DNA of 57,862 bases from a virus (lineage: Duplodnaviria > Caudoviricetes): positions 1-57,862 of the IMG/VR virus record IMGVR_UViG_3300030108_003177, one strand, 5' to 3'. Below the pieces are notes generated by a model that was not told where the DNA came from, searched no databases, and worked only from the letters and a program-made list of their open reading frames with translations. Below, piece by piece: positions 1 through 57,862 of the stretch. The position numbers and the translations under genes were made by a program. Positions within the stretch are counted from its first letter, which is position 1, and the number at the start of each line of letters is the position of its first letter.

Positions 1-3
1 GGT

Positions 4-144
4 ACTTTTACAATTCAATTTCCAACAGCAGACGCATCAAACGCTATTATTAGAATAGCCTAACAAAAGGCTAACCAATGGCGAACATTACTGGTTGGGG
101 TCGAGGCACATGGGGTGAAGGAGCGTGGAACGCTCCTCTAGCCG
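4..144. repeat. Terminal direct repeat, left copy (141 bp)
   Basis: 4-144 is identical to 57722-57862; consistent with a circular assembly overlap. Confidence 0.95.
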
Positions 145-1040
145 TTGAAGTTACTGGCGTTGCTGGTACTACGGCACTTGGAGATGAAGGCACTACTGCT
201 GGAGCCACAGTTATTGAAACTGGTTTAGCAGGCACCTCAGCACTAGGAAATACAGTTGAAACAGGAACTGCTAAAGTTTTACCAAGTGGTGTTGCTGGAA
301 CATCCGCTGTTGGAGATGAGGCGGCAAGTGGCAATATAGCTTTTAACGTCACTGGTGTTGCTGGAACATCCGCTCTTGGTAACGAGAACGCCGCAGGTCA
401 AACAGTTGTAAGTCCTACTGGAGTAAGTGCAACTGGTGCAGTTGGCAATACAGTTGAAACTGGCACGGCATCTTTTTCAGTAACTGGCGTTGCTGGTACT
501 TCTGCTTTAGGAGAAGAGGGAACAACGGCAGGTTCTTTAGTTATTGAAACTGGATTATTTGCTACTGGTGCAATAGGAACTGCTACCGCTGTTCCATCGA
601 TTGAGGTTGTGCCAACTGGTGTATCTGCTACTGGTGGTATTGGTGATGCTTTGGCAGCAGGTGGTGCTAAAGTTGTCGAAGATGCCATTACTGGAACTGT
701 TAATATAGGCGATGAAGCTGTAAGTGGTGGAGCAAATCTTTCAACAACTGGAGTAAGTGCAACTGGAAGTGTGGGTAGCGTTGTAGCTACTGGAGGAGCA
801 GGAGCAAGTCCAACAACAGTAACTGGTACAACTGCTTTGGGAGAAGAAACCATTGATTTAACTTTGGTGGTTCCTGTAACTGATGTTTTTGGTTTAGGAG
901 AAACGGGAACACTTGCCATAGTGGGACAAACTGTGGTATCTTTAACTGGAGTCAGTGGCACTGGTAGCACTGGAGAAGAAATAATATATAGTTTAATTGT
1001 TCCTAACCAAACAGCTAATTGGGTAGAAACGGCGGCTTAA
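78..1040 (+). CDS. Virion structural protein with about 13 imperfect 22-aa Gly/Thr/Ala/Val repeats (fibre-like)
   Basis: Repeats such as TGVAGTSALG and TGVSATGAVG; N-terminal GWGRGTWGEGAW; lies in tail module. Confidence 0.65.
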   Translation: MANITGWGRGTWGEGAWNAPLAVEVTGVAGTTALGDEGTTAGATVIETGLAGTSALGNTVETGTAKVLPSGVAGTSAVGDEAASGNIAFNVTGVAGTSALGNENAAGQTVVSPTGVSATGAVGNTVETGTASFSVTGVAGTSALGEEGTTAGSLVIETGLFATGAIGTATAVPSIEVVPTGVSATGGIGDALAAGGAKVVEDAITGTVNIGDEAVSGGANLSTTGVSATGSVGSVVATGGAGASPTTVTGTTALGEETIDLTLVVPVTDVFGLGETGTLAIVGQTVVSLTGVSGTGSTGEEIIYSLIVPNQTANWVETAA

Positions 1041-1055
1041 CAAAAGGAAAGTAAT

Positions 1056-2231
1056 ATGGCTAGTACATTTGTAAATAATCTTAGACTCGAAGAAATGGCG
1101 ACTGGAGAGCAGTCGGGTAACTGGGGTACAAAAACAAATACCAATCTAGAACTTATAGGTGAGGCGTTAGGTTTTGGTACAGAGGGCATAACAACAAATG
1201 CAGATACGCACACAACGACAGTAGCAGACGCTACTTCTGATCCTGGCAGAGCTATGTTTATTAAATATACTGGAACATTAGACTCAGCTTGTACGATTAC
1301 AATAGCACCTAATACAATGAAAAGAGTTCACATTATTGAAAACGGAACAAGTGGCTCACAAAACATTATTATTTCTCAAGGGTCGGGTGCAAATGTAACG
1401 ATAGCACCTGGCACTGTAAAAGTTGTTTATTTAGATGGTGCAGGCTCTGGTGCAGCAGTTGTAGATGCTTTCGCACATTTAGCCGCCGTAGATTTAACAG
1501 TGGATGATGATCTCATAGTTGGAGATGATGTAAGTTTAACCTCAGACGGAGCTGTTTTATCTTTTGGTGCTAATTCTGAAATTGCATTAACTCATGTGCA
1601 TGATACTGGATTGCTTTTGACAGATAGTGGAGGAACACCAACACTACAATTACATGACTCAAACGAGGCTGTTTTATCAGATGGTTCAAATTTAAAATTA
1701 ACCTCTGGTGGTACAACATTTACAATACCATCTTCTGATGGTTCTGACGGACAGTTTTTAAAAACAGATGGAAGTGGAGCACTTTCTTTTGGTACAGTAA
1801 GCACAACCACAGCTTTAGATGACATAGCAACGGGTGATGCAGCATCTACATTAGCAACATCGGCAGGCAATATAACTATTGATGCTCAAGGCAACGATAC
1901 TGATATTATATTTAAAGGCACGGACAACAGTTCTGATATTACCATGTTAACTCTTGACGGCAGTGAAGCAGGTGCTGCTACATTTAATGCAGGTGCCACT
2001 TTTGGTGGAACATTATTACCAGCCGCAGATGATACACATGATTTAGGTTCTTCATCTGCTCAATGGAGGGATATATATACTGGTGATATAAATTTAAATA
2101 ACACCAAAACAAGAGATAATGAAGTAGATGGCACTAGAGGCTCTTGGACAATACAAGAGGGTGCAGAGGATTTATTTTTATTAAATAGATTAAACGGCAA
2201 AAAATATAAATTTAAACTAGAGGAGATGTAA
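1056..2231 (+). CDS. Tail fibre protein
   Basis: N-terminal GEQSGNWGTKTNTNL anchor and C-terminal DLGSSSAQWRDIYTGD...GSWTIQEGAEDLFLLN typical of marine phage fibres; SD AAGGA. Confidence 0.75.
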   Translation: MASTFVNNLRLEEMATGEQSGNWGTKTNTNLELIGEALGFGTEGITTNADTHTTTVADATSDPGRAMFIKYTGTLDSACTITIAPNTMKRVHIIENGTSGSQNIIISQGSGANVTIAPGTVKVVYLDGAGSGAAVVDAFAHLAAVDLTVDDDLIVGDDVSLTSDGAVLSFGANSEIALTHVHDTGLLLTDSGGTPTLQLHDSNEAVLSDGSNLKLTSGGTTFTIPSSDGSDGQFLKTDGSGALSFGTVSTTTALDDIATGDAASTLATSAGNITIDAQGNDTDIIFKGTDNSSDITMLTLDGSEAGAATFNAGATFGGTLLPAADDTHDLGSSSAQWRDIYTGDINLNNTKTRDNEVDGTRGSWTIQEGAEDLFLLNRLNGKKYKFKLEEM

Positions 2232-2232
2232 A

Positions 2233-2565
2233 ATGGCTTTAATTGTCGGTGGTGTCACAGTAACAGGCACACAAGTATTAGATGCAACAAAATTGTCAGG
2301 TAACTTACCTGCATTAGATGGCTCATCATTAACAAATGTGTCTGCAAGTGCATCAGGTCAAAATGGTAATACAGTGGGTTCATACACTTTGGCAAAAAGA
2401 ACAAATACCAGTCTTACTAAATTTGGAACTGTTTCTGCTGGTCAATTTTATCATGGCACCTCTGTAACTAATGCTGAAAAAGGTAATATATATAGTGGCA
2501 CATGGAGAAACATGTCTGGAACTATGACCACTGGTGAGGGTGGTATTTATCAAAGACAATCGTAA
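2233..2565 (+). CDS. Small tail-fibre-associated protein
   Basis: KLSGNLPALDGSSLTNV fibre-like segment and C-terminal GTWRNMS; follows the fibre gene; SD AGGAG. Confidence 0.55.
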   Translation: MALIVGGVTVTGTQVLDATKLSGNLPALDGSSLTNVSASASGQNGNTVGSYTLAKRTNTSLTKFGTVSAGQFYHGTSVTNAEKGNIYSGTWRNMSGTMTTGEGGIYQRQS

Positions 2566-2577
2566 GAGGGAATAGAT

Positions 2578-2838
2578 ATGACAATAAAAATACAAGGAAA
2601 TGGTGCAACATTAATAGATGCAAAAAATCCAGTATGGGCAAATGAAGAAAAAAATTTAATTACTTTAGAATGTAAGTTTTCTCATTATGCTAATTTAGGA
2701 ATGACAGAAAATAATGGATACTATGAGTTCTTGGCAGATCCTAATGATGCAGAGCAACATGGTAGAGAAATATACGCCAAAGCAGCAAATGGTGACTATG
2801 GAACTGTCGGAGACTATGTAGATCCAACTGGAGAGTAA
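2578..2838 (+). CDS. Tail fibre assembly (Tfa-like) protein
   Basis: EFLADPNDAEQHGREIY...GDYG resembles Tfa chaperone N-terminal domains; context. Confidence 0.55.
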   Translation: MTIKIQGNGATLIDAKNPVWANEEKNLITLECKFSHYANLGMTENNGYYEFLADPNDAEQHGREIYAKAANGDYGTVGDYVDPTGE

Positions 2839-2840
2839 TC

Positions 2841-3410
2841 ATGCCTATTACATCTTTGAAGTTTAGACCAGGCATCAATAAAGAAACTACGTCTTACTCT
2901 AACAAAGGTGGGTGGAATGATTGCGATAAAGTTCGTTTTCGTTTCGGTTATCCAGAAAAACTTGGTGGTTGGGAAAAATATAGCTCCTCTACTTTTTTAG
3001 GAACTTCAAGATCTTTACACGCATGGGCAAACCTCGAAGGGAATGATTATCTTGGAGTAGGCACAGAGATTAAATTTTATATTGAAGAGTCAGAAACTTA
3101 TAACGACATAACTCCGTTAAGAAGAAAAGTTGTTAATGGCGAAGTCGTTTTTGATATAAATGGCAATACAATAGCATTTGGCATAACAGGTAGTGCTGGC
3201 ACAAGTGGTGTTGGAACAGTTGTCATTGAGTCTGCTTATGCAGTAGAATCAACTAACCCAGAAAACAATTTAAGAATATTAGGAACTACAGAAGTAGGAA
3301 CAGTCACTATAAACACTCCTCCTTCTGCTGCTAATTTATTTGGCACTGGTGCAGTTGGAACAGTAACTGTAGATATAAGTAATGAATCGACTGTGGTGGT
3401 AGGTGATTAA
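2841..3410 (+). CDS. Tail nozzle/stabilization protein, N-terminal part
   Basis: LKFRPGINKETTSY...GGW.DCDKVRFRFG...EKLGGW is the usual N-terminus of this family; in frame with the next ORF, separated by one TAA. Confidence 0.65.
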   Translation: MPITSLKFRPGINKETTSYSNKGGWNDCDKVRFRFGYPEKLGGWEKYSSSTFLGTSRSLHAWANLEGNDYLGVGTEIKFYIEESETYNDITPLRRKVVNGEVVFDINGNTIAFGITGSAGTSGVGTVVIESAYAVESTNPENNLRILGTTEVGTVTINTPPSAANLFGTGAVGTVTVDISNESTVVVGD

Positions 3411-3413
3411 CAT

Positions 3414-4955
3414 ATGGCGATCACATTCATAACTGCAACTGATAGCACAAGTGTAACAGTAAATGACTCCGATCATGGTGCTTTAGTTGGAGATTTTGTA
3501 ACTTTTAGCAATGCAAATACTGGCACTACAGCATTAAACACACAACTTAATGCAGAGCATCAGATTGTAACTGTTCCAGATTCAGGAACTTATACTATTA
3601 CTTTATCTGACAATGCCGCAGCACCTTTGTCTAGTGCTGGATCAGCAGACGCAGAATATCAAATTAACATCGGTATTAATACTGTAGTACCAGGTGATGG
3701 ATGGGGTGCTGGAACTTGGGGTGCAGATGGATGGGGTTCTGCTTCAAGTGAAACTGCTGGTGGTGGCACACTTCGCTTATGGTCACAAGATAATTTTGGT
3801 GAAGACTTAATTTTTAACCAAAGAGATGGTTTTGTTTTTTACTGGGATAAATCAAATGGGTTAAGCACACGAGCAAAAAATTTAATAGAGTTGTCTGACG
3901 CTGCACCAACAATATCAAGGAAAGTCATTGTATCTGAAAGAGATCGTCATGTTATTTGTTTTGGTGCAAATCCTATAGGTCAAGCAACACAAGACAGATT
4001 ATTAATTAGATTTAGTTCACAAGAGAATCCATTTTTTTGGACACCAACTGCAACAAACACAGCAGGTGATTTAAGAGTGGGAACTGGTTCAGAAATCGTA
4101 AATGCTGTAAAAACAAGAAGAGAAATAATTGTATTAACAGACACATCTGTTCATAGTATGCAATTTATAGGTCCTCCTTTTACTTTTGGCATCAATCAAC
4201 TTGCAAGTAATATAACTGTTCGTGGATTTAACAGTGCCGTGGCAGTGGGTGATGCAGTTTTTTGGATGGGTTATGATCGTTTCTATGTTTATGATGGTCG
4301 TGTACAAGTTATACCTTGCTCAGTAAGAGATCATGTCTTTCAAGATTTTAATGAGACACAATCCAATAAAGTTTATGCTGGTGTGAACTCAGCTTTTGGT
4401 GAAGTCTTTTGGTTTTATCCATCACAAACAAATGCAGTATCTAATGGCGGCACTGGTGAAAATGACAAATATGTTGTGTATAATTACGATCAGAAAATCT
4501 GGTATGTTGGTAGTCTTGCAAGAAGTTCTTGGATAGACAGAGGTGTTTATCAATACCCTATGGCAACAGACTCTAATCTTGTATACAATCACGAAAAAGG
4601 TAACGATAATGATGGCACTGCTTTTACATCATTTATAGAATCAAGTCCGATAGATGTACAAGATGGGGATCAGTTTGTCTTTTTAAGAAGAATGATACCA
4701 GATGTCAGTTTTGATAATAGCGATAGCGATATTAGTAATGATAACAAACAAGCGGTATTTTCTTTAAAAGCACAGAGAAGTCCCGGAGAAGGGTTTGTTA
4801 AAACATCAACAAATACAGTTAGTTCTAACACACAGTTAAATCATTTAAGATTGCGTGGAAGATCATTTGGTCTTAGAGTAGAAAGCACAACACAAGGTGT
4901 AAACTGGAGACTTGGAACACCAAGGGTTGATTTAAGAGCGGATGGAGATAGATGA
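3414..4955 (+). CDS. Tail nozzle/stabilization protein (P22 gp10-like), main part
   Basis: LWSQDNFGEDL, RFSSQE, FIGPPFTFG, EVFWFYPS and C-terminal WRLG.PR.D...DG.R motifs; SD AGGTGA. Confidence 0.7.
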   Translation: MAITFITATDSTSVTVNDSDHGALVGDFVTFSNANTGTTALNTQLNAEHQIVTVPDSGTYTITLSDNAAAPLSSAGSADAEYQINIGINTVVPGDGWGAGTWGADGWGSASSETAGGGTLRLWSQDNFGEDLIFNQRDGFVFYWDKSNGLSTRAKNLIELSDAAPTISRKVIVSERDRHVICFGANPIGQATQDRLLIRFSSQENPFFWTPTATNTAGDLRVGTGSEIVNAVKTRREIIVLTDTSVHSMQFIGPPFTFGINQLASNITVRGFNSAVAVGDAVFWMGYDRFYVYDGRVQVIPCSVRDHVFQDFNETQSNKVYAGVNSAFGEVFWFYPSQTNAVSNGGTGENDKYVVYNYDQKIWYVGSLARSSWIDRGVYQYPMATDSNLVYNHEKGNDNDGTAFTSFIESSPIDVQDGDQFVFLRRMIPDVSFDNSDSDISNDNKQAVFSLKAQRSPGEGFVKTSTNTVSSNTQLNHLRLRGRSFGLRVESTTQGVNWRLGTPRVDLRADGDR

Positions 4956-5179
4956 GTAGACAATTAGTACCACCAAATTTTTCTTTGCCGCCGGATGAGT
5001 ATGATGTGCAGTATTTTAATGAAATGGTAAGAAGTTTAAGTCAATTGGTTACACAGCTACAAAACCCCGGTGAACTTAGAGGCACGAAGATTACTTTGAC
5101 GGATTTGCCTACAAGTGATACAGGTTTAGAGGTGGGTGCGTTGTTCAATGATAACGGAACAATTAAAATTAAGACATGA
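4952..5179 (+). CDS. Small tail protein
   Basis: ATGA-coupled to the nozzle gene; LPTSDTGLEVGALFNDNGTIKI fibre-like C-terminus. Confidence 0.55.
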   Translation: MSRQLVPPNFSLPPDEYDVQYFNEMVRSLSQLVTQLQNPGELRGTKITLTDLPTSDTGLEVGALFNDNGTIKIKT

Positions 5180-5208
5180 TAGACATAAAAAAGATAATAA
5201 GGTAAACT
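5180..5208 (+). promoter_or_regulatory. Sigma70-like promoter (TAGACA-17-TAAACT), probably giving a leaderless mRNA
   Basis: -10 box ends 5 nt before the ATG at 5214; no clear SD. Confidence 0.45.
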
Positions 5209-5213
5209 AGGGC

Positions 5214-6824
5214 ATGGGCCAAGCTACACAACAAATAGATATGCCAGCAGGTGGTATTGGTGACTTTATCTTTACAGATGAAGAAATTAAGCTACTTGAA
5301 AAAAAAGAGGTAGAAGATCAGTACGGTACAGAGGGTATTGCTACTTTTAATGATATTGGCAGAAAGATGGCAAACTATGGTCGTTATGGCGATGATACTG
5401 TTGCTCACGTTGAAACAGGCGAGCTTATCGTCCCACGGGCCTTGATAGAAAACAACCCAAAACTAAAAGAAAGTATCTTTTCTCATCTTAGAGAATTAGG
5501 CGTAGAAGATCCAGAAAGATATGTTGTTGGTACAAGTAAGAATAGTATTAATCCAGACACAGGATTACCTGAGTTTTTTCTTAAAAAGTTATTTAGAGGT
5601 ATAAAAAAAGGCGTTAGTTCTATTGGTAAAGGCGTATCAAGAGCATTAAAAGGCGTCGGTAAAGCCTTAAAAAAAGCAGCTCCTATAGTATTACCTGTGG
5701 CTTTAAATTTTTTATTTCCTGGGTTAGGTGCAGTTTATTCTGGTGCAATTGGATCAGGTATAGCAACTTTAGCACAGGGCGGTAGTTTAAGTGATGCTTT
5801 TAGATCTGCTCTTGTAGGTGGTGCTACTGGTGCTGTAGCAGCTGGACTAGCAGGGCCCGGTGAAGGTTTAAGTGGTTTTGGACAGAATATAGCTGCTGAT
5901 GTAAGCACAGGGACCTCAAATATAGGTAGTGCATTTCAAGGAGATTTTAGTGGGTTACAAGGCAGAACTTTACCTAGCATTAGAGATTTAGGTGGTAGTA
6001 CTACAGACACTGTTCGAGCAGATACTGTTCGAGGCGATGCGGTTAAATTCGACAAAGTTGGTATAGAAAAACTTGACCCAATTGGAGGTTCTGACGTTTC
6101 CGTTGGTTCAGATCTGTATGGAGAATATGATCCATTAGTGCCAAAAAAACCAACAACATTTGATACTTTATCAAAAAATATTCAAACCGGAGCAAGTAAA
6201 GTTAGTGATTTTGCTTTTGGTAAAAGTCCCACACAACTATCAATTAATCAGCGTGCAGCTGAATTGGTGAAAGATTTTCCAGGTCTTTATGGACCACAAG
6301 TGGCTGGCGGTAACAAATTAGCATTAGCAGCTGCTGAAAAAGAATTAGCACCAAAGTTGTTAGGCTCTACTTTTCTTCGTAAAGCGGCTGTACCAACGGC
6401 TGTCGGTATAGCAGCTCTATCTGGAGCAGGAGCTTTTGATGTACCGGAGGAACCGCCATTAGTTAAGCCAGAGTCAGGATTAGATGTTTACAGTAGAAAC
6501 CCTGAGCTTTATAACATAGCAAACTTTAGACCTAGATTTTCTACAGCTAATTATACTGTGCCTTCTAATTTTCAGTTTGATTACACACCTTATCAAATAG
6601 GTTTAGCTGAGGGCGGTGATGTGTTTCCAAGAAGAACAGGTGGTATAGGACCAAACGAAGGCACACCGGGCAAAGACAGCGTGAGAGCTATGCTCATGCC
6701 GGGTGAGTTTGTTATGACAACAGACGCTGTAAGAGGATTAGGTAACGGAAACCTTAACACTGGCATAAAAAATATGTATAGTGTGATGAGTAAATTAGAG
6801 AAAAAAGGAAAGGCGATGGCATAA
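5214..6824 (+). CDS. Internal virion/ejection protein with tape-measure-like C-terminal domain
   Basis: Gly/Ala-rich hydrophobic middle; C-terminal LAEGG...GTPGKDSVRAMLMPGEFVM; N-terminal GRYGDDTVAHVETGE. Confidence 0.6.
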   Translation: MGQATQQIDMPAGGIGDFIFTDEEIKLLEKKEVEDQYGTEGIATFNDIGRKMANYGRYGDDTVAHVETGELIVPRALIENNPKLKESIFSHLRELGVEDPERYVVGTSKNSINPDTGLPEFFLKKLFRGIKKGVSSIGKGVSRALKGVGKALKKAAPIVLPVALNFLFPGLGAVYSGAIGSGIATLAQGGSLSDAFRSALVGGATGAVAAGLAGPGEGLSGFGQNIAADVSTGTSNIGSAFQGDFSGLQGRTLPSIRDLGGSTTDTVRADTVRGDAVKFDKVGIEKLDPIGGSDVSVGSDLYGEYDPLVPKKPTTFDTLSKNIQTGASKVSDFAFGKSPTQLSINQRAAELVKDFPGLYGPQVAGGNKLALAAAEKELAPKLLGSTFLRKAAVPTAVGIAALSGAGAFDVPEEPPLVKPESGLDVYSRNPELYNIANFRPRFSTANYTVPSNFQFDYTPYQIGLAEGGDVFPRRTGGIGPNEGTPGKDSVRAMLMPGEFVMTTDAVRGLGNGNLNTGIKNMYSVMSKLEKKGKAMA

Positions 6825-7690
6825 TGGCAGTAGAAGAAACCATACAAACCGTCAGGGAAAGTCCCGAAATAGAAGCCTATCGTATTGGCCTTTTAAAAAC
6901 AGCAAAAGAACTTGCGGACTTAGGAATTGATTTACCTCCCCAGCAAGTTGCAGAAATGACAGGGTTACAAAGAGCGGCGATTGCTCAACAGATGGCAGGT
7001 CTTGGTTCTTTTTTACCTTTTCTGCAACAAGCAGGACAAACTTTGGGTGGTGTTGAAGACGCTCTAAGAGCTGGAGCAGGTCCTGTAACAGATGAAATGT
7101 TACAGAGTTATATGAACCCTTTTCAACAAGCCGTACAAGATGAAATAAATAGAAGTTTTGATATACAGCAGAGACAAGCTGCTGCGGGGGCTGTAGGACA
7201 AGGTGCTTTTGGTGGTTCACGAGGTGAAATAGCACAAAGAGAAATAGACAGAAACAGAGCAGATGCTCTAGCGAGATCACAGGCTCAAAACTTTTTACAA
7301 GCACAACAAGCAGCTGAAAGAGAACTAGCAAGGCAAACACAACTTGGCTCTGGAATTGCAGGTCTTGCAATGAGACAAGCGTCTCTCGGCGAAACAGGAC
7401 AAGCCTTACAACAAAGAGATATTGACAGTGCTTACAAACTAGGGTCTTTACAGCAGGCTCAAGATCAAGCTAGAATAGACGCCGCAAGAGCTAGTGATTT
7501 AGCACAGCTTTATGAGCCGTATCAAAGATTAGGCTTCTTATCTGACATTTACAGTAAGGTACCTACATCACAATCAACAATTACACAGGCAAGCACGCCT
7601 AATGTATCACCATTCCAGCAATATTTAGGGCTCGGTATTGCAGGGTTATCGGCAGCAGCAGGGGCTCAGAAAGCAGGGTTATTTGGATGA
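6824..7690 (+). CDS. Ejection/DNA pilot protein
   Basis: Gln/Ala-rich coiled coil with YMNPF and GAFGGSR, Gly-rich hydrophobic C-terminus. Confidence 0.6.
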   Translation: MAVEETIQTVRESPEIEAYRIGLLKTAKELADLGIDLPPQQVAEMTGLQRAAIAQQMAGLGSFLPFLQQAGQTLGGVEDALRAGAGPVTDEMLQSYMNPFQQAVQDEINRSFDIQQRQAAAGAVGQGAFGGSRGEIAQREIDRNRADALARSQAQNFLQAQQAAERELARQTQLGSGIAGLAMRQASLGETGQALQQRDIDSAYKLGSLQQAQDQARIDAARASDLAQLYEPYQRLGFLSDIYSKVPTSQSTITQASTPNVSPFQQYLGLGIAGLSAAAGAQKAGLFG

Positions 7691-10116
7691 TGAATAGAGC
7701 ATTATTACAAAGACAGATGTTTGCTAATGGCGGTAAAGTAATACCTGACGATGCAAAAGGTTTACAAGCTTTAGCAAAAGAACGTCCTGACGTTGTTAGA
7801 AAGATGGGTTTTCAAGCAATGCAGGAGGGCGGTTTAGCAGGTCTTATGTCACAACAGGACATGGCGGCTACACCTATGGGGTCACCACCAATGGATCAGC
7901 CACCGATGGCAGCACAACAGCAATTAGACCCAAACATTATAATGGGTGCTTTACAAACAGCATCCGAAACAACTGGAGATTTGGAACAAGCTCCTGACTT
8001 TCAATCTATGATGAATCAGTTTTCTGGTGAAGATAAGACAGAAGAAGAAAGAAGAGATGATTTGGCAAGTATAGTTGGACCAGAGGACGCGGCTCAAACA
8101 CCAGATAGTGTTTTAGCTTTGGTCACACCGGTAGTTCAACTTAGTATGGTAGAAGAAGGCATTGCACCGATGGCTCGCGACGCAATGGACACACCAGTAG
8201 AAGGCGATATGGCTGGCGGAATAATGAGCATGACGGGGGCTGGAAACGAACCACCCGAAAATTTTAAGTTAGGCGGTGAGGTTCGCCGCCGTGGAGACGA
8301 GGACCCAGTTTTAAAATTCGAAAATGCAGGGGTTGTACCTAACGTGGGTGGAATGTCTACTCCTGGTAATTTTGCAGCAGCACAAAATCAAAATATGCTT
8401 AGAAATCTTGCACTAAATCAACTTGCATTAAATAAAAGATTTGATCTGTTAAAAAATCAACCTACGGCAAACACTACTACTTTAGATGACGGTGCAGATT
8501 TGAAAAAAATATTTGAAAGTAGAAGAGGGATTTATAAAGACATACTTGGAGATACTGAAGAACAAAAAAGATTAACACAAGCTCAAATATTGTTTGACAT
8601 TGCCAATACAGCTTTAACTTATGCAGCTCCAATGCCCGGTGAGAAAAAAGGGTTATCTCCTGCTCAAAGATTAGCGATGGCGGCAACTACAACAAAACTG
8701 CCTCAAACCATAGCGGCAAGAGCAGCAAAACTTTCACAAGATAAACAAAAATTAGATTTAGCCGCTCTTACAGCCAGTGAAAGCATATTATCTGCAAAGA
8801 AAAAAGGGGATATTGAGCTTGCAAAAGCTCGGTTGACAAAAAATAAATTTAGAGAAGTCAAGCCTGCAAATATCATGAAAGATGGTAGGATTGTTGAACA
8901 AATAGATTTAAACTCGCCAATAGGCAGAAACAGGTTTAATAATTTACAACCGGGTGAAACTGTAGATAAACTAACAACAAAAAAGCTTGCTCCGAAATTA
9001 TTGGAGGTTCGTAGTAAAGATAAACCCTCAGTAATTGAAGATTTTGTTGACGTAAATGCAGAAGGTTTTAAACCTGAAAATTACAGCGATAAAATACTTA
9101 CTACCATTGGCCAATATGATGTAGAAAAAAGCGGTAGTTCATATAAACCCATGTCAATAACATTTCAGGGCGTAACAACGGTAGTTGATCAAAATTCACC
9201 AACAGGCCAAGAGGCTATAAAAAAAGCAAATAAACATAACGAAAACCCAAATAACAAAGATAAACCTAAATATGTGATGAGTACTTTGTCTTCTGAAAGA
9301 AGTGCAAAAGGCTTTTATGTTGAATATGACGATAACACAAGTGAATTAGTAACCAGTTTAGATGGCGGCAGGTCTTTTTATTCAAATAAGTTTGGTAATT
9401 ACTTACAGGGAACTTCAGGCAAAATCAAAAACTTTGCACCAATTAATGACAATGAAACATTTAAAATAATTAAAGCTGAAAAAGCAAGTAAAAAGGCCAA
9501 AATAAAATTAAAACAAATTGATGAAAGTTTAATTAAGGATCTTAATGCGAGTAATAATGAAAAGAAAGATTTAAGAGACGCTTTTGATTTAGTAAGAGAT
9601 GCAACAGGTCCTTACGCCCAAATTTATGCAGGATTAGATGCCTTAATCGGTGGTTTTGTACCAATTGACGGCGTAAGAAAGTTTTTTAAAGATGATGTCA
9701 AAGCTAGACTTTACGTCAAATCTATTGGAATACTTGGTCGTGCCGCTTTAGCTGTTAACCCAAGATTAGCAGTTGCTGACTTAGAACAAACTATGCAGTT
9801 GTTTCCAGACCCTAATAGGTTCATAGCTAACCCAGAAACAGAAGTTGAGAATTTAAGAAAAGTAAAAAGTATAGCTGTCAAACAACTAGTATTTTTAAAC
9901 AAAGCATTAGCTGAAGGTAATGTGCCTTCTGAAGAAATAGCACAAGTAAACTCTAAAATACTAGAAATAGAAAAACTTATTGATATACTTAACCCAGTAT
10001 CTTTAGATGGTAAAGCAACAGGTGCTGGAAAAGGTTTCAGTTATACACCTAAAAATCAAGGCGGTGGTTTAAGTTTTGAAGATAAATTTATTAAGAAAAA
10101 AACTGGTGGTAATTGA
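7687..10116 (+). CDS. Internal virion/ejection protein
   Basis: 809 aa, helical, in the ejection cluster; several Phi-x-x-GG motifs in the N-terminal part. Confidence 0.55.
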   Translation: MMNRALLQRQMFANGGKVIPDDAKGLQALAKERPDVVRKMGFQAMQEGGLAGLMSQQDMAATPMGSPPMDQPPMAAQQQLDPNIIMGALQTASETTGDLEQAPDFQSMMNQFSGEDKTEEERRDDLASIVGPEDAAQTPDSVLALVTPVVQLSMVEEGIAPMARDAMDTPVEGDMAGGIMSMTGAGNEPPENFKLGGEVRRRGDEDPVLKFENAGVVPNVGGMSTPGNFAAAQNQNMLRNLALNQLALNKRFDLLKNQPTANTTTLDDGADLKKIFESRRGIYKDILGDTEEQKRLTQAQILFDIANTALTYAAPMPGEKKGLSPAQRLAMAATTTKLPQTIAARAAKLSQDKQKLDLAALTASESILSAKKKGDIELAKARLTKNKFREVKPANIMKDGRIVEQIDLNSPIGRNRFNNLQPGETVDKLTTKKLAPKLLEVRSKDKPSVIEDFVDVNAEGFKPENYSDKILTTIGQYDVEKSGSSYKPMSITFQGVTTVVDQNSPTGQEAIKKANKHNENPNNKDKPKYVMSTLSSERSAKGFYVEYDDNTSELVTSLDGGRSFYSNKFGNYLQGTSGKIKNFAPINDNETFKIIKAEKASKKAKIKLKQIDESLIKDLNASNNEKKDLRDAFDLVRDATGPYAQIYAGLDALIGGFVPIDGVRKFFKDDVKARLYVKSIGILGRAALAVNPRLAVADLEQTMQLFPDPNRFIANPETEVENLRKVKSIAVKQLVFLNKALAEGNVPSEEIAQVNSKILEIEKLIDILNPVSLDGKATGAGKGFSYTPKNQGGGLSFEDKFIKKKTGGN

Positions 10117-13100
10117 TGGCTGAAACACCAAACATTGAACTAAATCCTGAGTTTTCTGATCAACTTGTTGATCCAGAACAACAGTTTCAAAAATTTAGAC
10201 CGATTGATATCTCTCAACAAGATGTTTTAAATTTTGCTGAGTATTATGCTGATCCTGATACAGTCAAAAAATTTGGTAGTGCGGATACTGCATTAGCTGA
10301 AAGCGTTTTAAGAGCAGCTTCAGTTAATTATAATATTCCTAATTTAACCTTAGAAAGTGTGAAAAGAGGTGACTCTGGATTTCAAAAGTTCCTTGAAAAA
10401 GAAGGAATTAGTACAATGTTTGGCAAAAGCATTTACCCTAAAACTGATCGGGATGTTTTAGATTTATTTTCTACCGTAGACGTAGCAAACAATCCTGTAA
10501 TTGAAGGTTTACTTGAGCAAGGCCCCGAATCACTTGGGTTTTCTGGTGGGTTTTTTCTTGGCTCGAAAACTTTTTTTACAAAAGCTCCACCAACTATGGG
10601 TGTTAGGGGCCGTATTTTCGGTGCTTTGGGAGCAGGTGTTACTACAGGTTTGATTACATCAGGTATAGCAAATTATGCCGATGATTTACTTACTGGTCCA
10701 GAAATAATTGTTCCTCCAAGCCAAAGACCATACTACGAAGGTGGCAAGGCTTTAGCTGATTTTTTATCTTTCATGCCTCTACCTTATCTTGTAAAGCCCG
10801 GTGCACAACTTGGGGCGGTTCATCTTGTTGAAAACATAAGAAGAAGAGCTGATTTAATTGAAAATAGTGGTATTACATTTACTGCGGATAAAAGTAAATT
10901 TTTAAAAGATTTACAAGCTTTTCAAAAAAGAGGCAAAGTCCCTTTTACTTTACGTTTATCCAAAGGTATTGATACCTTGTTCGCATCAAGTATTAAACCT
11001 TTTCAGACAAATCCTATCAGGTCAGGAATAACTGAGTTTGGAGCAGGCAGTGGAGCTGCTTTCGCTAGAATTATCTCAGAGCAAGAAAATCCAGGTGAGT
11101 TTTTTCCAGCTTTTGGTGCAGAAGTAGCAGGCGGTGTAGGAGCAGGTTTAGTTACGTCTATTGGTACAAATTTAATAGTTTACCCATCCTACAGAATTTT
11201 AGCTGGTGCATTACCTGTTATAAAAAATATATTTACCAAAGGTAGACTATCTGACAAACCTACAGGTGAAGCTGCCTCTGACTTTTTTACTGGCAAAACA
11301 GGCCCTGGTAAAGTTTTTAAGACTTTTAGAGAAAGAACTGCGGTCAAAGATTTAATTGAAAAAATTGAAATTTTTGGTGAAGACCCTAACCAAATCATTG
11401 CAAAACTAGAAGCAGATTACGAAACACCTGAAGCATATGCTAATAGTAATATTAAAATCGCTTATGACAAATTATCTGAGTTAGCTCAAACGTCCGCTGC
11501 TTTCAAAGCTGATAGTCCAGTTTTAATGTTAATAGAATCAACCTTAGCTAATAAATATGACCATTTAAGTAGTATGAAAAAACAACAACTAATGGACGCT
11601 CAAAAAGGTTTAATTGATTTGTTAACAATATTAAAAGGATCAGGAGATGATGAGGCTTTACTTGTAGCTAGTCAAATTGAGGATGAGATACTTAAAGATA
11701 ACATACAAACTAATCTTGATTATGGTATTGGTGAGATACTGACTGCGTTTAACAAACTTAGAGGTTCTGTAGCTAAAGATGAGAACACTACTCAAGTTTT
11801 ATCACGAAGATTGTTTTCTTTTATTGATGACAGCATGGACAAAGCTAGGACAAAAGAACGTGAACTTTATGAAAACATACCTAATTTTAGCATCAGTATT
11901 TTAAATGATGAAAATTCTAATTTCTTAAAAGCAATGAAAGATAAGGACATCATTCCGCAAAATCCAACAGGAAAAAATATCATTTACAAAAAATTTGAAA
12001 AAAATACAGGTGTTTTTGGTTTTGAGCAAAGAGTTAGAAAAGCACTTGGCCTTGAAACAGACGATACTATTGTCGCAACGCCTAGCACAACAGACAAAAG
12101 ATTACTTCAACTACAAGAACAAGCGGCTAACTTTTCTGCTGATACAAAAAGTAAATATAAAGAATTGTTAGAAAATATTGAAGATCCAATTAAAGTAGCA
12201 GAAATACTCGAAATAGGAGATATGAAAAAGATTGCTCAGTTAGAAGATAAATTAGGGGGTATCGTTGTTGCATTTGACAAAACTTTAGGCGGAAAAAATG
12301 TAAATAGACTATCAAATCATTTAGAATTTATTTATGACCAAGTTGGTATTCCTAGAGAGGGTGCTGAAGGAGGAGAAGAGACAACAGGGTTACTTAGAAA
12401 AGCACTTGCTTATTTGAAAGGTAGACCTCCAACAAAAACTGATAAAAAGGGGCTTAGTAGAGATGACGCTTCTCGACGTACAAAACAAGAAAATGAAGAT
12501 GAAAGGCTTCACAAAGAAGCAATAAAGTATATAGAAACTGAAATTGATATTTCATTGTTACAAGAGGGTAGAGGTGCTGATTACACTTTTAATCCTAATA
12601 TTTCAAATGCAGAAAATTTACAAAACTTAACTGAAGTTTTAATGAGGCAAACTCTGGACTCTAAAGACAAGGCAGGCAGAGATAAGGCAAGGACTTTGAA
12701 CCTTTATGCCAAAAAATTAATTGAAATACAAAATAGAAAAGATATTGTAGATCAATCTTCTGCAAGAACTTTAGATACTGGAGCTGGGTTAGACGAAGTG
12801 CCTCCATTAACTCTTGATGAACTAAGAGACATGAGAACTTTCTTGTACAATGAGGCAAGAGTATTGAAAAAGGCTGGGGATTTTGACGGCCACAGACGAT
12901 TAAATTATCTCGCAGATGCTTTGAGGAAAGATATATTATCCTTAGTAAATGATCCAAATGCAGCTGAGTTTGCCGCTCAACTTAATGCAGCAAACAAATA
13001 TTCCAAGGCCCTTAATGATGTCTTTACAAGAACTGCTATAGGTCAAAAAGTATTTAAAACAAATAGAACAGGAGAACTAACTACTCCTCCTGAACTTTTA

Positions 13101-15821
13101 TACACCGAGCTTCAAGGCTTTAACGATGCAGCAGCTTTACGATACAAAGAGATTGAAAACGTGCACACATTTTTAAAAGATGAAGGTCTTTTAAAAGATA
13201 ATGAAGAATGGACAAGTACACCAACATATCAAACAGTTTTATATGGATTGCTTAGAAACGATCCACGAATCACGGGCCTGTTTTCAGAAAAAAATATACG
13301 AAAAAATATTGATGACCCAAGCAGTGAAATTTCAATACCAAGAATTAACGAAACCACTGCAAAAAAATTGTTAAATGATCCTAAAGCACAAGAAATACTT
13401 AATGCTTTTCCAGCAATCAGAAACGATTTACAAAACTCAATTAGAAAAGAAAACCTTTTCCGAGGATTGTTAGACGAAAATAGCGTTATGATAAAAAGAG
13501 CGAAAGATAAACACGCTTTTGCTTCTCTTCACAATTTTGAAAGTCCTGAAAAATTAATTGCTATAAATTTAAATTCTGACGAACCTATAAAAAATTTAAA
13601 TAATTTAATAGCTGACATAAAAAATTTTGGTAAGAAAATAATTAAAGACCCTTTAGATAAAGACAGTGCAACTGTGACTGGAGCTACGGGAGAGGTGCCT
13701 GTAAATAAGTTTACTAAAGTGGTTACTACTTCCGATGGCGTTCAAAGAGAAATGATTGAAGAAGTCAACGTATCAAGTATGTTGAGGGGACTAAGAGAAT
13801 CTATATTAGGTCATGTTCTTACCAAATCAGGACTTGAAAGCACTGGTCCTTTTAATCCAGCTAAAGCTTATGAAATGTTGTTTCAACCGATAAAGGGTGT
13901 TGGCGGGAGAAGACGTCAATCTTTAGCTACATGGATGAGATCTAACAAGTTAATAACAGATACTGAACTTAAAACTTTTGAAAAAGTTTTAGGTAATATG
14001 CAAAAAATACAATCACAACAAGCGTCAGGCGAAATAGATATATCCACGGCTGAAAATGCTTTTTTTCAATTTACTACTAGAGTTGCAGGTGCTACAGCAG
14101 GTCAAAGTTTTCAAAGATTTATGTTTCCAGCATCATCTGCGGGAGGGTTGATTGCAGAGTCATCAGGTTCTAAATTATTTCAAAAATTTTTATTAGCTAT
14201 ACCTGAGGCTGCAAGACAAGATACAATGTTAGAGGTTATGAAAGATCCAACCTATCTAGCTCAATTAATGAGAGATGTAAGAGACGAAAAAGTCGCACTA
14301 AGTGTTATTGATTTTATGAAAAGAAAGTTAAAAGAAGCATCGATCATAGCAGTAACAGGTTCAGTCAGAAGAACAGCCCCAGCTGCTAAAGAAGAAGATC
14401 TCACAGATATAATTAAAGAGGATCAAAGAGATAGAGACATTGATAAATCAGCTTCTGTTGTTTTGCCACAAGAGGGGTCTCCCACCACCCAAGTAGCAAG
14501 TCGACTAAATAGGGGAATGAAGACCCCCATCGCGGCTAACGTGGGGTCACCCCCACCAGCCGCGTCTATTAATAGAAACAGGTTTGCATCGTTGTTTCCA
14601 AACGATCCCATATCAGGATTAATTAACGCTCAACAACAAGGCACGACACAATTTATGAAATATGGCGGTATGGCCGGCAATCCTTCATATGACATGGGAC
14701 TTGAGACAGATTTTACAGCCCAACAAGCTATACAATCTGCTCTTGAAAATACTACGACAAGAGATGATGATCAGGACACCTCAAATTTAACAAGGACAAC
14801 TTTACCAAGTACTTTAACTAAAAATAGAGGTAATAAATTTACTGGCATTACATCTATAAATCTTCCCGGTTATGCAAATACAATTGTTAATGAGCTGAAG
14901 GATTTTGTAACAGGTAAAAAAGGCTTCCAACCGTTTTTTGAACAATTACCGGGCGGAGGGTTTAATCTTGGAGCTAAAATACCAATGAATTTTTTTGCTG
15001 ATGGTGGGTTTGTTGATGACTCAGAGATAGGAATGAAAGATGATTCCCAACTGACACAAGCTGATATTGATACAATCAACCAAAGTGATAGTGTAGACTT
15101 TGATGCCTATGCTTCTGAATTTGATCCAGTGGGTATAGCACAAATCATAGCTGAACCAAAAGTTGGTCTCAATAGATCAAATATTATAGGTATGACTGAT
15201 AGACAAGGTAGAGATATTTATAGTCCTAAATATGCACAAGCTTTAAATATTACTAGAAATTTATTGCCGGGCAACACTGTAGAACGGGGCTCTAATTTAA
15301 CTAGAAATCAAAACTTTTTTTCTGGTCCAAGAGATTTAGCAAGGCCACAAAATCTGATACCATCGGTCCCAGGTGCTTTAGATATGAGAGCTGGGTTCGG
15401 TTATGAAAGACCAATGTATTTTTCAGGTACTGAAAGATTTTTACAAGAAACGGCTCCTAATTTAGTAAGACAAGCAATGGATATGGGCATCATGGGTTTA
15501 GTTAGAAAAGCTGGAGATTACTTTAGCGGTAATTTTAGTAAACTATTTGGAGGTGATGAAGAGATCACGCCAGAAAAAATAAAAATGGGAGATCAGAAAT
15601 ATACAAATCCAATTCAAACTAAGGGCCTAACAGAGATTCCTTTAAATGAATATCTATTCACTCGTTCAGGAATGAGACCTAGAACTCTTTTTGATTTAAC
15701 AGATCCAGCGTTTGATATAAAAGATTTTCGACCCGGTGGAGCTTACGATCAACGCGAGAATTTTAGAATAGAGGTGTTGCCTGATGGTAGCCAAGTTGTA
15801 AGATCAATAGGTAATGTATAG
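10113..15821 (+). CDS. Large internal virion/ejection protein (about 1900 aa; ATG at 10116 is the likely start)
   Basis: Largest ORF and last of the ejection cluster; FASLFPNDPISGLI segment; no catalytic motif recognised. Confidence 0.55.
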   Translation: MMAETPNIELNPEFSDQLVDPEQQFQKFRPIDISQQDVLNFAEYYADPDTVKKFGSADTALAESVLRAASVNYNIPNLTLESVKRGDSGFQKFLEKEGISTMFGKSIYPKTDRDVLDLFSTVDVANNPVIEGLLEQGPESLGFSGGFFLGSKTFFTKAPPTMGVRGRIFGALGAGVTTGLITSGIANYADDLLTGPEIIVPPSQRPYYEGGKALADFLSFMPLPYLVKPGAQLGAVHLVENIRRRADLIENSGITFTADKSKFLKDLQAFQKRGKVPFTLRLSKGIDTLFASSIKPFQTNPIRSGITEFGAGSGAAFARIISEQENPGEFFPAFGAEVAGGVGAGLVTSIGTNLIVYPSYRILAGALPVIKNIFTKGRLSDKPTGEAASDFFTGKTGPGKVFKTFRERTAVKDLIEKIEIFGEDPNQIIAKLEADYETPEAYANSNIKIAYDKLSELAQTSAAFKADSPVLMLIESTLANKYDHLSSMKKQQLMDAQKGLIDLLTILKGSGDDEALLVASQIEDEILKDNIQTNLDYGIGEILTAFNKLRGSVAKDENTTQVLSRRLFSFIDDSMDKARTKERELYENIPNFSISILNDENSNFLKAMKDKDIIPQNPTGKNIIYKKFEKNTGVFGFEQRVRKALGLETDDTIVATPSTTDKRLLQLQEQAANFSADTKSKYKELLENIEDPIKVAEILEIGDMKKIAQLEDKLGGIVVAFDKTLGGKNVNRLSNHLEFIYDQVGIPREGAEGGEETTGLLRKALAYLKGRPPTKTDKKGLSRDDASRRTKQENEDERLHKEAIKYIETEIDISLLQEGRGADYTFNPNISNAENLQNLTEVLMRQTLDSKDKAGRDKARTLNLYAKKLIEIQNRKDIVDQSSARTLDTGAGLDEVPPLTLDELRDMRTFLYNEARVLKKAGDFDGHRRLNYLADALRKDILSLVNDPNAAEFAAQLNAANKYSKALNDVFTRTAIGQKVFKTNRTGELTTPPELLYTELQGFNDAAALRYKEIENVHTFLKDEGLLKDNEEWTSTPTYQTVLYGLLRNDPRITGLFSEKNIRKNIDDPSSEISIPRINETTAKKLLNDPKAQEILNAFPAIRNDLQNSIRKENLFRGLLDENSVMIKRAKDKHAFASLHNFESPEKLIAINLNSDEPIKNLNNLIADIKNFGKKIIKDPLDKDSATVTGATGEVPVNKFTKVVTTSDGVQREMIEEVNVSSMLRGLRESILGHVLTKSGLESTGPFNPAKAYEMLFQPIKGVGGRRRQSLATWMRSNKLITDTELKTFEKVLGNMQKIQSQQASGEIDISTAENAFFQFTTRVAGATAGQSFQRFMFPASSAGGLIAESSGSKLFQKFLLAIPEAARQDTMLEVMKDPTYLAQLMRDVRDEKVALSVIDFMKRKLKEASIIAVTGSVRRTAPAAKEEDLTDIIKEDQRDRDIDKSASVVLPQEGSPTTQVASRLNRGMKTPIAANVGSPPPAASINRNRFASLFPNDPISGLINAQQQGTTQFMKYGGMAGNPSYDMGLETDFTAQQAIQSALENTTTRDDDQDTSNLTRTTLPSTLTKNRGNKFTGITSINLPGYANTIVNELKDFVTGKKGFQPFFEQLPGGGFNLGAKIPMNFFADGGFVDDSEIGMKDDSQLTQADIDTINQSDSVDFDAYASEFDPVGIAQIIAEPKVGLNRSNIIGMTDRQGRDIYSPKYAQALNITRNLLPGNTVERGSNLTRNQNFFSGPRDLARPQNLIPSVPGALDMRAGFGYERPMYFSGTERFLQETAPNLVRQAMDMGIMGLVRKAGDYFSGNFSKLFGGDEEITPEKIKMGDQKYTNPIQTKGLTEIPLNEYLFTRSGMRPRTLFDLTDPAFDIKDFRPGGAYDQRENFRIEVLPDGSQVVRSIGNV

Positions 15822-15830
15822 GAATTTAAC

Positions 15831-16289
15831 ATGAAACTTACAGAAAATTTTAGTTTAGCTGAACTGACAAAGTCTCAGACAGCTGAACGCAAAGGCATAC
15901 CAAACACGCCTACAAAACTACAAGAACAATCACTCAAGCTTATAGCTGAGAAAATACTACAGCCAGTACGCGATCACTACGACATACCTTTCACACCAAG
16001 TTCAGGTTTCCGTAGTCCTGAGCTGTGTATAGCGGTAGGGTCATCTGCAAAAAGTCAGCATTGCTGCAAAGTTAAAGGCGAGGCTGCGGTGGACTTTGAG
16101 GTTCCAGGTGTATCTAATATGGATCTAGCTGTATGGGTCAGTGAGAACTTAGACTTCGATCAGCTGATTTTAGAGTGCTACACAGGCGGTAACACAGGCT
16201 GGGTGCATTGCTCCATAGCAGAAACACCAAGAAAGCAACTGCTTACCTACGACAAGGCTAACGGCTACAGGCAAGGTTTAATAGGTTAA
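15831..16289 (+). CDS. Endolysin, peptidase M15A family
   Basis: LTENFSLAEL, SSGFRS, SQH, A.DF and WVH zinc-peptidase motifs. Confidence 0.85.
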   Translation: MKLTENFSLAELTKSQTAERKGIPNTPTKLQEQSLKLIAEKILQPVRDHYDIPFTPSSGFRSPELCIAVGSSAKSQHCCKVKGEAAVDFEVPGVSNMDLAVWVSENLDFDQLILECYTGGNTGWVHCSIAETPRKQLLTYDKANGYRQGLIG

Positions 16290-17737
16290 GCAAGCCAGTT
16301 CTTCGTATCTTCTTTTAATACTTGGTCTGCAAGATTAATCTTATTACGCAACGCTTCGACGATCTTCTCATCTATGGTGCCCGGTGATATAAGGTCTACA
16401 TACGTTACAGACTTCTTTTGTCCTATTCTATGTGCCCTATCTTCAGACTGCAACCGGCTCTCTAAATCATAGCTGTTACTATAATATACAACGGTAGACG
16501 CCTGATTAAGTGTAATACCATAACCACCAGTCTTAGGCTGACCTACAAAAAACCGTAGCGAACTATCAGGATCTTCAAACCTCTGTACTATATCTTGTCT
16601 GTCATCCTGTTTAGTCTCACCATAGTATGTGGCTACACTATCTTTACCATATACTTCAGACAGTCTTCTTTTAATCTCAGCTATACCGTAGACATAGTTA
16701 CACCATATGATAACCTTACCGCTTGTCTCTTCTATAATGTTCATTAGCTCATCTAATCTACGGTTATCTAATACCTCTAGACGGCCCTCGTCACTTTCAA
16801 GATAGCCACAACATATCTGCTGTAATCTCATGAGCTGGGTTAGAATACTAGCTGTCGTGGCAAGCTCGCCTTTAGACAGTCTAGCTAGTGCGAATCGCCG
16901 CATTTCCTCATAAACCTTGGCTTGTTGTGCTGTGAGTTCTACGTTTCTTCTTATGTATATTTTATCAGGTAAGTCCAAACAATCCTTCTTTAGTGTACGA
17001 GCTGAAAAGCTGACAAGCTTAGCATTAAGCTCATCCAGTCTTCTGTATCCTACTATATCATTGAAGCTACGACCACCAAATGTTTTACGCTGTATGATGG
17101 CGTATCTGTTTTGAAATGTAAAATAAGATGACTGACCCAAGGCTTGCGGATCAAGGAACTGACATTGAGAAAACAAATCCATAGGTGACTTAGTCACAGG
17201 CGATCCTGTCAGTATACGTTTGTACTTAGCAAACTTACCCAGCTGCACTAGGTTCTTGGTACGCATGGCTTTTCTATTCTTAACAGTGGTGCTCTCATCA
17301 ATAACCATAATGTTGTCAGGGTTTTGTTTCAGGAAAAAGTATGCAGCCTTTTTACCACGCAAGGTGCTGAATGCTTCTACGTTTATAATAAAGAACTTAA
17401 CGCCAGCCATGATCTCAAACACAACTTTGTTCATATCGTCTTGAAAAGCTTTGGACTTGGACGGTTGCCAACGGACCACGAATCGTTCAAATTCATCAGG
17501 TAAATGGTTTGGTATCTCCTGTTTGACCCAGTTATCATACACGCCTTTCGGTGCAACGATCATAGCTGAATCGATCTCGCCCTCTAATTTTAACTTACCT
17601 ATTGTATCAATAATTACTTTTGATTTACCTAGTCCCATCTCCATAAACAGGGCGTAATACTTACGTTTCCAACTTAAATCTAATATTTCTTCCTGATGTC
17701 TGAATGGTTTTGTTTTAAATAAATATGGCATTTTCAT
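16286..17737 (-). CDS. SNF2-family helicase
   Basis: EMGLGKS (Walker A), IDES, LTGSP, GGYGITL, QSEDRAHRIGQ. Confidence 0.9.
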   Translation of the reverse strand: MKMPYLFKTKPFRHQEEILDLSWKRKYYALFMEMGLGKSKVIIDTIGKLKLEGEIDSAMIVAPKGVYDNWVKQEIPNHLPDEFERFVVRWQPSKSKAFQDDMNKVVFEIMAGVKFFIINVEAFSTLRGKKAAYFFLKQNPDNIMVIDESTTVKNRKAMRTKNLVQLGKFAKYKRILTGSPVTKSPMDLFSQCQFLDPQALGQSSYFTFQNRYAIIQRKTFGGRSFNDIVGYRRLDELNAKLVSFSARTLKKDCLDLPDKIYIRRNVELTAQQAKVYEEMRRFALARLSKGELATTASILTQLMRLQQICCGYLESDEGRLEVLDNRRLDELMNIIEETSGKVIIWCNYVYGIAEIKRRLSEVYGKDSVATYYGETKQDDRQDIVQRFEDPDSSLRFFVGQPKTGGYGITLNQASTVVYYSNSYDLESRLQSEDRAHRIGQKKSVTYVDLISPGTIDEKIVEALRNKINLADQVLKEDTKNWLA

Positions 17738-17747
17738 GATAACTCCC

Positions 17748-17787
17748 TTGACAATATATTATATAACGCATATCTTCTTATATGCAA
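17748..17787. promoter_or_regulatory. Overlapping divergent sigma70-like promoters
   Basis: + strand TTGACA(17748)-17-TATCTT; - strand TTGCAT-18-TATAAT; lies between the helicase and the replication operon. Confidence 0.5.
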
Positions 17788-17825
17788 GTCAATAATAACG
17801 ACTTTTAATCACGAACAACGGAGAT

Positions 17826-18401
17826 TTGAACATGAGTGATTTATTAAGACAGGTAGAAGCTGACGCTACTAGTGCAGATTCTATCAGTGATGTTAGCACA
17901 GATAAGCTGAAAAGCGTAGCTGACATTGCACATAAGATAGCCTTAAAAGAAGACGAGGTCTCACAGCTTGAGGATAAACTCAAGACTGCGAAAAAAGAAC
18001 TTCTTGCCTTAACTGATGAAGATATGCCTTTGTTGATGGAAGAGATCAACTTAGAAAGTTTTACTTTATCAGATGGCTCTAAGGTCGAGATTGTGCCTAC
18101 CTATGGTGGGTCAATTAAAGTAGCTGATCGCCCACAAGCACATGATTGGCTGCGAGGCAATGGCTTTGGTGATTTAATTAAATCATCTGTAGCGGCTGAG
18201 TTCGGTATGGGTGAAGACAACATCGCCAAAGATTTCTATGAAGCTGCTTTGTCACGAGGATTTACTGTCGATAAGAAAGAAATCGTACACAGCAGTACAC
18301 TTAAATCTTGGATAAGAGAACAAACTGAAGCCGGTCAAGAGATACCGCCAGTGTTTGGTGCGTGGACAGGCCGTAGAGCTAAAATTATGAAAGGAAAGTA
18401 A
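17826..18401 (+). CDS. Replication-module hypothetical protein
   Basis: AHDWLR..GFGDLIK and VH.STLKSW motifs, common upstream of SSB genes in such phages; SD GGAGA. Confidence 0.55.
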   Translation: MNMSDLLRQVEADATSADSISDVSTDKLKSVADIAHKIALKEDEVSQLEDKLKTAKKELLALTDEDMPLLMEEINLESFTLSDGSKVEIVPTYGGSIKVADRPQAHDWLRGNGFGDLIKSSVAAEFGMGEDNIAKDFYEAALSRGFTVDKKEIVHSSTLKSWIREQTEAGQEIPPVFGAWTGRRAKIMKGK

Positions 18402-19241
18402 ATGGCAGAATCAGTAGTAAAAAAAGAGCAACAACAAATTGCGACACTAGATTTCAGTATGGTGGAAGCCGACTCAGGTCTAGGTAATAAAGAAGTCGAT
18501 CAAGAGACTTTAAGTATTCCGTTTTTAAAAACAAACTTATCAAAGCAGATACTTGAAGCTAATCGAGGATCTGTATCAGGTGATATGTATAATACAGTGA
18601 CTGGTGAGATCTACGATAGAGAGAAAGGCGTGTTGGTTTTACCTTGTGTATTTCAAAGACGTTTTATTCAATGGTCTCCTCTTGGTGATGAGCAGAGTGC
18701 ACCAATAGCTATATATTCTACGAAAGAAGAATGTCCAGCTACAGAGAGATCTAAGGAAGATAATAAAGAATATCTTACCGATGGATCAGGTCACTACATC
18801 GAAGACACTCATCAGCACTACTGTTTAATTATTAAGACAGATGATAACGGTAAGCCGACTGGAGCTACAGATGCTGTCATGATTGCTATGAAAAGCACTT
18901 CTCTCAAAGCAAGTCGTAAATGGAATAGCATTATATCCACAAGACGTAAGCAGAAAGCTGACGGATCTATGTTTATACCGCCAAGGTTTTTATACACTTA
19001 TAGTCTTGGTACCTACATGGAGAGTGGACGTAAAGGTGACTATTTTGTTTGGGACATGAAGCTGAAAGAGGAGCTGACTAATATAAACCTTTATAATGAG
19101 GCCAAGGCTTTTGCTTTGTCTGTTGAGCAGAATAATGTTGATGTGAAGTATGAACAAGATGAACCTCAAGCAGAGGCACCAAAGCCTGCAACACCGCCGA
19201 AAGCTGAGAGCAAAGGCGGTCAAGGAAATATGCCATTCTAA
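18402..19241 (+). CDS. Putative single-stranded DNA-binding protein
   Basis: Position before the primase; MKST.LK.SRKWNS; flexible tail ending in MPF. Confidence 0.5.
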   Translation: MAESVVKKEQQQIATLDFSMVEADSGLGNKEVDQETLSIPFLKTNLSKQILEANRGSVSGDMYNTVTGEIYDREKGVLVLPCVFQRRFIQWSPLGDEQSAPIAIYSTKEECPATERSKEDNKEYLTDGSGHYIEDTHQHYCLIIKTDDNGKPTGATDAVMIAMKSTSLKASRKWNSIISTRRKQKADGSMFIPPRFLYTYSLGTYMESGRKGDYFVWDMKLKEELTNINLYNEAKAFALSVEQNNVDVKYEQDEPQAEAPKPATPPKAESKGGQGNMPF

Positions 19242-20770
19242 TGTGGGAGACTTTTAGTTCAATATTTGACGGACTAGAAGAGGCGTTTGGCACTTATAAG
19301 ATAGATAAGACCCAAACCAATGGTAAGAAGTCCGGTAGAGCGGCTCTCGTAAGGGAGCCACGGACCAAGGATCATTGGGTGGGTCATCTGTCAGGTAAAG
19401 GGGACTCTCTAGGTATCATACCGATCAATGCACAATCACAGTGTAAGTGGGGTTGTATTGATATTGATACCTATCCTCTTGACCATAAAGTTCTTGTCGA
19501 GAAGATAAGAAAAGTAAAACTACCACTGGTTGTATGTCGTTCCAAAAGTGGTGGGGCACACTGCTTTTTATTCAGCGAAGACTGGGTAGAAGCAAAAGAT
19601 ATGCAACAAACCTTACAACATATATCAGCTGCTCTTGGCTACGGTCAAAGCGAGATATTTCCAAAACAGATTAAATTACATTTAGATCGTGGCGATGTAG
19701 GTAATTTTTTAAACTTACCGTATTATGACGCAGAAAGTGGCCTTAGATACGCGATAAAGGATGACGGCACCTCTGCTACCTTAGAAGAGTTTATCGCCCT
19801 GTACGATCAATATAAGCTTAATAACGAGCAGATACTAGCATTACAAGTAGAAGATATAAAAGATACACCAATTAAAGATGGACCACCATGCTTACAGACT
19901 TTATGTGAAAGTAAAATTAGTGAGGGTGGACGTAACAACGGATTATTTAACCTTGCTGTTTACTTACGCAAAGCGTTTCCTGACAGCTGGGAGACTGAGA
20001 TACTAACCTATAACATGACCTACCTTGATCCACCATTACCATTAAGTGAGGTCAACCTTGTTGCTAACCAAGCCAAGAAGAAAGACTATGCCTACAAATG
20101 CACAGATAGTCCAATCAATGCACATTGTAACAAAGAGCTGTGTAGAACACGACTACATGGCGTGGGGTCGGCCGTACAAGGGGCAACAGTCGCTAATTTA
20201 AGAAAATATAACTCAACACCGCCAGTTTGGTTTTTAGACGTCTCAGGGGAGCCCCTAGAGCTAGACACGGAAGCATTGCTATCACAGCCTACGTTTCAGA
20301 AAGCTTGCATGGAACAGCTTAACTTCATGCCACGCTCTGTACGAAAAGAAACTTGGGAAGCACGGATCAGTGCTTTGCTCAATGAGATGAAAGAAAACGA
20401 TGCAGCTATTATAGAAGTAGCTGAAGACGCAAGCACAAGCGGACAGTTCTATGATTACTTAGAAGAGTTTTGCAGACACTTACAGCAAGCACAAGAAAGA
20501 GAAGAGATATTGTTAAGACGGCCTTGGACCGATGAAGAGGCACACTTAACTTACTTTCGACTTAGAGACTTTGAAAACTTTCTCAAGAAGAATAAGTTTT
20601 TTGAGTATAAGTCGCACAAGATTGCCCAACGCTTACGGGATATTAACGGGTCCAGTACGGTTATGAAAATCAGTAACCGATCCGTCCGCGTTTGGGCAAT
20701 ACCCGCACACCGTAACACGGATCATGAGTTTAATACACCAAATTTACAAACAGAAAAGGAGCCTTTTTAA
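19241..20770 (+). CDS. Primase (AEP-type with PriCT-like domain)
   Basis: WGCIDID, RSKSGGAH, GNFLNLPY, PPCL...EGGRNNGLF. Confidence 0.8.
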   Translation: MWETFSSIFDGLEEAFGTYKIDKTQTNGKKSGRAALVREPRTKDHWVGHLSGKGDSLGIIPINAQSQCKWGCIDIDTYPLDHKVLVEKIRKVKLPLVVCRSKSGGAHCFLFSEDWVEAKDMQQTLQHISAALGYGQSEIFPKQIKLHLDRGDVGNFLNLPYYDAESGLRYAIKDDGTSATLEEFIALYDQYKLNNEQILALQVEDIKDTPIKDGPPCLQTLCESKISEGGRNNGLFNLAVYLRKAFPDSWETEILTYNMTYLDPPLPLSEVNLVANQAKKKDYAYKCTDSPINAHCNKELCRTRLHGVGSAVQGATVANLRKYNSTPPVWFLDVSGEPLELDTEALLSQPTFQKACMEQLNFMPRSVRKETWEARISALLNEMKENDAAIIEVAEDASTSGQFYDYLEEFCRHLQQAQEREEILLRRPWTDEEAHLTYFRLRDFENFLKKNKFFEYKSHKIAQRLRDINGSSTVMKISNRSVRVWAIPAHRNTDHEFNTPNLQTEKEPF

Positions 20771-21075
20771 TGCAAGACGATGAAAGAATGGTCAAAGCTG
20801 ATGGACTAGAAGATGCTATCATAGGTACAGGTAGTCGCATCAATATGCCTGATGTATTAGTTTACAGCTACAACAAAGCCGTAAAGATCTTTATGGAACG
20901 AGATGGCATGACACATGAAGAAGCTATAGAGTGGATGGAGTTCAATGTTGTCGGTGCTTGGGTAGGAGAGACAACACCAATCTTTGTCCACGAGATACCA
21001 TCTGATCAAGAGGTCGATGAGTTCTTAGAAGACCTTGGCTTTGAACCACCTATCAGTCCTAGTAATGACAACTAA
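20770..21075 (+). CDS. Conserved phage hypothetical protein
   Basis: ADGLEDAIIG...DGMT.EEAIEW.EFN..GAWVGE.TPIF; TAATG coupling. Confidence 0.6.
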   Translation: MQDDERMVKADGLEDAIIGTGSRINMPDVLVYSYNKAVKIFMERDGMTHEEAIEWMEFNVVGAWVGETTPIFVHEIPSDQEVDEFLEDLGFEPPISPSNDN

Positions 21076-22586
21076 TGTTTCGTATATTCGGGCCCCCAGG
21101 TACAGGCAAGACAACAACACTGCTCAATATGGTAGACAACCATCTTAGCCAAGGTGTACATCCAAACCACATTGCCTTTCTTGCTTTCACAAAGAAAGCA
21201 GCCAACGAGGCCAAAGAAAGAGCAGCGTCTAGATTTAAACTAGATCCTGAAAAAGATTTGTTTTTCTTCAGGACTTTACACAGTCTTGCACTAAATTTGT
21301 CAGAAATAAGGCCAGAGCAAGTCTTATCACGAGAACATTTCCTAGAGCTGGGGCAGAAGATAGGTATATCGTTTGGACGTATCAGCGGTATGGATGAAGA
21401 TATTATTGATAAACAGAACAATGATCATCCGATACTAAACACAATTAATTTAGCACGGTTACGCAAAGTCTCACTACGACAACAATACAATGAATCATAT
21501 ATAGAAGATGACTGGAACACAGTAAACTACGTCCACAAATGCTACATCGAATACAAGAAACAACGTAACCTTTATGACTTCACAGATATGCTTGAGATGT
21601 TTGTCAAAGACTATGACCGCATCTGTCCGACTTTTGAGATTACATTTCTTGATGAAGCACAGGACTTATCGCCTTTACAGTGGGACATTGCCCACGCCTT
21701 GGATAAGAAAAGCAAAGCTATGTATGCAGCTGGAGATGATGACCAAGCTATCTACAGGTGGGCGGGAGCTGATGTTGATCAGTTTATTAATTTAGAAGGC
21801 ACCTCAGAAACGCTTGACCAGTCATTCAGAGTACCAAGACAGATACACAAGATCGCTGAATCCATTGTCGATAGAATTAAGCATAGGTATCCGAAACGCT
21901 ATCAGCCCAAAGAAGAAGAGGGCACAGTCAAACACATGGCACGACTTGATGACATTGATCTTACAGAGGGACAATGGCTGATCTTAGCTCAAGCGGGGTA
22001 CATCTTAAATCCAGTCGCAGAAACGCTCAAGTCTATGGGTCTGCTCTTCTCACACAAAGGCCATCGTTCTATATCTGCGAAGATATCTTCAGCTGTGAAT
22101 GGCTGGGAACAACTGCGTAAAGGTAAACAGATTACACTCGATACAGCAAGAGACGTTTACAGCTTCATGTCTAGTGGCACACGGGTCAAGCGAGGTTTTA
22201 AAAAATTAAGTGGCATAGATGATCAGGATTTGCTAGACATGGCAACATTACAGAACAGTCACGGACTTGTTGTAGGGGATGAACTTATATGGCACAAGGC
22301 ACTCGATAGATTGCCCGAAGAGTCAAGAGTATACATTACAGCCCTGTTACGCAGAGGCGAGAAGTTTAATGGCGAGCCTCGCATTACAGTATCTACGATA
22401 CACGGGTCCAAGGGCGGTGAGTCTGAAAATGTTGTGATATTCACCGACTTATCGCCCGCGGCTGACGATGCCATGCGGATTGGTAACGATGACGTACACC
22501 GCGTATTCTATGTAGCCGTTACACGGGCCAAACAAAATCTTTATATCATTGAACCTGATGACAACAATAGGAGCTATCACATATGA
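21075..22586 (+). CDS. UvrD/Rep-like SF1 helicase
   Basis: GPPGTGKT, DEAQD, GDDDQAIY, STIHGSKGGE, YVAVTRAK. Confidence 0.9.
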   Translation: MFRIFGPPGTGKTTTLLNMVDNHLSQGVHPNHIAFLAFTKKAANEAKERAASRFKLDPEKDLFFFRTLHSLALNLSEIRPEQVLSREHFLELGQKIGISFGRISGMDEDIIDKQNNDHPILNTINLARLRKVSLRQQYNESYIEDDWNTVNYVHKCYIEYKKQRNLYDFTDMLEMFVKDYDRICPTFEITFLDEAQDLSPLQWDIAHALDKKSKAMYAAGDDDQAIYRWAGADVDQFINLEGTSETLDQSFRVPRQIHKIAESIVDRIKHRYPKRYQPKEEEGTVKHMARLDDIDLTEGQWLILAQAGYILNPVAETLKSMGLLFSHKGHRSISAKISSAVNGWEQLRKGKQITLDTARDVYSFMSSGTRVKRGFKKLSGIDDQDLLDMATLQNSHGLVVGDELIWHKALDRLPEESRVYITALLRRGEKFNGEPRITVSTIHGSKGGESENVVIFTDLSPAADDAMRIGNDDVHRVFYVAVTRAKQNLYIIEPDDNNRSYHI

Positions 22587-22882
22587 AAACTTACAAACAA
22601 GGTAAGGCAGAATTAGATGCAGAGTTAAAGAGACTTAATAAAGCCATTAAAGATGCTAAACAAAACATTACTTTTGATTTCCATTGTCCTCAATGTGACA
22701 AAACAAAAAAAATTAAAGTTCATTTAGCAAATACTGGTCGAGGCGGTAAACGATATTGTAGCCATGTTTGTAGAAACAAAGCCTACAGAAACAGAAGACA
22801 AGCAATACAGTTAAAAAAGTTAGGATTAGCACATGAAAAAATCCATGAATTACAGCTACAAATAGATGAGTTAAAAAAATGA
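22583..22882 (+). CDS. Zinc-finger protein
   Basis: CPQC...RYCSHVCR followed by a coiled coil. Confidence 0.55.
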   Translation: MKTYKQGKAELDAELKRLNKAIKDAKQNITFDFHCPQCDKTKKIKVHLANTGRGGKRYCSHVCRNKAYRNRRQAIQLKKLGLAHEKIHELQLQIDELKK

Positions 22883-23196
22883 AAATTAATTATAACAGGT
22901 TTTACTACAATCCATTGCCTGATGAAGTTTGTATACAGGTCAGCCCCATTCATGGTCACGGCATTTACGCCACACAAGATATTAAGAAAGGCACAGACCT
23001 TGGTTCTACACATATCAAGGTGCCGATGATCCTGACTTACATAAGAACACCGCTTGGTGGTTTTATAAACCACGCAGATCAAGCTAACTGTTATCTAGAA
23101 TGTACACAAGACTGGGACGATTATCTTGTCTATAATATAATTACAAAGAGACCGATTAAAAAAGATGAGGAGCTGACGTTAAATTATGAAGTATGA
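22879..23196 (+). CDS. SET-domain protein (putative lysine methyltransferase)
   Basis: SPIHGHGIYA, GGFINH...NC and EELTLNY SET signature motifs. Confidence 0.85.
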   Translation: MKINYNRFYYNPLPDEVCIQVSPIHGHGIYATQDIKKGTDLGSTHIKVPMILTYIRTPLGGFINHADQANCYLECTQDWDDYLVYNIITKRPIKKDEELTLNYEV

Positions 23197-23479
23197 TGAC
23201 GACAAACCATATAGAGAAATGATACGAGATAAGTACAAAGAGGTAGGAGACATGATACGAAAACAAGATGAAACGGTAAACCATCCACCACACTACAAGC
23301 AGAACGCTGTTGAAGCTATCCATGTCATACAAGCTGGGTTAGGAGCTGGGTTTGCAGATTATCTAAAAGGTAATATAATGAAATATCTTATACGTTATAA
23401 ACATAAAAATGGTGTAGAGGATTTAAGAAAAGCTGAATGGTATTTGGCTAAATTAATAGAGGTAGAAAGTAATGTTTAA
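23186..23479 (+). CDS. DUF3310 family protein
   Basis: VNHPPHY...GN..KY..RY.HKNG.EDL.KA.WYL. Confidence 0.85.
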   Translation: MKYDDDKPYREMIRDKYKEVGDMIRKQDETVNHPPHYKQNAVEAIHVIQAGLGAGFADYLKGNIMKYLIRYKHKNGVEDLRKAEWYLAKLIEVESNV

Positions 23480-23672
23480 GGCAATGGCACTTATCTGTGC
23501 CGCATGGATATCAAACGGTCAAGCCAAACAAGCGTGTTTCACACATATGTTTGATTGGGAGTTTGAAACAAAGCGAGAATGTCAGATGAGACTGATCTAC
23601 TATCGGGCAAAAGAATTACCACATTATCACAACATTGTATTAGGCGAATGTATTAAAGTTAACAAACTATAG
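23472..23672 (+). CDS. Small Cys-containing hypothetical protein
   Basis: Hydrophobic N-terminus, F.T..EC motif; SD GAGG. Confidence 0.5.
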   Translation: MFKAMALICAAWISNGQAKQACFTHMFDWEFETKRECQMRLIYYRAKELPHYHNIVLGECIKVNKL

Positions 23673-23679
23673 GACTATT

Positions 23680-25572
23680 ATGACACTACAAATGGCAATG
23701 TTTACACCGAAGAGCGAGTGGATACCACCTGAGCAACTTCCTGATCTGTCTTCAGCCAAGACAATAGCAATCGATGTCGAGACCAAAGATCCCGATATCA
23801 AAGGTAGCGGTCCAGGTTGGCCTACAGGTAATGGAGAGATTGTAGGCTACGCCGTAGCTGTCGATGGTTATAAATGTTATGTGCCCATTAAACATCTTGG
23901 TGGCGGTAACCTTGATGAACGTATCGTCAATAACTGGATGAAGAAGATCTGCGAAAGCCCCGCTGATAAAATCATGCATAACGCACAATACGATGCGGGT
24001 TGGCTACGTCGCACAGGCTTTAAAATCAATGGCCGTATCATCGATACGATGGTTGTCGCATCACTTCTTGATGAGAACAGGTTTAGCTACAGCCTCAATG
24101 CATTAGCCTACGATTATATATCGAAGACCAAGTCAGAAAAAGGATTGACTGAAGCAGCACAGGAGTTCGGTGTTGATCCGAAAGCAGAGCTGTGGAAGCT
24201 ACCATCTATGTATGTTGGCCCCTATGCAGAGACTGACGCCGAAGTAACTTTAGAACTTTGGAATTGTTTCAAGGCTCTTATACAAAAAGAAGACCTACAA
24301 TCTATCGTTGATCTTGAGCTGGGCGTCCTACCTGTCCTTATCGATATGACATGGAAAGGTGTTCGTATTGATACAGACCGCGTTGAACGTACAAGAGACT
24401 ATTTGCTCAAAGAGGAAAAGAAAGTTTATTCACAGATCAAGGACCTTACCAATGAAAACGTAGAGATATGGGCAGCCGCTTCGCTTGCCAAGGCTTTCGA
24501 TAACGTCAGCCTACCATATCCAAAGACCGACAAAGGTGCACCAAGCTTCACGAAAGCGTTCCTTGCAGAACATACACACGAACTACCAAAGCTGATCCTC
24601 AGATGCCGTGAGCTCAACAAGACGCACGGTACGTTTATCAGCACCATCATGAAGTATACCACGCCTCAAGGCCGTATACATGGACATATCAATCAGATTA
24701 GATCGGATGACGGTGGTACAGTTTCAGGACGTATCAGCATGAACCATCCTAACTTACAGCAGATACCAGCCCGCGATCCACAGCTGGGGCCAATGATACG
24801 CTCGTTGTTTCTACCTGAAGAAGGAGCCAAGTGGGCTAGTTTAGATTATTCGCAACAGGAACCACGGATCTTGGTTCACTACGCTCATGCTTACGCCCGA
24901 TCACAGAACCACGACATGAAAGGCGTCAATGAGTTTGTAGACGGTTACATTAATGATCCTAACATGGATTTCCATACGATGGTAGCTGAAATGGCAAAGA
25001 TACCACGAAAGCAAGCCAAAACGATTAACTTAGGTTTGATCTATGGCATGGGCGTAAATAAGCTGTCAGATCAACTCGATATACCTGTAGATGAAGCCAA
25101 AGGTTTAATACAACAATACCATGACAGAGTCCCGTTTGTTAAACTTTTGATGAACGGCGTCATGAATAAGCTAAACAATCGCACTAGCTCAGGTTCGATT
25201 CGCTCTATACTTGGTCGTAAGTGCAGATTTGACCTTTGGGAGCCTGATACGTTTGCTCTAAACAAGGCTCTGCCTTATAAAGAGGCGGTCAATGAATATG
25301 GGCCAACGACAAGATTAAAGCGAGCTTACACTTACAAAGCACTTAATAGACTGATCCAAGCTTCAGCAGCTGACATGACAAAGCAAGCTATGGTAAATAT
25401 TTATTCTGAGGGAATTATCCCGCTGATTCAAATACATGACGAGATAGCCGTATCATTTACTTCAACTGATGAGACAAAAAAGGTTGCATCTATTATGGAA
25501 GACGCGGTAAAATTAAATGTCCCTAGTAAGGTCGATGTGGAAGTGGGGCCTTCATGGGGCGAATGTGAGTAA
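23680..25572 (+). CDS. polA: DNA polymerase family A with 3'-5' exonuclease
   Basis: IDVET, HNAQYD, PNLQQIP, DYSQQEPR, AKTINLGLIYG, IHDE. Confidence 0.95.
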   Translation: MTLQMAMFTPKSEWIPPEQLPDLSSAKTIAIDVETKDPDIKGSGPGWPTGNGEIVGYAVAVDGYKCYVPIKHLGGGNLDERIVNNWMKKICESPADKIMHNAQYDAGWLRRTGFKINGRIIDTMVVASLLDENRFSYSLNALAYDYISKTKSEKGLTEAAQEFGVDPKAELWKLPSMYVGPYAETDAEVTLELWNCFKALIQKEDLQSIVDLELGVLPVLIDMTWKGVRIDTDRVERTRDYLLKEEKKVYSQIKDLTNENVEIWAAASLAKAFDNVSLPYPKTDKGAPSFTKAFLAEHTHELPKLILRCRELNKTHGTFISTIMKYTTPQGRIHGHINQIRSDDGGTVSGRISMNHPNLQQIPARDPQLGPMIRSLFLPEEGAKWASLDYSQQEPRILVHYAHAYARSQNHDMKGVNEFVDGYINDPNMDFHTMVAEMAKIPRKQAKTINLGLIYGMGVNKLSDQLDIPVDEAKGLIQQYHDRVPFVKLLMNGVMNKLNNRTSSGSIRSILGRKCRFDLWEPDTFALNKALPYKEAVNEYGPTTRLKRAYTYKALNRLIQASAADMTKQAMVNIYSEGIIPLIQIHDEIAVSFTSTDETKKVASIMEDAVKLNVPSKVDVEVGPSWGECE

Positions 25573-25599
25573 AATCGCATAACAATCCTCCAAAAGTAA

Positions 25600-25625
25600 A
25601 AGGCCCAGCGTAAAAACTGGGCCTT
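25600..25625. terminator. Hairpin 1 after polA
   Basis: AAGGCCCAG-8 nt-CTGGGCCTT. Confidence 0.55.
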
Positions 25626-25680
25626 AGTAACATTGATCTTTATAAACTAACAGATAAAATACTTTATTACAACTCAAAAA

Positions 25681-25715
25681 GTAAAAGGCTCAGAGCAAAT
25701 CTTGAGCCTTTTTAC
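25681..25715 (+). terminator. Hairpin 2 after polA (intrinsic terminator-like)
   Basis: AAAAGGCTCA...TGAGCCTTTTT; related in sequence to hairpin 1. Confidence 0.6.
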
Positions 25716-25807
25716 CATTTACACCCCTCAAATGTTTTCAATACTAAAAAGGAGAAAAATTGAGAGACTTAAAAAGTACTAAATAAAATAGTTAATTGCA
25801 ACCTTTT

Positions 25808-25843
25808 TCTTGTAATATCTTGTAAAATCGCATAATATCTTAG
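25808..25843. promoter_or_regulatory. Operator-like array of four 10-bp-spaced hexamers overlapping promoter TTGTAA-17-TAATAT
   Basis: TCTTGT, TCTTGT, TCGCAT, TCTTAG at 25808/18/28/38, directly upstream of the RHH gene. Confidence 0.55.
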
Positions 25844-25859
25844 AAAAAACGAGGTTTAC

Positions 25860-26066
25860 ATGGATACAAATAAATGGAAAAGCGTTCTTGTGCCAAAAGA
25901 TGTGTATGAAAAGATAAAAGTTATCGCAAAGACAGAAGGCCGTACCATTGGCGGCCAGCTGAGACACATCTTCTCACAGTATAAGTCAGAAGATCAGGCT
26001 AGAGTTGAAGAGATGGTTGACGCTCACATGAAGCGAAAAAGTCAGTCAGCTGTATCAGCCGAATGA
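25860..26066 (+). CDS. Ribbon-helix-helix DNA-binding protein
   Basis: Beta-strand KWKSVLVP, helix DVYEKIKVIAKTEG, then RTIGGQLRHIF. Confidence 0.65.
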   Translation: MDTNKWKSVLVPKDVYEKIKVIAKTEGRTIGGQLRHIFSQYKSEDQARVEEMVDAHMKRKSQSAVSAE

Positions 26067-26317
26067 AAACCCTCTTTCTGCATTAATTTAGAGGCCGTAA
26101 CGCCCAAATTATATAAAGCGTCCGTCATGGGCCCGTCTGACGCTTTCTTACCTCTACTCGTTACAAACAGCTCTACAGGTTCTTCCGTATCAGGATGATA
26201 CGATACTGTTATGGATAGGCCCTCTCCTACATCAGTCGTGATGCACGGCCTACGGTTTGGTAATTTTGTGTGATTCGGTATGTTCATTTTTTCCTCTTCC
26301 TTTTGTTCTACTGACAT
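26042..26317 (-). CDS. Stand-alone TSCPD/NrdJb-like domain protein
   Basis: LPNRRP..T, ITVSY...PVELF...GK, AS.L.Q pattern of the class II RNR C-terminal domain. Confidence 0.55.
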   Translation of the reverse strand: MSVEQKEEEKMNIPNHTKLPNRRPCITTDVGEGLSITVSYHPDTEEPVELFVTSRGKKASDGPMTDALYNLGVTASKLMQKEGFHSADTAD

Positions 26318-26423
26318 GAGCTACTTTCCTTTGTATTTTGTAACAGGTACAACCGCTTGAATACTTTTTTCGTCCACATTGATGGCAAATGACACACGGC
26401 TCTCCTCTGAAAACTTGATTCAT
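26250..26423 (-). CDS. Small Cys-rich protein (57 aa, not in ORF track)
   Basis: MNQVFRGEPCVICHQCGRKKYSSGCTCY...; AAAGG upstream. Confidence 0.35.
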   Translation of the reverse strand: MNQVFRGEPCVICHQCGRKKYSSGCTCYKIQRKVAHVSRTKGRGKNEHTESHKITKP

Positions 26424-26516
26424 AAACCTTTAACTATAAATAACTTTTTACAAATTAATAGACTTGACATCAAAAAAAGTTATAATCGAATCATAACAAC
26501 CGCAGAAAGTTTACAA

Positions 26517-26996
26517 ATGGACCCTGTAACGATTACCGCGGCTCTAAGTGTTGCAAAATCGGCCTTTACGGCGATCAAAAATGGATTCGCCGTCGGAAAA
26601 GATATAGAATCTATGGGAAAAGACCTATCACGCTGGATGGGAGCCCTAAGTGACGTCGATAATGCCGAAAAAACCACGAAGAACGCGTCAGCTCTACAAA
26701 AATTATTCAAGGGCAAAGAAATAGAAGCCTCGGCCATCGAAGCTTTTACAGCTAAAAAGAAACTGGAACAGCAAAGACAAGAGCTGAAGACCTTTATTAA
26801 TTTTCATTACGGAGCTAATTCTTGGAATGAAATACTTCATATGGAAGGACAGATACGAAAGCAAAGGCAAAAAGAAATCTATGAACGCCAAGAACTGATT
26901 AGAAAAATATGGGAATGGATTGGTATTGTTGTGCTGTGTGCCTCGATTATAGGATTTATTACGCTGTTAGCTTATCTTTATATAAATAAAAATTGA
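26517..26996 (+). CDS. Hypothetical protein with C-terminal transmembrane helix
   Basis: MDPVT start preferred over the track start; promoter-like TAGACT-16-TATAAT at 26459-26486. Confidence 0.6.
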   Translation: MDPVTITAALSVAKSAFTAIKNGFAVGKDIESMGKDLSRWMGALSDVDNAEKTTKNASALQKLFKGKEIEASAIEAFTAKKKLEQQRQELKTFINFHYGANSWNEILHMEGQIRKQRQKEIYERQELIRKIWEWIGIVVLCASIIGFITLLAYLYINKN

Positions 26997-27021
26997 CACA
27001 TATGTGATCATATGCGATAAC
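26993..27021 (+). promoter_or_regulatory. Promoter for the candidate sRNA
   Basis: TTGACA-17-GATAAC with extended TG; same geometry and TATGCGA.AACT sequence as the promoter at 29226. Confidence 0.5.
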
Positions 27022-27025
27022 TGGT

Positions 27026-27162
27026 GTTGAAAAAGAAACAATAAAACTACCTTTTTCAATTATTCTTTATTAAAGACCTTAATTTAAAATAAGAATAATA
27101 ACTATATAATGTGTGATAAAAACTAGCTGCATAGAACTCCTCCGTTTTATGCAGCTTTTTTA
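27026..27162 (+). ncRNA. Candidate trans-acting antisense small RNA (three hairpins, unpaired seed, anti-SD loop)
   Basis: Stems 27026-35/27051-60, 27061-67/27091-97 and 27125-37/27144-56 plus U-tract; loop UCCUCC; seed 27102-27117 is complementary to early-gene leaders. Confidence 0.6.
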
Positions 27163-27163
27163 T

Positions 27164-27215
27164 TTGACATACTAAATTATATGTATAAGATATATCGCAT
27201 AACACATTATAGGAG
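27164..27215 (+). promoter_or_regulatory. Promoter, operator-like site and conserved leader
   Basis: TTGACA-16-TAAGAT; ATAAGA-N4-TCGCAT; ACACATTATAGGAG. Confidence 0.55.
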
Positions 27216-27220
27216 ATGAT

Positions 27221-27373
27221 ATGGCAAATAAAATAGATCTGTTGTCGATGTTTCAAAAGAAACACTTACTTTTAATCTACCGATTAGAAGATCTAGTGCG
27301 TAAAAATAAAAAAATGATTTGTACAAAAGAAATAGAAAAACTGCTTAAAAAGGCAGAGAACGTAAATGACTAA
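27221..27373 (+). CDS. Small hypothetical protein (50 aa, not in ORF track)
   Basis: MANKIDLLSMFQKK...; SD AGGAG; overlaps the MTase start. Confidence 0.5.
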   Translation: MANKIDLLSMFQKKHLLLIYRLEDLVRKNKKMICTKEIEKLLKKAENVND

Positions 27374-28091
27374 ACAAAATAAAACACACGCTGTTATGAG
27401 CCAAAGGCATGAGGATAAGGAGAGTAAAGATTACTTTCCTACTCCGCCTTGGGCAACAAGAGCTTTGTTTGAGAAAGTTTTAAAAAAATATTGGCGTATA
27501 CCTGATAAATTTACTGGCCGATATGGACATATAGATTGTTTGGAGCCAGCTTGCGGAGCTGGTCACATGACAAAAGTATTAAAAGAGTATTTTGATACAG
27601 TTGTTTCAGCTGACATAGATGATTATGGCCAAGACCGAATCGCCGATTTCCTTAAAACAGACGAAAAACAGAAGTATCATTACATTGTAACCAATCCACC
27701 GTTTAACCTGGCTGAAGAATTTGTATTAAAAGCATTAAAACAAGCAAGATACTGTGTTGCTATCTTTGCAAGAACACAGTTTTTAGAAAGTGTAGGAAGA
27801 TATGAAAGATTATTTAAAGAGACACATCCTGATTTTGTGGCTCAGTTTACAGAGCGAGTACCAATCCTTAAAGGAAAGCTATCGGCAACGGCGTCCACAG
27901 CTACGAGCTATGCTTGGTTTGTTTGGAAAGGCTTTGAAGAAGATGAAAGGTCGTTTGGAACAGATTTGGTTTGGATACCACCATGTAGAAGTCAGCTTGA
28001 AAAGGAAGGGGACTACGAAGAGAGTTTGGCAACACCATATCCTCGATCCACAAGTCACGCCTCGCAGAGAGACTTATTTCCAAAAAATTAA
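27366..28091 (+). CDS. DNA amino-methyltransferase (probably N6-adenine)
   Basis: DYFPTP, LEPACGAGH (SAM binding), TNPPF (catalytic motif IV). Confidence 0.85.
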   Translation: MTKQNKTHAVMSQRHEDKESKDYFPTPPWATRALFEKVLKKYWRIPDKFTGRYGHIDCLEPACGAGHMTKVLKEYFDTVVSADIDDYGQDRIADFLKTDEKQKYHYIVTNPPFNLAEEFVLKALKQARYCVAIFARTQFLESVGRYERLFKETHPDFVAQFTERVPILKGKLSATASTATSYAWFVWKGFEEDERSFGTDLVWIPPCRSQLEKEGDYEESLATPYPRSTSHASQRDLFPKN

Positions 28092-28147
28092 AAACGCCTT
28101 TATATATAGACAGAAAAATAAAAAAAATAATTTTATTAAAAAATAGG

Positions 28148-28249
28148 TGTAACTAGTGTAACCATGTAACTTTTACTCTGTATCCCTTTATATATAAGGA
28201 TTATAGCAGTTACATATATGGTTACATCACTAATATACAAATATGTAAC
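28148..28249. repeat. TGTAAC/GTTACA iteron-like cluster; candidate replication origin
   Basis: TGTAAC at 28148, 28157, 28165, 28244; GTTACA at 28209, 28221; AT-rich near-palindrome between them; non-coding. Confidence 0.5.
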
Positions 28250-28330
28250 TATACTGTTAAATCAAGTTTGGCCTTATAAGAGCCTAAAAAGTTTTTTGAA
28301 AAAAAATAATTTCTGTTATATATATAAGAT

Positions 28331-28915
28331 ATGAGTATTTTAAAACCTTTGAAAAAAGGAAGAGGTCGGCCAAAAGTCGATATACATAGCAAGCTTTCTC
28401 GTAAACAAGAGAAGTTTGTTAAAGAGCTTGTCTCTAATGATGGTATGATAACCATGAGAGAAGCTGCAATAAATGCTGGCTTTCCAGCTTCTTCAGCTCA
28501 TACAAGAGCTTACGAAATGACTAATCCTGAAATCTGTCCTCATGTTGTTAGAGCAATTCAACTTTACAGAGATGAACTGGATGAAAAATATGGCGTTAAT
28601 TACAAACGTCATTTAAAAGATTTGCAGACAATTAGAGACAGAGCTTTAGAGAATGGTGCATATTCAGCCGCAGTTCAGGCTGAGTATAGAAGAGGACAAG
28701 CACAAGGTAATATCTATATTAATAAATCTGAGATCAGACATGGCACGATTGATAGTATGTCTAAAGATGAAGTAATAAAAGCTCTCAAGGAGATTAAAAA
28801 TTCGTATGAGCCAAAAAGAGTTGAGGGAGTTATTGACCACGAGAACGCCACCTCAACCGAAGAAGGAAAACGGCTTCTATCAGGAGATCAAAAGAGCAGT
28901 AGAAAAACTGCCTGA
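28331..28915 (+). CDS. terS: Terminase small subunit
   Basis: LSRKQEKFV...AAINAGF HTH, AAVQAE..RG...G.Y and IDSMSKDEV, typical of TerS. Confidence 0.7.
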   Translation: MSILKPLKKGRGRPKVDIHSKLSRKQEKFVKELVSNDGMITMREAAINAGFPASSAHTRAYEMTNPEICPHVVRAIQLYRDELDEKYGVNYKRHLKDLQTIRDRALENGAYSAAVQAEYRRGQAQGNIYINKSEIRHGTIDSMSKDEVIKALKEIKNSYEPKRVEGVIDHENATSTEEGKRLLSGDQKSSRKTA

Positions 28916-29240
28916 TAATATAATCCTGACAAGAATAGAAAACTGGATGACATTAGGCATACCTGATTTACTTGTCTGTGATGCAAAAGGTAAATTTCAT
29001 TTTATAGAATTAAAAGTTACGGTTGGTAATGTTGTTAAACTTTCTCCAAATCAGGTAGCTTGGTTAACTCGGCATGGACATGGTTCAGCTTGGATTATGG
29101 TAAGAGGACGAGAAGATTTATATCTGTATCAAGGTAAAGATGCAGTAGAGTTGAGAAGCAAAGGCCTTCAGCTTAAACCTTATCTACAACTTAAATATCC
29201 TTTTGACTGGAAAAAACTTTTTGATTTGACAATAAATTAA
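28806..29240 (+). CDS. PD-(D/E)XK nuclease (resolvase/VRR-NUC-like)
   Basis: RIEN...GIPDLL...FIELK...LSPNQ.AW. Confidence 0.75.
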   Translation: MSQKELRELLTTRTPPQPKKENGFYQEIKRAVEKLPDNIILTRIENWMTLGIPDLLVCDAKGKFHFIELKVTVGNVVKLSPNQVAWLTRHGHGSAWIMVRGREDLYLYQGKDAVELRSKGLQLKPYLQLKYPFDWKKLFDLTIN

Positions 29241-29276
29241 AAGTATGCGACAACTCTTATACACATTATATAGGAG
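29226..29276 (+). promoter_or_regulatory. Early promoter with operator-like site and conserved leader
   Basis: TTGACA-17-GACAAC (extended TG); ATGCGA-N4-TCTTAT; ACACATTATATAGGAG. Confidence 0.6.
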
Positions 29277-29281
29277 ATTGT

Positions 29282-29530
29282 ATGAAAGACTATACTTTTA
29301 AATTAGACGTTGATATTTGGCTTGATCGTAATTTTACAGCTAAAGCTAATTCTTTAGAAGAGGCTAAAGAAAAAGCTAAAGTTATGGCAAAAGAAATTTT
29401 TAAAGACGCCCCAAATGTTTACAATGGTAGAGAGGGAGGTAAATCATTAGAGCTGTTGGCAAACTATTTGTCAGACTGGAATTTTGGAGATTTACGTTTT
29501 GATGTTGTTAATGTCGAGGAGGAAGAGTAA
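29282..29530 (+). CDS. Small acidic early protein (DpnD/PcfM-like)
   Basis: Y.F....AKANSLEEAKEKA pattern; SD. Confidence 0.55.
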   Translation: MKDYTFKLDVDIWLDRNFTAKANSLEEAKEKAKVMAKEIFKDAPNVYNGREGGKSLELLANYLSDWNFGDLRFDVVNVEEEE

Positions 29531-29946
29531 TGAATAAAGTATTTCAAAAAGCTGTGGCCTCAGCTCGATATTTCAAAAACAAAGGCGAAATAGATATGTG
29601 GCGTAGTGTTTGGCATGACGGCAAACCTTACGACTATCATCTAAACACAGACTTGGATTTAGATTGTCCTGATCGTAGTCATGTTTGTGAAGTTTATGTA
29701 TATGCTTGTATTAAAAAAGCAGATGGATTTTACGATACTGACACAAGCAAAACTTTGCACATTCACAGATTTAGAGATTTACCAAAAGGTTACGACAGCT
29801 GTTGTAAATGTGGAAGCAAAGAACAGCCGATGGAAGATATGGAGCAAAGCTTTGCACCAGTTCTTTTGTGTGACGATTGCTATACAGAACTTAGAGTTAT
29901 GGTAGCTAATTACGTCAATTGTAATCTGCAAAGTTTAGAGATATAG
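29530..29946 (+). CDS. Early protein with C-terminal CxxC...CxxC
   Basis: CCKC...LCDDC; TAATG coupling. Confidence 0.55.
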   Translation: MNKVFQKAVASARYFKNKGEIDMWRSVWHDGKPYDYHLNTDLDLDCPDRSHVCEVYVYACIKKADGFYDTDTSKTLHIHRFRDLPKGYDSCCKCGSKEQPMEDMEQSFAPVLLCDDCYTELRVMVANYVNCNLQSLEI

Positions 29947-29953
29947 GAGGACT

Positions 29954-30250
29954 ATGATGATTAAAGCATATTTTACTACTAGTAAGCATAGCGATTGGAT
30001 AGCTACATTTGATAATGAGGATGTATACAATGTATGTTGGCCGCAATTAGAAAAGTTAGCTAAAAAACACAGAATGGAGCTTTCTGAATCTTGTGCAATG
30101 GATGACAGAGAAGAATTCTTTGAGTGGTTAGAGACTTGTCCAGTTGATTACAATGTAGACCAAACAGACGATGATGGAGACAATGAAATTAAAGTTATTG
30201 GTTTTGTAGTGCCAAAAGAGGATACATATAAGGAGGACTACGATGACTAA
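29954..30250 (+). CDS. Small acidic early protein
   Basis: SD AGGAGG; acidic composition. Confidence 0.55.
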   Translation: MMIKAYFTTSKHSDWIATFDNEDVYNVCWPQLEKLAKKHRMELSESCAMDDREEFFEWLETCPVDYNVDQTDDDGDNEIKVIGFVVPKEDTYKEDYDD

Positions 30251-30632
30251 AAAACTGTATAAAGTAACTTGCACCTCTCAGACTTATACACATTATTGGG
30301 TAAGAGCGGAGAATAAAAAAGATGCTGAAGAAAATTATGGCAACTTTGAAAAAACTTTAGACGATCCTTTGTATGGTGCTAATGACGAAGAAGTTTTAGA
30401 AGCTGTACAAGTCAAGGACGATGACTTTCCTTATATCAAAGTTAAGATAGCTTGGGGATCAGATCGTGATGAAAGAAACATCGAAGAATATAGGTTTGAT
30501 ACTAAAGAGGAATACTATGCTTTTATGAAAGGCGTTGATGCTTCAAATGGTTGGTTAGATTATTCAACAATTGGAGATGGAGAATCTTTTGAAACTGTAG
30601 AAGAGTGGAGGAAATACTATGGAAAAGATTGA
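30243..30632 (+). CDS. Early protein with DpnD/PcfM-like N-terminus
   Basis: LYKV....WVRAENKKDAEE; SD AGGAGG. Confidence 0.55.
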   Translation: MTKKLYKVTCTSQTYTHYWVRAENKKDAEENYGNFEKTLDDPLYGANDEEVLEAVQVKDDDFPYIKVKIAWGSDRDERNIEEYRFDTKEEYYAFMKGVDASNGWLDYSTIGDGESFETVEEWRKYYGKD

Positions 30633-30837
30633 ACTGACCAAAGAAGATAAACAAGAAATCATATCTTGTGTAATGGAGATCAAATTCATTTTAGAAAATG
30701 GTTTAGATCATGGTTATGAAGCAGTTAATTCAGCTACAATAAACGGTTTTAGTTATGACAATGATGATGATCTTTACAAAGATTTCAAAAAAATTCAAAA
30801 CTTAGATTTAAAACTGGAGGCCTTATGGAAAAGCTAA
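30619..30837 (+). CDS. Small acidic early protein
   Basis: SD GGAGG. Confidence 0.5.
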   Translation: MEKIELTKEDKQEIISCVMEIKFILENGLDHGYEAVNSATINGFSYDNDDDLYKDFKKIQNLDLKLEALWKS

Positions 30838-31202
30838 AAGACTTAGGCAATCTTTGTATCGATTGCAAAAAAGATACAAGTTTTGGATCAGGTAAGTTCG
30901 TCAATCGTATTCCAGCTGATGACGGAGAAGTTTCAGGATTTATGTGTGCTGATTGTCAAATGGTTGAATGTGATTCTTGTAAACAAAAAGTTTTTGAATA
31001 TGAAACAAGTGAACAAGGTGCATGGTATTGTATTGATAAATGTTACAAACCTGAAACATTAGTTGATATTAAGACTAAGTTCAGAGATGCCCAAGGTATG
31101 TTTGAAAGCTTATTAGAAACCTATCCTGATGACGAAGAAATAGACTTATTTAGTAGAAAACTTAACGAACTTTTTGAATTGATGGAGGGAGAAAATGACT
31201 AA
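30825..31202 (+). CDS. Cys-rich (zinc-binding) early protein
   Basis: CIDC..DTSFGSGKFVNRIPAD...MCADC, CDSC, CIDKC. Confidence 0.6.
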   Translation: MEKLKDLGNLCIDCKKDTSFGSGKFVNRIPADDGEVSGFMCADCQMVECDSCKQKVFEYETSEQGAWYCIDKCYKPETLVDIKTKFRDAQGMFESLLETYPDDEEIDLFSRKLNELFELMEGEND

Positions 31203-31377
31203 GTATTATGTAAAAGTTACCCAAATTAATGAGTTTTATATTGAAGCAAAGAACAAAAAAGAAGCTGAAGATATAGCACATCAGGATTACATTTGGGACG
31301 AAGATCAGAATTATCCTGATACCTATGGTTACAAAATAAATGTTGAGGAGGTTAATGATGAAACATTGGCTGACTAA
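31195..31377 (+). CDS. Small acidic early protein (DpnD/PcfM-like)
   Basis: YYVKV....YIEAKNKKEAEDIA. Confidence 0.55.
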   Translation: MTKYYVKVTQINEFYIEAKNKKEAEDIAHQDYIWDEDQNYPDTYGYKINVEEVNDETLAD

Positions 31378-31627
31378 AGAAGAAATGGGAGATGGTTTCC
31401 AACACAATGAAGAAGAGCATAAAGAGTTTGAATATAATTCTTTAATAGACGTGGCCGAGCATGAAAAAAATACGATGCGAACCACATATATTGCTCGAGA
31501 TATTTGGACGCCCCAACAAAGACTTCAGCTTAGAGATTTGCTGAACGAACTTATCGAAAATGATCAAGAAGAATTACACAACGATGCTGTAATAGATAAT
31601 CAATATGAAAGGAGCTGTGATGCGTGA
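31358..31627 (+). CDS. Small acidic early protein
   Basis: SD GAGGAGG supports a start at 31355/31358. Confidence 0.5.
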   Translation: MKHWLTKEEMGDGFQHNEEEHKEFEYNSLIDVAEHEKNTMRTTYIARDIWTPQQRLQLRDLLNELIENDQEELHNDAVIDNQYERSCDA

Positions 31628-31802
31628 ATATAATTTAAATTTTAAAGATCTAGATAAATCAACAATTCAGAATATAAAACTAGAACTGGCCATTCAAGAC
31701 AAGCTTGGCAAGTTTGAGTTTAGAAACAAATTTATTTCATCAGGATTTTTAAGCAGAGATAAAACTGGTCAAATTACATTTAAACCAGCAATTTATAAAT
31801 AG
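31620..31802 (+). CDS. Small early protein
   Basis: SD AAGGAG before the ATG at 31620. Confidence 0.5.
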   Translation: MREYNLNFKDLDKSTIQNIKLELAIQDKLGKFEFRNKFISSGFLSRDKTGQITFKPAIYK

Positions 31803-31810
31803 GAGGATCT

Positions 31811-32149
31811 GTGATGAAAGTTAAAGATCTAATAAAACAATTAAAAGATTGCGATCAAGATTTAGAAGTATTTGTTCACTTTAATGATGACACACACGAA
31901 TTGCATTCTATTGACACTTCAATTAAAGATCGTGTTGACATAAATTTAGTAGAAAATGAAGATCAAATATCTGTTGAATGGTGTACTGAAGATGTAATTA
32001 GTCAATGTGATTGGCTGACTAAAGAACAAGCAAGAGAAGTATTGCAAATGTGTAAACATAAACATGATTGTACAATTGGAATTACTTGGGAAGTTATTGA
32101 TGAAATAGCTTGTGCAATGTTCCCAATACACTCAACAAGACAAGTTTAA
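31811..32149 (+). CDS. Early hypothetical protein
   Basis: MKVKDLIKQL N-terminus; W..EDV...LT.EQAREVL...HD..IGI.W; SD AGGAGG. Confidence 0.55.
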   Translation: MMKVKDLIKQLKDCDQDLEVFVHFNDDTHELHSIDTSIKDRVDINLVENEDQISVEWCTEDVISQCDWLTKEQAREVLQMCKHKHDCTIGITWEVIDEIACAMFPIHSTRQV

Positions 32150-32163
32150 CGAAAGGAGGTAGG

Positions 32164-32259
32164 ATGTTTTTTTTATTCGATTGGATTGGAAAAATTTTAT
32201 ACGGAAAAGATTACGAAAAGTATAAAAACCAACGACCCAAAACAAGACGTAAAAGATAA
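32164..32259 (+). CDS. 31-aa peptide (hydrophobic N-terminus, basic C-terminus; not in ORF track)
   Basis: MFFLFDWIGKILYGKDYEKYKNQRPKTRRKR; strong SD AAGGAGGT. Confidence 0.5.
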   Translation: MFFLFDWIGKILYGKDYEKYKNQRPKTRRKR

Positions 32260-32264
32260 AATAT

Positions 32265-32329
32265 AGGCCATGTTTGACATGGCCTTTTTTATTTGATAAA
32301 TATATAAGATAAATCACATATTATAGGAG
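32265..32329 (+). promoter_or_regulatory. Terminator/promoter hybrid cassette 1
   Basis: AGGCCATGT-TTG-ACATGGCCT plus T-tract, containing TTGACA-17-TAAATA; then ATAAGA-N4-TCACAT and leader/SD. Confidence 0.65.
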
Positions 32330-32337
32330 AAATATCT

Positions 32338-32499
32338 ATGGAAAAATACAAAGTTTTTATGTCAGGTTGGCTGAAAACTACTGTGTATGTTGAAGCTGAA
32401 AACGAAGATGAAGCTTTAGATAATGCACAAATGGAAATGTCTTTTGATAATTTAGAAGAGATAGAAGTTTTAGGAACTGTAAACGAGGAGGAGGAATAA
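32338..32499 (+). CDS. Small acidic early protein (DpnD/PcfM-like; 53 aa, not in ORF track)
   Basis: KYKV....VYVEAENEDEALDNA; SD AGGAG. Confidence 0.6.
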   Translation: MEKYKVFMSGWLKTTVYVEAENEDEALDNAQMEMSFDNLEEIEVLGTVNEEEE

Positions 32500-32501
32500 T
32501 C

Positions 32502-32732
32502 ATGGAATACAGAGAAGCAAAAGAAAAATTTCTAGCTGAAGTAAATGAGTTAGAAGACAGAGATTTAATGTACTTTTTGTTACATCAAATTAGCGGAAAA
32601 AATCCAAATCCTGATTACTATTATGTTTTACAACCTTTTGACGATGATAATTTAACTGGTTTTATGGCAGATCATATTTCAAATAGTGCCGCTAGAAGTT
32701 GGATTAAAGAATTACTTGAAGATAGGGAGTGA
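32502..32732 (+). CDS. Small acidic early protein
   Basis: SD GGAGG. Confidence 0.5.
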   Translation: MEYREAKEKFLAEVNELEDRDLMYFLLHQISGKNPNPDYYYVLQPFDDDNLTGFMADHISNSAARSWIKELLEDRE

Positions 32733-32736
32733 GTAA

Positions 32737-32955
32737 ATGAAAATCTATAAAAGAAGTATTTATGAAGATCAAAAATATACCATATCTTTTGGAACTGAAG
32801 AAGATTTAAAAGATTGGAAAGATGAAGAACTAAATTGGATCGCTCAAGATTTTTCTGTTGAAGATGACAGCATTGAACAAATTGGAGTATCCACAGATAA
32901 AAACATTGGTGCTTTATTAAACACAATTAATAAAATAATTAGAGAGGATAAATAA
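32737..32955 (+). CDS. Small acidic early protein
   Basis: SD GGAG; co-oriented in the operon. Confidence 0.5.
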   Translation: MKIYKRSIYEDQKYTISFGTEEDLKDWKDEELNWIAQDFSVEDDSIEQIGVSTDKNIGALLNTINKIIREDK

Positions 32956-33314
32956 TGCCAGTAATGATAAGAACTGTAGAAAATGAGGGAACTTATGAGC
33001 GTTCCCACAAACATTTTTTTGAACTTTTAGATTGTAAGTTAATTGAACGTGATTTTGAGGGCAGACCTTGGACTGAGAAAATTGCAGTAAATCAAGATGG
33101 TAAACAAATTAAAGAAATAGATTTACTTAGATTAATTTATGCTAATTTTAAAGTTTTTAAAAAAGATGGCTATGATGATTTCTTTATGGTTAGAGAATAT
33201 ATTGACGATGATGGAGATTGTCAGCACTCCCCTGAAATTGAAGTTTATATTGATCGTATCGACAATGTAGATGAAGATGATATTAAAGTTTTAAAAAGAT
33301 GGGGATTTGCATAA
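32955..33314 (+). CDS. Acidic early protein
   Basis: TAATG coupling; SD GAGG. Confidence 0.5.
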   Translation: MPVMIRTVENEGTYERSHKHFFELLDCKLIERDFEGRPWTEKIAVNQDGKQIKEIDLLRLIYANFKVFKKDGYDDFFMVREYIDDDGDCQHSPEIEVYIDRIDNVDEDDIKVLKRWGFA

Positions 33315-33345
33315 AGCTTTACATATAAGAAATATCTGATATATT

Positions 33346-33402
33346 AAAAACTGAGTATTTATTGCTCAGTTTTTTTTATGTTTTAACTATCACACAAAGG
33401 AG
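33346..33402 (+). promoter_or_regulatory. Terminator/promoter hybrid cassette 2
   Basis: AAAAACTGAGTA...TGCTCAGTTTTT plus T-tract; weak TTGCTC-16-TAACTA; leader TATCACACAAAGGAG. Confidence 0.5.
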
Positions 33403-33407
33403 AAAAT

Positions 33408-34568
33408 ATGAGACATTTAGAAAATGACAGTAGGACTTTAGAGAACCTATTACTTGATATCAAAAGTCATAATGATATGAAACAAGACTTTATTGCACCT
33501 ACAAACCAACTTCAGTTTAAAACCATAGAGAACGACAAAGGCGTTAAAACTAGTCAGATTATTATGGAAGCTGATAGAGGAGAGAAAACTCAAATCTTAA
33601 ATGCAAACCAAGTATGTTTAGATCAAATTGCAAATAAGATTGAAATCCAAGCACCAACATTTAGGCGGCTATTAAATGAAGTTCCAGAGGAAACTGACGC
33701 CGTTGTTAATGCTTTATTTGAAAAGAATCCAGTTAGGAGAATGATCAGAACTTATGATAATCCTCATGCATTATCTCCATTTAATTATGACCATCATACT
33801 GGAATTGCTAGAGCATTTGTTTCTGATAAATTTAAAACTTTTGATAATTCTGATTTATTAGAATCTGCATTGCCTACACTTGGGGAGTCTGGTGCTTCAT
33901 GGAAGATTGTTAACTATGCCAACAGCGATAAAAAACTTTATATTAGATTGAAAAGCGAAGTTATAACAGCTGACGCAGGTGTTAATGATATTATGGCACA
34001 TGGGATAGGTATTTCTAATAGTGAGGTAGGTTTTGGTAGTATTTCAGTTTTTGGTATATCTTGGACATTAGCTTGTTTAAATGGGATGCAAACTGAAAAT
34101 GTAACTAGGAAAGCACATATTACGAGTGCTAGAACTGGAGATCATTATAACATATTAACCGATGAAACTAAGGACGCCGATAACCACGCCCTGAAACTTC
34201 AACTAAGAGATATAATTTCTTCTTATGGTAGTAGAGAAACATTCGATGAAAATGTTGAGAAAATTAGATTAGCTAAAGAAGATAAAATTGCTGTAGGCAA
34301 AAATTATACTGAAGCGGTTGAGGACTTAGGCAAGGTTATGTCTTTATCTAAAAAAGAAACTTCAAGTGTTTTAGATGGTTTATTAAATACCATAGGACAA
34401 AGAGGTTATGAACAAGGACAGCCAATATCAAAGGCAACTTTAGTGAATGCTTGTACTAATGTTGGAAATACAGCTGAAGCCGATAACGTAGACTTTTGGC
34501 AAAAATTAGGTGGAAAAGTTTTAAATCTTAAATCTAATGACTGGAATAGAGTCGCTTTAGCTAGTTAG
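33408..34568 (+). CDS. DUF932/DUF945-family protein
   Basis: RAFVSDKF..FDN, GI.ISNSEVG.GS, LACLNGM. Confidence 0.75.
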   Translation: MRHLENDSRTLENLLLDIKSHNDMKQDFIAPTNQLQFKTIENDKGVKTSQIIMEADRGEKTQILNANQVCLDQIANKIEIQAPTFRRLLNEVPEETDAVVNALFEKNPVRRMIRTYDNPHALSPFNYDHHTGIARAFVSDKFKTFDNSDLLESALPTLGESGASWKIVNYANSDKKLYIRLKSEVITADAGVNDIMAHGIGISNSEVGFGSISVFGISWTLACLNGMQTENVTRKAHITSARTGDHYNILTDETKDADNHALKLQLRDIISSYGSRETFDENVEKIRLAKEDKIAVGKNYTEAVEDLGKVMSLSKKETSSVLDGLLNTIGQRGYEQGQPISKATLVNACTNVGNTAEADNVDFWQKLGGKVLNLKSNDWNRVALAS

Positions 34569-34576
34569 GTTATTTT

Positions 34577-34744
34577 ATGAAAAATATAAAATTAGAAGAT
34601 CTAGACTTTTGGATTGGTGACATGAGTAAACAAGAAATTTTAAAAGAAGTTATTTTGCCAGTGATTAATTTTGAGTATAGAGTTAGTCAATTTAGACAAG
34701 ATATTTTAGATACAAAACAAGAAACTGACGATATGTCACAATAA
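34577..34744 (+). CDS. Small early protein (55 aa, not in ORF track)
   Basis: MKNIKLEDLDFWIGD...; fills the gap before the next hairpin. Confidence 0.5.
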   Translation: MKNIKLEDLDFWIGDMSKQEILKEVILPVINFEYRVSQFRQDILDTKQETDDMSQ

Positions 34745-34765
34745 CCTAACTTTAAAACCTACTAT

Positions 34766-34830
34766 AAACGGCGTAATTTGACTTTTACGCCGTTTTTTTT
34801 TATTATCTTAACATCACAATTATATAGGAG
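34766..34830 (+). promoter_or_regulatory. Terminator/promoter hybrid cassette 3
   Basis: AAACGGCGTAA-tTTGACTt-TTACGCCGTTT plus T-tract; TTGACT-17-TATTAT; leader ATCACAATTATATAGGAG. Confidence 0.75.
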
Positions 34831-34836
34831 ATTAAA

Positions 34837-34992
34837 TTGAAAAAAATAAAATGGATTCTCTATTTAAGAGGACAAAAAGGTTGGACTGAAGAAGCTCAAT
34901 ATGACAACCAAGATGATGGAGAGTATTATCTTGAGGAATGGAAACAAGAGTTTCCAGAGTGTAAATTTAAATTAGTCAAAATGGAGGTATAA
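34837..34992 (+). CDS. Small early protein (51 aa, TTG start; not in ORF track)
   Basis: MKKIKWILYLRGQKGW...; SD AGGAG. Confidence 0.5.
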   Translation: MKKIKWILYLRGQKGWTEEAQYDNQDDGEYYLEEWKQEFPECKFKLVKMEV

Positions 34993-35319
34993 ATGCCGTT
35001 ACATTATGATACTAGGAAATGCGATTTAAATGACATTTCAAAAGATACTATTAGTGCAATGATTCATGTTACAATGGTCATTGATGTTGGGGAGTTTACC
35101 GAAAAAAATGTAAAAGATATTTTTTATCGTATTAAAATATCTGAAATGTTTAATGGTACCCCTTTTTTATATACTGATCCTAAAAATCCAAAATCAGTTT
35201 TAGCTGATCAAGATTTAATTAAAAAATTTATTGGTTTAAAAACTAATGTTAGAACGATCAGTTTAAAAAAATGGTTTAGTAATAAAATCAAACAATATGG
35301 AGTCTTAAATGGAAAATAA
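34993..35319 (+). CDS. Early hypothetical protein
   Basis: SD GGAGG; IGLKTNV motif. Confidence 0.55.
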   Translation: MPLHYDTRKCDLNDISKDTISAMIHVTMVIDVGEFTEKNVKDIFYRIKISEMFNGTPFLYTDPKNPKSVLADQDLIKKFIGLKTNVRTISLKKWFSNKIKQYGVLNGK

Positions 35320-35482
35320 TCAAAAGAAAAAAATAATTAATGAATTAGAACGAATAATTGATGAAACTAATTACTCAAGTTATGACGATTATAATTCTGA
35401 AACAATTTGTCCTGAAACGATTCATTTTGATAGAGGAAGACTATTTGTTGCTAACTTTATTTTATGGGAAATGAAAAAATGA
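35309..35482 (+). CDS. Small early protein (57 aa, not in ORF track)
   Basis: MENNQKKKIINELE...; SD GGAG; ATGA-coupled to the next gene. Confidence 0.45.
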   Translation: MENNQKKKIINELERIIDETNYSSYDDYNSETICPETIHFDRGRLFVANFILWEMKK

Positions 35483-35673
35483 AAGATAATTTAGGACTCG
35501 AAAATACTAGAAGACAATTACAACAATTAATTAATTTTCTTAATAAGCAAAGTTTAAAAGAAAATGATAATTTATTAAATGAAGCTGTTAATAATTTAAT
35601 GGCTTCACAAAGTTATTTAAATAAATTTGCACAAAATAAAATGTTAAATTGGAGGTTAAAAAATGAAAATTAA
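35479..35673 (+). CDS. Small early protein
   Basis: ATGA overlap with the preceding ORF. Confidence 0.45.
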   Translation: MKDNLGLENTRRQLQQLINFLNKQSLKENDNLLNEAVNNLMASQSYLNKFAQNKMLNWRLKNEN

Positions 35674-35866
35674 TTATAAAAAAATAAATTGTGAAGTTTG
35701 TTATCTTATCAATGAGACATTAATTGGAAATGAAGAAATAAAAGATTCAGATGATTATTTATTTTGTGACGAATGCCAAAAAGATTTACCCTTTTATTAT
35801 GCTTTAAAAAATAACGATAAAAGAGCAATCAGGGAGTTAAAAAAATCATTTACTTATTTACGTTAA
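35663..35866 (+). CDS. Small zinc-binding early protein
   Basis: CEVC...FCDEC; SD GGAGG. Confidence 0.55.
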   Translation: MKINYKKINCEVCYLINETLIGNEEIKDSDDYLFCDECQKDLPFYYALKNNDKRAIRELKKSFTYLR

Positions 35867-35888
35867 ATTTAACTAACTTAACAGATCC

Positions 35889-35953
35889 AAACGCCAGTAT
35901 TTGACTCTACTGGCGTTTTTTTTTATATTAATAGTTCACACATTTAAAAAGGT
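35889..35953 (+). promoter_or_regulatory. Terminator/promoter hybrid cassette 4
   Basis: AAACGCCAGTA-tTTGACTc-TACTGGCGTTT plus T-tract; TTGACT-17-TATATT; leader TCACACATT. Confidence 0.75.
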
Positions 35954-35959
35954 AAATTT

Positions 35960-36625
35960 ATGTTAAAAACTACAATATATAAAAAGAACATTTTTGAATT
36001 AGAAAATTATCAATTCAAAATATTAAAACCCAGTACAAATAAAAAGCTTGGAAAAAAAGTTTTAAAAGGTAAATACAAAGATTATAAATTTGTAACTTTA
36101 ACACTTGTAGAGCGTGAGACGTGCCCCAAAGATTGCGTCCATTGGTCAGATTGTTACGGCAATAATATGCCTTTTGCTCATCGAATGAGTGCAAAAGATG
36201 AAGAGCTATTGATGAAGAGAATCTACAATGATTTATTAAATAGTGTTAATCAATTTTTATTAATTCGCTTGCATATTTTAGGCGATTTTTTCAGCGTGAA
36301 ATATGTAAAATTTTGGCGTAAAATGTTAAACACTTTTAATAATATTGCTTTATATGGATATACAGCAAATAATATTAAATCGATTTATTCAGATTCCAGA
36401 GCAATTGCAAAAGAGATAATTAAATTAAATAAAAATGAAGATTGCCACATTAGATTCAGTAATGATTTACAAGCTTCTTTTTCTGCGAATTCATACGACA
36501 TTGTAAAACCTGTTAAAGGTGTTTCAATAGTATGCCCAGTTCAAGAAAATAAAACCGCTAATTGTGGAACTTGCGGACTATGTTGGAATCAAAAAGAACA
36601 ACAAATTATATTTAAAACGCATTAA
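35960..36625 (+). CDS. Phage Gp88-like Cys-rich (radical-SAM-like) protein
   Basis: N.KLGK, TCPKDC.....CY, IRLH..GDF, YGYT, CP.Q....NC..C.LCW. Confidence 0.65.
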   Translation: MLKTTIYKKNIFELENYQFKILKPSTNKKLGKKVLKGKYKDYKFVTLTLVERETCPKDCVHWSDCYGNNMPFAHRMSAKDEELLMKRIYNDLLNSVNQFLLIRLHILGDFFSVKYVKFWRKMLNTFNNIALYGYTANNIKSIYSDSRAIAKEIIKLNKNEDCHIRFSNDLQASFSANSYDIVKPVKGVSIVCPVQENKTANCGTCGLCWNQKEQQIIFKTH

Positions 36626-36654
36626 AAAAACTAGTTGCTGCTTTTTTAAAATTT

Positions 36655-36729
36655 AAACGCTGTAATTTGACATTTACGGCGTTTTTTTTTATTCTTTTTT
36701 TATCACACAATTAATAATTATATAGGAGG
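36655..36729 (+). promoter_or_regulatory. Terminator/promoter hybrid cassette 5
   Basis: AAACGCTGTAA-tTTGACAt-TTACGGCGTTT plus T-tract; TTGACA-17-TATTCT; leader ATCACACA...ATTATATAGGAGG. Confidence 0.75.
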
Positions 36730-36737
36730 TTTTTATT

Positions 36738-36920
36738 GTGAAAAATTCAAAATTTAAATATGAATTAAAAAAGCAATTTGATGATTTAATTTATGAAATT
36801 GTTAAAACTAGAACGCTTAATTATAGCGATGATATTAATCAGCTGGTCAAACAAATGACTCCAACAATTGAGAAAATTAATAATTTATTGGAGGATAAAA
36901 ACAATGAAATTATTAAATAG
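36738..36920 (+). CDS. Small early protein
   Basis: GTG start with SD AGGAGG. Confidence 0.5.
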   Translation: MKNSKFKYELKKQFDDLIYEIVKTRTLNYSDDINQLVKQMTPTIEKINNLLEDKNNEIIK

Positions 36921-37110
36921 TTTTAAATTTATTGATGCCTTTTATAAGTTTATTGATAACAAAATTAATCTAAATGAATTAGAAAATATTTATTATTCTT
37001 ATAAATTTAAATTAATTGGATTTAGATTCCATAAAGAAAAATCTAATGGAGCTAATCATATTTTAATTAAATCTTTGGACACTGACCAGACATTTAAATT
37101 AACAATTTAA
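36904..37110 (+). CDS. Small early protein
   Basis: SD GGAGG before the ATG at 36904. Confidence 0.5.
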   Translation: MKLLNSFKFIDAFYKFIDNKINLNELENIYYSYKFKLIGFRFHKEKSNGANHILIKSLDTDQTFKLTI

Positions 37111-37130
37111 CAGCTGTTAGAAGCTGATAG

Positions 37131-37172
37131 AACGCCGTTAATTATTGACGGCGTTTTTTTATGTTTTAAATA
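37131..37172 (+). terminator. Terminator/promoter hybrid cassette 6 (end of early region)
   Basis: AACGCCGTTAA-TTA-TTGACGGCGTT plus T-tract; TTGACG-16-TAAATA; no ORF follows. Confidence 0.65.
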
Positions 37173-37652
37173 GTTAAACATCGTCCAGACGGACGCAAAC
37201 AGCTGTTTAAAACCTACGGCGTAATAATAACAGCTGTAGAACTTTGAACCGAGAACCGCGAATTAAAAACCTTGGAGAAATTAAAAAGCAATTTGGACAA
37301 CTTGCCGTGATCCACGAACCAAACGACCTGGAATTTTTAAAATTAAATCACTGATGTTATTAACTTTTTTTAGTGTTTAAGCTGCGGAAAAAGTTTAAAT
37401 TAAAACGGCATCAGGACGCCAAATAATGAGCCGTGAGCCGTGAAACTTTAGGCTAGAGACTCCGATAAATAAAGGTTAATTTATAAGGCTAGAGCAAAGA
37501 AAAATGGGCAAAAAATCACGGACGGCGTGCAATCGCCTGCGGGTGCTTGTGCCAAGTTTTTCACAAATATTCACATATAATTTGAAATAGCCATTAACTA
37601 TATTATAATAAGCGATAAATGGCATAAAATAACATAGCATAGGGGCCCCTAC

Positions 37653-39107
37653 ATGGATGGTAATAGACAGGAGGAGAGACGCTTAAAACTGCAATTAAGA
37701 TTGGCACAGTTAGAGAAGAATGAAGCTTGTAAAAATAACTTTTTATCATTCGTCAAAACCATATGGCCGTCTTTTATACAAGGGCGTCATCATGAAATCA
37801 TCGCAGAGAAATTAGAACGAGTTGCGAATGGGGAACTAAAGAGACTTATTATCAACATGGCACCAAGACACACGAAGTCAGAGTTCGCATCTTTTTTGTT
37901 TCCAGCATGGATGATGGGCAGAAATCCAAATATGAAAATCATTCAAGCAACTCACACAACAGAACTTGCAGTTAATTTTGGTCGTAAAGTAAAAAACCTT
38001 TTGGACACGGATGAGTTTCATGAAGTTTTTCCAGAAGTTAAACTTGCAGCAGACAGTAAAGCGTCAGGAAGATGGGATACAAACAAGGGCGGTATGTATT
38101 ATGCCGTCGGTGTAGGATCAAACCTAGCTGGTCGTGGTGGCGATCTTGTTATTATCGACGATCCACACTCAGAACAGACTGCAATGAGCAACAATGGTTT
38201 TGAAGATGCCTGGGATTGGTACACTGGGGGCCCCCGACAGAGGCTACAGCCCGGTGGTACAATCGTTTTAGTGCAGACCCGATGGTCCGAAAAGGATTTA
38301 ACTGGTCAGTTGATACGTTCTATGGCTAAAGACCCGTTGGCCGATCAGTGGGAAATCGTGGAACTACCTGCAATATTCGAGAGTGGTGAGCCGTGTTGGC
38401 CCGAATACTGGAGCTTGAAAGACCTGACGGCTGTAAAAGCGTCAATACCTCCGAGCAAATGGAACGCCCAGTATCAGCAGCAGCCAACGGGCGAGGAAAA
38501 TGCTATCATTAAACGCGAATGGTGGCAAAGATGGGAAAAAACAAGCGTTCCAAACCTACAATATGTTATTCAAAGCTATGATACAGCTTTCTCAAAGCGT
38601 GAAACAGCAGATTTTAGTGCGATTACAACGTGGGGCGTGTTCTATCCAGAAGAAGAAGGCGGTCAACCCGCTTTGATTTTGCTTGATAGCAAGAAAGGAC
38701 GGTGGGATTTTCCAGAATTAAAAGATTTAGCGTTAGAAATGTATAAATATTGGGACCCAGAGACAGTAATTGTTGAAGCTAAGGCGTCAGGTATGCCCTT
38801 GACCCACGAATTACGGAACATGGGCATTCCGGTTGTCAATTTTACACCTAGTAAAGGTAACGATAAGGTGTCAAGAGTACATTCCGTGTCTCCGTTGTTT
38901 GAAGCAGGCATGGTTTGGGCCCCCGATGAAACTTTTGCAGACGAAATGATAGAAGAGGTTGCAGCTTTTCCAAATGGAGAGTATGATGACCTTGTAGATA
39001 GTATGACACAGGCCTTAATGAGATATCGTCAGGGTAATTTTGTACAGTTACCGAGTGATGATTGGGGCGAAGAGGTTGATTCTGTCAAAGTAAGAGCGTA
39101 TTATTGA
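37653..39107 (+). CDS. terL: Terminase large subunit
   Basis: INMAPRHTKS, IIDDP, QSYDTA, VEAKASG, DDLVDS. Confidence 0.95.
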   Translation: MDGNRQEERRLKLQLRLAQLEKNEACKNNFLSFVKTIWPSFIQGRHHEIIAEKLERVANGELKRLIINMAPRHTKSEFASFLFPAWMMGRNPNMKIIQATHTTELAVNFGRKVKNLLDTDEFHEVFPEVKLAADSKASGRWDTNKGGMYYAVGVGSNLAGRGGDLVIIDDPHSEQTAMSNNGFEDAWDWYTGGPRQRLQPGGTIVLVQTRWSEKDLTGQLIRSMAKDPLADQWEIVELPAIFESGEPCWPEYWSLKDLTAVKASIPPSKWNAQYQQQPTGEENAIIKREWWQRWEKTSVPNLQYVIQSYDTAFSKRETADFSAITTWGVFYPEEEGGQPALILLDSKKGRWDFPELKDLALEMYKYWDPETVIVEAKASGMPLTHELRNMGIPVVNFTPSKGNDKVSRVHSVSPLFEAGMVWAPDETFADEMIEEVAAFPNGEYDDLVDSMTQALMRYRQGNFVQLPSDDWGEEVDSVKVRAYY

Positions 39108-39114
39108 GGGTAAA

Positions 39115-39540
39115 ATGGCTAAATCAGTAGTAAAAAATGCAACTAAAGAAACCATAGAGGAACTCATGGATAAATTTTATCCAGAGACTGATATATTTGA
39201 TCGTTTGTTGGGAAGACCAACACAGCCCGAAGTCTTTGATCTAAGAGAAGAACAGTATGAAGGCATGGCACCTCCTCTTTTTGACGTTGATGTCGATGAT
39301 ATTACTTACGAAGCCCCGACAGAACTACCTATGGAATCAGAAGGCATTCGCTCTATTGGACTAGAGAGCGGAGGTAATGCTGGTATTGAAACTTTAAAAC
39401 AAACAACCATACAGCTACAAGAGATCCCGCCTGACAGAAACATGACTGTCCTGCAAAGAATGATGAAACAAGCAGGGGCCCCGGCACAGGACCCGAAGCT
39501 CTTGGCTCAAGTGTCACAAGTCTTAGGAAGAGATGACTAG
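39115..39540 (+). CDS. Hypothetical late protein
   Basis: Between TerL and portal; carries LESGG. Confidence 0.5.
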   Translation: MAKSVVKNATKETIEELMDKFYPETDIFDRLLGRPTQPEVFDLREEQYEGMAPPLFDVDVDDITYEAPTELPMESEGIRSIGLESGGNAGIETLKQTTIQLQEIPPDRNMTVLQRMMKQAGAPAQDPKLLAQVSQVLGRDD

Positions 39541-42424
39541 CTATTTAGCAAAACAGCAAGCTTACAAAGAAGACCCAGAAGCATTTGCGGAAGGGCAATA
39601 TTTTGGTGCTTCTATGATGCCCGTATCAGGTGAAGCTATAGCGGCTTACGAGCTACCGGGTATTTTATCTCAGGCTAAAACTTTGATGCAAGATCCGAAC
39701 TACAAAAAGGCGTTGTTAGGTCTTGGCTTAGGTATATTAGGCACAGCTTCAGTTGCTCCGGGCATAGGTCCTGTGGCAAGATATGCCAAAAAAGGGATTG
39801 AAGATTTTATTCCTTATTTAGGTCCGCAAACAGCTGCTGACGGTGTAGACACTTCTATCTTGATGGCAGGGTTTGGCAAAGATCCAACAAGATTTACCCC
39901 TGGAAAAGTTCCTGATATAGAAAAAGCAAGAGAGCTGGGACAAGAAGAGCTGTTCCCATCAGCTGTAAAAAAAGAAGATGACGTAGAGGATCTTATTTAC
40001 GCCACAAAAGATGTTAAAGGTGAAAAAGCTGAAGATGTATTTACTTTTGGTCCGGGAAGCTTATTTGATCCGAAAGAGAAAAAAGGACGTAAGCTTTTGA
40101 TTATATCCTGTAGTGAAACAAAATGCCCTGATGATAAAAATATGAAAGCGATAGATAGATATCTGGGACCTGTCTTCCAAACGCTTAAAGCTCAAGGTGT
40201 TCCAGAAAATGTAGATGTCGCTATTATGTCCGCGAAACACGGACTTATAAGATCGAATACCCCATTGAAAAACTATAATGAGAAAATGACTAAAGCAAAA
40301 GCTCAGGCATTTAAAAACGATCCTGATCAATTAAACAGGATTAGAAATACCATGATGGGGTACGACAAGGTTATTGTGCAGGGCGGCGAAGACTATAAGG
40401 ATGTTCTAAGAACAGCTGCTGGAGATCTGAAGATTAATGAGATACCGGGTGGCAGGGGCATAGGCGATCAACGAGAATTTGTTATGGACGCTATTAATCC
40501 TTTTAGAAAAATTAAAACACCGGTTTATCATTTTACTTTAAATCCAGGTTTTACGAAATTTGATAAATCAAAGCAAGCTTTGTATGATTTTGGACCTCAT
40601 GTATCTTCTACTCCAAAAGGAGCTCAAGATCGTTTTGTAAGTCAAGTTGGAGGCGTAACCACAAAAGAGGGAGAGTTAATTGTTAAAACAGATTCAGATT
40701 TAAAAGGCGGTTCAATCCCTTTAAAAGCTAATTTGACTAGACCTTTTAATAATCCAAACACTAAAAAACCTTTTACTGAAGGTGAACTTATGGACTATAA
40801 GGTTGAAAGGCTAAAAAAAATATTAGGAGATAATTTTACTAAAGATGATTTGTTATTAGAAACAGACAACTTTAGCGTGACAGAAATTAGAAACGCTATT
40901 GATAAAGTTTCTAAAGATTTAGCAGATAAAGGTTTTACCCATGTTCCTTATGTCAATGAGTTTGAAGATAAAGGTCAGTTATCTTTTGAGATGTTAATAG
41001 ACCGACCCAAAGGCAAGCCTAAGGTTTTGCAGGGAACCTTTGCTAAGAAAGACCCTGAAGCTTTTGACGATCCAGACTTTATGATGAAAGCAGGCGGCGT
41101 GGTTGAAATGAAAGACAAGGCAATCAATATGAACCGCGGCCCACGGGGCATAGGACCTTTTGCACAGTATCTTGAAACTGGAGGTGAGGTTCAGCCAGAA
41201 AGAAATATATTTGAAGAGCAAGCTCCAAAAATAGTCCCTGCCAAGACAGAGGCAGAGGCTCTATCAGAACTTGCTGACCAGGAAATGGGTTTAGAATTAA
41301 TTAACAGGGTAGGCTTTGATCCACTGGCTTACAAAATGATGCAAGCTGGTTTGAGAGATAACAGAACTTTGTCTGATTTTCTGACAATATATCCAACAGT
41401 AACGGACGATATGACCGAAAAACAAAGAAAAGATGCTTTAACAGAACAGATAAGAGGCCTCGGACTTGCTCAAGGTATGTATTTCCCTTTGGATAATATG
41501 GTAGTAGTAGCCCCAATGAACGTAGCAGATGATTATTTTCAAAGTCCTACCGACATGATAATTATGCACGAAATTTTACACAAGGGGGCAGAGACTTTAA
41601 AAAAAGATCCTAACGTAAATATAAAAACTTTGAGAGAAAAGTTAGACACAGATGACTATGCAAACATAGGTGATGATACAAAACCGGGTCGTGCTGAACA
41701 TAGATACATTCAAGCTATAGTTAACAAAGCTTATGTAGATGATATGCTAACACAGTCTTCAATTTACGCTAACAGAGCTATTAATAAGGCTCGAAAAATT
41801 TTAAATGATCCAAAATCTGATGATTTTAAAAAAGAGCTTGCTGAAGATGCCATAAAATTTGAATCCAAATATGTAGAAAGAAATCAAAAAAGAGCTTTAT
41901 TAAAAGAAATTAGACGATCTACAGACTTCTATATGGAGCAATCAGGTAAAAATAAATTTAAACAAGCAATGAATAAAATGTATCCGAACAAAGGTTTATT
42001 TGATGAAGATGCAGAGGATGTAGAAAATAATTTTACATTAAAAGAATTAAAACAAATATTTAATTTACTTAACACTACGATGTTAGACCAACCAGGCACT
42101 AAAGAATTTGCTTTAGAAATGTCAAAGTCAGCTCCAGCAGGAGCATCGATCAAAGGTTATTCAGATCTTTTTCCTACTCAGTTTGCAGATCCAACCAAAC
42201 CTTATTTCAATGAACGACGAAAAAGAACATATGAATTAGAAGGAATTGATGACCCAAGCTATATTGAGGTTATGAGTGCAAGAAGTAAATATTTAGAAAA
42301 AATGAGAGAAGATAGAAAAAAACAAAATAAGGCTAAAGGCGGCGTGGTTGAAATGAAAGATAAAGCTGTTAATATGTACAGAGGTACACGAGGTATTGAA
42401 CCTTTTGTTAAATATATGGTATAG
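39533..42424 (+). CDS. Polyvalent-type multidomain protein (DUF6884-like, ADP-ribosyltransferase-like, HExxH peptidase-like)
   Basis: IISCS.TK...Y.G..F...MSAKHGL; VYH.T...F.KFD...GPH...Y.NEFE; MHEILHKG; two internal GG repeats. Confidence 0.6.
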   Translation: MTSYLAKQQAYKEDPEAFAEGQYFGASMMPVSGEAIAAYELPGILSQAKTLMQDPNYKKALLGLGLGILGTASVAPGIGPVARYAKKGIEDFIPYLGPQTAADGVDTSILMAGFGKDPTRFTPGKVPDIEKARELGQEELFPSAVKKEDDVEDLIYATKDVKGEKAEDVFTFGPGSLFDPKEKKGRKLLIISCSETKCPDDKNMKAIDRYLGPVFQTLKAQGVPENVDVAIMSAKHGLIRSNTPLKNYNEKMTKAKAQAFKNDPDQLNRIRNTMMGYDKVIVQGGEDYKDVLRTAAGDLKINEIPGGRGIGDQREFVMDAINPFRKIKTPVYHFTLNPGFTKFDKSKQALYDFGPHVSSTPKGAQDRFVSQVGGVTTKEGELIVKTDSDLKGGSIPLKANLTRPFNNPNTKKPFTEGELMDYKVERLKKILGDNFTKDDLLLETDNFSVTEIRNAIDKVSKDLADKGFTHVPYVNEFEDKGQLSFEMLIDRPKGKPKVLQGTFAKKDPEAFDDPDFMMKAGGVVEMKDKAINMNRGPRGIGPFAQYLETGGEVQPERNIFEEQAPKIVPAKTEAEALSELADQEMGLELINRVGFDPLAYKMMQAGLRDNRTLSDFLTIYPTVTDDMTEKQRKDALTEQIRGLGLAQGMYFPLDNMVVVAPMNVADDYFQSPTDMIIMHEILHKGAETLKKDPNVNIKTLREKLDTDDYANIGDDTKPGRAEHRYIQAIVNKAYVDDMLTQSSIYANRAINKARKILNDPKSDDFKKELAEDAIKFESKYVERNQKRALLKEIRRSTDFYMEQSGKNKFKQAMNKMYPNKGLFDEDAEDVENNFTLKELKQIFNLLNTTMLDQPGTKEFALEMSKSAPAGASIKGYSDLFPTQFADPTKPYFNERRKRTYELEGIDDPSYIEVMSARSKYLEKMREDRKKQNKAKGGVVEMKDKAVNMYRGTRGIEPFVKYMV
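41081..42421 (+). repeat. Diverged direct repeat (about 90 bp) inside the polyvalent gene, at about 41081-41172 and 42329-42421
   Basis: AGGCGGCGTGGTTGAAATGAAAGA is identical in both copies; the protein repeat is GGVVEMKDKA.NM.RG.RGI.PF..Y. Confidence 0.85.
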
Positions 42425-42443
42425 TTCTCGGAAGGAGACTTAG

Positions 42444-44849
42444 ATGGCAGAAAAACCAAGCATGGTGGACAAAGTTCCAACTCAACTCGATGAACAAGAA
42501 CTTAAAGCTGAAATGGATATTGAAATACCTGAGGGTATGGATATTAACGAAATGCCGGACAATGTAGAGATTGTGGAAGAAGAGGACGGTAGTGTAGTTG
42601 TTGATTTTGATCCTCGTGAAGATAAAGGCATGGACGGTGATTTTTATGCAAACTTAGCAGAAGATATGTCGGATGATGAGCTTGGTCGTTTGTCAGGTGA
42701 GTTGAGCGGAGAGTTTGAGGAAAACAAAAACAGCAGACAGGAGTGGGAAGATGCCTTTGCCAATGGTCTTGAATTACTTGGATTTAGCTACGAAGAAAGA
42801 GCACAGCCCTTTAGGGGTGCCAGCGGAGTTACGCACCCATTACTTGCAGAGTCCGCTACACAGTTCCAAGCACAAGCTTTCAATGAGCTCCTTCCACCGG
42901 GCGGTCCAGTTAGAACTCTTGTTATGGGAACAAGCACACCAGAAAAAGAAGATCAGGCCCAAAGAGTAAAAGAATTTATGAACTATTACATAACTTCGGT
43001 TATGGAGGAGTATACTCCTGAATTCGACCAAATGTTATTCTATTTGCCACTTGCAGGATCTACATTTAAAAAAGTTTACTATGATGAGAACTTAGATAGA
43101 GCTGTAAGTAAGTTTATACCAGCTGAGGATCTAGTTGTGCCATATAGTACATCTGATCTAGAGACCTGTCCTAATATCACTCATGTTGTAAAAATGAGCC
43201 TAAATGACCTTAGAAAGAGACAATTATCGGGTTTCTACAGGGACATACCTGTCATTCCGGCACAGGGCGAAGGATCAGCCTTAAAAGATGAGTTAGAACG
43301 TATAGACGGTATGTATGCCTCTAACGTCGATTATGACTGTACTTTACTTGAGTGTCATGTGGACTTAGATCTTGAAGGTTTTGAAGAAAAAGATGATGAC
43401 GGTGAATCTACAGGCATTAAAGTCCCTTATGTAGTCACTATATCGCAGGACAACGGACAAATACTATCAATACGCAGGAATTACAAAGAAGACGATGCGA
43501 AAAAGAAAAAGATACAATATTTTGTACATTACAAGTTTTTACCGGGGTTTGGGTTCTACGGATTAGGGTTGATACATACCATAGGCGGACTATCAAGAAC
43601 AGCAACAGCTGCACTAAGACAGTTGATTGATGCAGGTACGCTATCGAACTTACCAGCAGGTTTTAAGGCCCGCGGCCTACGGATCAGGGATGATGACGAG
43701 CCTTTACAGCCCGGAGAGTTTAGAGACGTCGATGCACCCGGCGGAGATATTAAAGCCAGTCTTATGTCTTTACCGTTCAAGGGTCCAGACCAGACATTGA
43801 TGGCACTTTTAGGCTTTGTAGTTGACGCTGGACGGCGATTCGCAACGATTACAGATATGAAAGTGGGTGATGGTAATCAGCAGGCGGCGGTCGGTACTAC
43901 GATTGCTATGTTGGAACAAGGCTCACGGGTCATGTCAGCTGTGCACAAAAGACTGCATTATGCAATGAGGTTAGAGTTTAAATTACTCTCTAACGTCATG
44001 TCTGAGTTTTTACCAGACAGTTATCCTTATACGATTGCTGGTGTAGACAGCTCTGTTAAGTCAGAGGACTTTGATGAGAGAGTAGACGTACTACCTGTAT
44101 CTAATCCTAACATTTTTTCACAGGCACAGAGGATAGCATTGGCACAGACTAAGATGCAAATGGCTACAGCGGCACCAGAAATGCACAATATGTATGAAGT
44201 GTTTAGAGATATGTACGAGGCGTTGGGTGTAAGAGATATAGACAGAATACTGAAAAGAACACCTGAGCCAGAGGCAGAGCCAAAAGATCCTGCTTCAGAA
44301 AACATAGATGCATTAGATATGTTGCCTATGGTGGCATTTGAGGGTCAAGATCATGAGGCACACATTATGTCTCATATGGTTTTTGGATCAACACCGCTTG
44401 TAGCTGGTACACCGCAGATTGCTGTGTCTTTACAGAAGCATATAATGGATCATGTAAGAATTAGTGCAAGAGAGAAAGCAGCTGTAGAAATGATACAAAG
44501 CAGTGGTGGTCAGGCGTTGTCAGAAGAGCAGATGCTTGATGTAGAAGCTAGGACAGCACAATATGTTGCAGAGGGCATGACAGCCCTGAAGCAGTTAAGT
44601 GCTCAGTTATCAGCACCAGGCCCTGATCCGTTAGTACAATTAAAAGAAAAAGAGCTACAGGTTAGAGCACAAGCTGAAGAAAACGATGCACAGATTGATG
44701 CAGCTAAACTAGGTCTTGAACAGCAGAAGGTACAGCAAAGAAGCGATCAGTTTGATAAGAGACTTGAGAGTCAAGAAAGACAGACTGCGGCAAGAATAAA
44801 TGCGGCTCAACAGCGTGAAATGATGAAACAACAAAAAGGAGGTCAGTAA
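42444..44849 (+). CDS. Portal protein
   Basis: 801 aa after TerL; PF.GASGV.HPLL.E, LPLAGSTFKKVY, GFGFYGLGL; P22-like portal with coiled-coil tail. Confidence 0.85.
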   Translation: MAEKPSMVDKVPTQLDEQELKAEMDIEIPEGMDINEMPDNVEIVEEEDGSVVVDFDPREDKGMDGDFYANLAEDMSDDELGRLSGELSGEFEENKNSRQEWEDAFANGLELLGFSYEERAQPFRGASGVTHPLLAESATQFQAQAFNELLPPGGPVRTLVMGTSTPEKEDQAQRVKEFMNYYITSVMEEYTPEFDQMLFYLPLAGSTFKKVYYDENLDRAVSKFIPAEDLVVPYSTSDLETCPNITHVVKMSLNDLRKRQLSGFYRDIPVIPAQGEGSALKDELERIDGMYASNVDYDCTLLECHVDLDLEGFEEKDDDGESTGIKVPYVVTISQDNGQILSIRRNYKEDDAKKKKIQYFVHYKFLPGFGFYGLGLIHTIGGLSRTATAALRQLIDAGTLSNLPAGFKARGLRIRDDDEPLQPGEFRDVDAPGGDIKASLMSLPFKGPDQTLMALLGFVVDAGRRFATITDMKVGDGNQQAAVGTTIAMLEQGSRVMSAVHKRLHYAMRLEFKLLSNVMSEFLPDSYPYTIAGVDSSVKSEDFDERVDVLPVSNPNIFSQAQRIALAQTKMQMATAAPEMHNMYEVFRDMYEALGVRDIDRILKRTPEPEAEPKDPASENIDALDMLPMVAFEGQDHEAHIMSHMVFGSTPLVAGTPQIAVSLQKHIMDHVRISAREKAAVEMIQSSGGQALSEEQMLDVEARTAQYVAEGMTALKQLSAQLSAPGPDPLVQLKEKELQVRAQAEENDAQIDAAKLGLEQQKVQQRSDQFDKRLESQERQTAARINAAQQREMMKQQKGGQ

Positions 44850-45142
44850 TGAGCGACAAAGCAAAAAATAGGGCTAAACAAAAAAGTAAAACCAGAACAG
44901 GTTTTCAAGAGCAACAAAAAATGTATGATGCTAAAACAGGCGAAGAAATAACGAACTATGCAAAAAGTTTTGATGAGGTAGAAAAAGAAGAAAGAAGATT
45001 AAAAAGACTTAGAGGAAAAGGTGTGGCTAGAGCAGACAGCAAAAAACCTTTTACAGGTAAATATGACACAAGTCCTTATAACAAACCTTTAGAAAAAAAA
45101 TTTGGTGGGGTAATTAATACAACAGTCGTAAGGGGATATTAA
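44849..45142 (+). CDS. Basic hypothetical late protein
   Basis: TAATG coupling; C-terminal KKFGGVI. Confidence 0.5.
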   Translation: MSDKAKNRAKQKSKTRTGFQEQQKMYDAKTGEEITNYAKSFDEVEKEERRLKRLRGKGVARADSKKPFTGKYDTSPYNKPLEKKFGGVINTTVVRGY

Positions 45143-45143
45143 T

Positions 45144-45353
45144 ATGGCAAAAGAAAGTGATAAAAGAACCGAAAAAGATTTGAGAGAAGAGTTTTTTGAT
45201 GGTCCAGCCTCAGATATTATGAGCTTTGAACAGTTTCTCATACAACAAGGTAGAGGTGATCTTGTTAAACCAATAGGTAAAGAAGCTGGCGGCGTCGTTG
45301 GCGGGTATGAGCTAGTGAAAGGTGATCCAAACTATTACAAAGATTTATTATGA
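45144..45353 (+). CDS. Small late protein
   Basis: KEAGGVV motif; C-terminal YYKDLL. Confidence 0.5.
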   Translation: MAKESDKRTEKDLREEFFDGPASDIMSFEQFLIQQGRGDLVKPIGKEAGGVVGGYELVKGDPNYYKDLL

Positions 45354-45427
45354 GTAATGAAGAGTGGGTTTATCTTATTCTTGGGTTTTGGAGCTATAGC
45401 TTTTTAGCAGGGTTTTATTTTGGTTAG
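45350..45427 (+). CDS. 25-aa hydrophobic peptide (not in ORF track)
   Basis: MSNEEWVYLILGFWSYSFLAGFYFG; ATGA coupling. Confidence 0.35.
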   Translation: MSNEEWVYLILGFWSYSFLAGFYFG

Positions 45428-45746
45428 TAGACAAAAAAAACTACAAAAACAATCAATCTATGCTGAATATGATGAAGATGGTGATGGTATAGTCTCTGAC
45501 GAGGAGCTAAGTCATGTTGCCGATATCAAAAAACTTGAACACGATCTTAGGAAGCAGAGAGCACAAAGGCGGATGGCAACTGCCAGTCTGGTTGCTATGG
45601 CTACTTTTACTGCTGCAATGTTCTTTGTCGATCTCGAAAGAGTTAAAGCACTTGCCGATATTAGTAATCTTTTCTACCTCACTGGTGGTGGGATTGTGTC
45701 TGTATATATGGGTGCATCGGCTATAATGAATAGAAACGGAAAATGA
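45420..45746 (+). CDS. Membrane protein with EF-hand-like loop
   Basis: DEDGDGIVSDEE followed by two hydrophobic helices. Confidence 0.6.
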   Translation: MVSRQKKLQKQSIYAEYDEDGDGIVSDEELSHVADIKKLEHDLRKQRAQRRMATASLVAMATFTAAMFFVDLERVKALADISNLFYLTGGGIVSVYMGASAIMNRNGK

Positions 45747-45937
45747 AGCCTGCCTTTTTGCTCATGTGTTATTTGGCGGGTAATCCAGCGGGCACCTTGC
45801 ATTTTCAGTCAGTCAAGACAGCAGACTATTTTAAATCCTATCTTGATAACCAGACTGTAAGGATTGGTGATGACACGAAGAAATACGATTGTTTCGTAAA
45901 GTTGGTAAAAGTAAACAAAGAAATGAGGTTATGGTGA
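45743..45937 (+). CDS. Small hypothetical protein
   Basis: ATGA coupling. Confidence 0.45.
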   Translation: MKPAFLLMCYLAGNPAGTLHFQSVKTADYFKSYLDNQTVRIGDDTKKYDCFVKLVKVNKEMRLW

Positions 45938-46341
45938 TACAAGCATTAATAGGTCCAGCAACTAAGTTGTTAGGAAAATTTATAGAGGATAAAGATCAAA
46001 AAAACAAATTGGCACATGACTTGGCAACGCTTGCCTCCCGTCATGCTCAGGAGCTGGCCAAAGGTCAGATAGCCGCCAATACAGAACAGGCAAAGCACCC
46101 TAGTTTATTTGTAGCTGGGGCACGCCCGGCCATAATGTGGATCTGTGCTCTCGGCCTCCTAACTCAATTTTTTATCATGCCCATTGCTGAATGGGCAACA
46201 GCAATATGGATGCCTGAGATTAGTTTGCCAAAACTTCAAACAGGGGAACTTATGACCTTAACTCTTTCATTATTAGGATTGGGTGGAATGAGATCCTATG
46301 AAAAGTCAAAAGGTGTAGCAAGGGAGAATATGAAAAAATGA
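45931..46341 (+). CDS. Holin (3TM, GTA-holin-like)
   Basis: LIGP...LGKFIEDKDQK, S.FVAG.RPAI.W, LLGLGGMRSYEK.KG. Confidence 0.8.
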   Translation: MVIQALIGPATKLLGKFIEDKDQKNKLAHDLATLASRHAQELAKGQIAANTEQAKHPSLFVAGARPAIMWICALGLLTQFFIMPIAEWATAIWMPEISLPKLQTGELMTLTLSLLGLGGMRSYEKSKGVARENMKK

Positions 46342-46478
46342 GTTTATATAGAAACATACACGCAAAAAAGAAAAGAATTGCAGCTGGCAGTGGAGAACGT
46401 ATGCGAAAAAAAGGACAAAAAGGTGCACCAACTGCAAAAAACTTTAGACAAGCAAAAAAAACTGTGAGAAAGACATAA
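46338..46478 (+). CDS. Small Lys/Arg-rich protein (46 aa, not in ORF track)
   Basis: MSLYRNIHAKRKRIAAGSGERMRKKGQKGAPTAKNF...; ATGA coupling. Confidence 0.65.
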   Translation: MSLYRNIHAKKKRIAAGSGERMRKKGQKGAPTAKNFRQAKKTVRKT

Positions 46479-46522
46479 CGCAGGATTTATTTAGACATTT
46501 AAGAATACATACGGGTCATAGA

Positions 46523-46660
46523 ATGGAAACAATATTGTGTGAAAGATGTAAGGTTGCGATGAACAAAACAGAACTAGCTTATGTTTATCGTTGCCCTGTA
46601 TGTTTTACAGTTGTCGAAGAACCACCAAAAGATCAAACAATAGTTGAAGAACAAGACTAA
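46523..46660 (+). CDS. Small zinc-ribbon protein (45 aa, not in ORF track)
   Basis: CERC...YRCPVC. Confidence 0.5.
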   Translation: METILCERCKVAMNKTELAYVYRCPVCFTVVEEPPKDQTIVEEQD

Positions 46661-46674
46661 ATCTGTTACTGTGT

Positions 46675-46710
46675 ATAAGAAGATATAAGACAAAGTAGGA
46701 AGTTATAAGT
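46675..46710. promoter_or_regulatory. Operator-like array of four 10-bp-spaced hexamers
   Basis: ATAAGA, ATAAGA, GTAGGA, ATAAGT at 46675/85/95/705, directly before the head operon. Confidence 0.5.
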
Positions 46711-46715
46711 TAATT

Positions 46716-46919
46716 ATGTCAAAAAGTGAGATTTATCTTGCAGAAGCAGTTTTTCGTATTATAAATGAAAGAAAGAAACAAATTTCTGAGGCTTTGTTGT
46801 ACGACAGCGTAAAAAATATGGAGCAGTATCGACAGCTCATGGGTGAAAGAAAAGCTTTAGAGTATGTTGACGAGGAACTAAAAAGTTTACTGGACCGTCA
46901 GGAGAAAGACGATGAATGA
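46716..46919 (+). CDS. Conserved small head-module protein
   Basis: V.NMEQY..LMGE..AL pattern usually found before phage GroES. Confidence 0.55.
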   Translation: MSKSEIYLAEAVFRIINERKKQISEALLYDSVKNMEQYRQLMGERKALEYVDEELKSLLDRQEKDDE

Positions 46920-47325
46920 TACAGCATTAGACAAAATGTATGTAGAGCCCCAAGAAAGGGTCTTAGACCCGAGTTTAGCAGATCAGAGCCTAATAGACCG
47001 AATGCCAAGTCCAACCGGCTGGAGACTGCTTATTTTGCCTTACAGGGGCAAAGGAAAGACAGAGGGTGGTTTATACCTACCTGATAAGGTTGTAGAAGAT
47101 AATCAAATATCAACTCAAGTTGGTTTCGTACTTAAAATGGGTCCTATGGCTTACAAAGATCCAGAGAAGTTTCCAAGCGGGGCTTGGTGTGCAGAAAAAG
47201 ACTGGGTGATGTTTGCACGTTATGCAGGATCAAGGTTTAAAATAGACGGCGGTGAGGTGAGAATACTTAACGACGATGAGATTTTAGCTAAAATACAAGA
47301 ACCTGAAGATATTTTACATTTTTAA
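46912..47325 (+). CDS. groES: Co-chaperonin GroES-like protein
   Basis: PTGWRLLILP, KTEGGLYLP, V.FARYAG, RILNDDEILA. Confidence 0.85.
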   Translation: MNDTALDKMYVEPQERVLDPSLADQSLIDRMPSPTGWRLLILPYRGKGKTEGGLYLPDKVVEDNQISTQVGFVLKMGPMAYKDPEKFPSGAWCAEKDWVMFARYAGSRFKIDGGEVRILNDDEILAKIQEPEDILHF

Positions 47326-47334
47326 GAGGAAGAT

Positions 47335-48234
47335 ATGAACCAACCAAAAAAAGAAGAACAATTAGACTTAGAAATAGACCAGCAAGAGGAGGCTCAAGAT
47401 GTTGAAATCCCTGTCCAAGACGCGGCAGAAAATGCTGAAACTACAATTATACAAGAAGCTGACCCAGCTGAAGACCAGTTTGAAGAAGCTAAAAACAAAA
47501 CTGAAAAGCGTATTAACAGGCTTACTAAAAAAATGCGGGATCACGAAAAAAACGCAGATGAAGCCCTCAGGTTCGCCCAGCAAAAGGAAAAAGAAAACCA
47601 AGAGTTAAAAAATCGTCTTAACAAAATGGATACCAGTTATTTAAGTGAGTACACTGGTAGAGTAGATAGTCAAATGGCTCAAGCAGAAGCCACCCTTAAA
47701 GCAGCTATGGATTTAGGTGACACTGAAGCTGCTGTGGCCGCTCAAAAACAAATTAGTCAATTAGCAGTCCAAGCTGACAGAGCAAGTCAAGCAAGAGCGG
47801 CTCAAGAGAAAAAAGAAGAGCAGCTTAAAGCACAGCCGCAGGTGCAACCTCAGGCTCAACAACCTGTTGCTCCGCCCCCACCAGACCCAAAAGCTCAGGC
47901 TTGGGCAGAGCGTAACGATTGGTTTGGTAATGATAGTGCGATGACTTATGCTGCTTTTGGAATACATAAAGAATTAGTAGAACAAGATGGTATTGACCCA
48001 AAGACTGATGAATACTATACTGAATTAGATAAACGTATGAGCGAAGAGTTTCCTCATAAGTTTGCTAGTAAGACGCAAGGCAAAAAACTCGTCCAGAACG
48101 TAGCCTCCGCGTCAAGATCAAGTTCTGGACGTAGTAGTGGGAAGAAGTCTGTCAAGCTTACAGCAAGACAGGTTGCGTTAGCAAAAAAACTAGGCGTTCC
48201 TTTAGAAGAGTACGCAAAATATGTGAAGGAGTAA
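47335..48234 (+). CDS. Putative capsid scaffolding protein
   Basis: Acidic coiled coil; PDPKA..WA..N.WFG; C-terminal AKKLGVPLEEYAKY. Confidence 0.6.
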   Translation: MNQPKKEEQLDLEIDQQEEAQDVEIPVQDAAENAETTIIQEADPAEDQFEEAKNKTEKRINRLTKKMRDHEKNADEALRFAQQKEKENQELKNRLNKMDTSYLSEYTGRVDSQMAQAEATLKAAMDLGDTEAAVAAQKQISQLAVQADRASQARAAQEKKEEQLKAQPQVQPQAQQPVAPPPPDPKAQAWAERNDWFGNDSAMTYAAFGIHKELVEQDGIDPKTDEYYTELDKRMSEEFPHKFASKTQGKKLVQNVASASRSSSGRSSGKKSVKLTARQVALAKKLGVPLEEYAKYVKE

Positions 48235-48240
48235 TTGATT

Positions 48241-48726
48241 ATGGCAACACAAGACGAAATGTTTGAGAAACCTATTTCGAGGTCTCCTAGAACATCTAAT
48301 ACAAGAGAAAAGACAGCTGCAAGAAAACCGTGGGCTCCACCATCTATGTTGGACGCACCTCCTGCACCTGATGGCTTTAAACATCGCTGGATAAGAGCGG
48401 AAACCAGAGGGTTCAACGATAGTAAGAACATCTCTGCTAGAATACGAGAAGGTTGGGAACTCGTAAGAAAAGATGAATATCCAGATTTTGAAGCACCAGT
48501 TATAGATTCAGGCAAGTATGAGGGTGTATTTGGAGTTGGTGGACTAATTTTAGCTCGTATACCAGAAGAAACTGTTGCAGAACGCACAGCTTACTTTAAT
48601 GCAAGAAGTGCAGATCAAATGGAAGCAGTAGATTCTGATATGATGAGAGAAAATGCTCATTCTACTATGACAATTAGTAGACCAGATCGTCAGTCTCGCG
48701 TGAGCTTCGGAGGGAAAAAATCTTAA
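48241..48726 (+). CDS. Conserved head-module protein
   Basis: WAPPS.LDAP..PDGFKHRWIR, REGWELV; SD AAGGAG. Confidence 0.55.
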   Translation: MATQDEMFEKPISRSPRTSNTREKTAARKPWAPPSMLDAPPAPDGFKHRWIRAETRGFNDSKNISARIREGWELVRKDEYPDFEAPVIDSGKYEGVFGVGGLILARIPEETVAERTAYFNARSADQMEAVDSDMMRENAHSTMTISRPDRQSRVSFGGKKS

Positions 48727-48750
48727 CTTTTAACTTTAATGGAGACTTAA

Positions 48751-49383
48751 ATGGCTAATAATTTAGCAGGCGGCTATGGCTTACGTCCTATTGGGTTAGT
48801 AGGTGCGGGTGCTAACACTACTGGTACTACACAGTATGAAATTGCGTCCGATAATACAAACGCCATCTATCAAGGTGGTATAGTAATTCCTACTGCGGCA
48901 GGAGTCATAGACATAACTGACCAAGCGGTTGCACCGTTAGGAGTTTTTTATGGTGTTGAATATGTCGATTCAGGCACAAAGAAAACAACATTTAAAAACT
49001 TTTGGCCAGGATCAAATAATGTCAGTGTTGATACAAACTTCCCTATAAAAGCGTTTGTATTTGACAACCCTATGCAATTATTCACAGTAGTTGCAGACGG
49101 AACTAACACAAATAGAGCGACAGCCTTGGCTGATATTTTTGCAAATGCTAGTATGGCAAGTGTAAATAACGGTAGCACCAACACGGGTCAGTCTACTGAT
49201 ATGCTTGACATATCTACAGCTGCAACAACAGCAACTTTGGATGTCAGAATTGTAGGGTTGTATGAAGATGAAGGCAATACAGATTACTCAGCATTGGGTC
49301 ATCAGTATATTGTACGTCTTCTAGGACACTTTAACTCAGGCTTTGCGGCTGCCGTTGGTACCGCTGCCAATACTGGTATATAA
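48751..49383 (+). CDS. Capsid cement/decoration protein
   Basis: YGLRP, GVF.GVEY, DNP..LF; immediately before the major capsid gene. Confidence 0.55.
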   Translation: MANNLAGGYGLRPIGLVGAGANTTGTTQYEIASDNTNAIYQGGIVIPTAAGVIDITDQAVAPLGVFYGVEYVDSGTKKTTFKNFWPGSNNVSVDTNFPIKAFVFDNPMQLFTVVADGTNTNRATALADIFANASMASVNNGSTNTGQSTDMLDISTAATTATLDVRIVGLYEDEGNTDYSALGHQYIVRLLGHFNSGFAAAVGTAANTGI

Positions 49384-49395
49384 GGAGAATAGAGT

Positions 49396-50301
49396 ATGGC
49401 TATATCAAGAGCACAATTAGCGAAAGAGCTAGAGCCTGGTCTTAATGCCTTATTTGGCCTTGAGTATGACAGGTATGAAAATGAACACGCAGAAATATTT
49501 GATGAAGAGTCATCAGATAGAGCGTTTGAAGAAGAAGTGATGTTAGCAGGCTTTTCAACTGCACCGACTAAATCAGAAGGTGGAGCTGTGAGCTTTGATG
49601 ATGCACAAGAAACATTTACTGCAAGATATACACATGAGACTATTGCTCTTGCTTTCTCAATCACTGAGGAGGCAATTGAGGATAATCTTTATGATAGACT
49701 TGCAAGTAGATACACCAAAGCATTAGCTAGATCTATGGCACAGACCAAACAGATCAAAGCAGCTGCTATCCTAAACAATGCGTTTAGTACAAGTAGTGCA
49801 ATCGGTGACGGTGCTGCATTAGCATCTGCTTCTCACCCAACCATCAATGGTAACCAAAGCAACATTTTATCAACTGCTTCTGACTTAAATGAAACATCAC
49901 TTGAGCAGGCATTGATTGATATTGCTGGTTTCAAAGACGAAAGAGGGTTAAAAATTGCTGTAAGAGGCACAAAACTCATAATTCCAAAAGAATTACAGTT
50001 TACTGCTGAAAGAATTATGAACAGTAATTTAAGAGTTGGCACTTCAGACAATGATGCAAACGCAATCAAAAACATGGGTATGTTACCAGAAGGAGCGGTT
50101 GTAAACCACTTCTTAACAGACACAGATGCGTTCTTCATCAAGACTGATGCACCAAACGGTTTTAAATATTTCAACCGTTCACCTATCAAGACAGCTATGG
50201 AAGGCGATTTTGATACAGGAAACATGAGATTTAAAGCCAGAGAGCGTTACAGCTTTGGTGTTTCCGACTGGAGATGTGTATTCGCAACTCCTGGAGCATA
50301 A
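49396..50301 (+). CDS. Major capsid protein
   Basis: MAISRAQLAKELEPGLNALFGLEY...EGDFDTGNMRFKARERYSFG; strong SD and downstream terminator. Confidence 0.9.
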   Translation: MAISRAQLAKELEPGLNALFGLEYDRYENEHAEIFDEESSDRAFEEEVMLAGFSTAPTKSEGGAVSFDDAQETFTARYTHETIALAFSITEEAIEDNLYDRLASRYTKALARSMAQTKQIKAAAILNNAFSTSSAIGDGAALASASHPTINGNQSNILSTASDLNETSLEQALIDIAGFKDERGLKIAVRGTKLIIPKELQFTAERIMNSNLRVGTSDNDANAIKNMGMLPEGAVVNHFLTDTDAFFIKTDAPNGFKYFNRSPIKTAMEGDFDTGNMRFKARERYSFGVSDWRCVFATPGA

Positions 50302-50320
50302 AAATATTTACATATTTTAT

Positions 50321-50347
50321 AAGGGGTCTTTTCAGGCCCCTTTTTTT
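50321..50347 (+). terminator. Intrinsic terminator after the major capsid gene
   Basis: AAGGGGTCT-TTTC-AGGCCCCTT plus T-tract; a TATAAT follows at 50351. Confidence 0.8.
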
Positions 50348-50411
50348 ATGTATAATAGAAGTACCTTGACGAAGAATTAACTTCGACAATAGCCAAGACA
50401 AGGAGAAACAT

Positions 50412-51038
50412 ATGGCTAATTCAACTTTTTCAGGTCCTATAAGATCTGAAGGTGGTTTTACTTCTATAAGTAAAAATGCCTCTACAGGTGCAATCACAAC
50501 ACTATCAAGCATCAACTCAAGTGGAATCTCATCTTTTGATGCTAACACTATGCCAGTAGAAGCTGGCACAGGTATTACTGGTGGAACAGGAACCATTTAC
50601 AGAAGTTCTGTTCAAAGAGTTGGTGGAATTATAACAACAAGAATTTTAATTGACTTGACTGGTTTAAGATCAACTGCATCTGGAGACATCATCGGTGTTA
50701 ACGGTACATCTAATGTATGTCACATAGGTCAGATTACAGCTGCTAGAAACGGTACAATCTTAACAGGTAGTATGGAGTGTTTTGAAGCACCAGCAGGTGG
50801 TGATCCAGACATAAACGTACATTCTGCAACAGAAGGTACTGGTGTAGAAGATGGTGCTATTTCAAGTTTAACAGAAACATTATTGGTTAATGCTGGTGAT
50901 GCAACTCTTGGAAGTAAAGTTTATTTCACTGCGGTGCCAGCTGCTGATGAGTTTTTATATTTAACCCTTGGTGATACAACAGATGCCGATTATACAGCAG
51001 GTAAATTGTTTATTGAATTAATGGGCTACGAAGCTTAG
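50412..51038 (+). CDS. Virion structural protein (head fibre/decoration-like)
   Basis: MANSTFSGPIRSEGGF N-terminus, Gly/Thr-rich; follows the major capsid gene. Confidence 0.55.
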   Translation: MANSTFSGPIRSEGGFTSISKNASTGAITTLSSINSSGISSFDANTMPVEAGTGITGGTGTIYRSSVQRVGGIITTRILIDLTGLRSTASGDIIGVNGTSNVCHIGQITAARNGTILTGSMECFEAPAGGDPDINVHSATEGTGVEDGAISSLTETLLVNAGDATLGSKVYFTAVPAADEFLYLTLGDTTDADYTAGKLFIELMGYEA

Positions 51039-51051
51039 TTAGGAGATACAA

Positions 51052-51456
51052 ATGGCTGACGCAGTAACATCTCAAACTATTTTTGATGGCGATAAAAAGG
51101 TCATTCAGAAGTTTACAAATATTTCTGATGGAACCGGTGAGTCTGAAGTCAAAAAGGTGGATGTAAGTGCTTTAAACACAAATGGTCATGGACAAACTTG
51201 CACAGGTGTAACCATAGAAAAAATATGGTGGCAGTGTGTAGGCATGAAAACTCGGTTGTTTTTTGATGCCACTTCAAATGCTTTTATAATAGAATTAGGT
51301 GAAAACCAAAGTGGTTATCACGACTATTCTAGCTTTGGGGGCTTAAAAAATAATGCAGGTTCTGGTGTAACAGGAGATATTCTTTTTACAACGGTAGGTC
51401 ATTCAAGTGCAGATACTTATACTATCACGCTTGAAATGAGAAAGAACTATGACTAG
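51052..51456 (+). CDS. Virion structural protein
   Basis: MADAVTSQT, KFTN.SDGTGE..V.KVDVS.L, TGDI.FTT conserved in marine phages. Confidence 0.55.
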   Translation: MADAVTSQTIFDGDKKVIQKFTNISDGTGESEVKKVDVSALNTNGHGQTCTGVTIEKIWWQCVGMKTRLFFDATSNAFIIELGENQSGYHDYSSFGGLKNNAGSGVTGDILFTTVGHSSADTYTITLEMRKNYD

Positions 51457-51733
51457 GAAAAGGGACAAACAACCGCCTAGAACAAAAAAATATTACCGCC
51501 CCACTAAAAAAGGGGCGGGCATGACAGCAGCTGGGGTAGCTAAATACAGACGCGATAATCCGGGTAGTAAGCTTAAAACAGCTGTAACAGGCAAGGTAAA
51601 AAAGGGTTCAGCAGCCGCAAAACGGAGAAAGTCATTTTGTGCGAGAAGTGCAGGCCAGATGAAAAAATTTCCGAAAGCAGCTAAAAATCCTAATAGTAGA
51701 CTAAGACAAGCAAGAAGACGATGGAAGTGTTAA
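51449..51733 (+). CDS. Lys/Arg-rich protein
   Basis: GAGMT..GV..YRR.NPGSKL...RRKSFCAR...RRWKC. Confidence 0.65.
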   Translation: MTRKRDKQPPRTKKYYRPTKKGAGMTAAGVAKYRRDNPGSKLKTAVTGKVKKGSAAAKRRKSFCARSAGQMKKFPKAAKNPNSRLRQARRRWKC

Positions 51734-51939
51734 TGGCAACTAAGAGAGAAAAAGATTTTTTACATAATTTAGATAAAAGAATGTCTGTACTTGAAGAAGT
51801 AATAAAAAGATTAGAAAGTAACCATCTTACACATCTACAGGCACAAATTGACAAAATTGATAGGCGTGTGTGGATGTTAATAGCTGGTGTAGTGTTACAG
51901 CTAATATCAATCGTATTTATTTTTGTAGGGGGTAAATAA
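51733..51939 (+). CDS. Small coiled-coil plus transmembrane protein
   Basis: NHLTH coiled coil and C-terminal hydrophobic helix; TAATG coupling. Confidence 0.55.
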   Translation: MATKREKDFLHNLDKRMSVLEEVIKRLESNHLTHLQAQIDKIDRRVWMLIAGVVLQLISIVFIFVGGK

Positions 51940-52094
51940 TGGCCTTAACAGGTGTAGCAAAAAGAAAAGTCAAAAAAGTACAGGGTAAATTAAAAAAAGC
52001 AAGTAGAGCTCATGCTAATCAATCTAAAATATTAGGAAGTTTACTTAAAAATGGTAGCAAGACTAGAAACAATAAGAAAAAAAATAAAAGGTAA
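51939..52094 (+). CDS. Lys-rich protein (51 aa, not in ORF track)
   Basis: KVKKVQGKLKKASRAHANQ; TAATG coupling. Confidence 0.55.
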   Translation: MALTGVAKRKVKKVQGKLKKASRAHANQSKILGSLLKNGSKTRNNKKKNKR

Positions 52095-52194
52095 AAAAAA
52101 ACTGGGGTTTAGTGAAAGAGCAAGAGCTGTAAATAAGGGTTTATTGCCTAGTAAAGCGAAAAAAAATGACAAAAAAAAGAAAAAAAGATCCTAA
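52051..52194 (+). CDS. Lys-rich protein (47 aa, not in ORF track)
   Basis: MVARLETIRKKIKGKKKLGFSERARA..KGL. Confidence 0.45.
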   Translation: MVARLETIRKKIKGKKKLGFSERARAVNKGLLPSKAKKNDKKKKKRS

Positions 52195-52462
52195 AGTTGG
52201 AACAGGAAAAAAGCCGAAAGGTTCTGGCAGACGCTTATATACGGACGAAAACCCTAAGGACACGGTTAGTATTAAATTTGCTACGCCGTCGGATGCCAGA
52301 GCAACTGTTGCCAAGGTTAAAAAAATCAATAAACCGTTTGCGAGAAAGATACAAATACTTACGGTCGGTGAACAAAGAGCAAAAGTGATGGGCAAAACTC
52401 AAGTTGCAAATATATTTAAAAAAGGTAAAGATAGTATTAGAAAACAGAGGAGCACAGCATGA
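52166..52462 (+). CDS. Lys-rich protein
   Basis: GTGKKPKGSGRRLYTDENPKDTV.IKF. Confidence 0.6.
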   Translation: MTKKRKKDPKVGTGKKPKGSGRRLYTDENPKDTVSIKFATPSDARATVAKVKKINKPFARKIQILTVGEQRAKVMGKTQVANIFKKGKDSIRKQRSTA

Positions 52463-52689
52463 CCGTTGTAAGAACTGGACCCAAACCAGGTAAACAAACT
52501 GTTACATATTTTAAAAAGGGCGGTGCAGCAAAAAGCAAAGGTAGTAAAATATGTCCTGAAGGTAAAGCATGGGCAAAACGAACCTTTGATACATATCCTA
52601 GTGCATATGCAAATTTAGCCGCCTCAAAATATTGTAAAGATCCAAATTACGCAAAAAAGGCCAAGGGCGGTAAAAGAAAGGGTCGCTAG
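52459..52689 (+). CDS. Lys-rich protein
   Basis: FKKGG; ICPEGKAWAKR.FD.YPSAYAN. Confidence 0.6.
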   Translation: MTVVRTGPKPGKQTVTYFKKGGAAKSKGSKICPEGKAWAKRTFDTYPSAYANLAASKYCKDPNYAKKAKGGKRKGR

Positions 52690-53069
52690 TGGGTGAATTA
52701 AAAAAATGGTTAAAGCAAGATTGGGTGCGAATCGGCACTGACGGTAAGATTAAAGGGCCTTGCGGTACATCCAAAGATAAAAAAAATCCAGATCGTTGTT
52801 TACCACGAGCAAAGGCAAATAGCTTATCCCAATCAGAACGTGCCGCTACAGCAAGAAAAAAGAAAAAAGCAGGTGCAAAAGGTAAAACAGTTGTGGGTAA
52901 TACACCAGCAGCTAAAGTAAGAAAAATGGGTTCTGGAGGTGCAATACCTAGCACAAAAGCAAAAAGACCCTTTAAAGGTAAAGTAAAAACAGGTAGTGTA
53001 GTAGCCAGAGGCTGTGGAGCTGTTATGGCAAACAGACGTAAGGTTACACAGGGTTCAGTCAGTAGTTAA
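52689..53069 (+). CDS. Lys-rich protein
   Basis: LKKW.KQDWV...CG...CLP..KA; MGSGG; ARGCGAVM. Confidence 0.6.
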   Translation: MGELKKWLKQDWVRIGTDGKIKGPCGTSKDKKNPDRCLPRAKANSLSQSERAATARKKKKAGAKGKTVVGNTPAAKVRKMGSGGAIPSTKAKRPFKGKVKTGSVVARGCGAVMANRRKVTQGSVSS

Positions 53070-53083
53070 CAAAGGAGGGCAAA

Positions 53084-53353
53084 ATGCCAGCAAAAAAGAA
53101 AAAAAATATGAAGAAAAAAGGTTACGCCAAAATGATGGGTGGCGGTGCAGCCGGAATGAAAAAGAAGGGTTTCGCTAAAGGCGGAACTGTGAAAAAGATG
53201 AGAGGCGGCGGTGCAGCCGGAATGAAAAAGAAGGGTTACGCCAAAGGTGGTGCTGTCAAAAAGATGATGGGTGGCGGTGCAGCTGGCATGAAGAAAAAAG
53301 GTTTTGCTAAAGGCGGTGCTATTAAAAAGATGAGAAGAGGCGGCCGAGCATAA
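53084..53353 (+). CDS. Lys/Gly/Met-rich tandem-repeat protein (22-aa unit)
   Basis: 66-bp units start at 53132, 53198, 53264 and a partial one at 53330, with synonymous variation; SD AAGGAGG. Confidence 0.75.
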   Translation: MPAKKKKNMKKKGYAKMMGGGAAGMKKKGFAKGGTVKKMRGGGAAGMKKKGYAKGGAVKKMMGGGAAGMKKKGFAKGGAIKKMRRGGRA

Positions 53354-54022
53354 GTGCCTTATCTTCAAAGTAACATCCCGCATTTTAAATGCTGGGTGAG
53401 AAGAGAGTATACGCACAATCACGAAAAATATCATGGTGAATTTATTCATGCTATGGCTATTGCAGTCACTACCGTGCCTGATAGATGTTTAAGTTTTCAA
53501 ATGATTTTTACAGGTTGTGAGTCTGATTTTGATGAAAGTCAAAATATTAACGGTGGGGCTATGTGGGCTCGTATGCCGATCACAGCTCTAGTTGCAGATA
53601 CTCCTTTGGACAATTGGCCAGAGCCTATGCCTGTTCATTTAGTCCAACCTTGGGATTGTAGTTCTCATCATCATTCAATAATAAAACTAGACCGAGTGAG
53701 CTCTAGTCCTTGGAAATGTAAGATCGATGGTAAGTTTTACACAGGTAAATATCTTTTTACCGTAGATTATACAGAGTCAGATATAGCTGATGATCCTGCT
53801 CAACACAAACAAAGTCATGTAATAGAATTAACTGATGCTGGTAAATGGACTGGAAATATAGTAGCATTACCTAATAACAGGGTTCGTGCAACAAGTCCTG
53901 CATTATGGGAGACTGGTGAGGGTGCACCTGATTTTAAACCAAGCCAGTGGATTCATAACGCAGAATGTGATAATAGTTATATGGACCCTAGTGTTACATT
54001 TGATAACTTGTATAAGGATTAA
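53354..54022 (+). CDS. Conserved phage protein of unknown function
   Basis: GTG start abutting the previous stop; GGAMWARMPI, QPWDC.S, Y.FTVDY, QHKQSH, LPNNR. Confidence 0.6.
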   Translation: MPYLQSNIPHFKCWVRREYTHNHEKYHGEFIHAMAIAVTTVPDRCLSFQMIFTGCESDFDESQNINGGAMWARMPITALVADTPLDNWPEPMPVHLVQPWDCSSHHHSIIKLDRVSSSPWKCKIDGKFYTGKYLFTVDYTESDIADDPAQHKQSHVIELTDAGKWTGNIVALPNNRVRATSPALWETGEGAPDFKPSQWIHNAECDNSYMDPSVTFDNLYKD

Positions 54023-54024
54023 AC

Positions 54025-54693
54025 ATGGCAACATCAAGCTCAACAGATTTTGAATTAGACGTAGCAGAATATATAGAGGAGGCTTTTGAAAGATGTGGTC
54101 TTGAAGTAAGAACAGGCTATGATTTAAAAACTGCAAAAAGATCCATGAATTTAATGTTAGCTGAATGGGCTAATCGTGGTTTAAATCAATGGACAATAGA
54201 GCAGAGAACACAATCTTTGACTGCGAATGATACAGACTATTCTTTGGGCACAGATGTAATCGACATACTTTCAGCTGTTGTTAGACGAAGCAGCACTGAT
54301 TTTAGTTTAAGTAGAATTAGTAGAGACAGCTATTTAGCAATACCTACAAAAACTTCAACAGGACGTCCGACACAATTTTTTCTTGATAGACAAATCACAC
54401 CTAATTTAAAGATTTGGCCTGCACCTGAAAACAGTACAGACGTTATAATTTATGACGCCCTGACACGAATACAGGATGCAGATGCTCCTGTGAACACACT
54501 TGAGATACCATTTAGGTTTTATCCTTGTTTGACAGCTGGCCTTGCTTATTATTTATCCTTGAAAAAAAATCCTCAACTCACTCAAATGTTAAAGGTTATT
54601 TACGAAGAAGAGTTTGAAAGAGCTATGGGCGAGGACAGAGATAGATCAAGCTTTACTGTTACCCCAGAGTATCAATATTTTAGGAGCAACTGA
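54025..54693 (+). CDS. Head-tail adaptor/tail tubular protein
   Basis: IEEAFERCG, RS.NL...EWANRG.N.W, P.RF.PC..AGLAYY. Confidence 0.65.
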   Translation: MATSSSTDFELDVAEYIEEAFERCGLEVRTGYDLKTAKRSMNLMLAEWANRGLNQWTIEQRTQSLTANDTDYSLGTDVIDILSAVVRRSSTDFSLSRISRDSYLAIPTKTSTGRPTQFFLDRQITPNLKIWPAPENSTDVIIYDALTRIQDADAPVNTLEIPFRFYPCLTAGLAYYLSLKKNPQLTQMLKVIYEEEFERAMGEDRDRSSFTVTPEYQYFRSN

Positions 54694-55031
54694 TGGGTAG
54701 ATTTGCTTCAGGTAAACACTCGTTTGGGATATCTGACAGATCTGGTATGAGATATCGACTTAGAGATATGAAACTTGAGTGGAATGGTTCTTTAGTTGGA
54801 CCAGATGAATATGAAAGAAAACACCCACAGTTAGGCCCATTTAATGTCCCAGTTGACGGTCAAGCGATAAAAAACGCTAGGCCTGATAGTCCTACAGTGC
54901 CTGTTGACTTTTTAGTGTTTACAACTAATCCTATTGATAAGCCTACCTATACAGATAGCCATATACCAAAAAAACTTGATAGTTTTGAGGTTACAGGTAG
55001 TATTGGTAGTGTAACAGTGAGTGTGGCATGA
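54693..55031 (+). CDS. Neck-module hypothetical protein
   Basis: ASGK...ISDRSG..Y, EWNG..V..DE.E.KHPQL. Confidence 0.55.
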   Translation: MGRFASGKHSFGISDRSGMRYRLRDMKLEWNGSLVGPDEYERKHPQLGPFNVPVDGQAIKNARPDSPTVPVDFLVFTTNPIDKPTYTDSHIPKKLDSFEVTGSIGSVTVSVA

Positions 55032-55675
55032 GTTTTACATTAACAACATTGACAGCTTCAATTCAAGAATGGACAGAGAACGATGAAACTACGTTTGTAG
55101 CAGAAATACCTTTTTTTATAAAAAACGCAGAAGAAAGAATTTTTAAATCAGTAGACTTAGATTATTTTAGAAAAAATGTTACTGGTACAATGACAAGTGG
55201 TAATAAGTTTCTTGAAAAACCTTCAGATTATTTGGCAACGCACTCTTTATCCTATGTGAACGCTAGTAGCGAAAATGTTTTTTTGTTACAAAAAGATGTA
55301 AACTTCTTACAAGAATATACTCCTAATCCAGCAACTACTGGCTCTCCAATATATTATGCACAATTTGATGTAGATACATTTATAGTAGCCCCTACACCAA
55401 ATAGTGATTTTTCTGTAGAGTTGCACTATTATTATAGACCCGCTTCTCTTACTACAGACGATAGTGGTACAACATGGATTAGCACAAATGCCCCAGATGC
55501 TTTACTTTATGCAAGTTTAGTAGAGGCTTACACCTTCATGAAAGGTGAAAATGATCTAATTAAACTATACAATGATCGATATATGGAAGCTATAACAAGA
55601 CTTAAAGTATATTCTGAAGGTAGAAATTATTCTGACTCTTACAGAGATGGGTTGGTAAAAGTTCCTAAGTCTTGA
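55028..55675 (+). CDS. Phage adaptor/tail tubular protein
   Basis: FI.NAEERI, G.P.YYA, APTP, ELHY.Y.P, TW...APDALLY..L.EA..FMKGE. Confidence 0.65.
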   Translation: MSFTLTTLTASIQEWTENDETTFVAEIPFFIKNAEERIFKSVDLDYFRKNVTGTMTSGNKFLEKPSDYLATHSLSYVNASSENVFLLQKDVNFLQEYTPNPATTGSPIYYAQFDVDTFIVAPTPNSDFSVELHYYYRPASLTTDDSGTTWISTNAPDALLYASLVEAYTFMKGENDLIKLYNDRYMEAITRLKVYSEGRNYSDSYRDGLVKVPKS

Positions 55676-55706
55676 CGTTTATAAGATATTATGTATAGTA
55701 TCTTAT
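55672..55706 (+). promoter_or_regulatory. Promoter TTGACG-16-TATAGT with 10-bp-spaced hexamers; probably leaderless
   Basis: ATAAGA, ATGTAT, TCTTAT at 55681/91/701; ATG 7 nt after the -10 box. Confidence 0.5.
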
Positions 55707-56435
55707 ATGAAGAAGAAAAGCATAGCTATTGTTGGTTTAGGCAATAGTTTTTCAGAGTACATTTTAGCTAAAATAAGAAGCGAAAAGTTTGATGAGGTTT
55801 GGGCAATAAACTCCATGTCTGGAGTAATTTATCACGATAAGTGTTTTATGATGGATCCACCATCAAGGTTTCTTGATACACCTAATGCTGGTAAACAAAC
55901 AACTATCATGTCAGATAGATTGAAACAAAAAATAAATATTCCTATTTTTAGTTGCACTTTAGATAAAAGATGTCCAGATGTTGTAGAGTTTCCATTACAA
56001 GAAGTAATTCAAAAAACTGGATATGCTTATTTTAATAATACTGTATCTTATTCATTTGCATATGCTATATCGCAAAAAGTTACAGATTTACATTTATACG
56101 GAATAGATTTTACTCACAAAGCAGTTAACTTTGCAGAAGCAGGTAGAGCTTGTTGTGAGTTTTGGTTGGCTATTGCTATATCAAAAGGTGTAAAAGTTAA
56201 CATCGCTCACAATTCATCTTTACTTGATATGAATGTGCCAAATGATCAAAAACTATATGGCTATCATAGATTAGATGATCCACTTGTCTCTACTGCTACA
56301 AATGGCAGTATGTTGATTACAAGAAAATCCAAACTAGAACCACCAGAGCCATTAGATGCAACACCAAATATAATTGGTAGAGAAGATATACCAGGTTTAA
56401 CTTATGAGGAGAAAAATAAATGGATAAAGAAATGA
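55707..56435 (+). CDS. Glycosyltransferase-like (sialyltransferase/MptE-like Rossmann) protein
   Basis: IAIVGLGNS, EVWAIN, NTV.Y..AYA, L.LYGIDF. Confidence 0.5.
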   Translation: MKKKSIAIVGLGNSFSEYILAKIRSEKFDEVWAINSMSGVIYHDKCFMMDPPSRFLDTPNAGKQTTIMSDRLKQKINIPIFSCTLDKRCPDVVEFPLQEVIQKTGYAYFNNTVSYSFAYAISQKVTDLHLYGIDFTHKAVNFAEAGRACCEFWLAIAISKGVKVNIAHNSSLLDMNVPNDQKLYGYHRLDDPLVSTATNGSMLITRKSKLEPPEPLDATPNIIGREDIPGLTYEEKNKWIKK

Positions 56436-57037
56436 CAAGAGAATTGTTTTTTTCTGTTCCCGTATTTCATTATAACATTAAACAACATGAAGAGATAAAT
56501 AAAAAACTTAAAAAAATAATTTTAGATTGGAAAGAAAAACAAGAAGGTCTGCAAGTAAGCAATGTATTAGGTTGGCATAGTAACTATGTTGAGTCTGCAA
56601 TATCTTTTGCACCAGAAAAAATTAACTTCTTCACAAATATTATTGATGAGTTGCAGAAAAAAATTTGCGAAGTAGAGGAATATAAGTTTGACCTAAAAAT
56701 AACTAGCTTGTGGGCAATGGTAAATAAAAAATATGCTTATAATACACAACATACGCATCCTGGATGTCATTGGGCTGGAGTGTATTATGTGCAGTGTCCT
56801 CCAAAATGTGGCTCTCTTGTTTTTAAAATAGGAGAACCAAGACAAGGCTATCCACAGCCAATATACAAAAAACAAAGCCATGAACTACAACAACATCAGT
56901 TTACAACTCTTCGTATTCAACCAGAAGAAGGTCAAGTGGTAATGTTTCCTAGTTGGCTTCAACATGAAGTAGAGCCTAATTTATCAGACGAAGATAGAAT
57001 TTCAATTTCTTTTAATTTAGCACAAGAGGTTAAATAA
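56420..57037 (+). CDS. 2OG-Fe(II) oxygenase (TIGR02466-like)
   Basis: SN..GWHS, HTHP....GVYYV, FPSWL.H.V.PN...RISISFN. Confidence 0.85.
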   Translation: MDKEMTRELFFSVPVFHYNIKQHEEINKKLKKIILDWKEKQEGLQVSNVLGWHSNYVESAISFAPEKINFFTNIIDELQKKICEVEEYKFDLKITSLWAMVNKKYAYNTQHTHPGCHWAGVYYVQCPPKCGSLVFKIGEPRQGYPQPIYKKQSHELQQHQFTTLRIQPEEGQVVMFPSWLQHEVEPNLSDEDRISISFNLAQEVK

Positions 57038-57324
57038 TGTTTAATGTTAATGTATCACAATTAGGAAGTGTAATTGTAAAAACCTCAGAACAAGGAGGCT
57101 TGAGTAATGAACAAATAGCAGATCTAGCTGTCGAAAAAATTGCAAGTGTATCAGAAGATGCACCTTCACATTTGAAAGAACAAGCTAAATTATTTAAAGA
57201 ACAACTGAAAGGGATAATTCATCATTATCTTCTCTTGGCAAGAAAGGAAGAGCGTGGTACAATCATTCAAGCCTTGCGATCAAGTGGTCACAAGGAAATG
57301 GCTGAATATATAAGGAGACTCTAA
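57037..57324 (+). CDS. Conserved hypothetical protein
   Basis: V.TS..GG...EQ.A.LA..KI..VS..AP...EQA..F. Confidence 0.55.
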   Translation: MFNVNVSQLGSVIVKTSEQGGLSNEQIADLAVEKIASVSEDAPSHLKEQAKLFKEQLKGIIHHYLLLARKEERGTIIQALRSSGHKEMAEYIRRL

Positions 57325-57325
57325 T

Positions 57326-57781
57326 ATGGCTATAGCACAAGCAATGTGTACTTCCTTCAAGCAAGAGTTACTAGAAGGTGTACACAATTTCAAAAACTCT
57401 GGTGGAGACACTTTTAAACTAGCTTTATACGCAGAGGGAAGTGGCGGAAAATCATCAACAACTGCAACATTAGGAGCAACAACAACTGCACTTGTAACAA
57501 CTGGTGAAGTTGCTTCAAGTGGAACTTATGCAACTGGTGGTGGTACTTTAACAAGAGTAGATCCAACTACTTCTGGAACAACTGCATTTACAGATTTTGC
57601 TGATTTAAGTTTTACAACTGCGACAATTACTGCAATGGGAGCTTTAATTTATAATAGTTCTGATAGTAATAAAGCAGTTGCTGTTTTAGATTTCACATCT
57701 AATAAAACATCTACAGCAGGCACTTTTACAATTCAATTTCCAACAGCAGACGCATCAAACGCTATTATTAGAATAGCCTAA
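57326..57781 (+). CDS. Virion structural (tail) protein
   Basis: QA.CTSFK.ELL.G.HNF, FK.ALY, GALIYN, FT.QFP.AD..NAIIRIA; SD AAGGAG. Confidence 0.65.
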   Translation: MAIAQAMCTSFKQELLEGVHNFKNSGGDTFKLALYAEGSGGKSSTTATLGATTTALVTTGEVASSGTYATGGGTLTRVDPTTSGTTAFTDFADLSFTTATITAMGALIYNSSDSNKAVAVLDFTSNKTSTAGTFTIQFPTADASNAIIRIA

Positions 57782-57862
57782 CAAAAGGCTAACCAATGGC
57801 GAACATTACTGGTTGGGGTCGAGGCACATGGGGTGAAGGAGCGTGGAACGCTCCTCTAGCCG
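57722..57862. repeat. Terminal direct repeat, right copy (141 bp)
   Basis: Identical to 4-144. Confidence 0.95.

Follow-up and report, generated by a model that had tools for sequence, protein, structure and literature searches.

A structured unit with an invariant unpaired seed complementary to cassette leaders in a marine HTVC023P-type podovirus: a candidate trans-acting phage RNA

The antisense RNA c4 and the CI RNA of satellite phage P4, the latter pairing with two repeated sites, are excised from the operon transcript itself and serve the immunity of temperate elements. For c4 of phages P1 and P7 (immI), exposed complementary stretches have been described as blocking translation near the ribosome binding site (PMC12197685). 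Action in trans has been reported for a lambda sRNA, which affects host replication (10.1101/2024.10.31.621285), and for a PLE sRNA, which affects ICP1 and PLE transcripts (10.1101/2022.04.08.487710), and an account of the short terminated promoter-proximal RNAs of lambdoid phages (pR'-tR', StxS) indicates that such a by-product RNA can itself regulate (PMC7547250). The candidate unit considered here occupies positions 26993–27162 on the + strand of a viral DNA of 57,862 nucleotides, analysed over its whole length and referred to as the window. Like c4, it lies 5' of all seven leaders to which it is complementary and on the same strand, with five of the predicted duplexes ending 9–13 nt before the start codon. 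Unlike c4 and CI, the candidate RNA has a promoter and a terminator of its own, its targets have their own promoters, and there are seven or more target sites distributed over 10 kb in this phage. It also differs from the lambda and PLE sRNAs, since it is predicted to target a single leader that recurs on cassette mRNAs of the phage itself. As in lambdoid pR'-tR', the gene block is directly preceded by a promoter that is followed by a short structured RNA and its intrinsic terminator. In lambdoid phages, read-through needs the Q antiterminator; neither a Q-like gene nor a qut-like site was identified in this phage. In Gram-positive bacteria, sRNAs with C-rich loops (RNAIII, Rsa RNAs) bind SD sequences. 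The unit likewise has a C/U-rich hairpin loop complementary to GGAG, which differs from theirs in that it is part of a terminator, measures only 5–7 nt and is variable among relatives.

The leaders, for their part, resemble the PeSL cassettes of T4-type phages, which have been described as terminator-plus-promoter repeats beside small ORFs in the hyperplastic region and as points of gene exchange (PMC4122927; PMC2839356). In the window, terminators at 32265, 34766, 35889 and 36655 are each followed directly by a promoter, and the last three (34766, 35889, 36655) carry a TTGAC(T/A) −35 element in the terminator loop. As with PeSLs, close relatives have unrelated first genes behind an identical promoter P2 and leader 1: the encoded protein begins with MANKIDLL in the window, MKDIQEVK in relative L003, MIREQQGK in L008, MEKPLFVE in L015, MEDELYYI in L167 and VAKEQKIY in L141. 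Unlike PeSLs, the repeat is found in an HTVC023P-type podovirus and not in a T4-like myovirus, and it continues through a shared 5' UTR. To our knowledge, no antisense partner of PeSLs has been described. Judged by their sequence context, the leaders would be the 5' portion of what is transcribed from PeSL-like terminator-promoter cassettes. A literature search found no description of such an RNA in this phage group, in agreement with what an earlier first-pass annotation of this DNA had claimed.

Host phage and anatomy of the unit

The unit resides in an uncultured marine podovirus of the HTVC023P type with a genome of about 58 kb (IMG/VR record IMGVR_UViG_3300030108_003177). Its TerL shares 56–64% identity with those of HTVC023P-type phages and the gene order is similar; the cassette region corresponds to gp21–gp28 of HTVC027P. 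The phages that carry the unit are relatives of a group described as the most abundant pelagiphages known in the ocean (PMC12753301). No RNA polymerase gene was found in phages of the HTVC023P type, either here or by the authors of PMC12753301. At the DNA level, the window showed no similarity to deposited phages in a megablast search, and blastn returned chance-level matches only (E about 3). A Pfam scan of 15 ORFs of the region left 14 without a match above the cut-off, the sole exception being ORF 35960–36625 (GP88), and no lysogeny genes were present among the ORFs scanned. An Rfam scan of the whole window yielded no family at gathering score, c4 included, and GC skew revealed no origin-like switch at the unit.

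A gene-free unit consisting of a promoter, three hairpins and a U-tract had been claimed for positions 26993–27162, and both sequence and fold agree with this. Promoter P1 (26993–27021) comprises TTGACA (26993–26998), a 17-nt spacer and TG-c-GATAAC (hexamer 27016–27021). The hexamer as such is weak; the TG ahead of it makes the −10 element an extended one, a feature absent from the first-pass annotation. The −35 element overlaps the stop codon of ORF 26379–26996, the spacer contains the palindrome CACATATGTG plus a GATC, and a P1-like design, TTGACA-N11-(A/G)TATGCGA(T/C)AAC, precedes gene 29282. Apart from frames of 5–6 codons without SD, the + strand of the unit contains no ORF. Hairpin 1 (27029–27057, GAAAAAG and CUUUUUC enclosing a 15-nt loop) would form the 5' end of the RNA and is followed by hairpin 2 (27059–27099), which is almost purely composed of A and U and varies in sequence and length by haplotype. 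Next comes the seed block AACUAUAUAAUGUGUGAU (27100–27117), single-stranded in the MFE structure as well as in the centroid. The 16-mer within it, CTATATAATGTGTGAT (27102–27117), and the consensus leader ATCACACATTATATAG are reverse complements of each other; a perfect TATAAT (27105–27110) is found within the seed. The intrinsic terminator (27125–27162) is built from a 13-bp stem (27125–27156) with the loop UCCUCC (27138–27143) and the U-tract TTTTTAT, and an A-run ahead of the stem (27118–27122) gives it a two-way look. Only 2 nt past the U-tract begins P2 (27164–27191; TTGACA, 16 nt, TAAGAT), the promoter of the first cassette gene (27221–27373). Note that the unit doubles as the 3' UTR of the operon upstream (ORF 26379–26996) and that at least six terminators are present in the region that it heads.

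Predicted fold and conservation

When positions 27029–27162 of the + strand were folded, the three hairpins formed and the 16-mer remained unpaired, just as the first-pass annotation had proposed. The predicted energy of −31.1 kcal/mol (z −6.6) was not equalled by any of 200 shuffles; the − strand of the unit reached z −3.0. All 12 distinct variants adopt the same three-hairpin shape with an unpaired seed, for which the mean P(unpaired) amounts to 0.77–0.80. Hairpin 2 varies in sequence, yet every variant forms a hairpin at this place. In hairpin 1, none of the nine pairs ever varies, and in the terminator stem all 13 pairs are kept in 12 distinct sequences, five of them varying via G·U only and one through a compensatory change from AU to GC. 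The relative L167 contributes one more AU to GC double change in the same stem. These changes fit only a + strand RNA because the − strand would have C-A mismatches.

Sequence variation is unevenly distributed over the unit. Among 13 distinct relatives, none of the 29 columns of P1 varies; the numbers are 3 of 37 columns for the hairpin 1 region and 25 of 42 for hairpin 2. The seed block is invariant in all of its 18 columns, as opposed to variation in 48% of columns (40 of 83) in the rest of the unit starting with hairpin 2 and in 41% of third codon positions (85 of 205) in the neighbouring ORF. At the neutral rate, an invariant seed would have a probability of about 0.59^18 = 7.5e-5. The exact 16-mer was retrieved in 15 IMG/VR units (15 of 38 exact-pattern matches). 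It is also present without change in each of the 14 viral units that were located via P1 plus hairpin 1 and reach the seed, and in each of the 11 metagenome units that do so (12 units among 30 matches); even the most diverged unit, that of L167, retains it. As the seed is identical in every unit found, a check for covariation between seed and leaders had no seed changes to compare. Column by column, the alignments establish that the seed and the leaders, whose alleles are described below, are under purifying selection.

The distribution of the unit is restricted. Three of three clade genomes have one seed and 5–6 leader sites each, and three of three more distant relatives have neither seed nor leader sites. 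A covariance model of the unit (R1) produced strong matches in only four of 21 related records, matches in four further records (E 0.015–0.47) being treated as noise, and no match in two reference phages. A scan of IMG/VR with the leader pattern gave 12 matches, six representing one clade cassette and six being unrelated. As far as these records reach, all units stem from one narrow clade and their occurrence counts as one evolutionary event.

Leaders and their complementarity to the seed

All eight leader matches listed in the first-pass annotation are present in the window exactly where it had placed them, all on the + strand. Leader 1, ATAACACATTATAGGAG (27199–27215), precedes gene 27221–27373 and matches the seed exactly over 10 nt (27202–27211; net −9.3 kcal/mol). 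From ATAACA to GGAG, none of its 17 columns varies among 10 alleles; 10 of 39 columns vary in the upstream part (P2). Leader 2, ATACACATTATATAGGAG (29259–29276, gene 29282–29530), matches over 13 nt without a mismatch (29261–29273), or 14 nt with one G:U, which corresponds to a duplex energy of −17.1 and a net energy of −10.3 kcal/mol, and its core is invariant in seven of seven alleles. For leader 3, ATCACATATTATAGGAG (32313–32329, gene 32338–32499), which has a terminator at 32265–32285 ahead of it, the match comprises 13 nt with one G:U (32313–32325; net −11.8 kcal/mol). Leader 4, ATCACACAAAGGAG (33389–33402, gene 33408–34568, with a terminator at 33346–33374 ahead), is complementary over 9 nt (33388–33396; net −9.5 kcal/mol) and uses A27118, just beyond the 16-mer. 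Leader 5, ATCACAATTATATAGGAG (34813–34830, gene 34837–34992), matches over 15 nt with one bulge (34813–34827; net −13.2 kcal/mol). It belongs to the cassette at 34766–34806, in which the −35 element (TTGACT) sits in the terminator loop, and two quite different leader alleles exist for it. Leader 6, TCACACATTTAAAAAGGT (35936–35953, gene 35960–36625, cassette 35889–35929), has a 9-nt match (35936–35944) and, at a net −7.7 kcal/mol, is the weakest of the seven. Leader 7, ATCACACAATTAATAATTATATAGGAGG (36702–36729, gene 36738–36920, cassette 36655–36695), combines two half matches, one of 13 nt extending into the A-run at 27118–27122 (36697–36709) and one of 9 nt (36717–36725), and has the best net energy of 91 genes (−14.1 kcal/mol). 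In all, two of the seven leaders are weak matches.

The duplexes are A/U-rich and modest, with net energies from −7.7 to −14.1 kcal/mol at 37 °C. Pairing with the seed terminates at the first G of GGAG. From the end of the duplex to the start codon there are 9–13 nt in five leaders and 16 nt for gene 35960, and at gene 36738 the longest duplex run ends 29 nt upstream of the start codon. In the cassettes of genes 33408 and 35960, allele variation stops just ahead of TCACA. The leader motif could also persist for its own sake, by aiding promoter escape or as an A/U-rich translation enhancer.

The first-pass annotation had called for a comparison with shuffled controls, and the leader matches do exceed the AT-rich background, with none of 132 shuffles coming near. 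When all 20-nt windows on both strands were ranked by mean duplex energy to the seven leaders, the one at 27101(+) came second among 57,653 non-trivial windows (z −6.2). An accessibility-corrected score was then compared with that of 132 composition-matched shuffles of the single-stranded segment, and the real seed exceeded all 132. Six of 91 TIRs reached −9 kcal/mol or better with the real seed, whereas shuffled seeds (n=132) averaged 0.19 such TIRs and never exceeded 2. The mean over six leaders was −11.1, against −1.6 ± 0.9 in the shuffles, none of which reached the observed value. A net energy of −9 kcal/mol or better was obtained for six of the seven leaders and for one of 85 non-cassette genes (22583). 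Note that gene 27221 is not part of the 91-gene list, which has the spurious − strand ORF 27056–27265 in its place, and was scored separately. Plain pattern counts are weak: the 16-mer with up to three mismatches gave 2 matches versus 0.83 expected, and 9-mers with up to one mismatch gave 25 versus 22.7. Full-length duplexfold without accessibility produced long, loop-ridden duplexes and did not discriminate.

The loop of the terminator fares differently from the seed. It had been claimed to act as an anti-SD element, and the window indeed presents UCCUCC on a 13-bp stem; in relatives, the loop differs. Its variants are TCCTCC, ACCTCC, CCTCCTT, TCCTC and TCTCC, CUCC being kept in all of them, and in the energy model the loop scored for one gene only (36904, −5.8). 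Seed and loop cannot both occupy one contiguous leader: the loop cannot touch the SD of a leader held by the seed because it is located on the wrong side of it.

Proposed mechanism and alternative explanations

It is likely, on the evidence of fold and conservation, that the unit makes a real + strand RNA. This short RNA would probably be complementary to the first bases of several phage mRNAs and may control the genes behind these leaders. In the proposed mechanism, a host sigma-70-type polymerase would transcribe from P1 an RNA about 133 nt long, which would span roughly 27029–27160 and end at its own intrinsic terminator; the same sequence would also form the 3' end of transcripts running through ORF 26379–26996. 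From its 5' end, the candidate RNA would consist of a hairpin, a second hairpin of A and U, a single-stranded seed of 16–18 nt and the terminator hairpin, whose loop is of the C/U type. In trans, this seed would pair with the first ~10–16 nt of the very short 5' UTRs to which the PeSL-like terminator-promoter cassettes at 27.2–36.9 kb would give rise. Such UTRs are predicted to begin at (A)TCACA, about 6–7 nt past the −10 element, and to run via TTATATA to GGAG. The predicted duplexes end 9–29 nt ahead of the start codons and would thus fall within the 30S footprint, so that pairing would most likely reduce translation and leave the mRNA open to degradation.

Of the readings of the unit, repression of the leaders in trans is the best on these models, and we put the whole explanation, a + strand RNA acting in trans on the cassette leaders, at a little short of an even chance. 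In comparison with the sRNA proposed in the first-pass annotation, the gene-free + strand unit, the conserved structure and the invariant unpaired seed stand, and the anti-SD loop would not act on a leader held by the seed. We infer from the sequence the transcription of the candidate RNA, its 5' ends, its pairing in the cell, the sign of its effect and its timing. An early-to-late switch exerted by it is conceivable; as similar promoters would yield the RNA and its targets simultaneously, a delay is left unexplained. The broader proposition, namely that one small RNA governs every gene behind the mobile terminator-promoter-leader cassettes and that the regulon is set by the cassette and not by the genes, is tentative, and for us the scales tip against it. 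If true, a base-pairing RNA that reads a leader common to exchangeable cassettes would constitute a simple, testable rule for how these phages time their genes. Gene shuffling would then be tied to regulation, any gene shuffled into the hyperplastic region would join the same RNA switch without further evolution, and an RNA layer would lie over PeSL-like gene shuffling. As a prediction this is sharp, naming a 16-nt seed and seven sites, and reporter assays in a laboratory host offer a test that does not need the phage in culture.

Among the alternatives, one accepts the RNA as real and has it act in cis, as a promoter-proximal terminated leader with regulated read-through like that at lambda pR'-tR', or on host mRNAs. 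In the cis version, leader 1 of a read-through transcript would be bound by the seed of that transcript, which would silence the first gene; in the other, the sRNA would be aimed at host mRNAs and the leader match would be secondary. When 27030–27245 was folded, MFE and centroid structure both had the seed paired with leader 1, and at least six terminators lie in the region headed by the unit. Further points in favour of this alternative are the role of the unit as the 3' UTR of the upstream operon and the conservation of hairpin 1, which equals that of the seed even in the loop (3 of 37 columns variable) and is left unexplained by the leader model. Regulation in cis is, however, hard to reconcile with a strong terminator (13 bp plus U-tract) and with P2 only 2 nt beyond it, given which most leader 1 transcripts should lack the seed. 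Moreover, the seed fits the consensus of all leaders, and leader 1 is among the weaker matches (10 bp). We consider this alternative unlikely.

A second alternative, distinctly unlikely in our assessment, holds that the 16-mer works as double-stranded DNA, either as an operator whose protein, of phage or host, would also bind at +1 to +16 of the cassette promoters or as an internal promoter (TATAAT, 27105–27110). The motif occupies a fixed place by the promoters and is conserved from about +1, as an operator would be, and the P1 spacer contains related sequence in both orientations (ACATATGTGAT and the palindrome CACATATGTG). However, the motif is non-palindromic, has one orientation at the seven leaders and the opposite one only at the unit, and falls exactly in the sole unpaired stretch of a conserved RNA fold. 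With regard to an internal promoter, a promoter scan picked up TTTAAA-16-TATAAT (27083–27110) with 10 of 12 matches, but the −35 partner is not kept, being displaced in most relatives by hairpin 2 indels. A −10 hexamer would, in addition, leave the invariant GTGTGAT unexplained, and real cassette promoters vary at −1 to −6.

Very improbable is an option already raised in the first-pass annotation, in which the complement has no function and is left over from an inverted or recombined cassette next to the ordinary terminator of the upstream operon. An inverted cassette fragment does exist nearby (27172–27201 versus 29244–29273, 80% over 30 nt), and on the − strand the order of hairpin, T-run and ATCACACATTATATAG resembles a cassette. 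On the other hand, the − strand has no −10 element at the right distance, the 16-mer is exact even in L167, and the complete absence of variation in the 18 seed columns contrasts with 41% at third codon positions and 48% in neighbouring unit columns. Inversion of cassette DNA may fit the origin of the seed and does not fit its present state.

Finally, the possibility that the − strand encodes a hydrophobic peptide of 14–17 aa (MQLVFITHYI...), with the loop GGAGGA as its SD 5 nt ahead of an ATG in the stem and with two of three linker haplotype differences synonymous in its frame, is negligible, since the ATG is changed to ATA in the L015 type (IMG/VR contigs L015/L131 and L016/L136, metagenome contig L183), the C-terminus shifts with indels, no − strand promoter precedes the frame and the stem changes are wobble-compatible on the + strand only. 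Both this micro-ORF and a − strand promoter reading of the 16-mer were rejected.

Structure and conservation of the unit

The gene-free unit at 26993-27162 (+ strand) follows the ORF at 26379-26996 and comprises a promoter (P1), two hairpins, a seed block (27100-27117) and a terminator. The elements that the first-pass annotation had read from it were all recovered: P1 with TTGACA at 26993-26998, a 17-nt spacer and GATAAC at 27016-27021, the 16-mer CTATATAATGTGTGAT (the seed) at 27102-27117, and a terminator of 13 pairs at 27125-27156 with the loop TCCTCC, followed by a T-tract. As GATAAC is preceded by TG, P1 is an extended -10 promoter, and the promoter of gene 29282 shares its design (TTGACA-N11-(A/G)TATGCGA(T/C)AAC). 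Folding of 27029-27162 as RNA yields the three hairpins that had been claimed and leaves the 16-mer unpaired. The energy of this + strand fold is -31.1 kcal/mol (z -6.6), a value equalled by none of 200 shuffles, while the z score for the opposite strand is only -3.0.

Among 13 distinct clade sequences, no column varies in P1 (0/29) or in the seed block (0/18), and only 3/37 columns do so in hairpin 1. Variation amounts to 25/42 columns in hairpin 2, 4/8 in the linker, 9/27 in the terminator arms and 2/6 in the terminator loop; for third codon positions of the upstream ORF the count is 85/205. The exact 16-mer is present in 15/15 IMG/VR units (38 exact matches, the other 23 lying in unrelated DNA), in 14/14 sufficiently long units retrieved via P1 and hairpin 1, and in 11/11 sufficiently long metagenome units (12 units among 30 matches). 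The metagenome locus L167 keeps it despite differences at many other places.

The same three hairpins with an open seed are predicted for 12/12 distinct variants. Hairpin 2 still forms despite indels and substitutions on both arms, and 13/13 terminator pairs are kept paired across the 12 sequences. Five terminator pairs change solely to or from G.U and one goes from AU to GC, with one further AU to GC change in L167. Since the wobble pairs would become C-A mismatches on the - strand, the hairpin under selection is, by this comparison, a + strand RNA hairpin. We consider it probable that a discrete + strand RNA arises from the unit. A micro-ORF on the - strand that would take its SD from the loop and its ATG from the stem was ruled out, as the ATG is ATA in relatives of the L015 type. 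Inspection of the - strand reading of the 16-mer revealed no -10 at the right distance.

A search for homologues of the upstream ORF returned 80 loci. Where the ORF is 89-96% identical at the protein level (14 loci), the unit directly follows it; in the remaining loci, different genes follow. A covariance model detected the unit in 4/21 related records and in 0/2 reference phages, and thus the unit family and the leader family are both restricted to one narrow clade. Each of the three clade genomes considered combines one seed with 5-6 leader sites; in 3/3 more distant genomes examined, both seed and leader sites are absent. In the more distant relative G009 (loci L107-L109), a 300-nt span at about 27057-27353 contains several copies of the 12-mer TGCTAGTGTTTA, in both orientations, and this cluster looks like a set of operators or iterons.

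Note that the P1 spacer (26997-27015) contains a perfect 10-bp palindrome, CACATATGTG, together with one GATC and CATATG twice. None of these varies in the IMG/VR set; the metagenome unit L168 carries a C to G exchange there. A short way downstream of the unit, 27366-28091 encodes a DNA methyltransferase (PHROG 799).

Complementarity between seed and leaders

The seed is the reverse complement of the consensus of seven leaders, the short 5' UTRs of genes 27221, 29282, 32338, 33408, 34837, 35960 and 36738. All eight leader matches listed in the first-pass annotation were found to be correct in position and length. Plain pattern counts of seed matches were unconvincing compared with chance. For each 20-nt window on both strands, the duplex energies with the seven leaders were averaged, excluding the leaders' own opposite strand (189 windows). 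The seed window ranked second of 57,653 (mean -14.4 kcal/mol, z -6.2), outranked solely by a G/U-rich - strand window inside a gene.

With accessibility-corrected scores and a threshold of -9 kcal/mol, 6/91 translation start regions were hit by the seed, compared with a mean of 0.19 and a maximum of 2 for 132 shuffles of the single-stranded segment with matched composition. Averaged over six leaders, the score was -11.1, against -1.6 +/- 0.9 for the shuffles, none of which (0/132) reached this value. Leader 1, which is outside the 91-gene list and was scored separately, reached -9.3. Overall, the threshold was passed by 6/7 leaders and by 1/85 other genes; leader 6 (gene 35960) is weak at -7.7. 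The one non-cassette gene at this threshold, 22583, carries ATCACAT between SD and ATG (22568-22585).

Hairpin 1 shows complementarity of its own. Its loop and 3' arm (27041-27060) are complementary to the SD/start region of gene 35960 (35942-35961) at 17/20 positions, and ACAAUAAAA in its loop (27038-27046) is the complement of UUUUAUUGU, which spans the GTG start of 36738 (36731-36739). These may be second contacts or chance.

Possible modes of action

On the best reading, P1 would yield an RNA of about 133 nt, and the same sequence would also stand at the 3' terminus of transcripts from the upstream operon. The open seed would pair with the beginning of the cassette mRNAs, as far as the first G of the SD. 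That the RNA acts in trans on the leaders is quite possible, while falling somewhat short of probable. In five leaders the duplex stops 9-13 nt short of the start codon, within the 30S footprint, and because of this translational repression would be the likeliest effect; an alternative of opposite sign is protection of the mRNA 5' end. The early-to-late switch of the first-pass annotation is kept here as a hypothesis, and the 'early' label of the cassette genes is likewise putative. For HTVC027P, the published account describes temporal classes as mosaic along the genome and early genes as without known function (PMC12753301).

The anti-SD loop UCCUCC that had been claimed is present in the window. 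All variants seen keep CUCC; the loop sequence as such varies, being TCCTCC in 8/12 distinct IMG/VR variants and ACCTCC, CCTCCTT, TCCTC or TCTCC in others. By their arrangement, seed and C/U loop cannot act together on one contiguous site, because the loop lies 3' of the seed and the SD of a bound leader would lie towards the seed's 5' side. In the energy model the loop mattered for one gene only.

A rival to action in trans is a cis role in a read-through transcript: such a transcript is predicted to fold with the seed on leader 1, and pairing with the leaders does not account for how strongly hairpin 1 is conserved. The 16-mer could also serve as DNA, either as an operator or, through its TATAAT, as a promoter. 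This would account neither for the invariance of GTGTGAT, nor for the 16-mer occurring in a single reversed orientation, nor for its location in the only part of a conserved fold that is open. A dead relic of an inverted cassette, raised in the first-pass annotation, is excluded by conservation. Inversion does survive as a possible origin: an inverted cassette fragment adjoins the unit (27172-27201 against 29244-29273, 80% complementary over 30 nt), which suggests that the seed may have arisen from inverted cassette DNA. Read on the - strand, the region of P2, the promoter of leader 1 (27164-27191), repeats the extended -10 (TATGCGATAT) and the leader start, both of the 29282 promoter. The fragment may be a divergent promoter on the - strand, directed into the two-way terminator.

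Presumably, the unit works most like P4 CI RNA and c4 RNA. It differs from both families, of which it is not a member, in having its own promoter and its own terminator, and no Rfam family matched it. The likeness to the c4 RNA of phages P1/P7 follows the published description of that RNA (PMC12197685). Trans-acting sRNAs encoded by phages are already known. For HTVC023P-type or other pelagiphages, no small RNA is described in those parts of the literature that were searched, which fits the earlier remark that such a switch was not known to be described for this phage group.

Cassettes and genome setting

The leaders follow a common layout: about 6 bases after the -10 come (A)TCACA, an A/T-rich run (TTATATA), GGAG and, after 5-8 bases, the start codon. 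From this layout, the common motif is read as spanning the short 5' UTR entirely, with the predicted +1 at one end and the SD at the other. Among close relatives, identical P2 and leader precede at least six different first genes. In 10 alleles of the P2 cassette, 10/39 upstream columns vary, compared with 0/17 in the stretch that runs from ATAACA through GGAG; the cassettes of 33408 and 35960 show variation immediately before TCACA and none after it. In orthologous cassettes, variation thus ends where the transcript should start. For the 34837 cassette, leader alleles of two clearly different kinds occur. Carrying different genes behind one cassette is also the behavior reported for PeSL cassettes of T4-type phages (PMC4122927); the carrier here is a different kind of phage.

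A promoter directly follows each of the four block terminators (32265, 34766, 35889 and 36655), and the loop of each of the last three contains the -35 (TTGACT or TTGACA). In these composite copies (34766-34806, 35889-35929 and 36655-36695, which are 76-89% alike; also 32265-32300) the T-tract runs into the -10. Downstream of the unit, six relatives (L005, L006, L007, L010, L012 and L014) have neither the P2 cassette nor the small gene behind it. Their methyltransferase gene stands behind TTGACA-17-TATTTT, merely 5 nt before the ATG, and at this distance its mRNA may be leaderless.

The window is a complete IMG/VR record of 57,862 bases (completeness rating 100%, 37.6% G+C) with nearly all genes on the + strand. 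At the large terminase it shares 56-64% identity with Pelagibacter phages HTVC027P and HTVC023P, phage 023Pt_psg01 and phage DSL-LC04, and its gene order, from DNA polymerase A through a small-gene block with methyltransferase to terminase and structural genes, is that of HTVC023P-type phages. Because of terminase identity and matching gene order, we class it as a relative of the HTVC023P-type podoviruses. The block at 27.2-37.1 kb has 24-34% G+C, compared with about 40% elsewhere. An ORF of 1,902 aa at 10113-15821 matched no PHROG at E 0.001. No convincing ORF lies in the 500 nt (37157-37652) that separate the terminase gene from the last cassette-block terminator. This stretch harbors short inverted repeats (ACAGCTGT ... 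ACAGCTGT), the direct repeat GAGCCGTGAGCCGTGA and a near-consensus promoter at 37582-37609, and may be a packaging or regulatory region.
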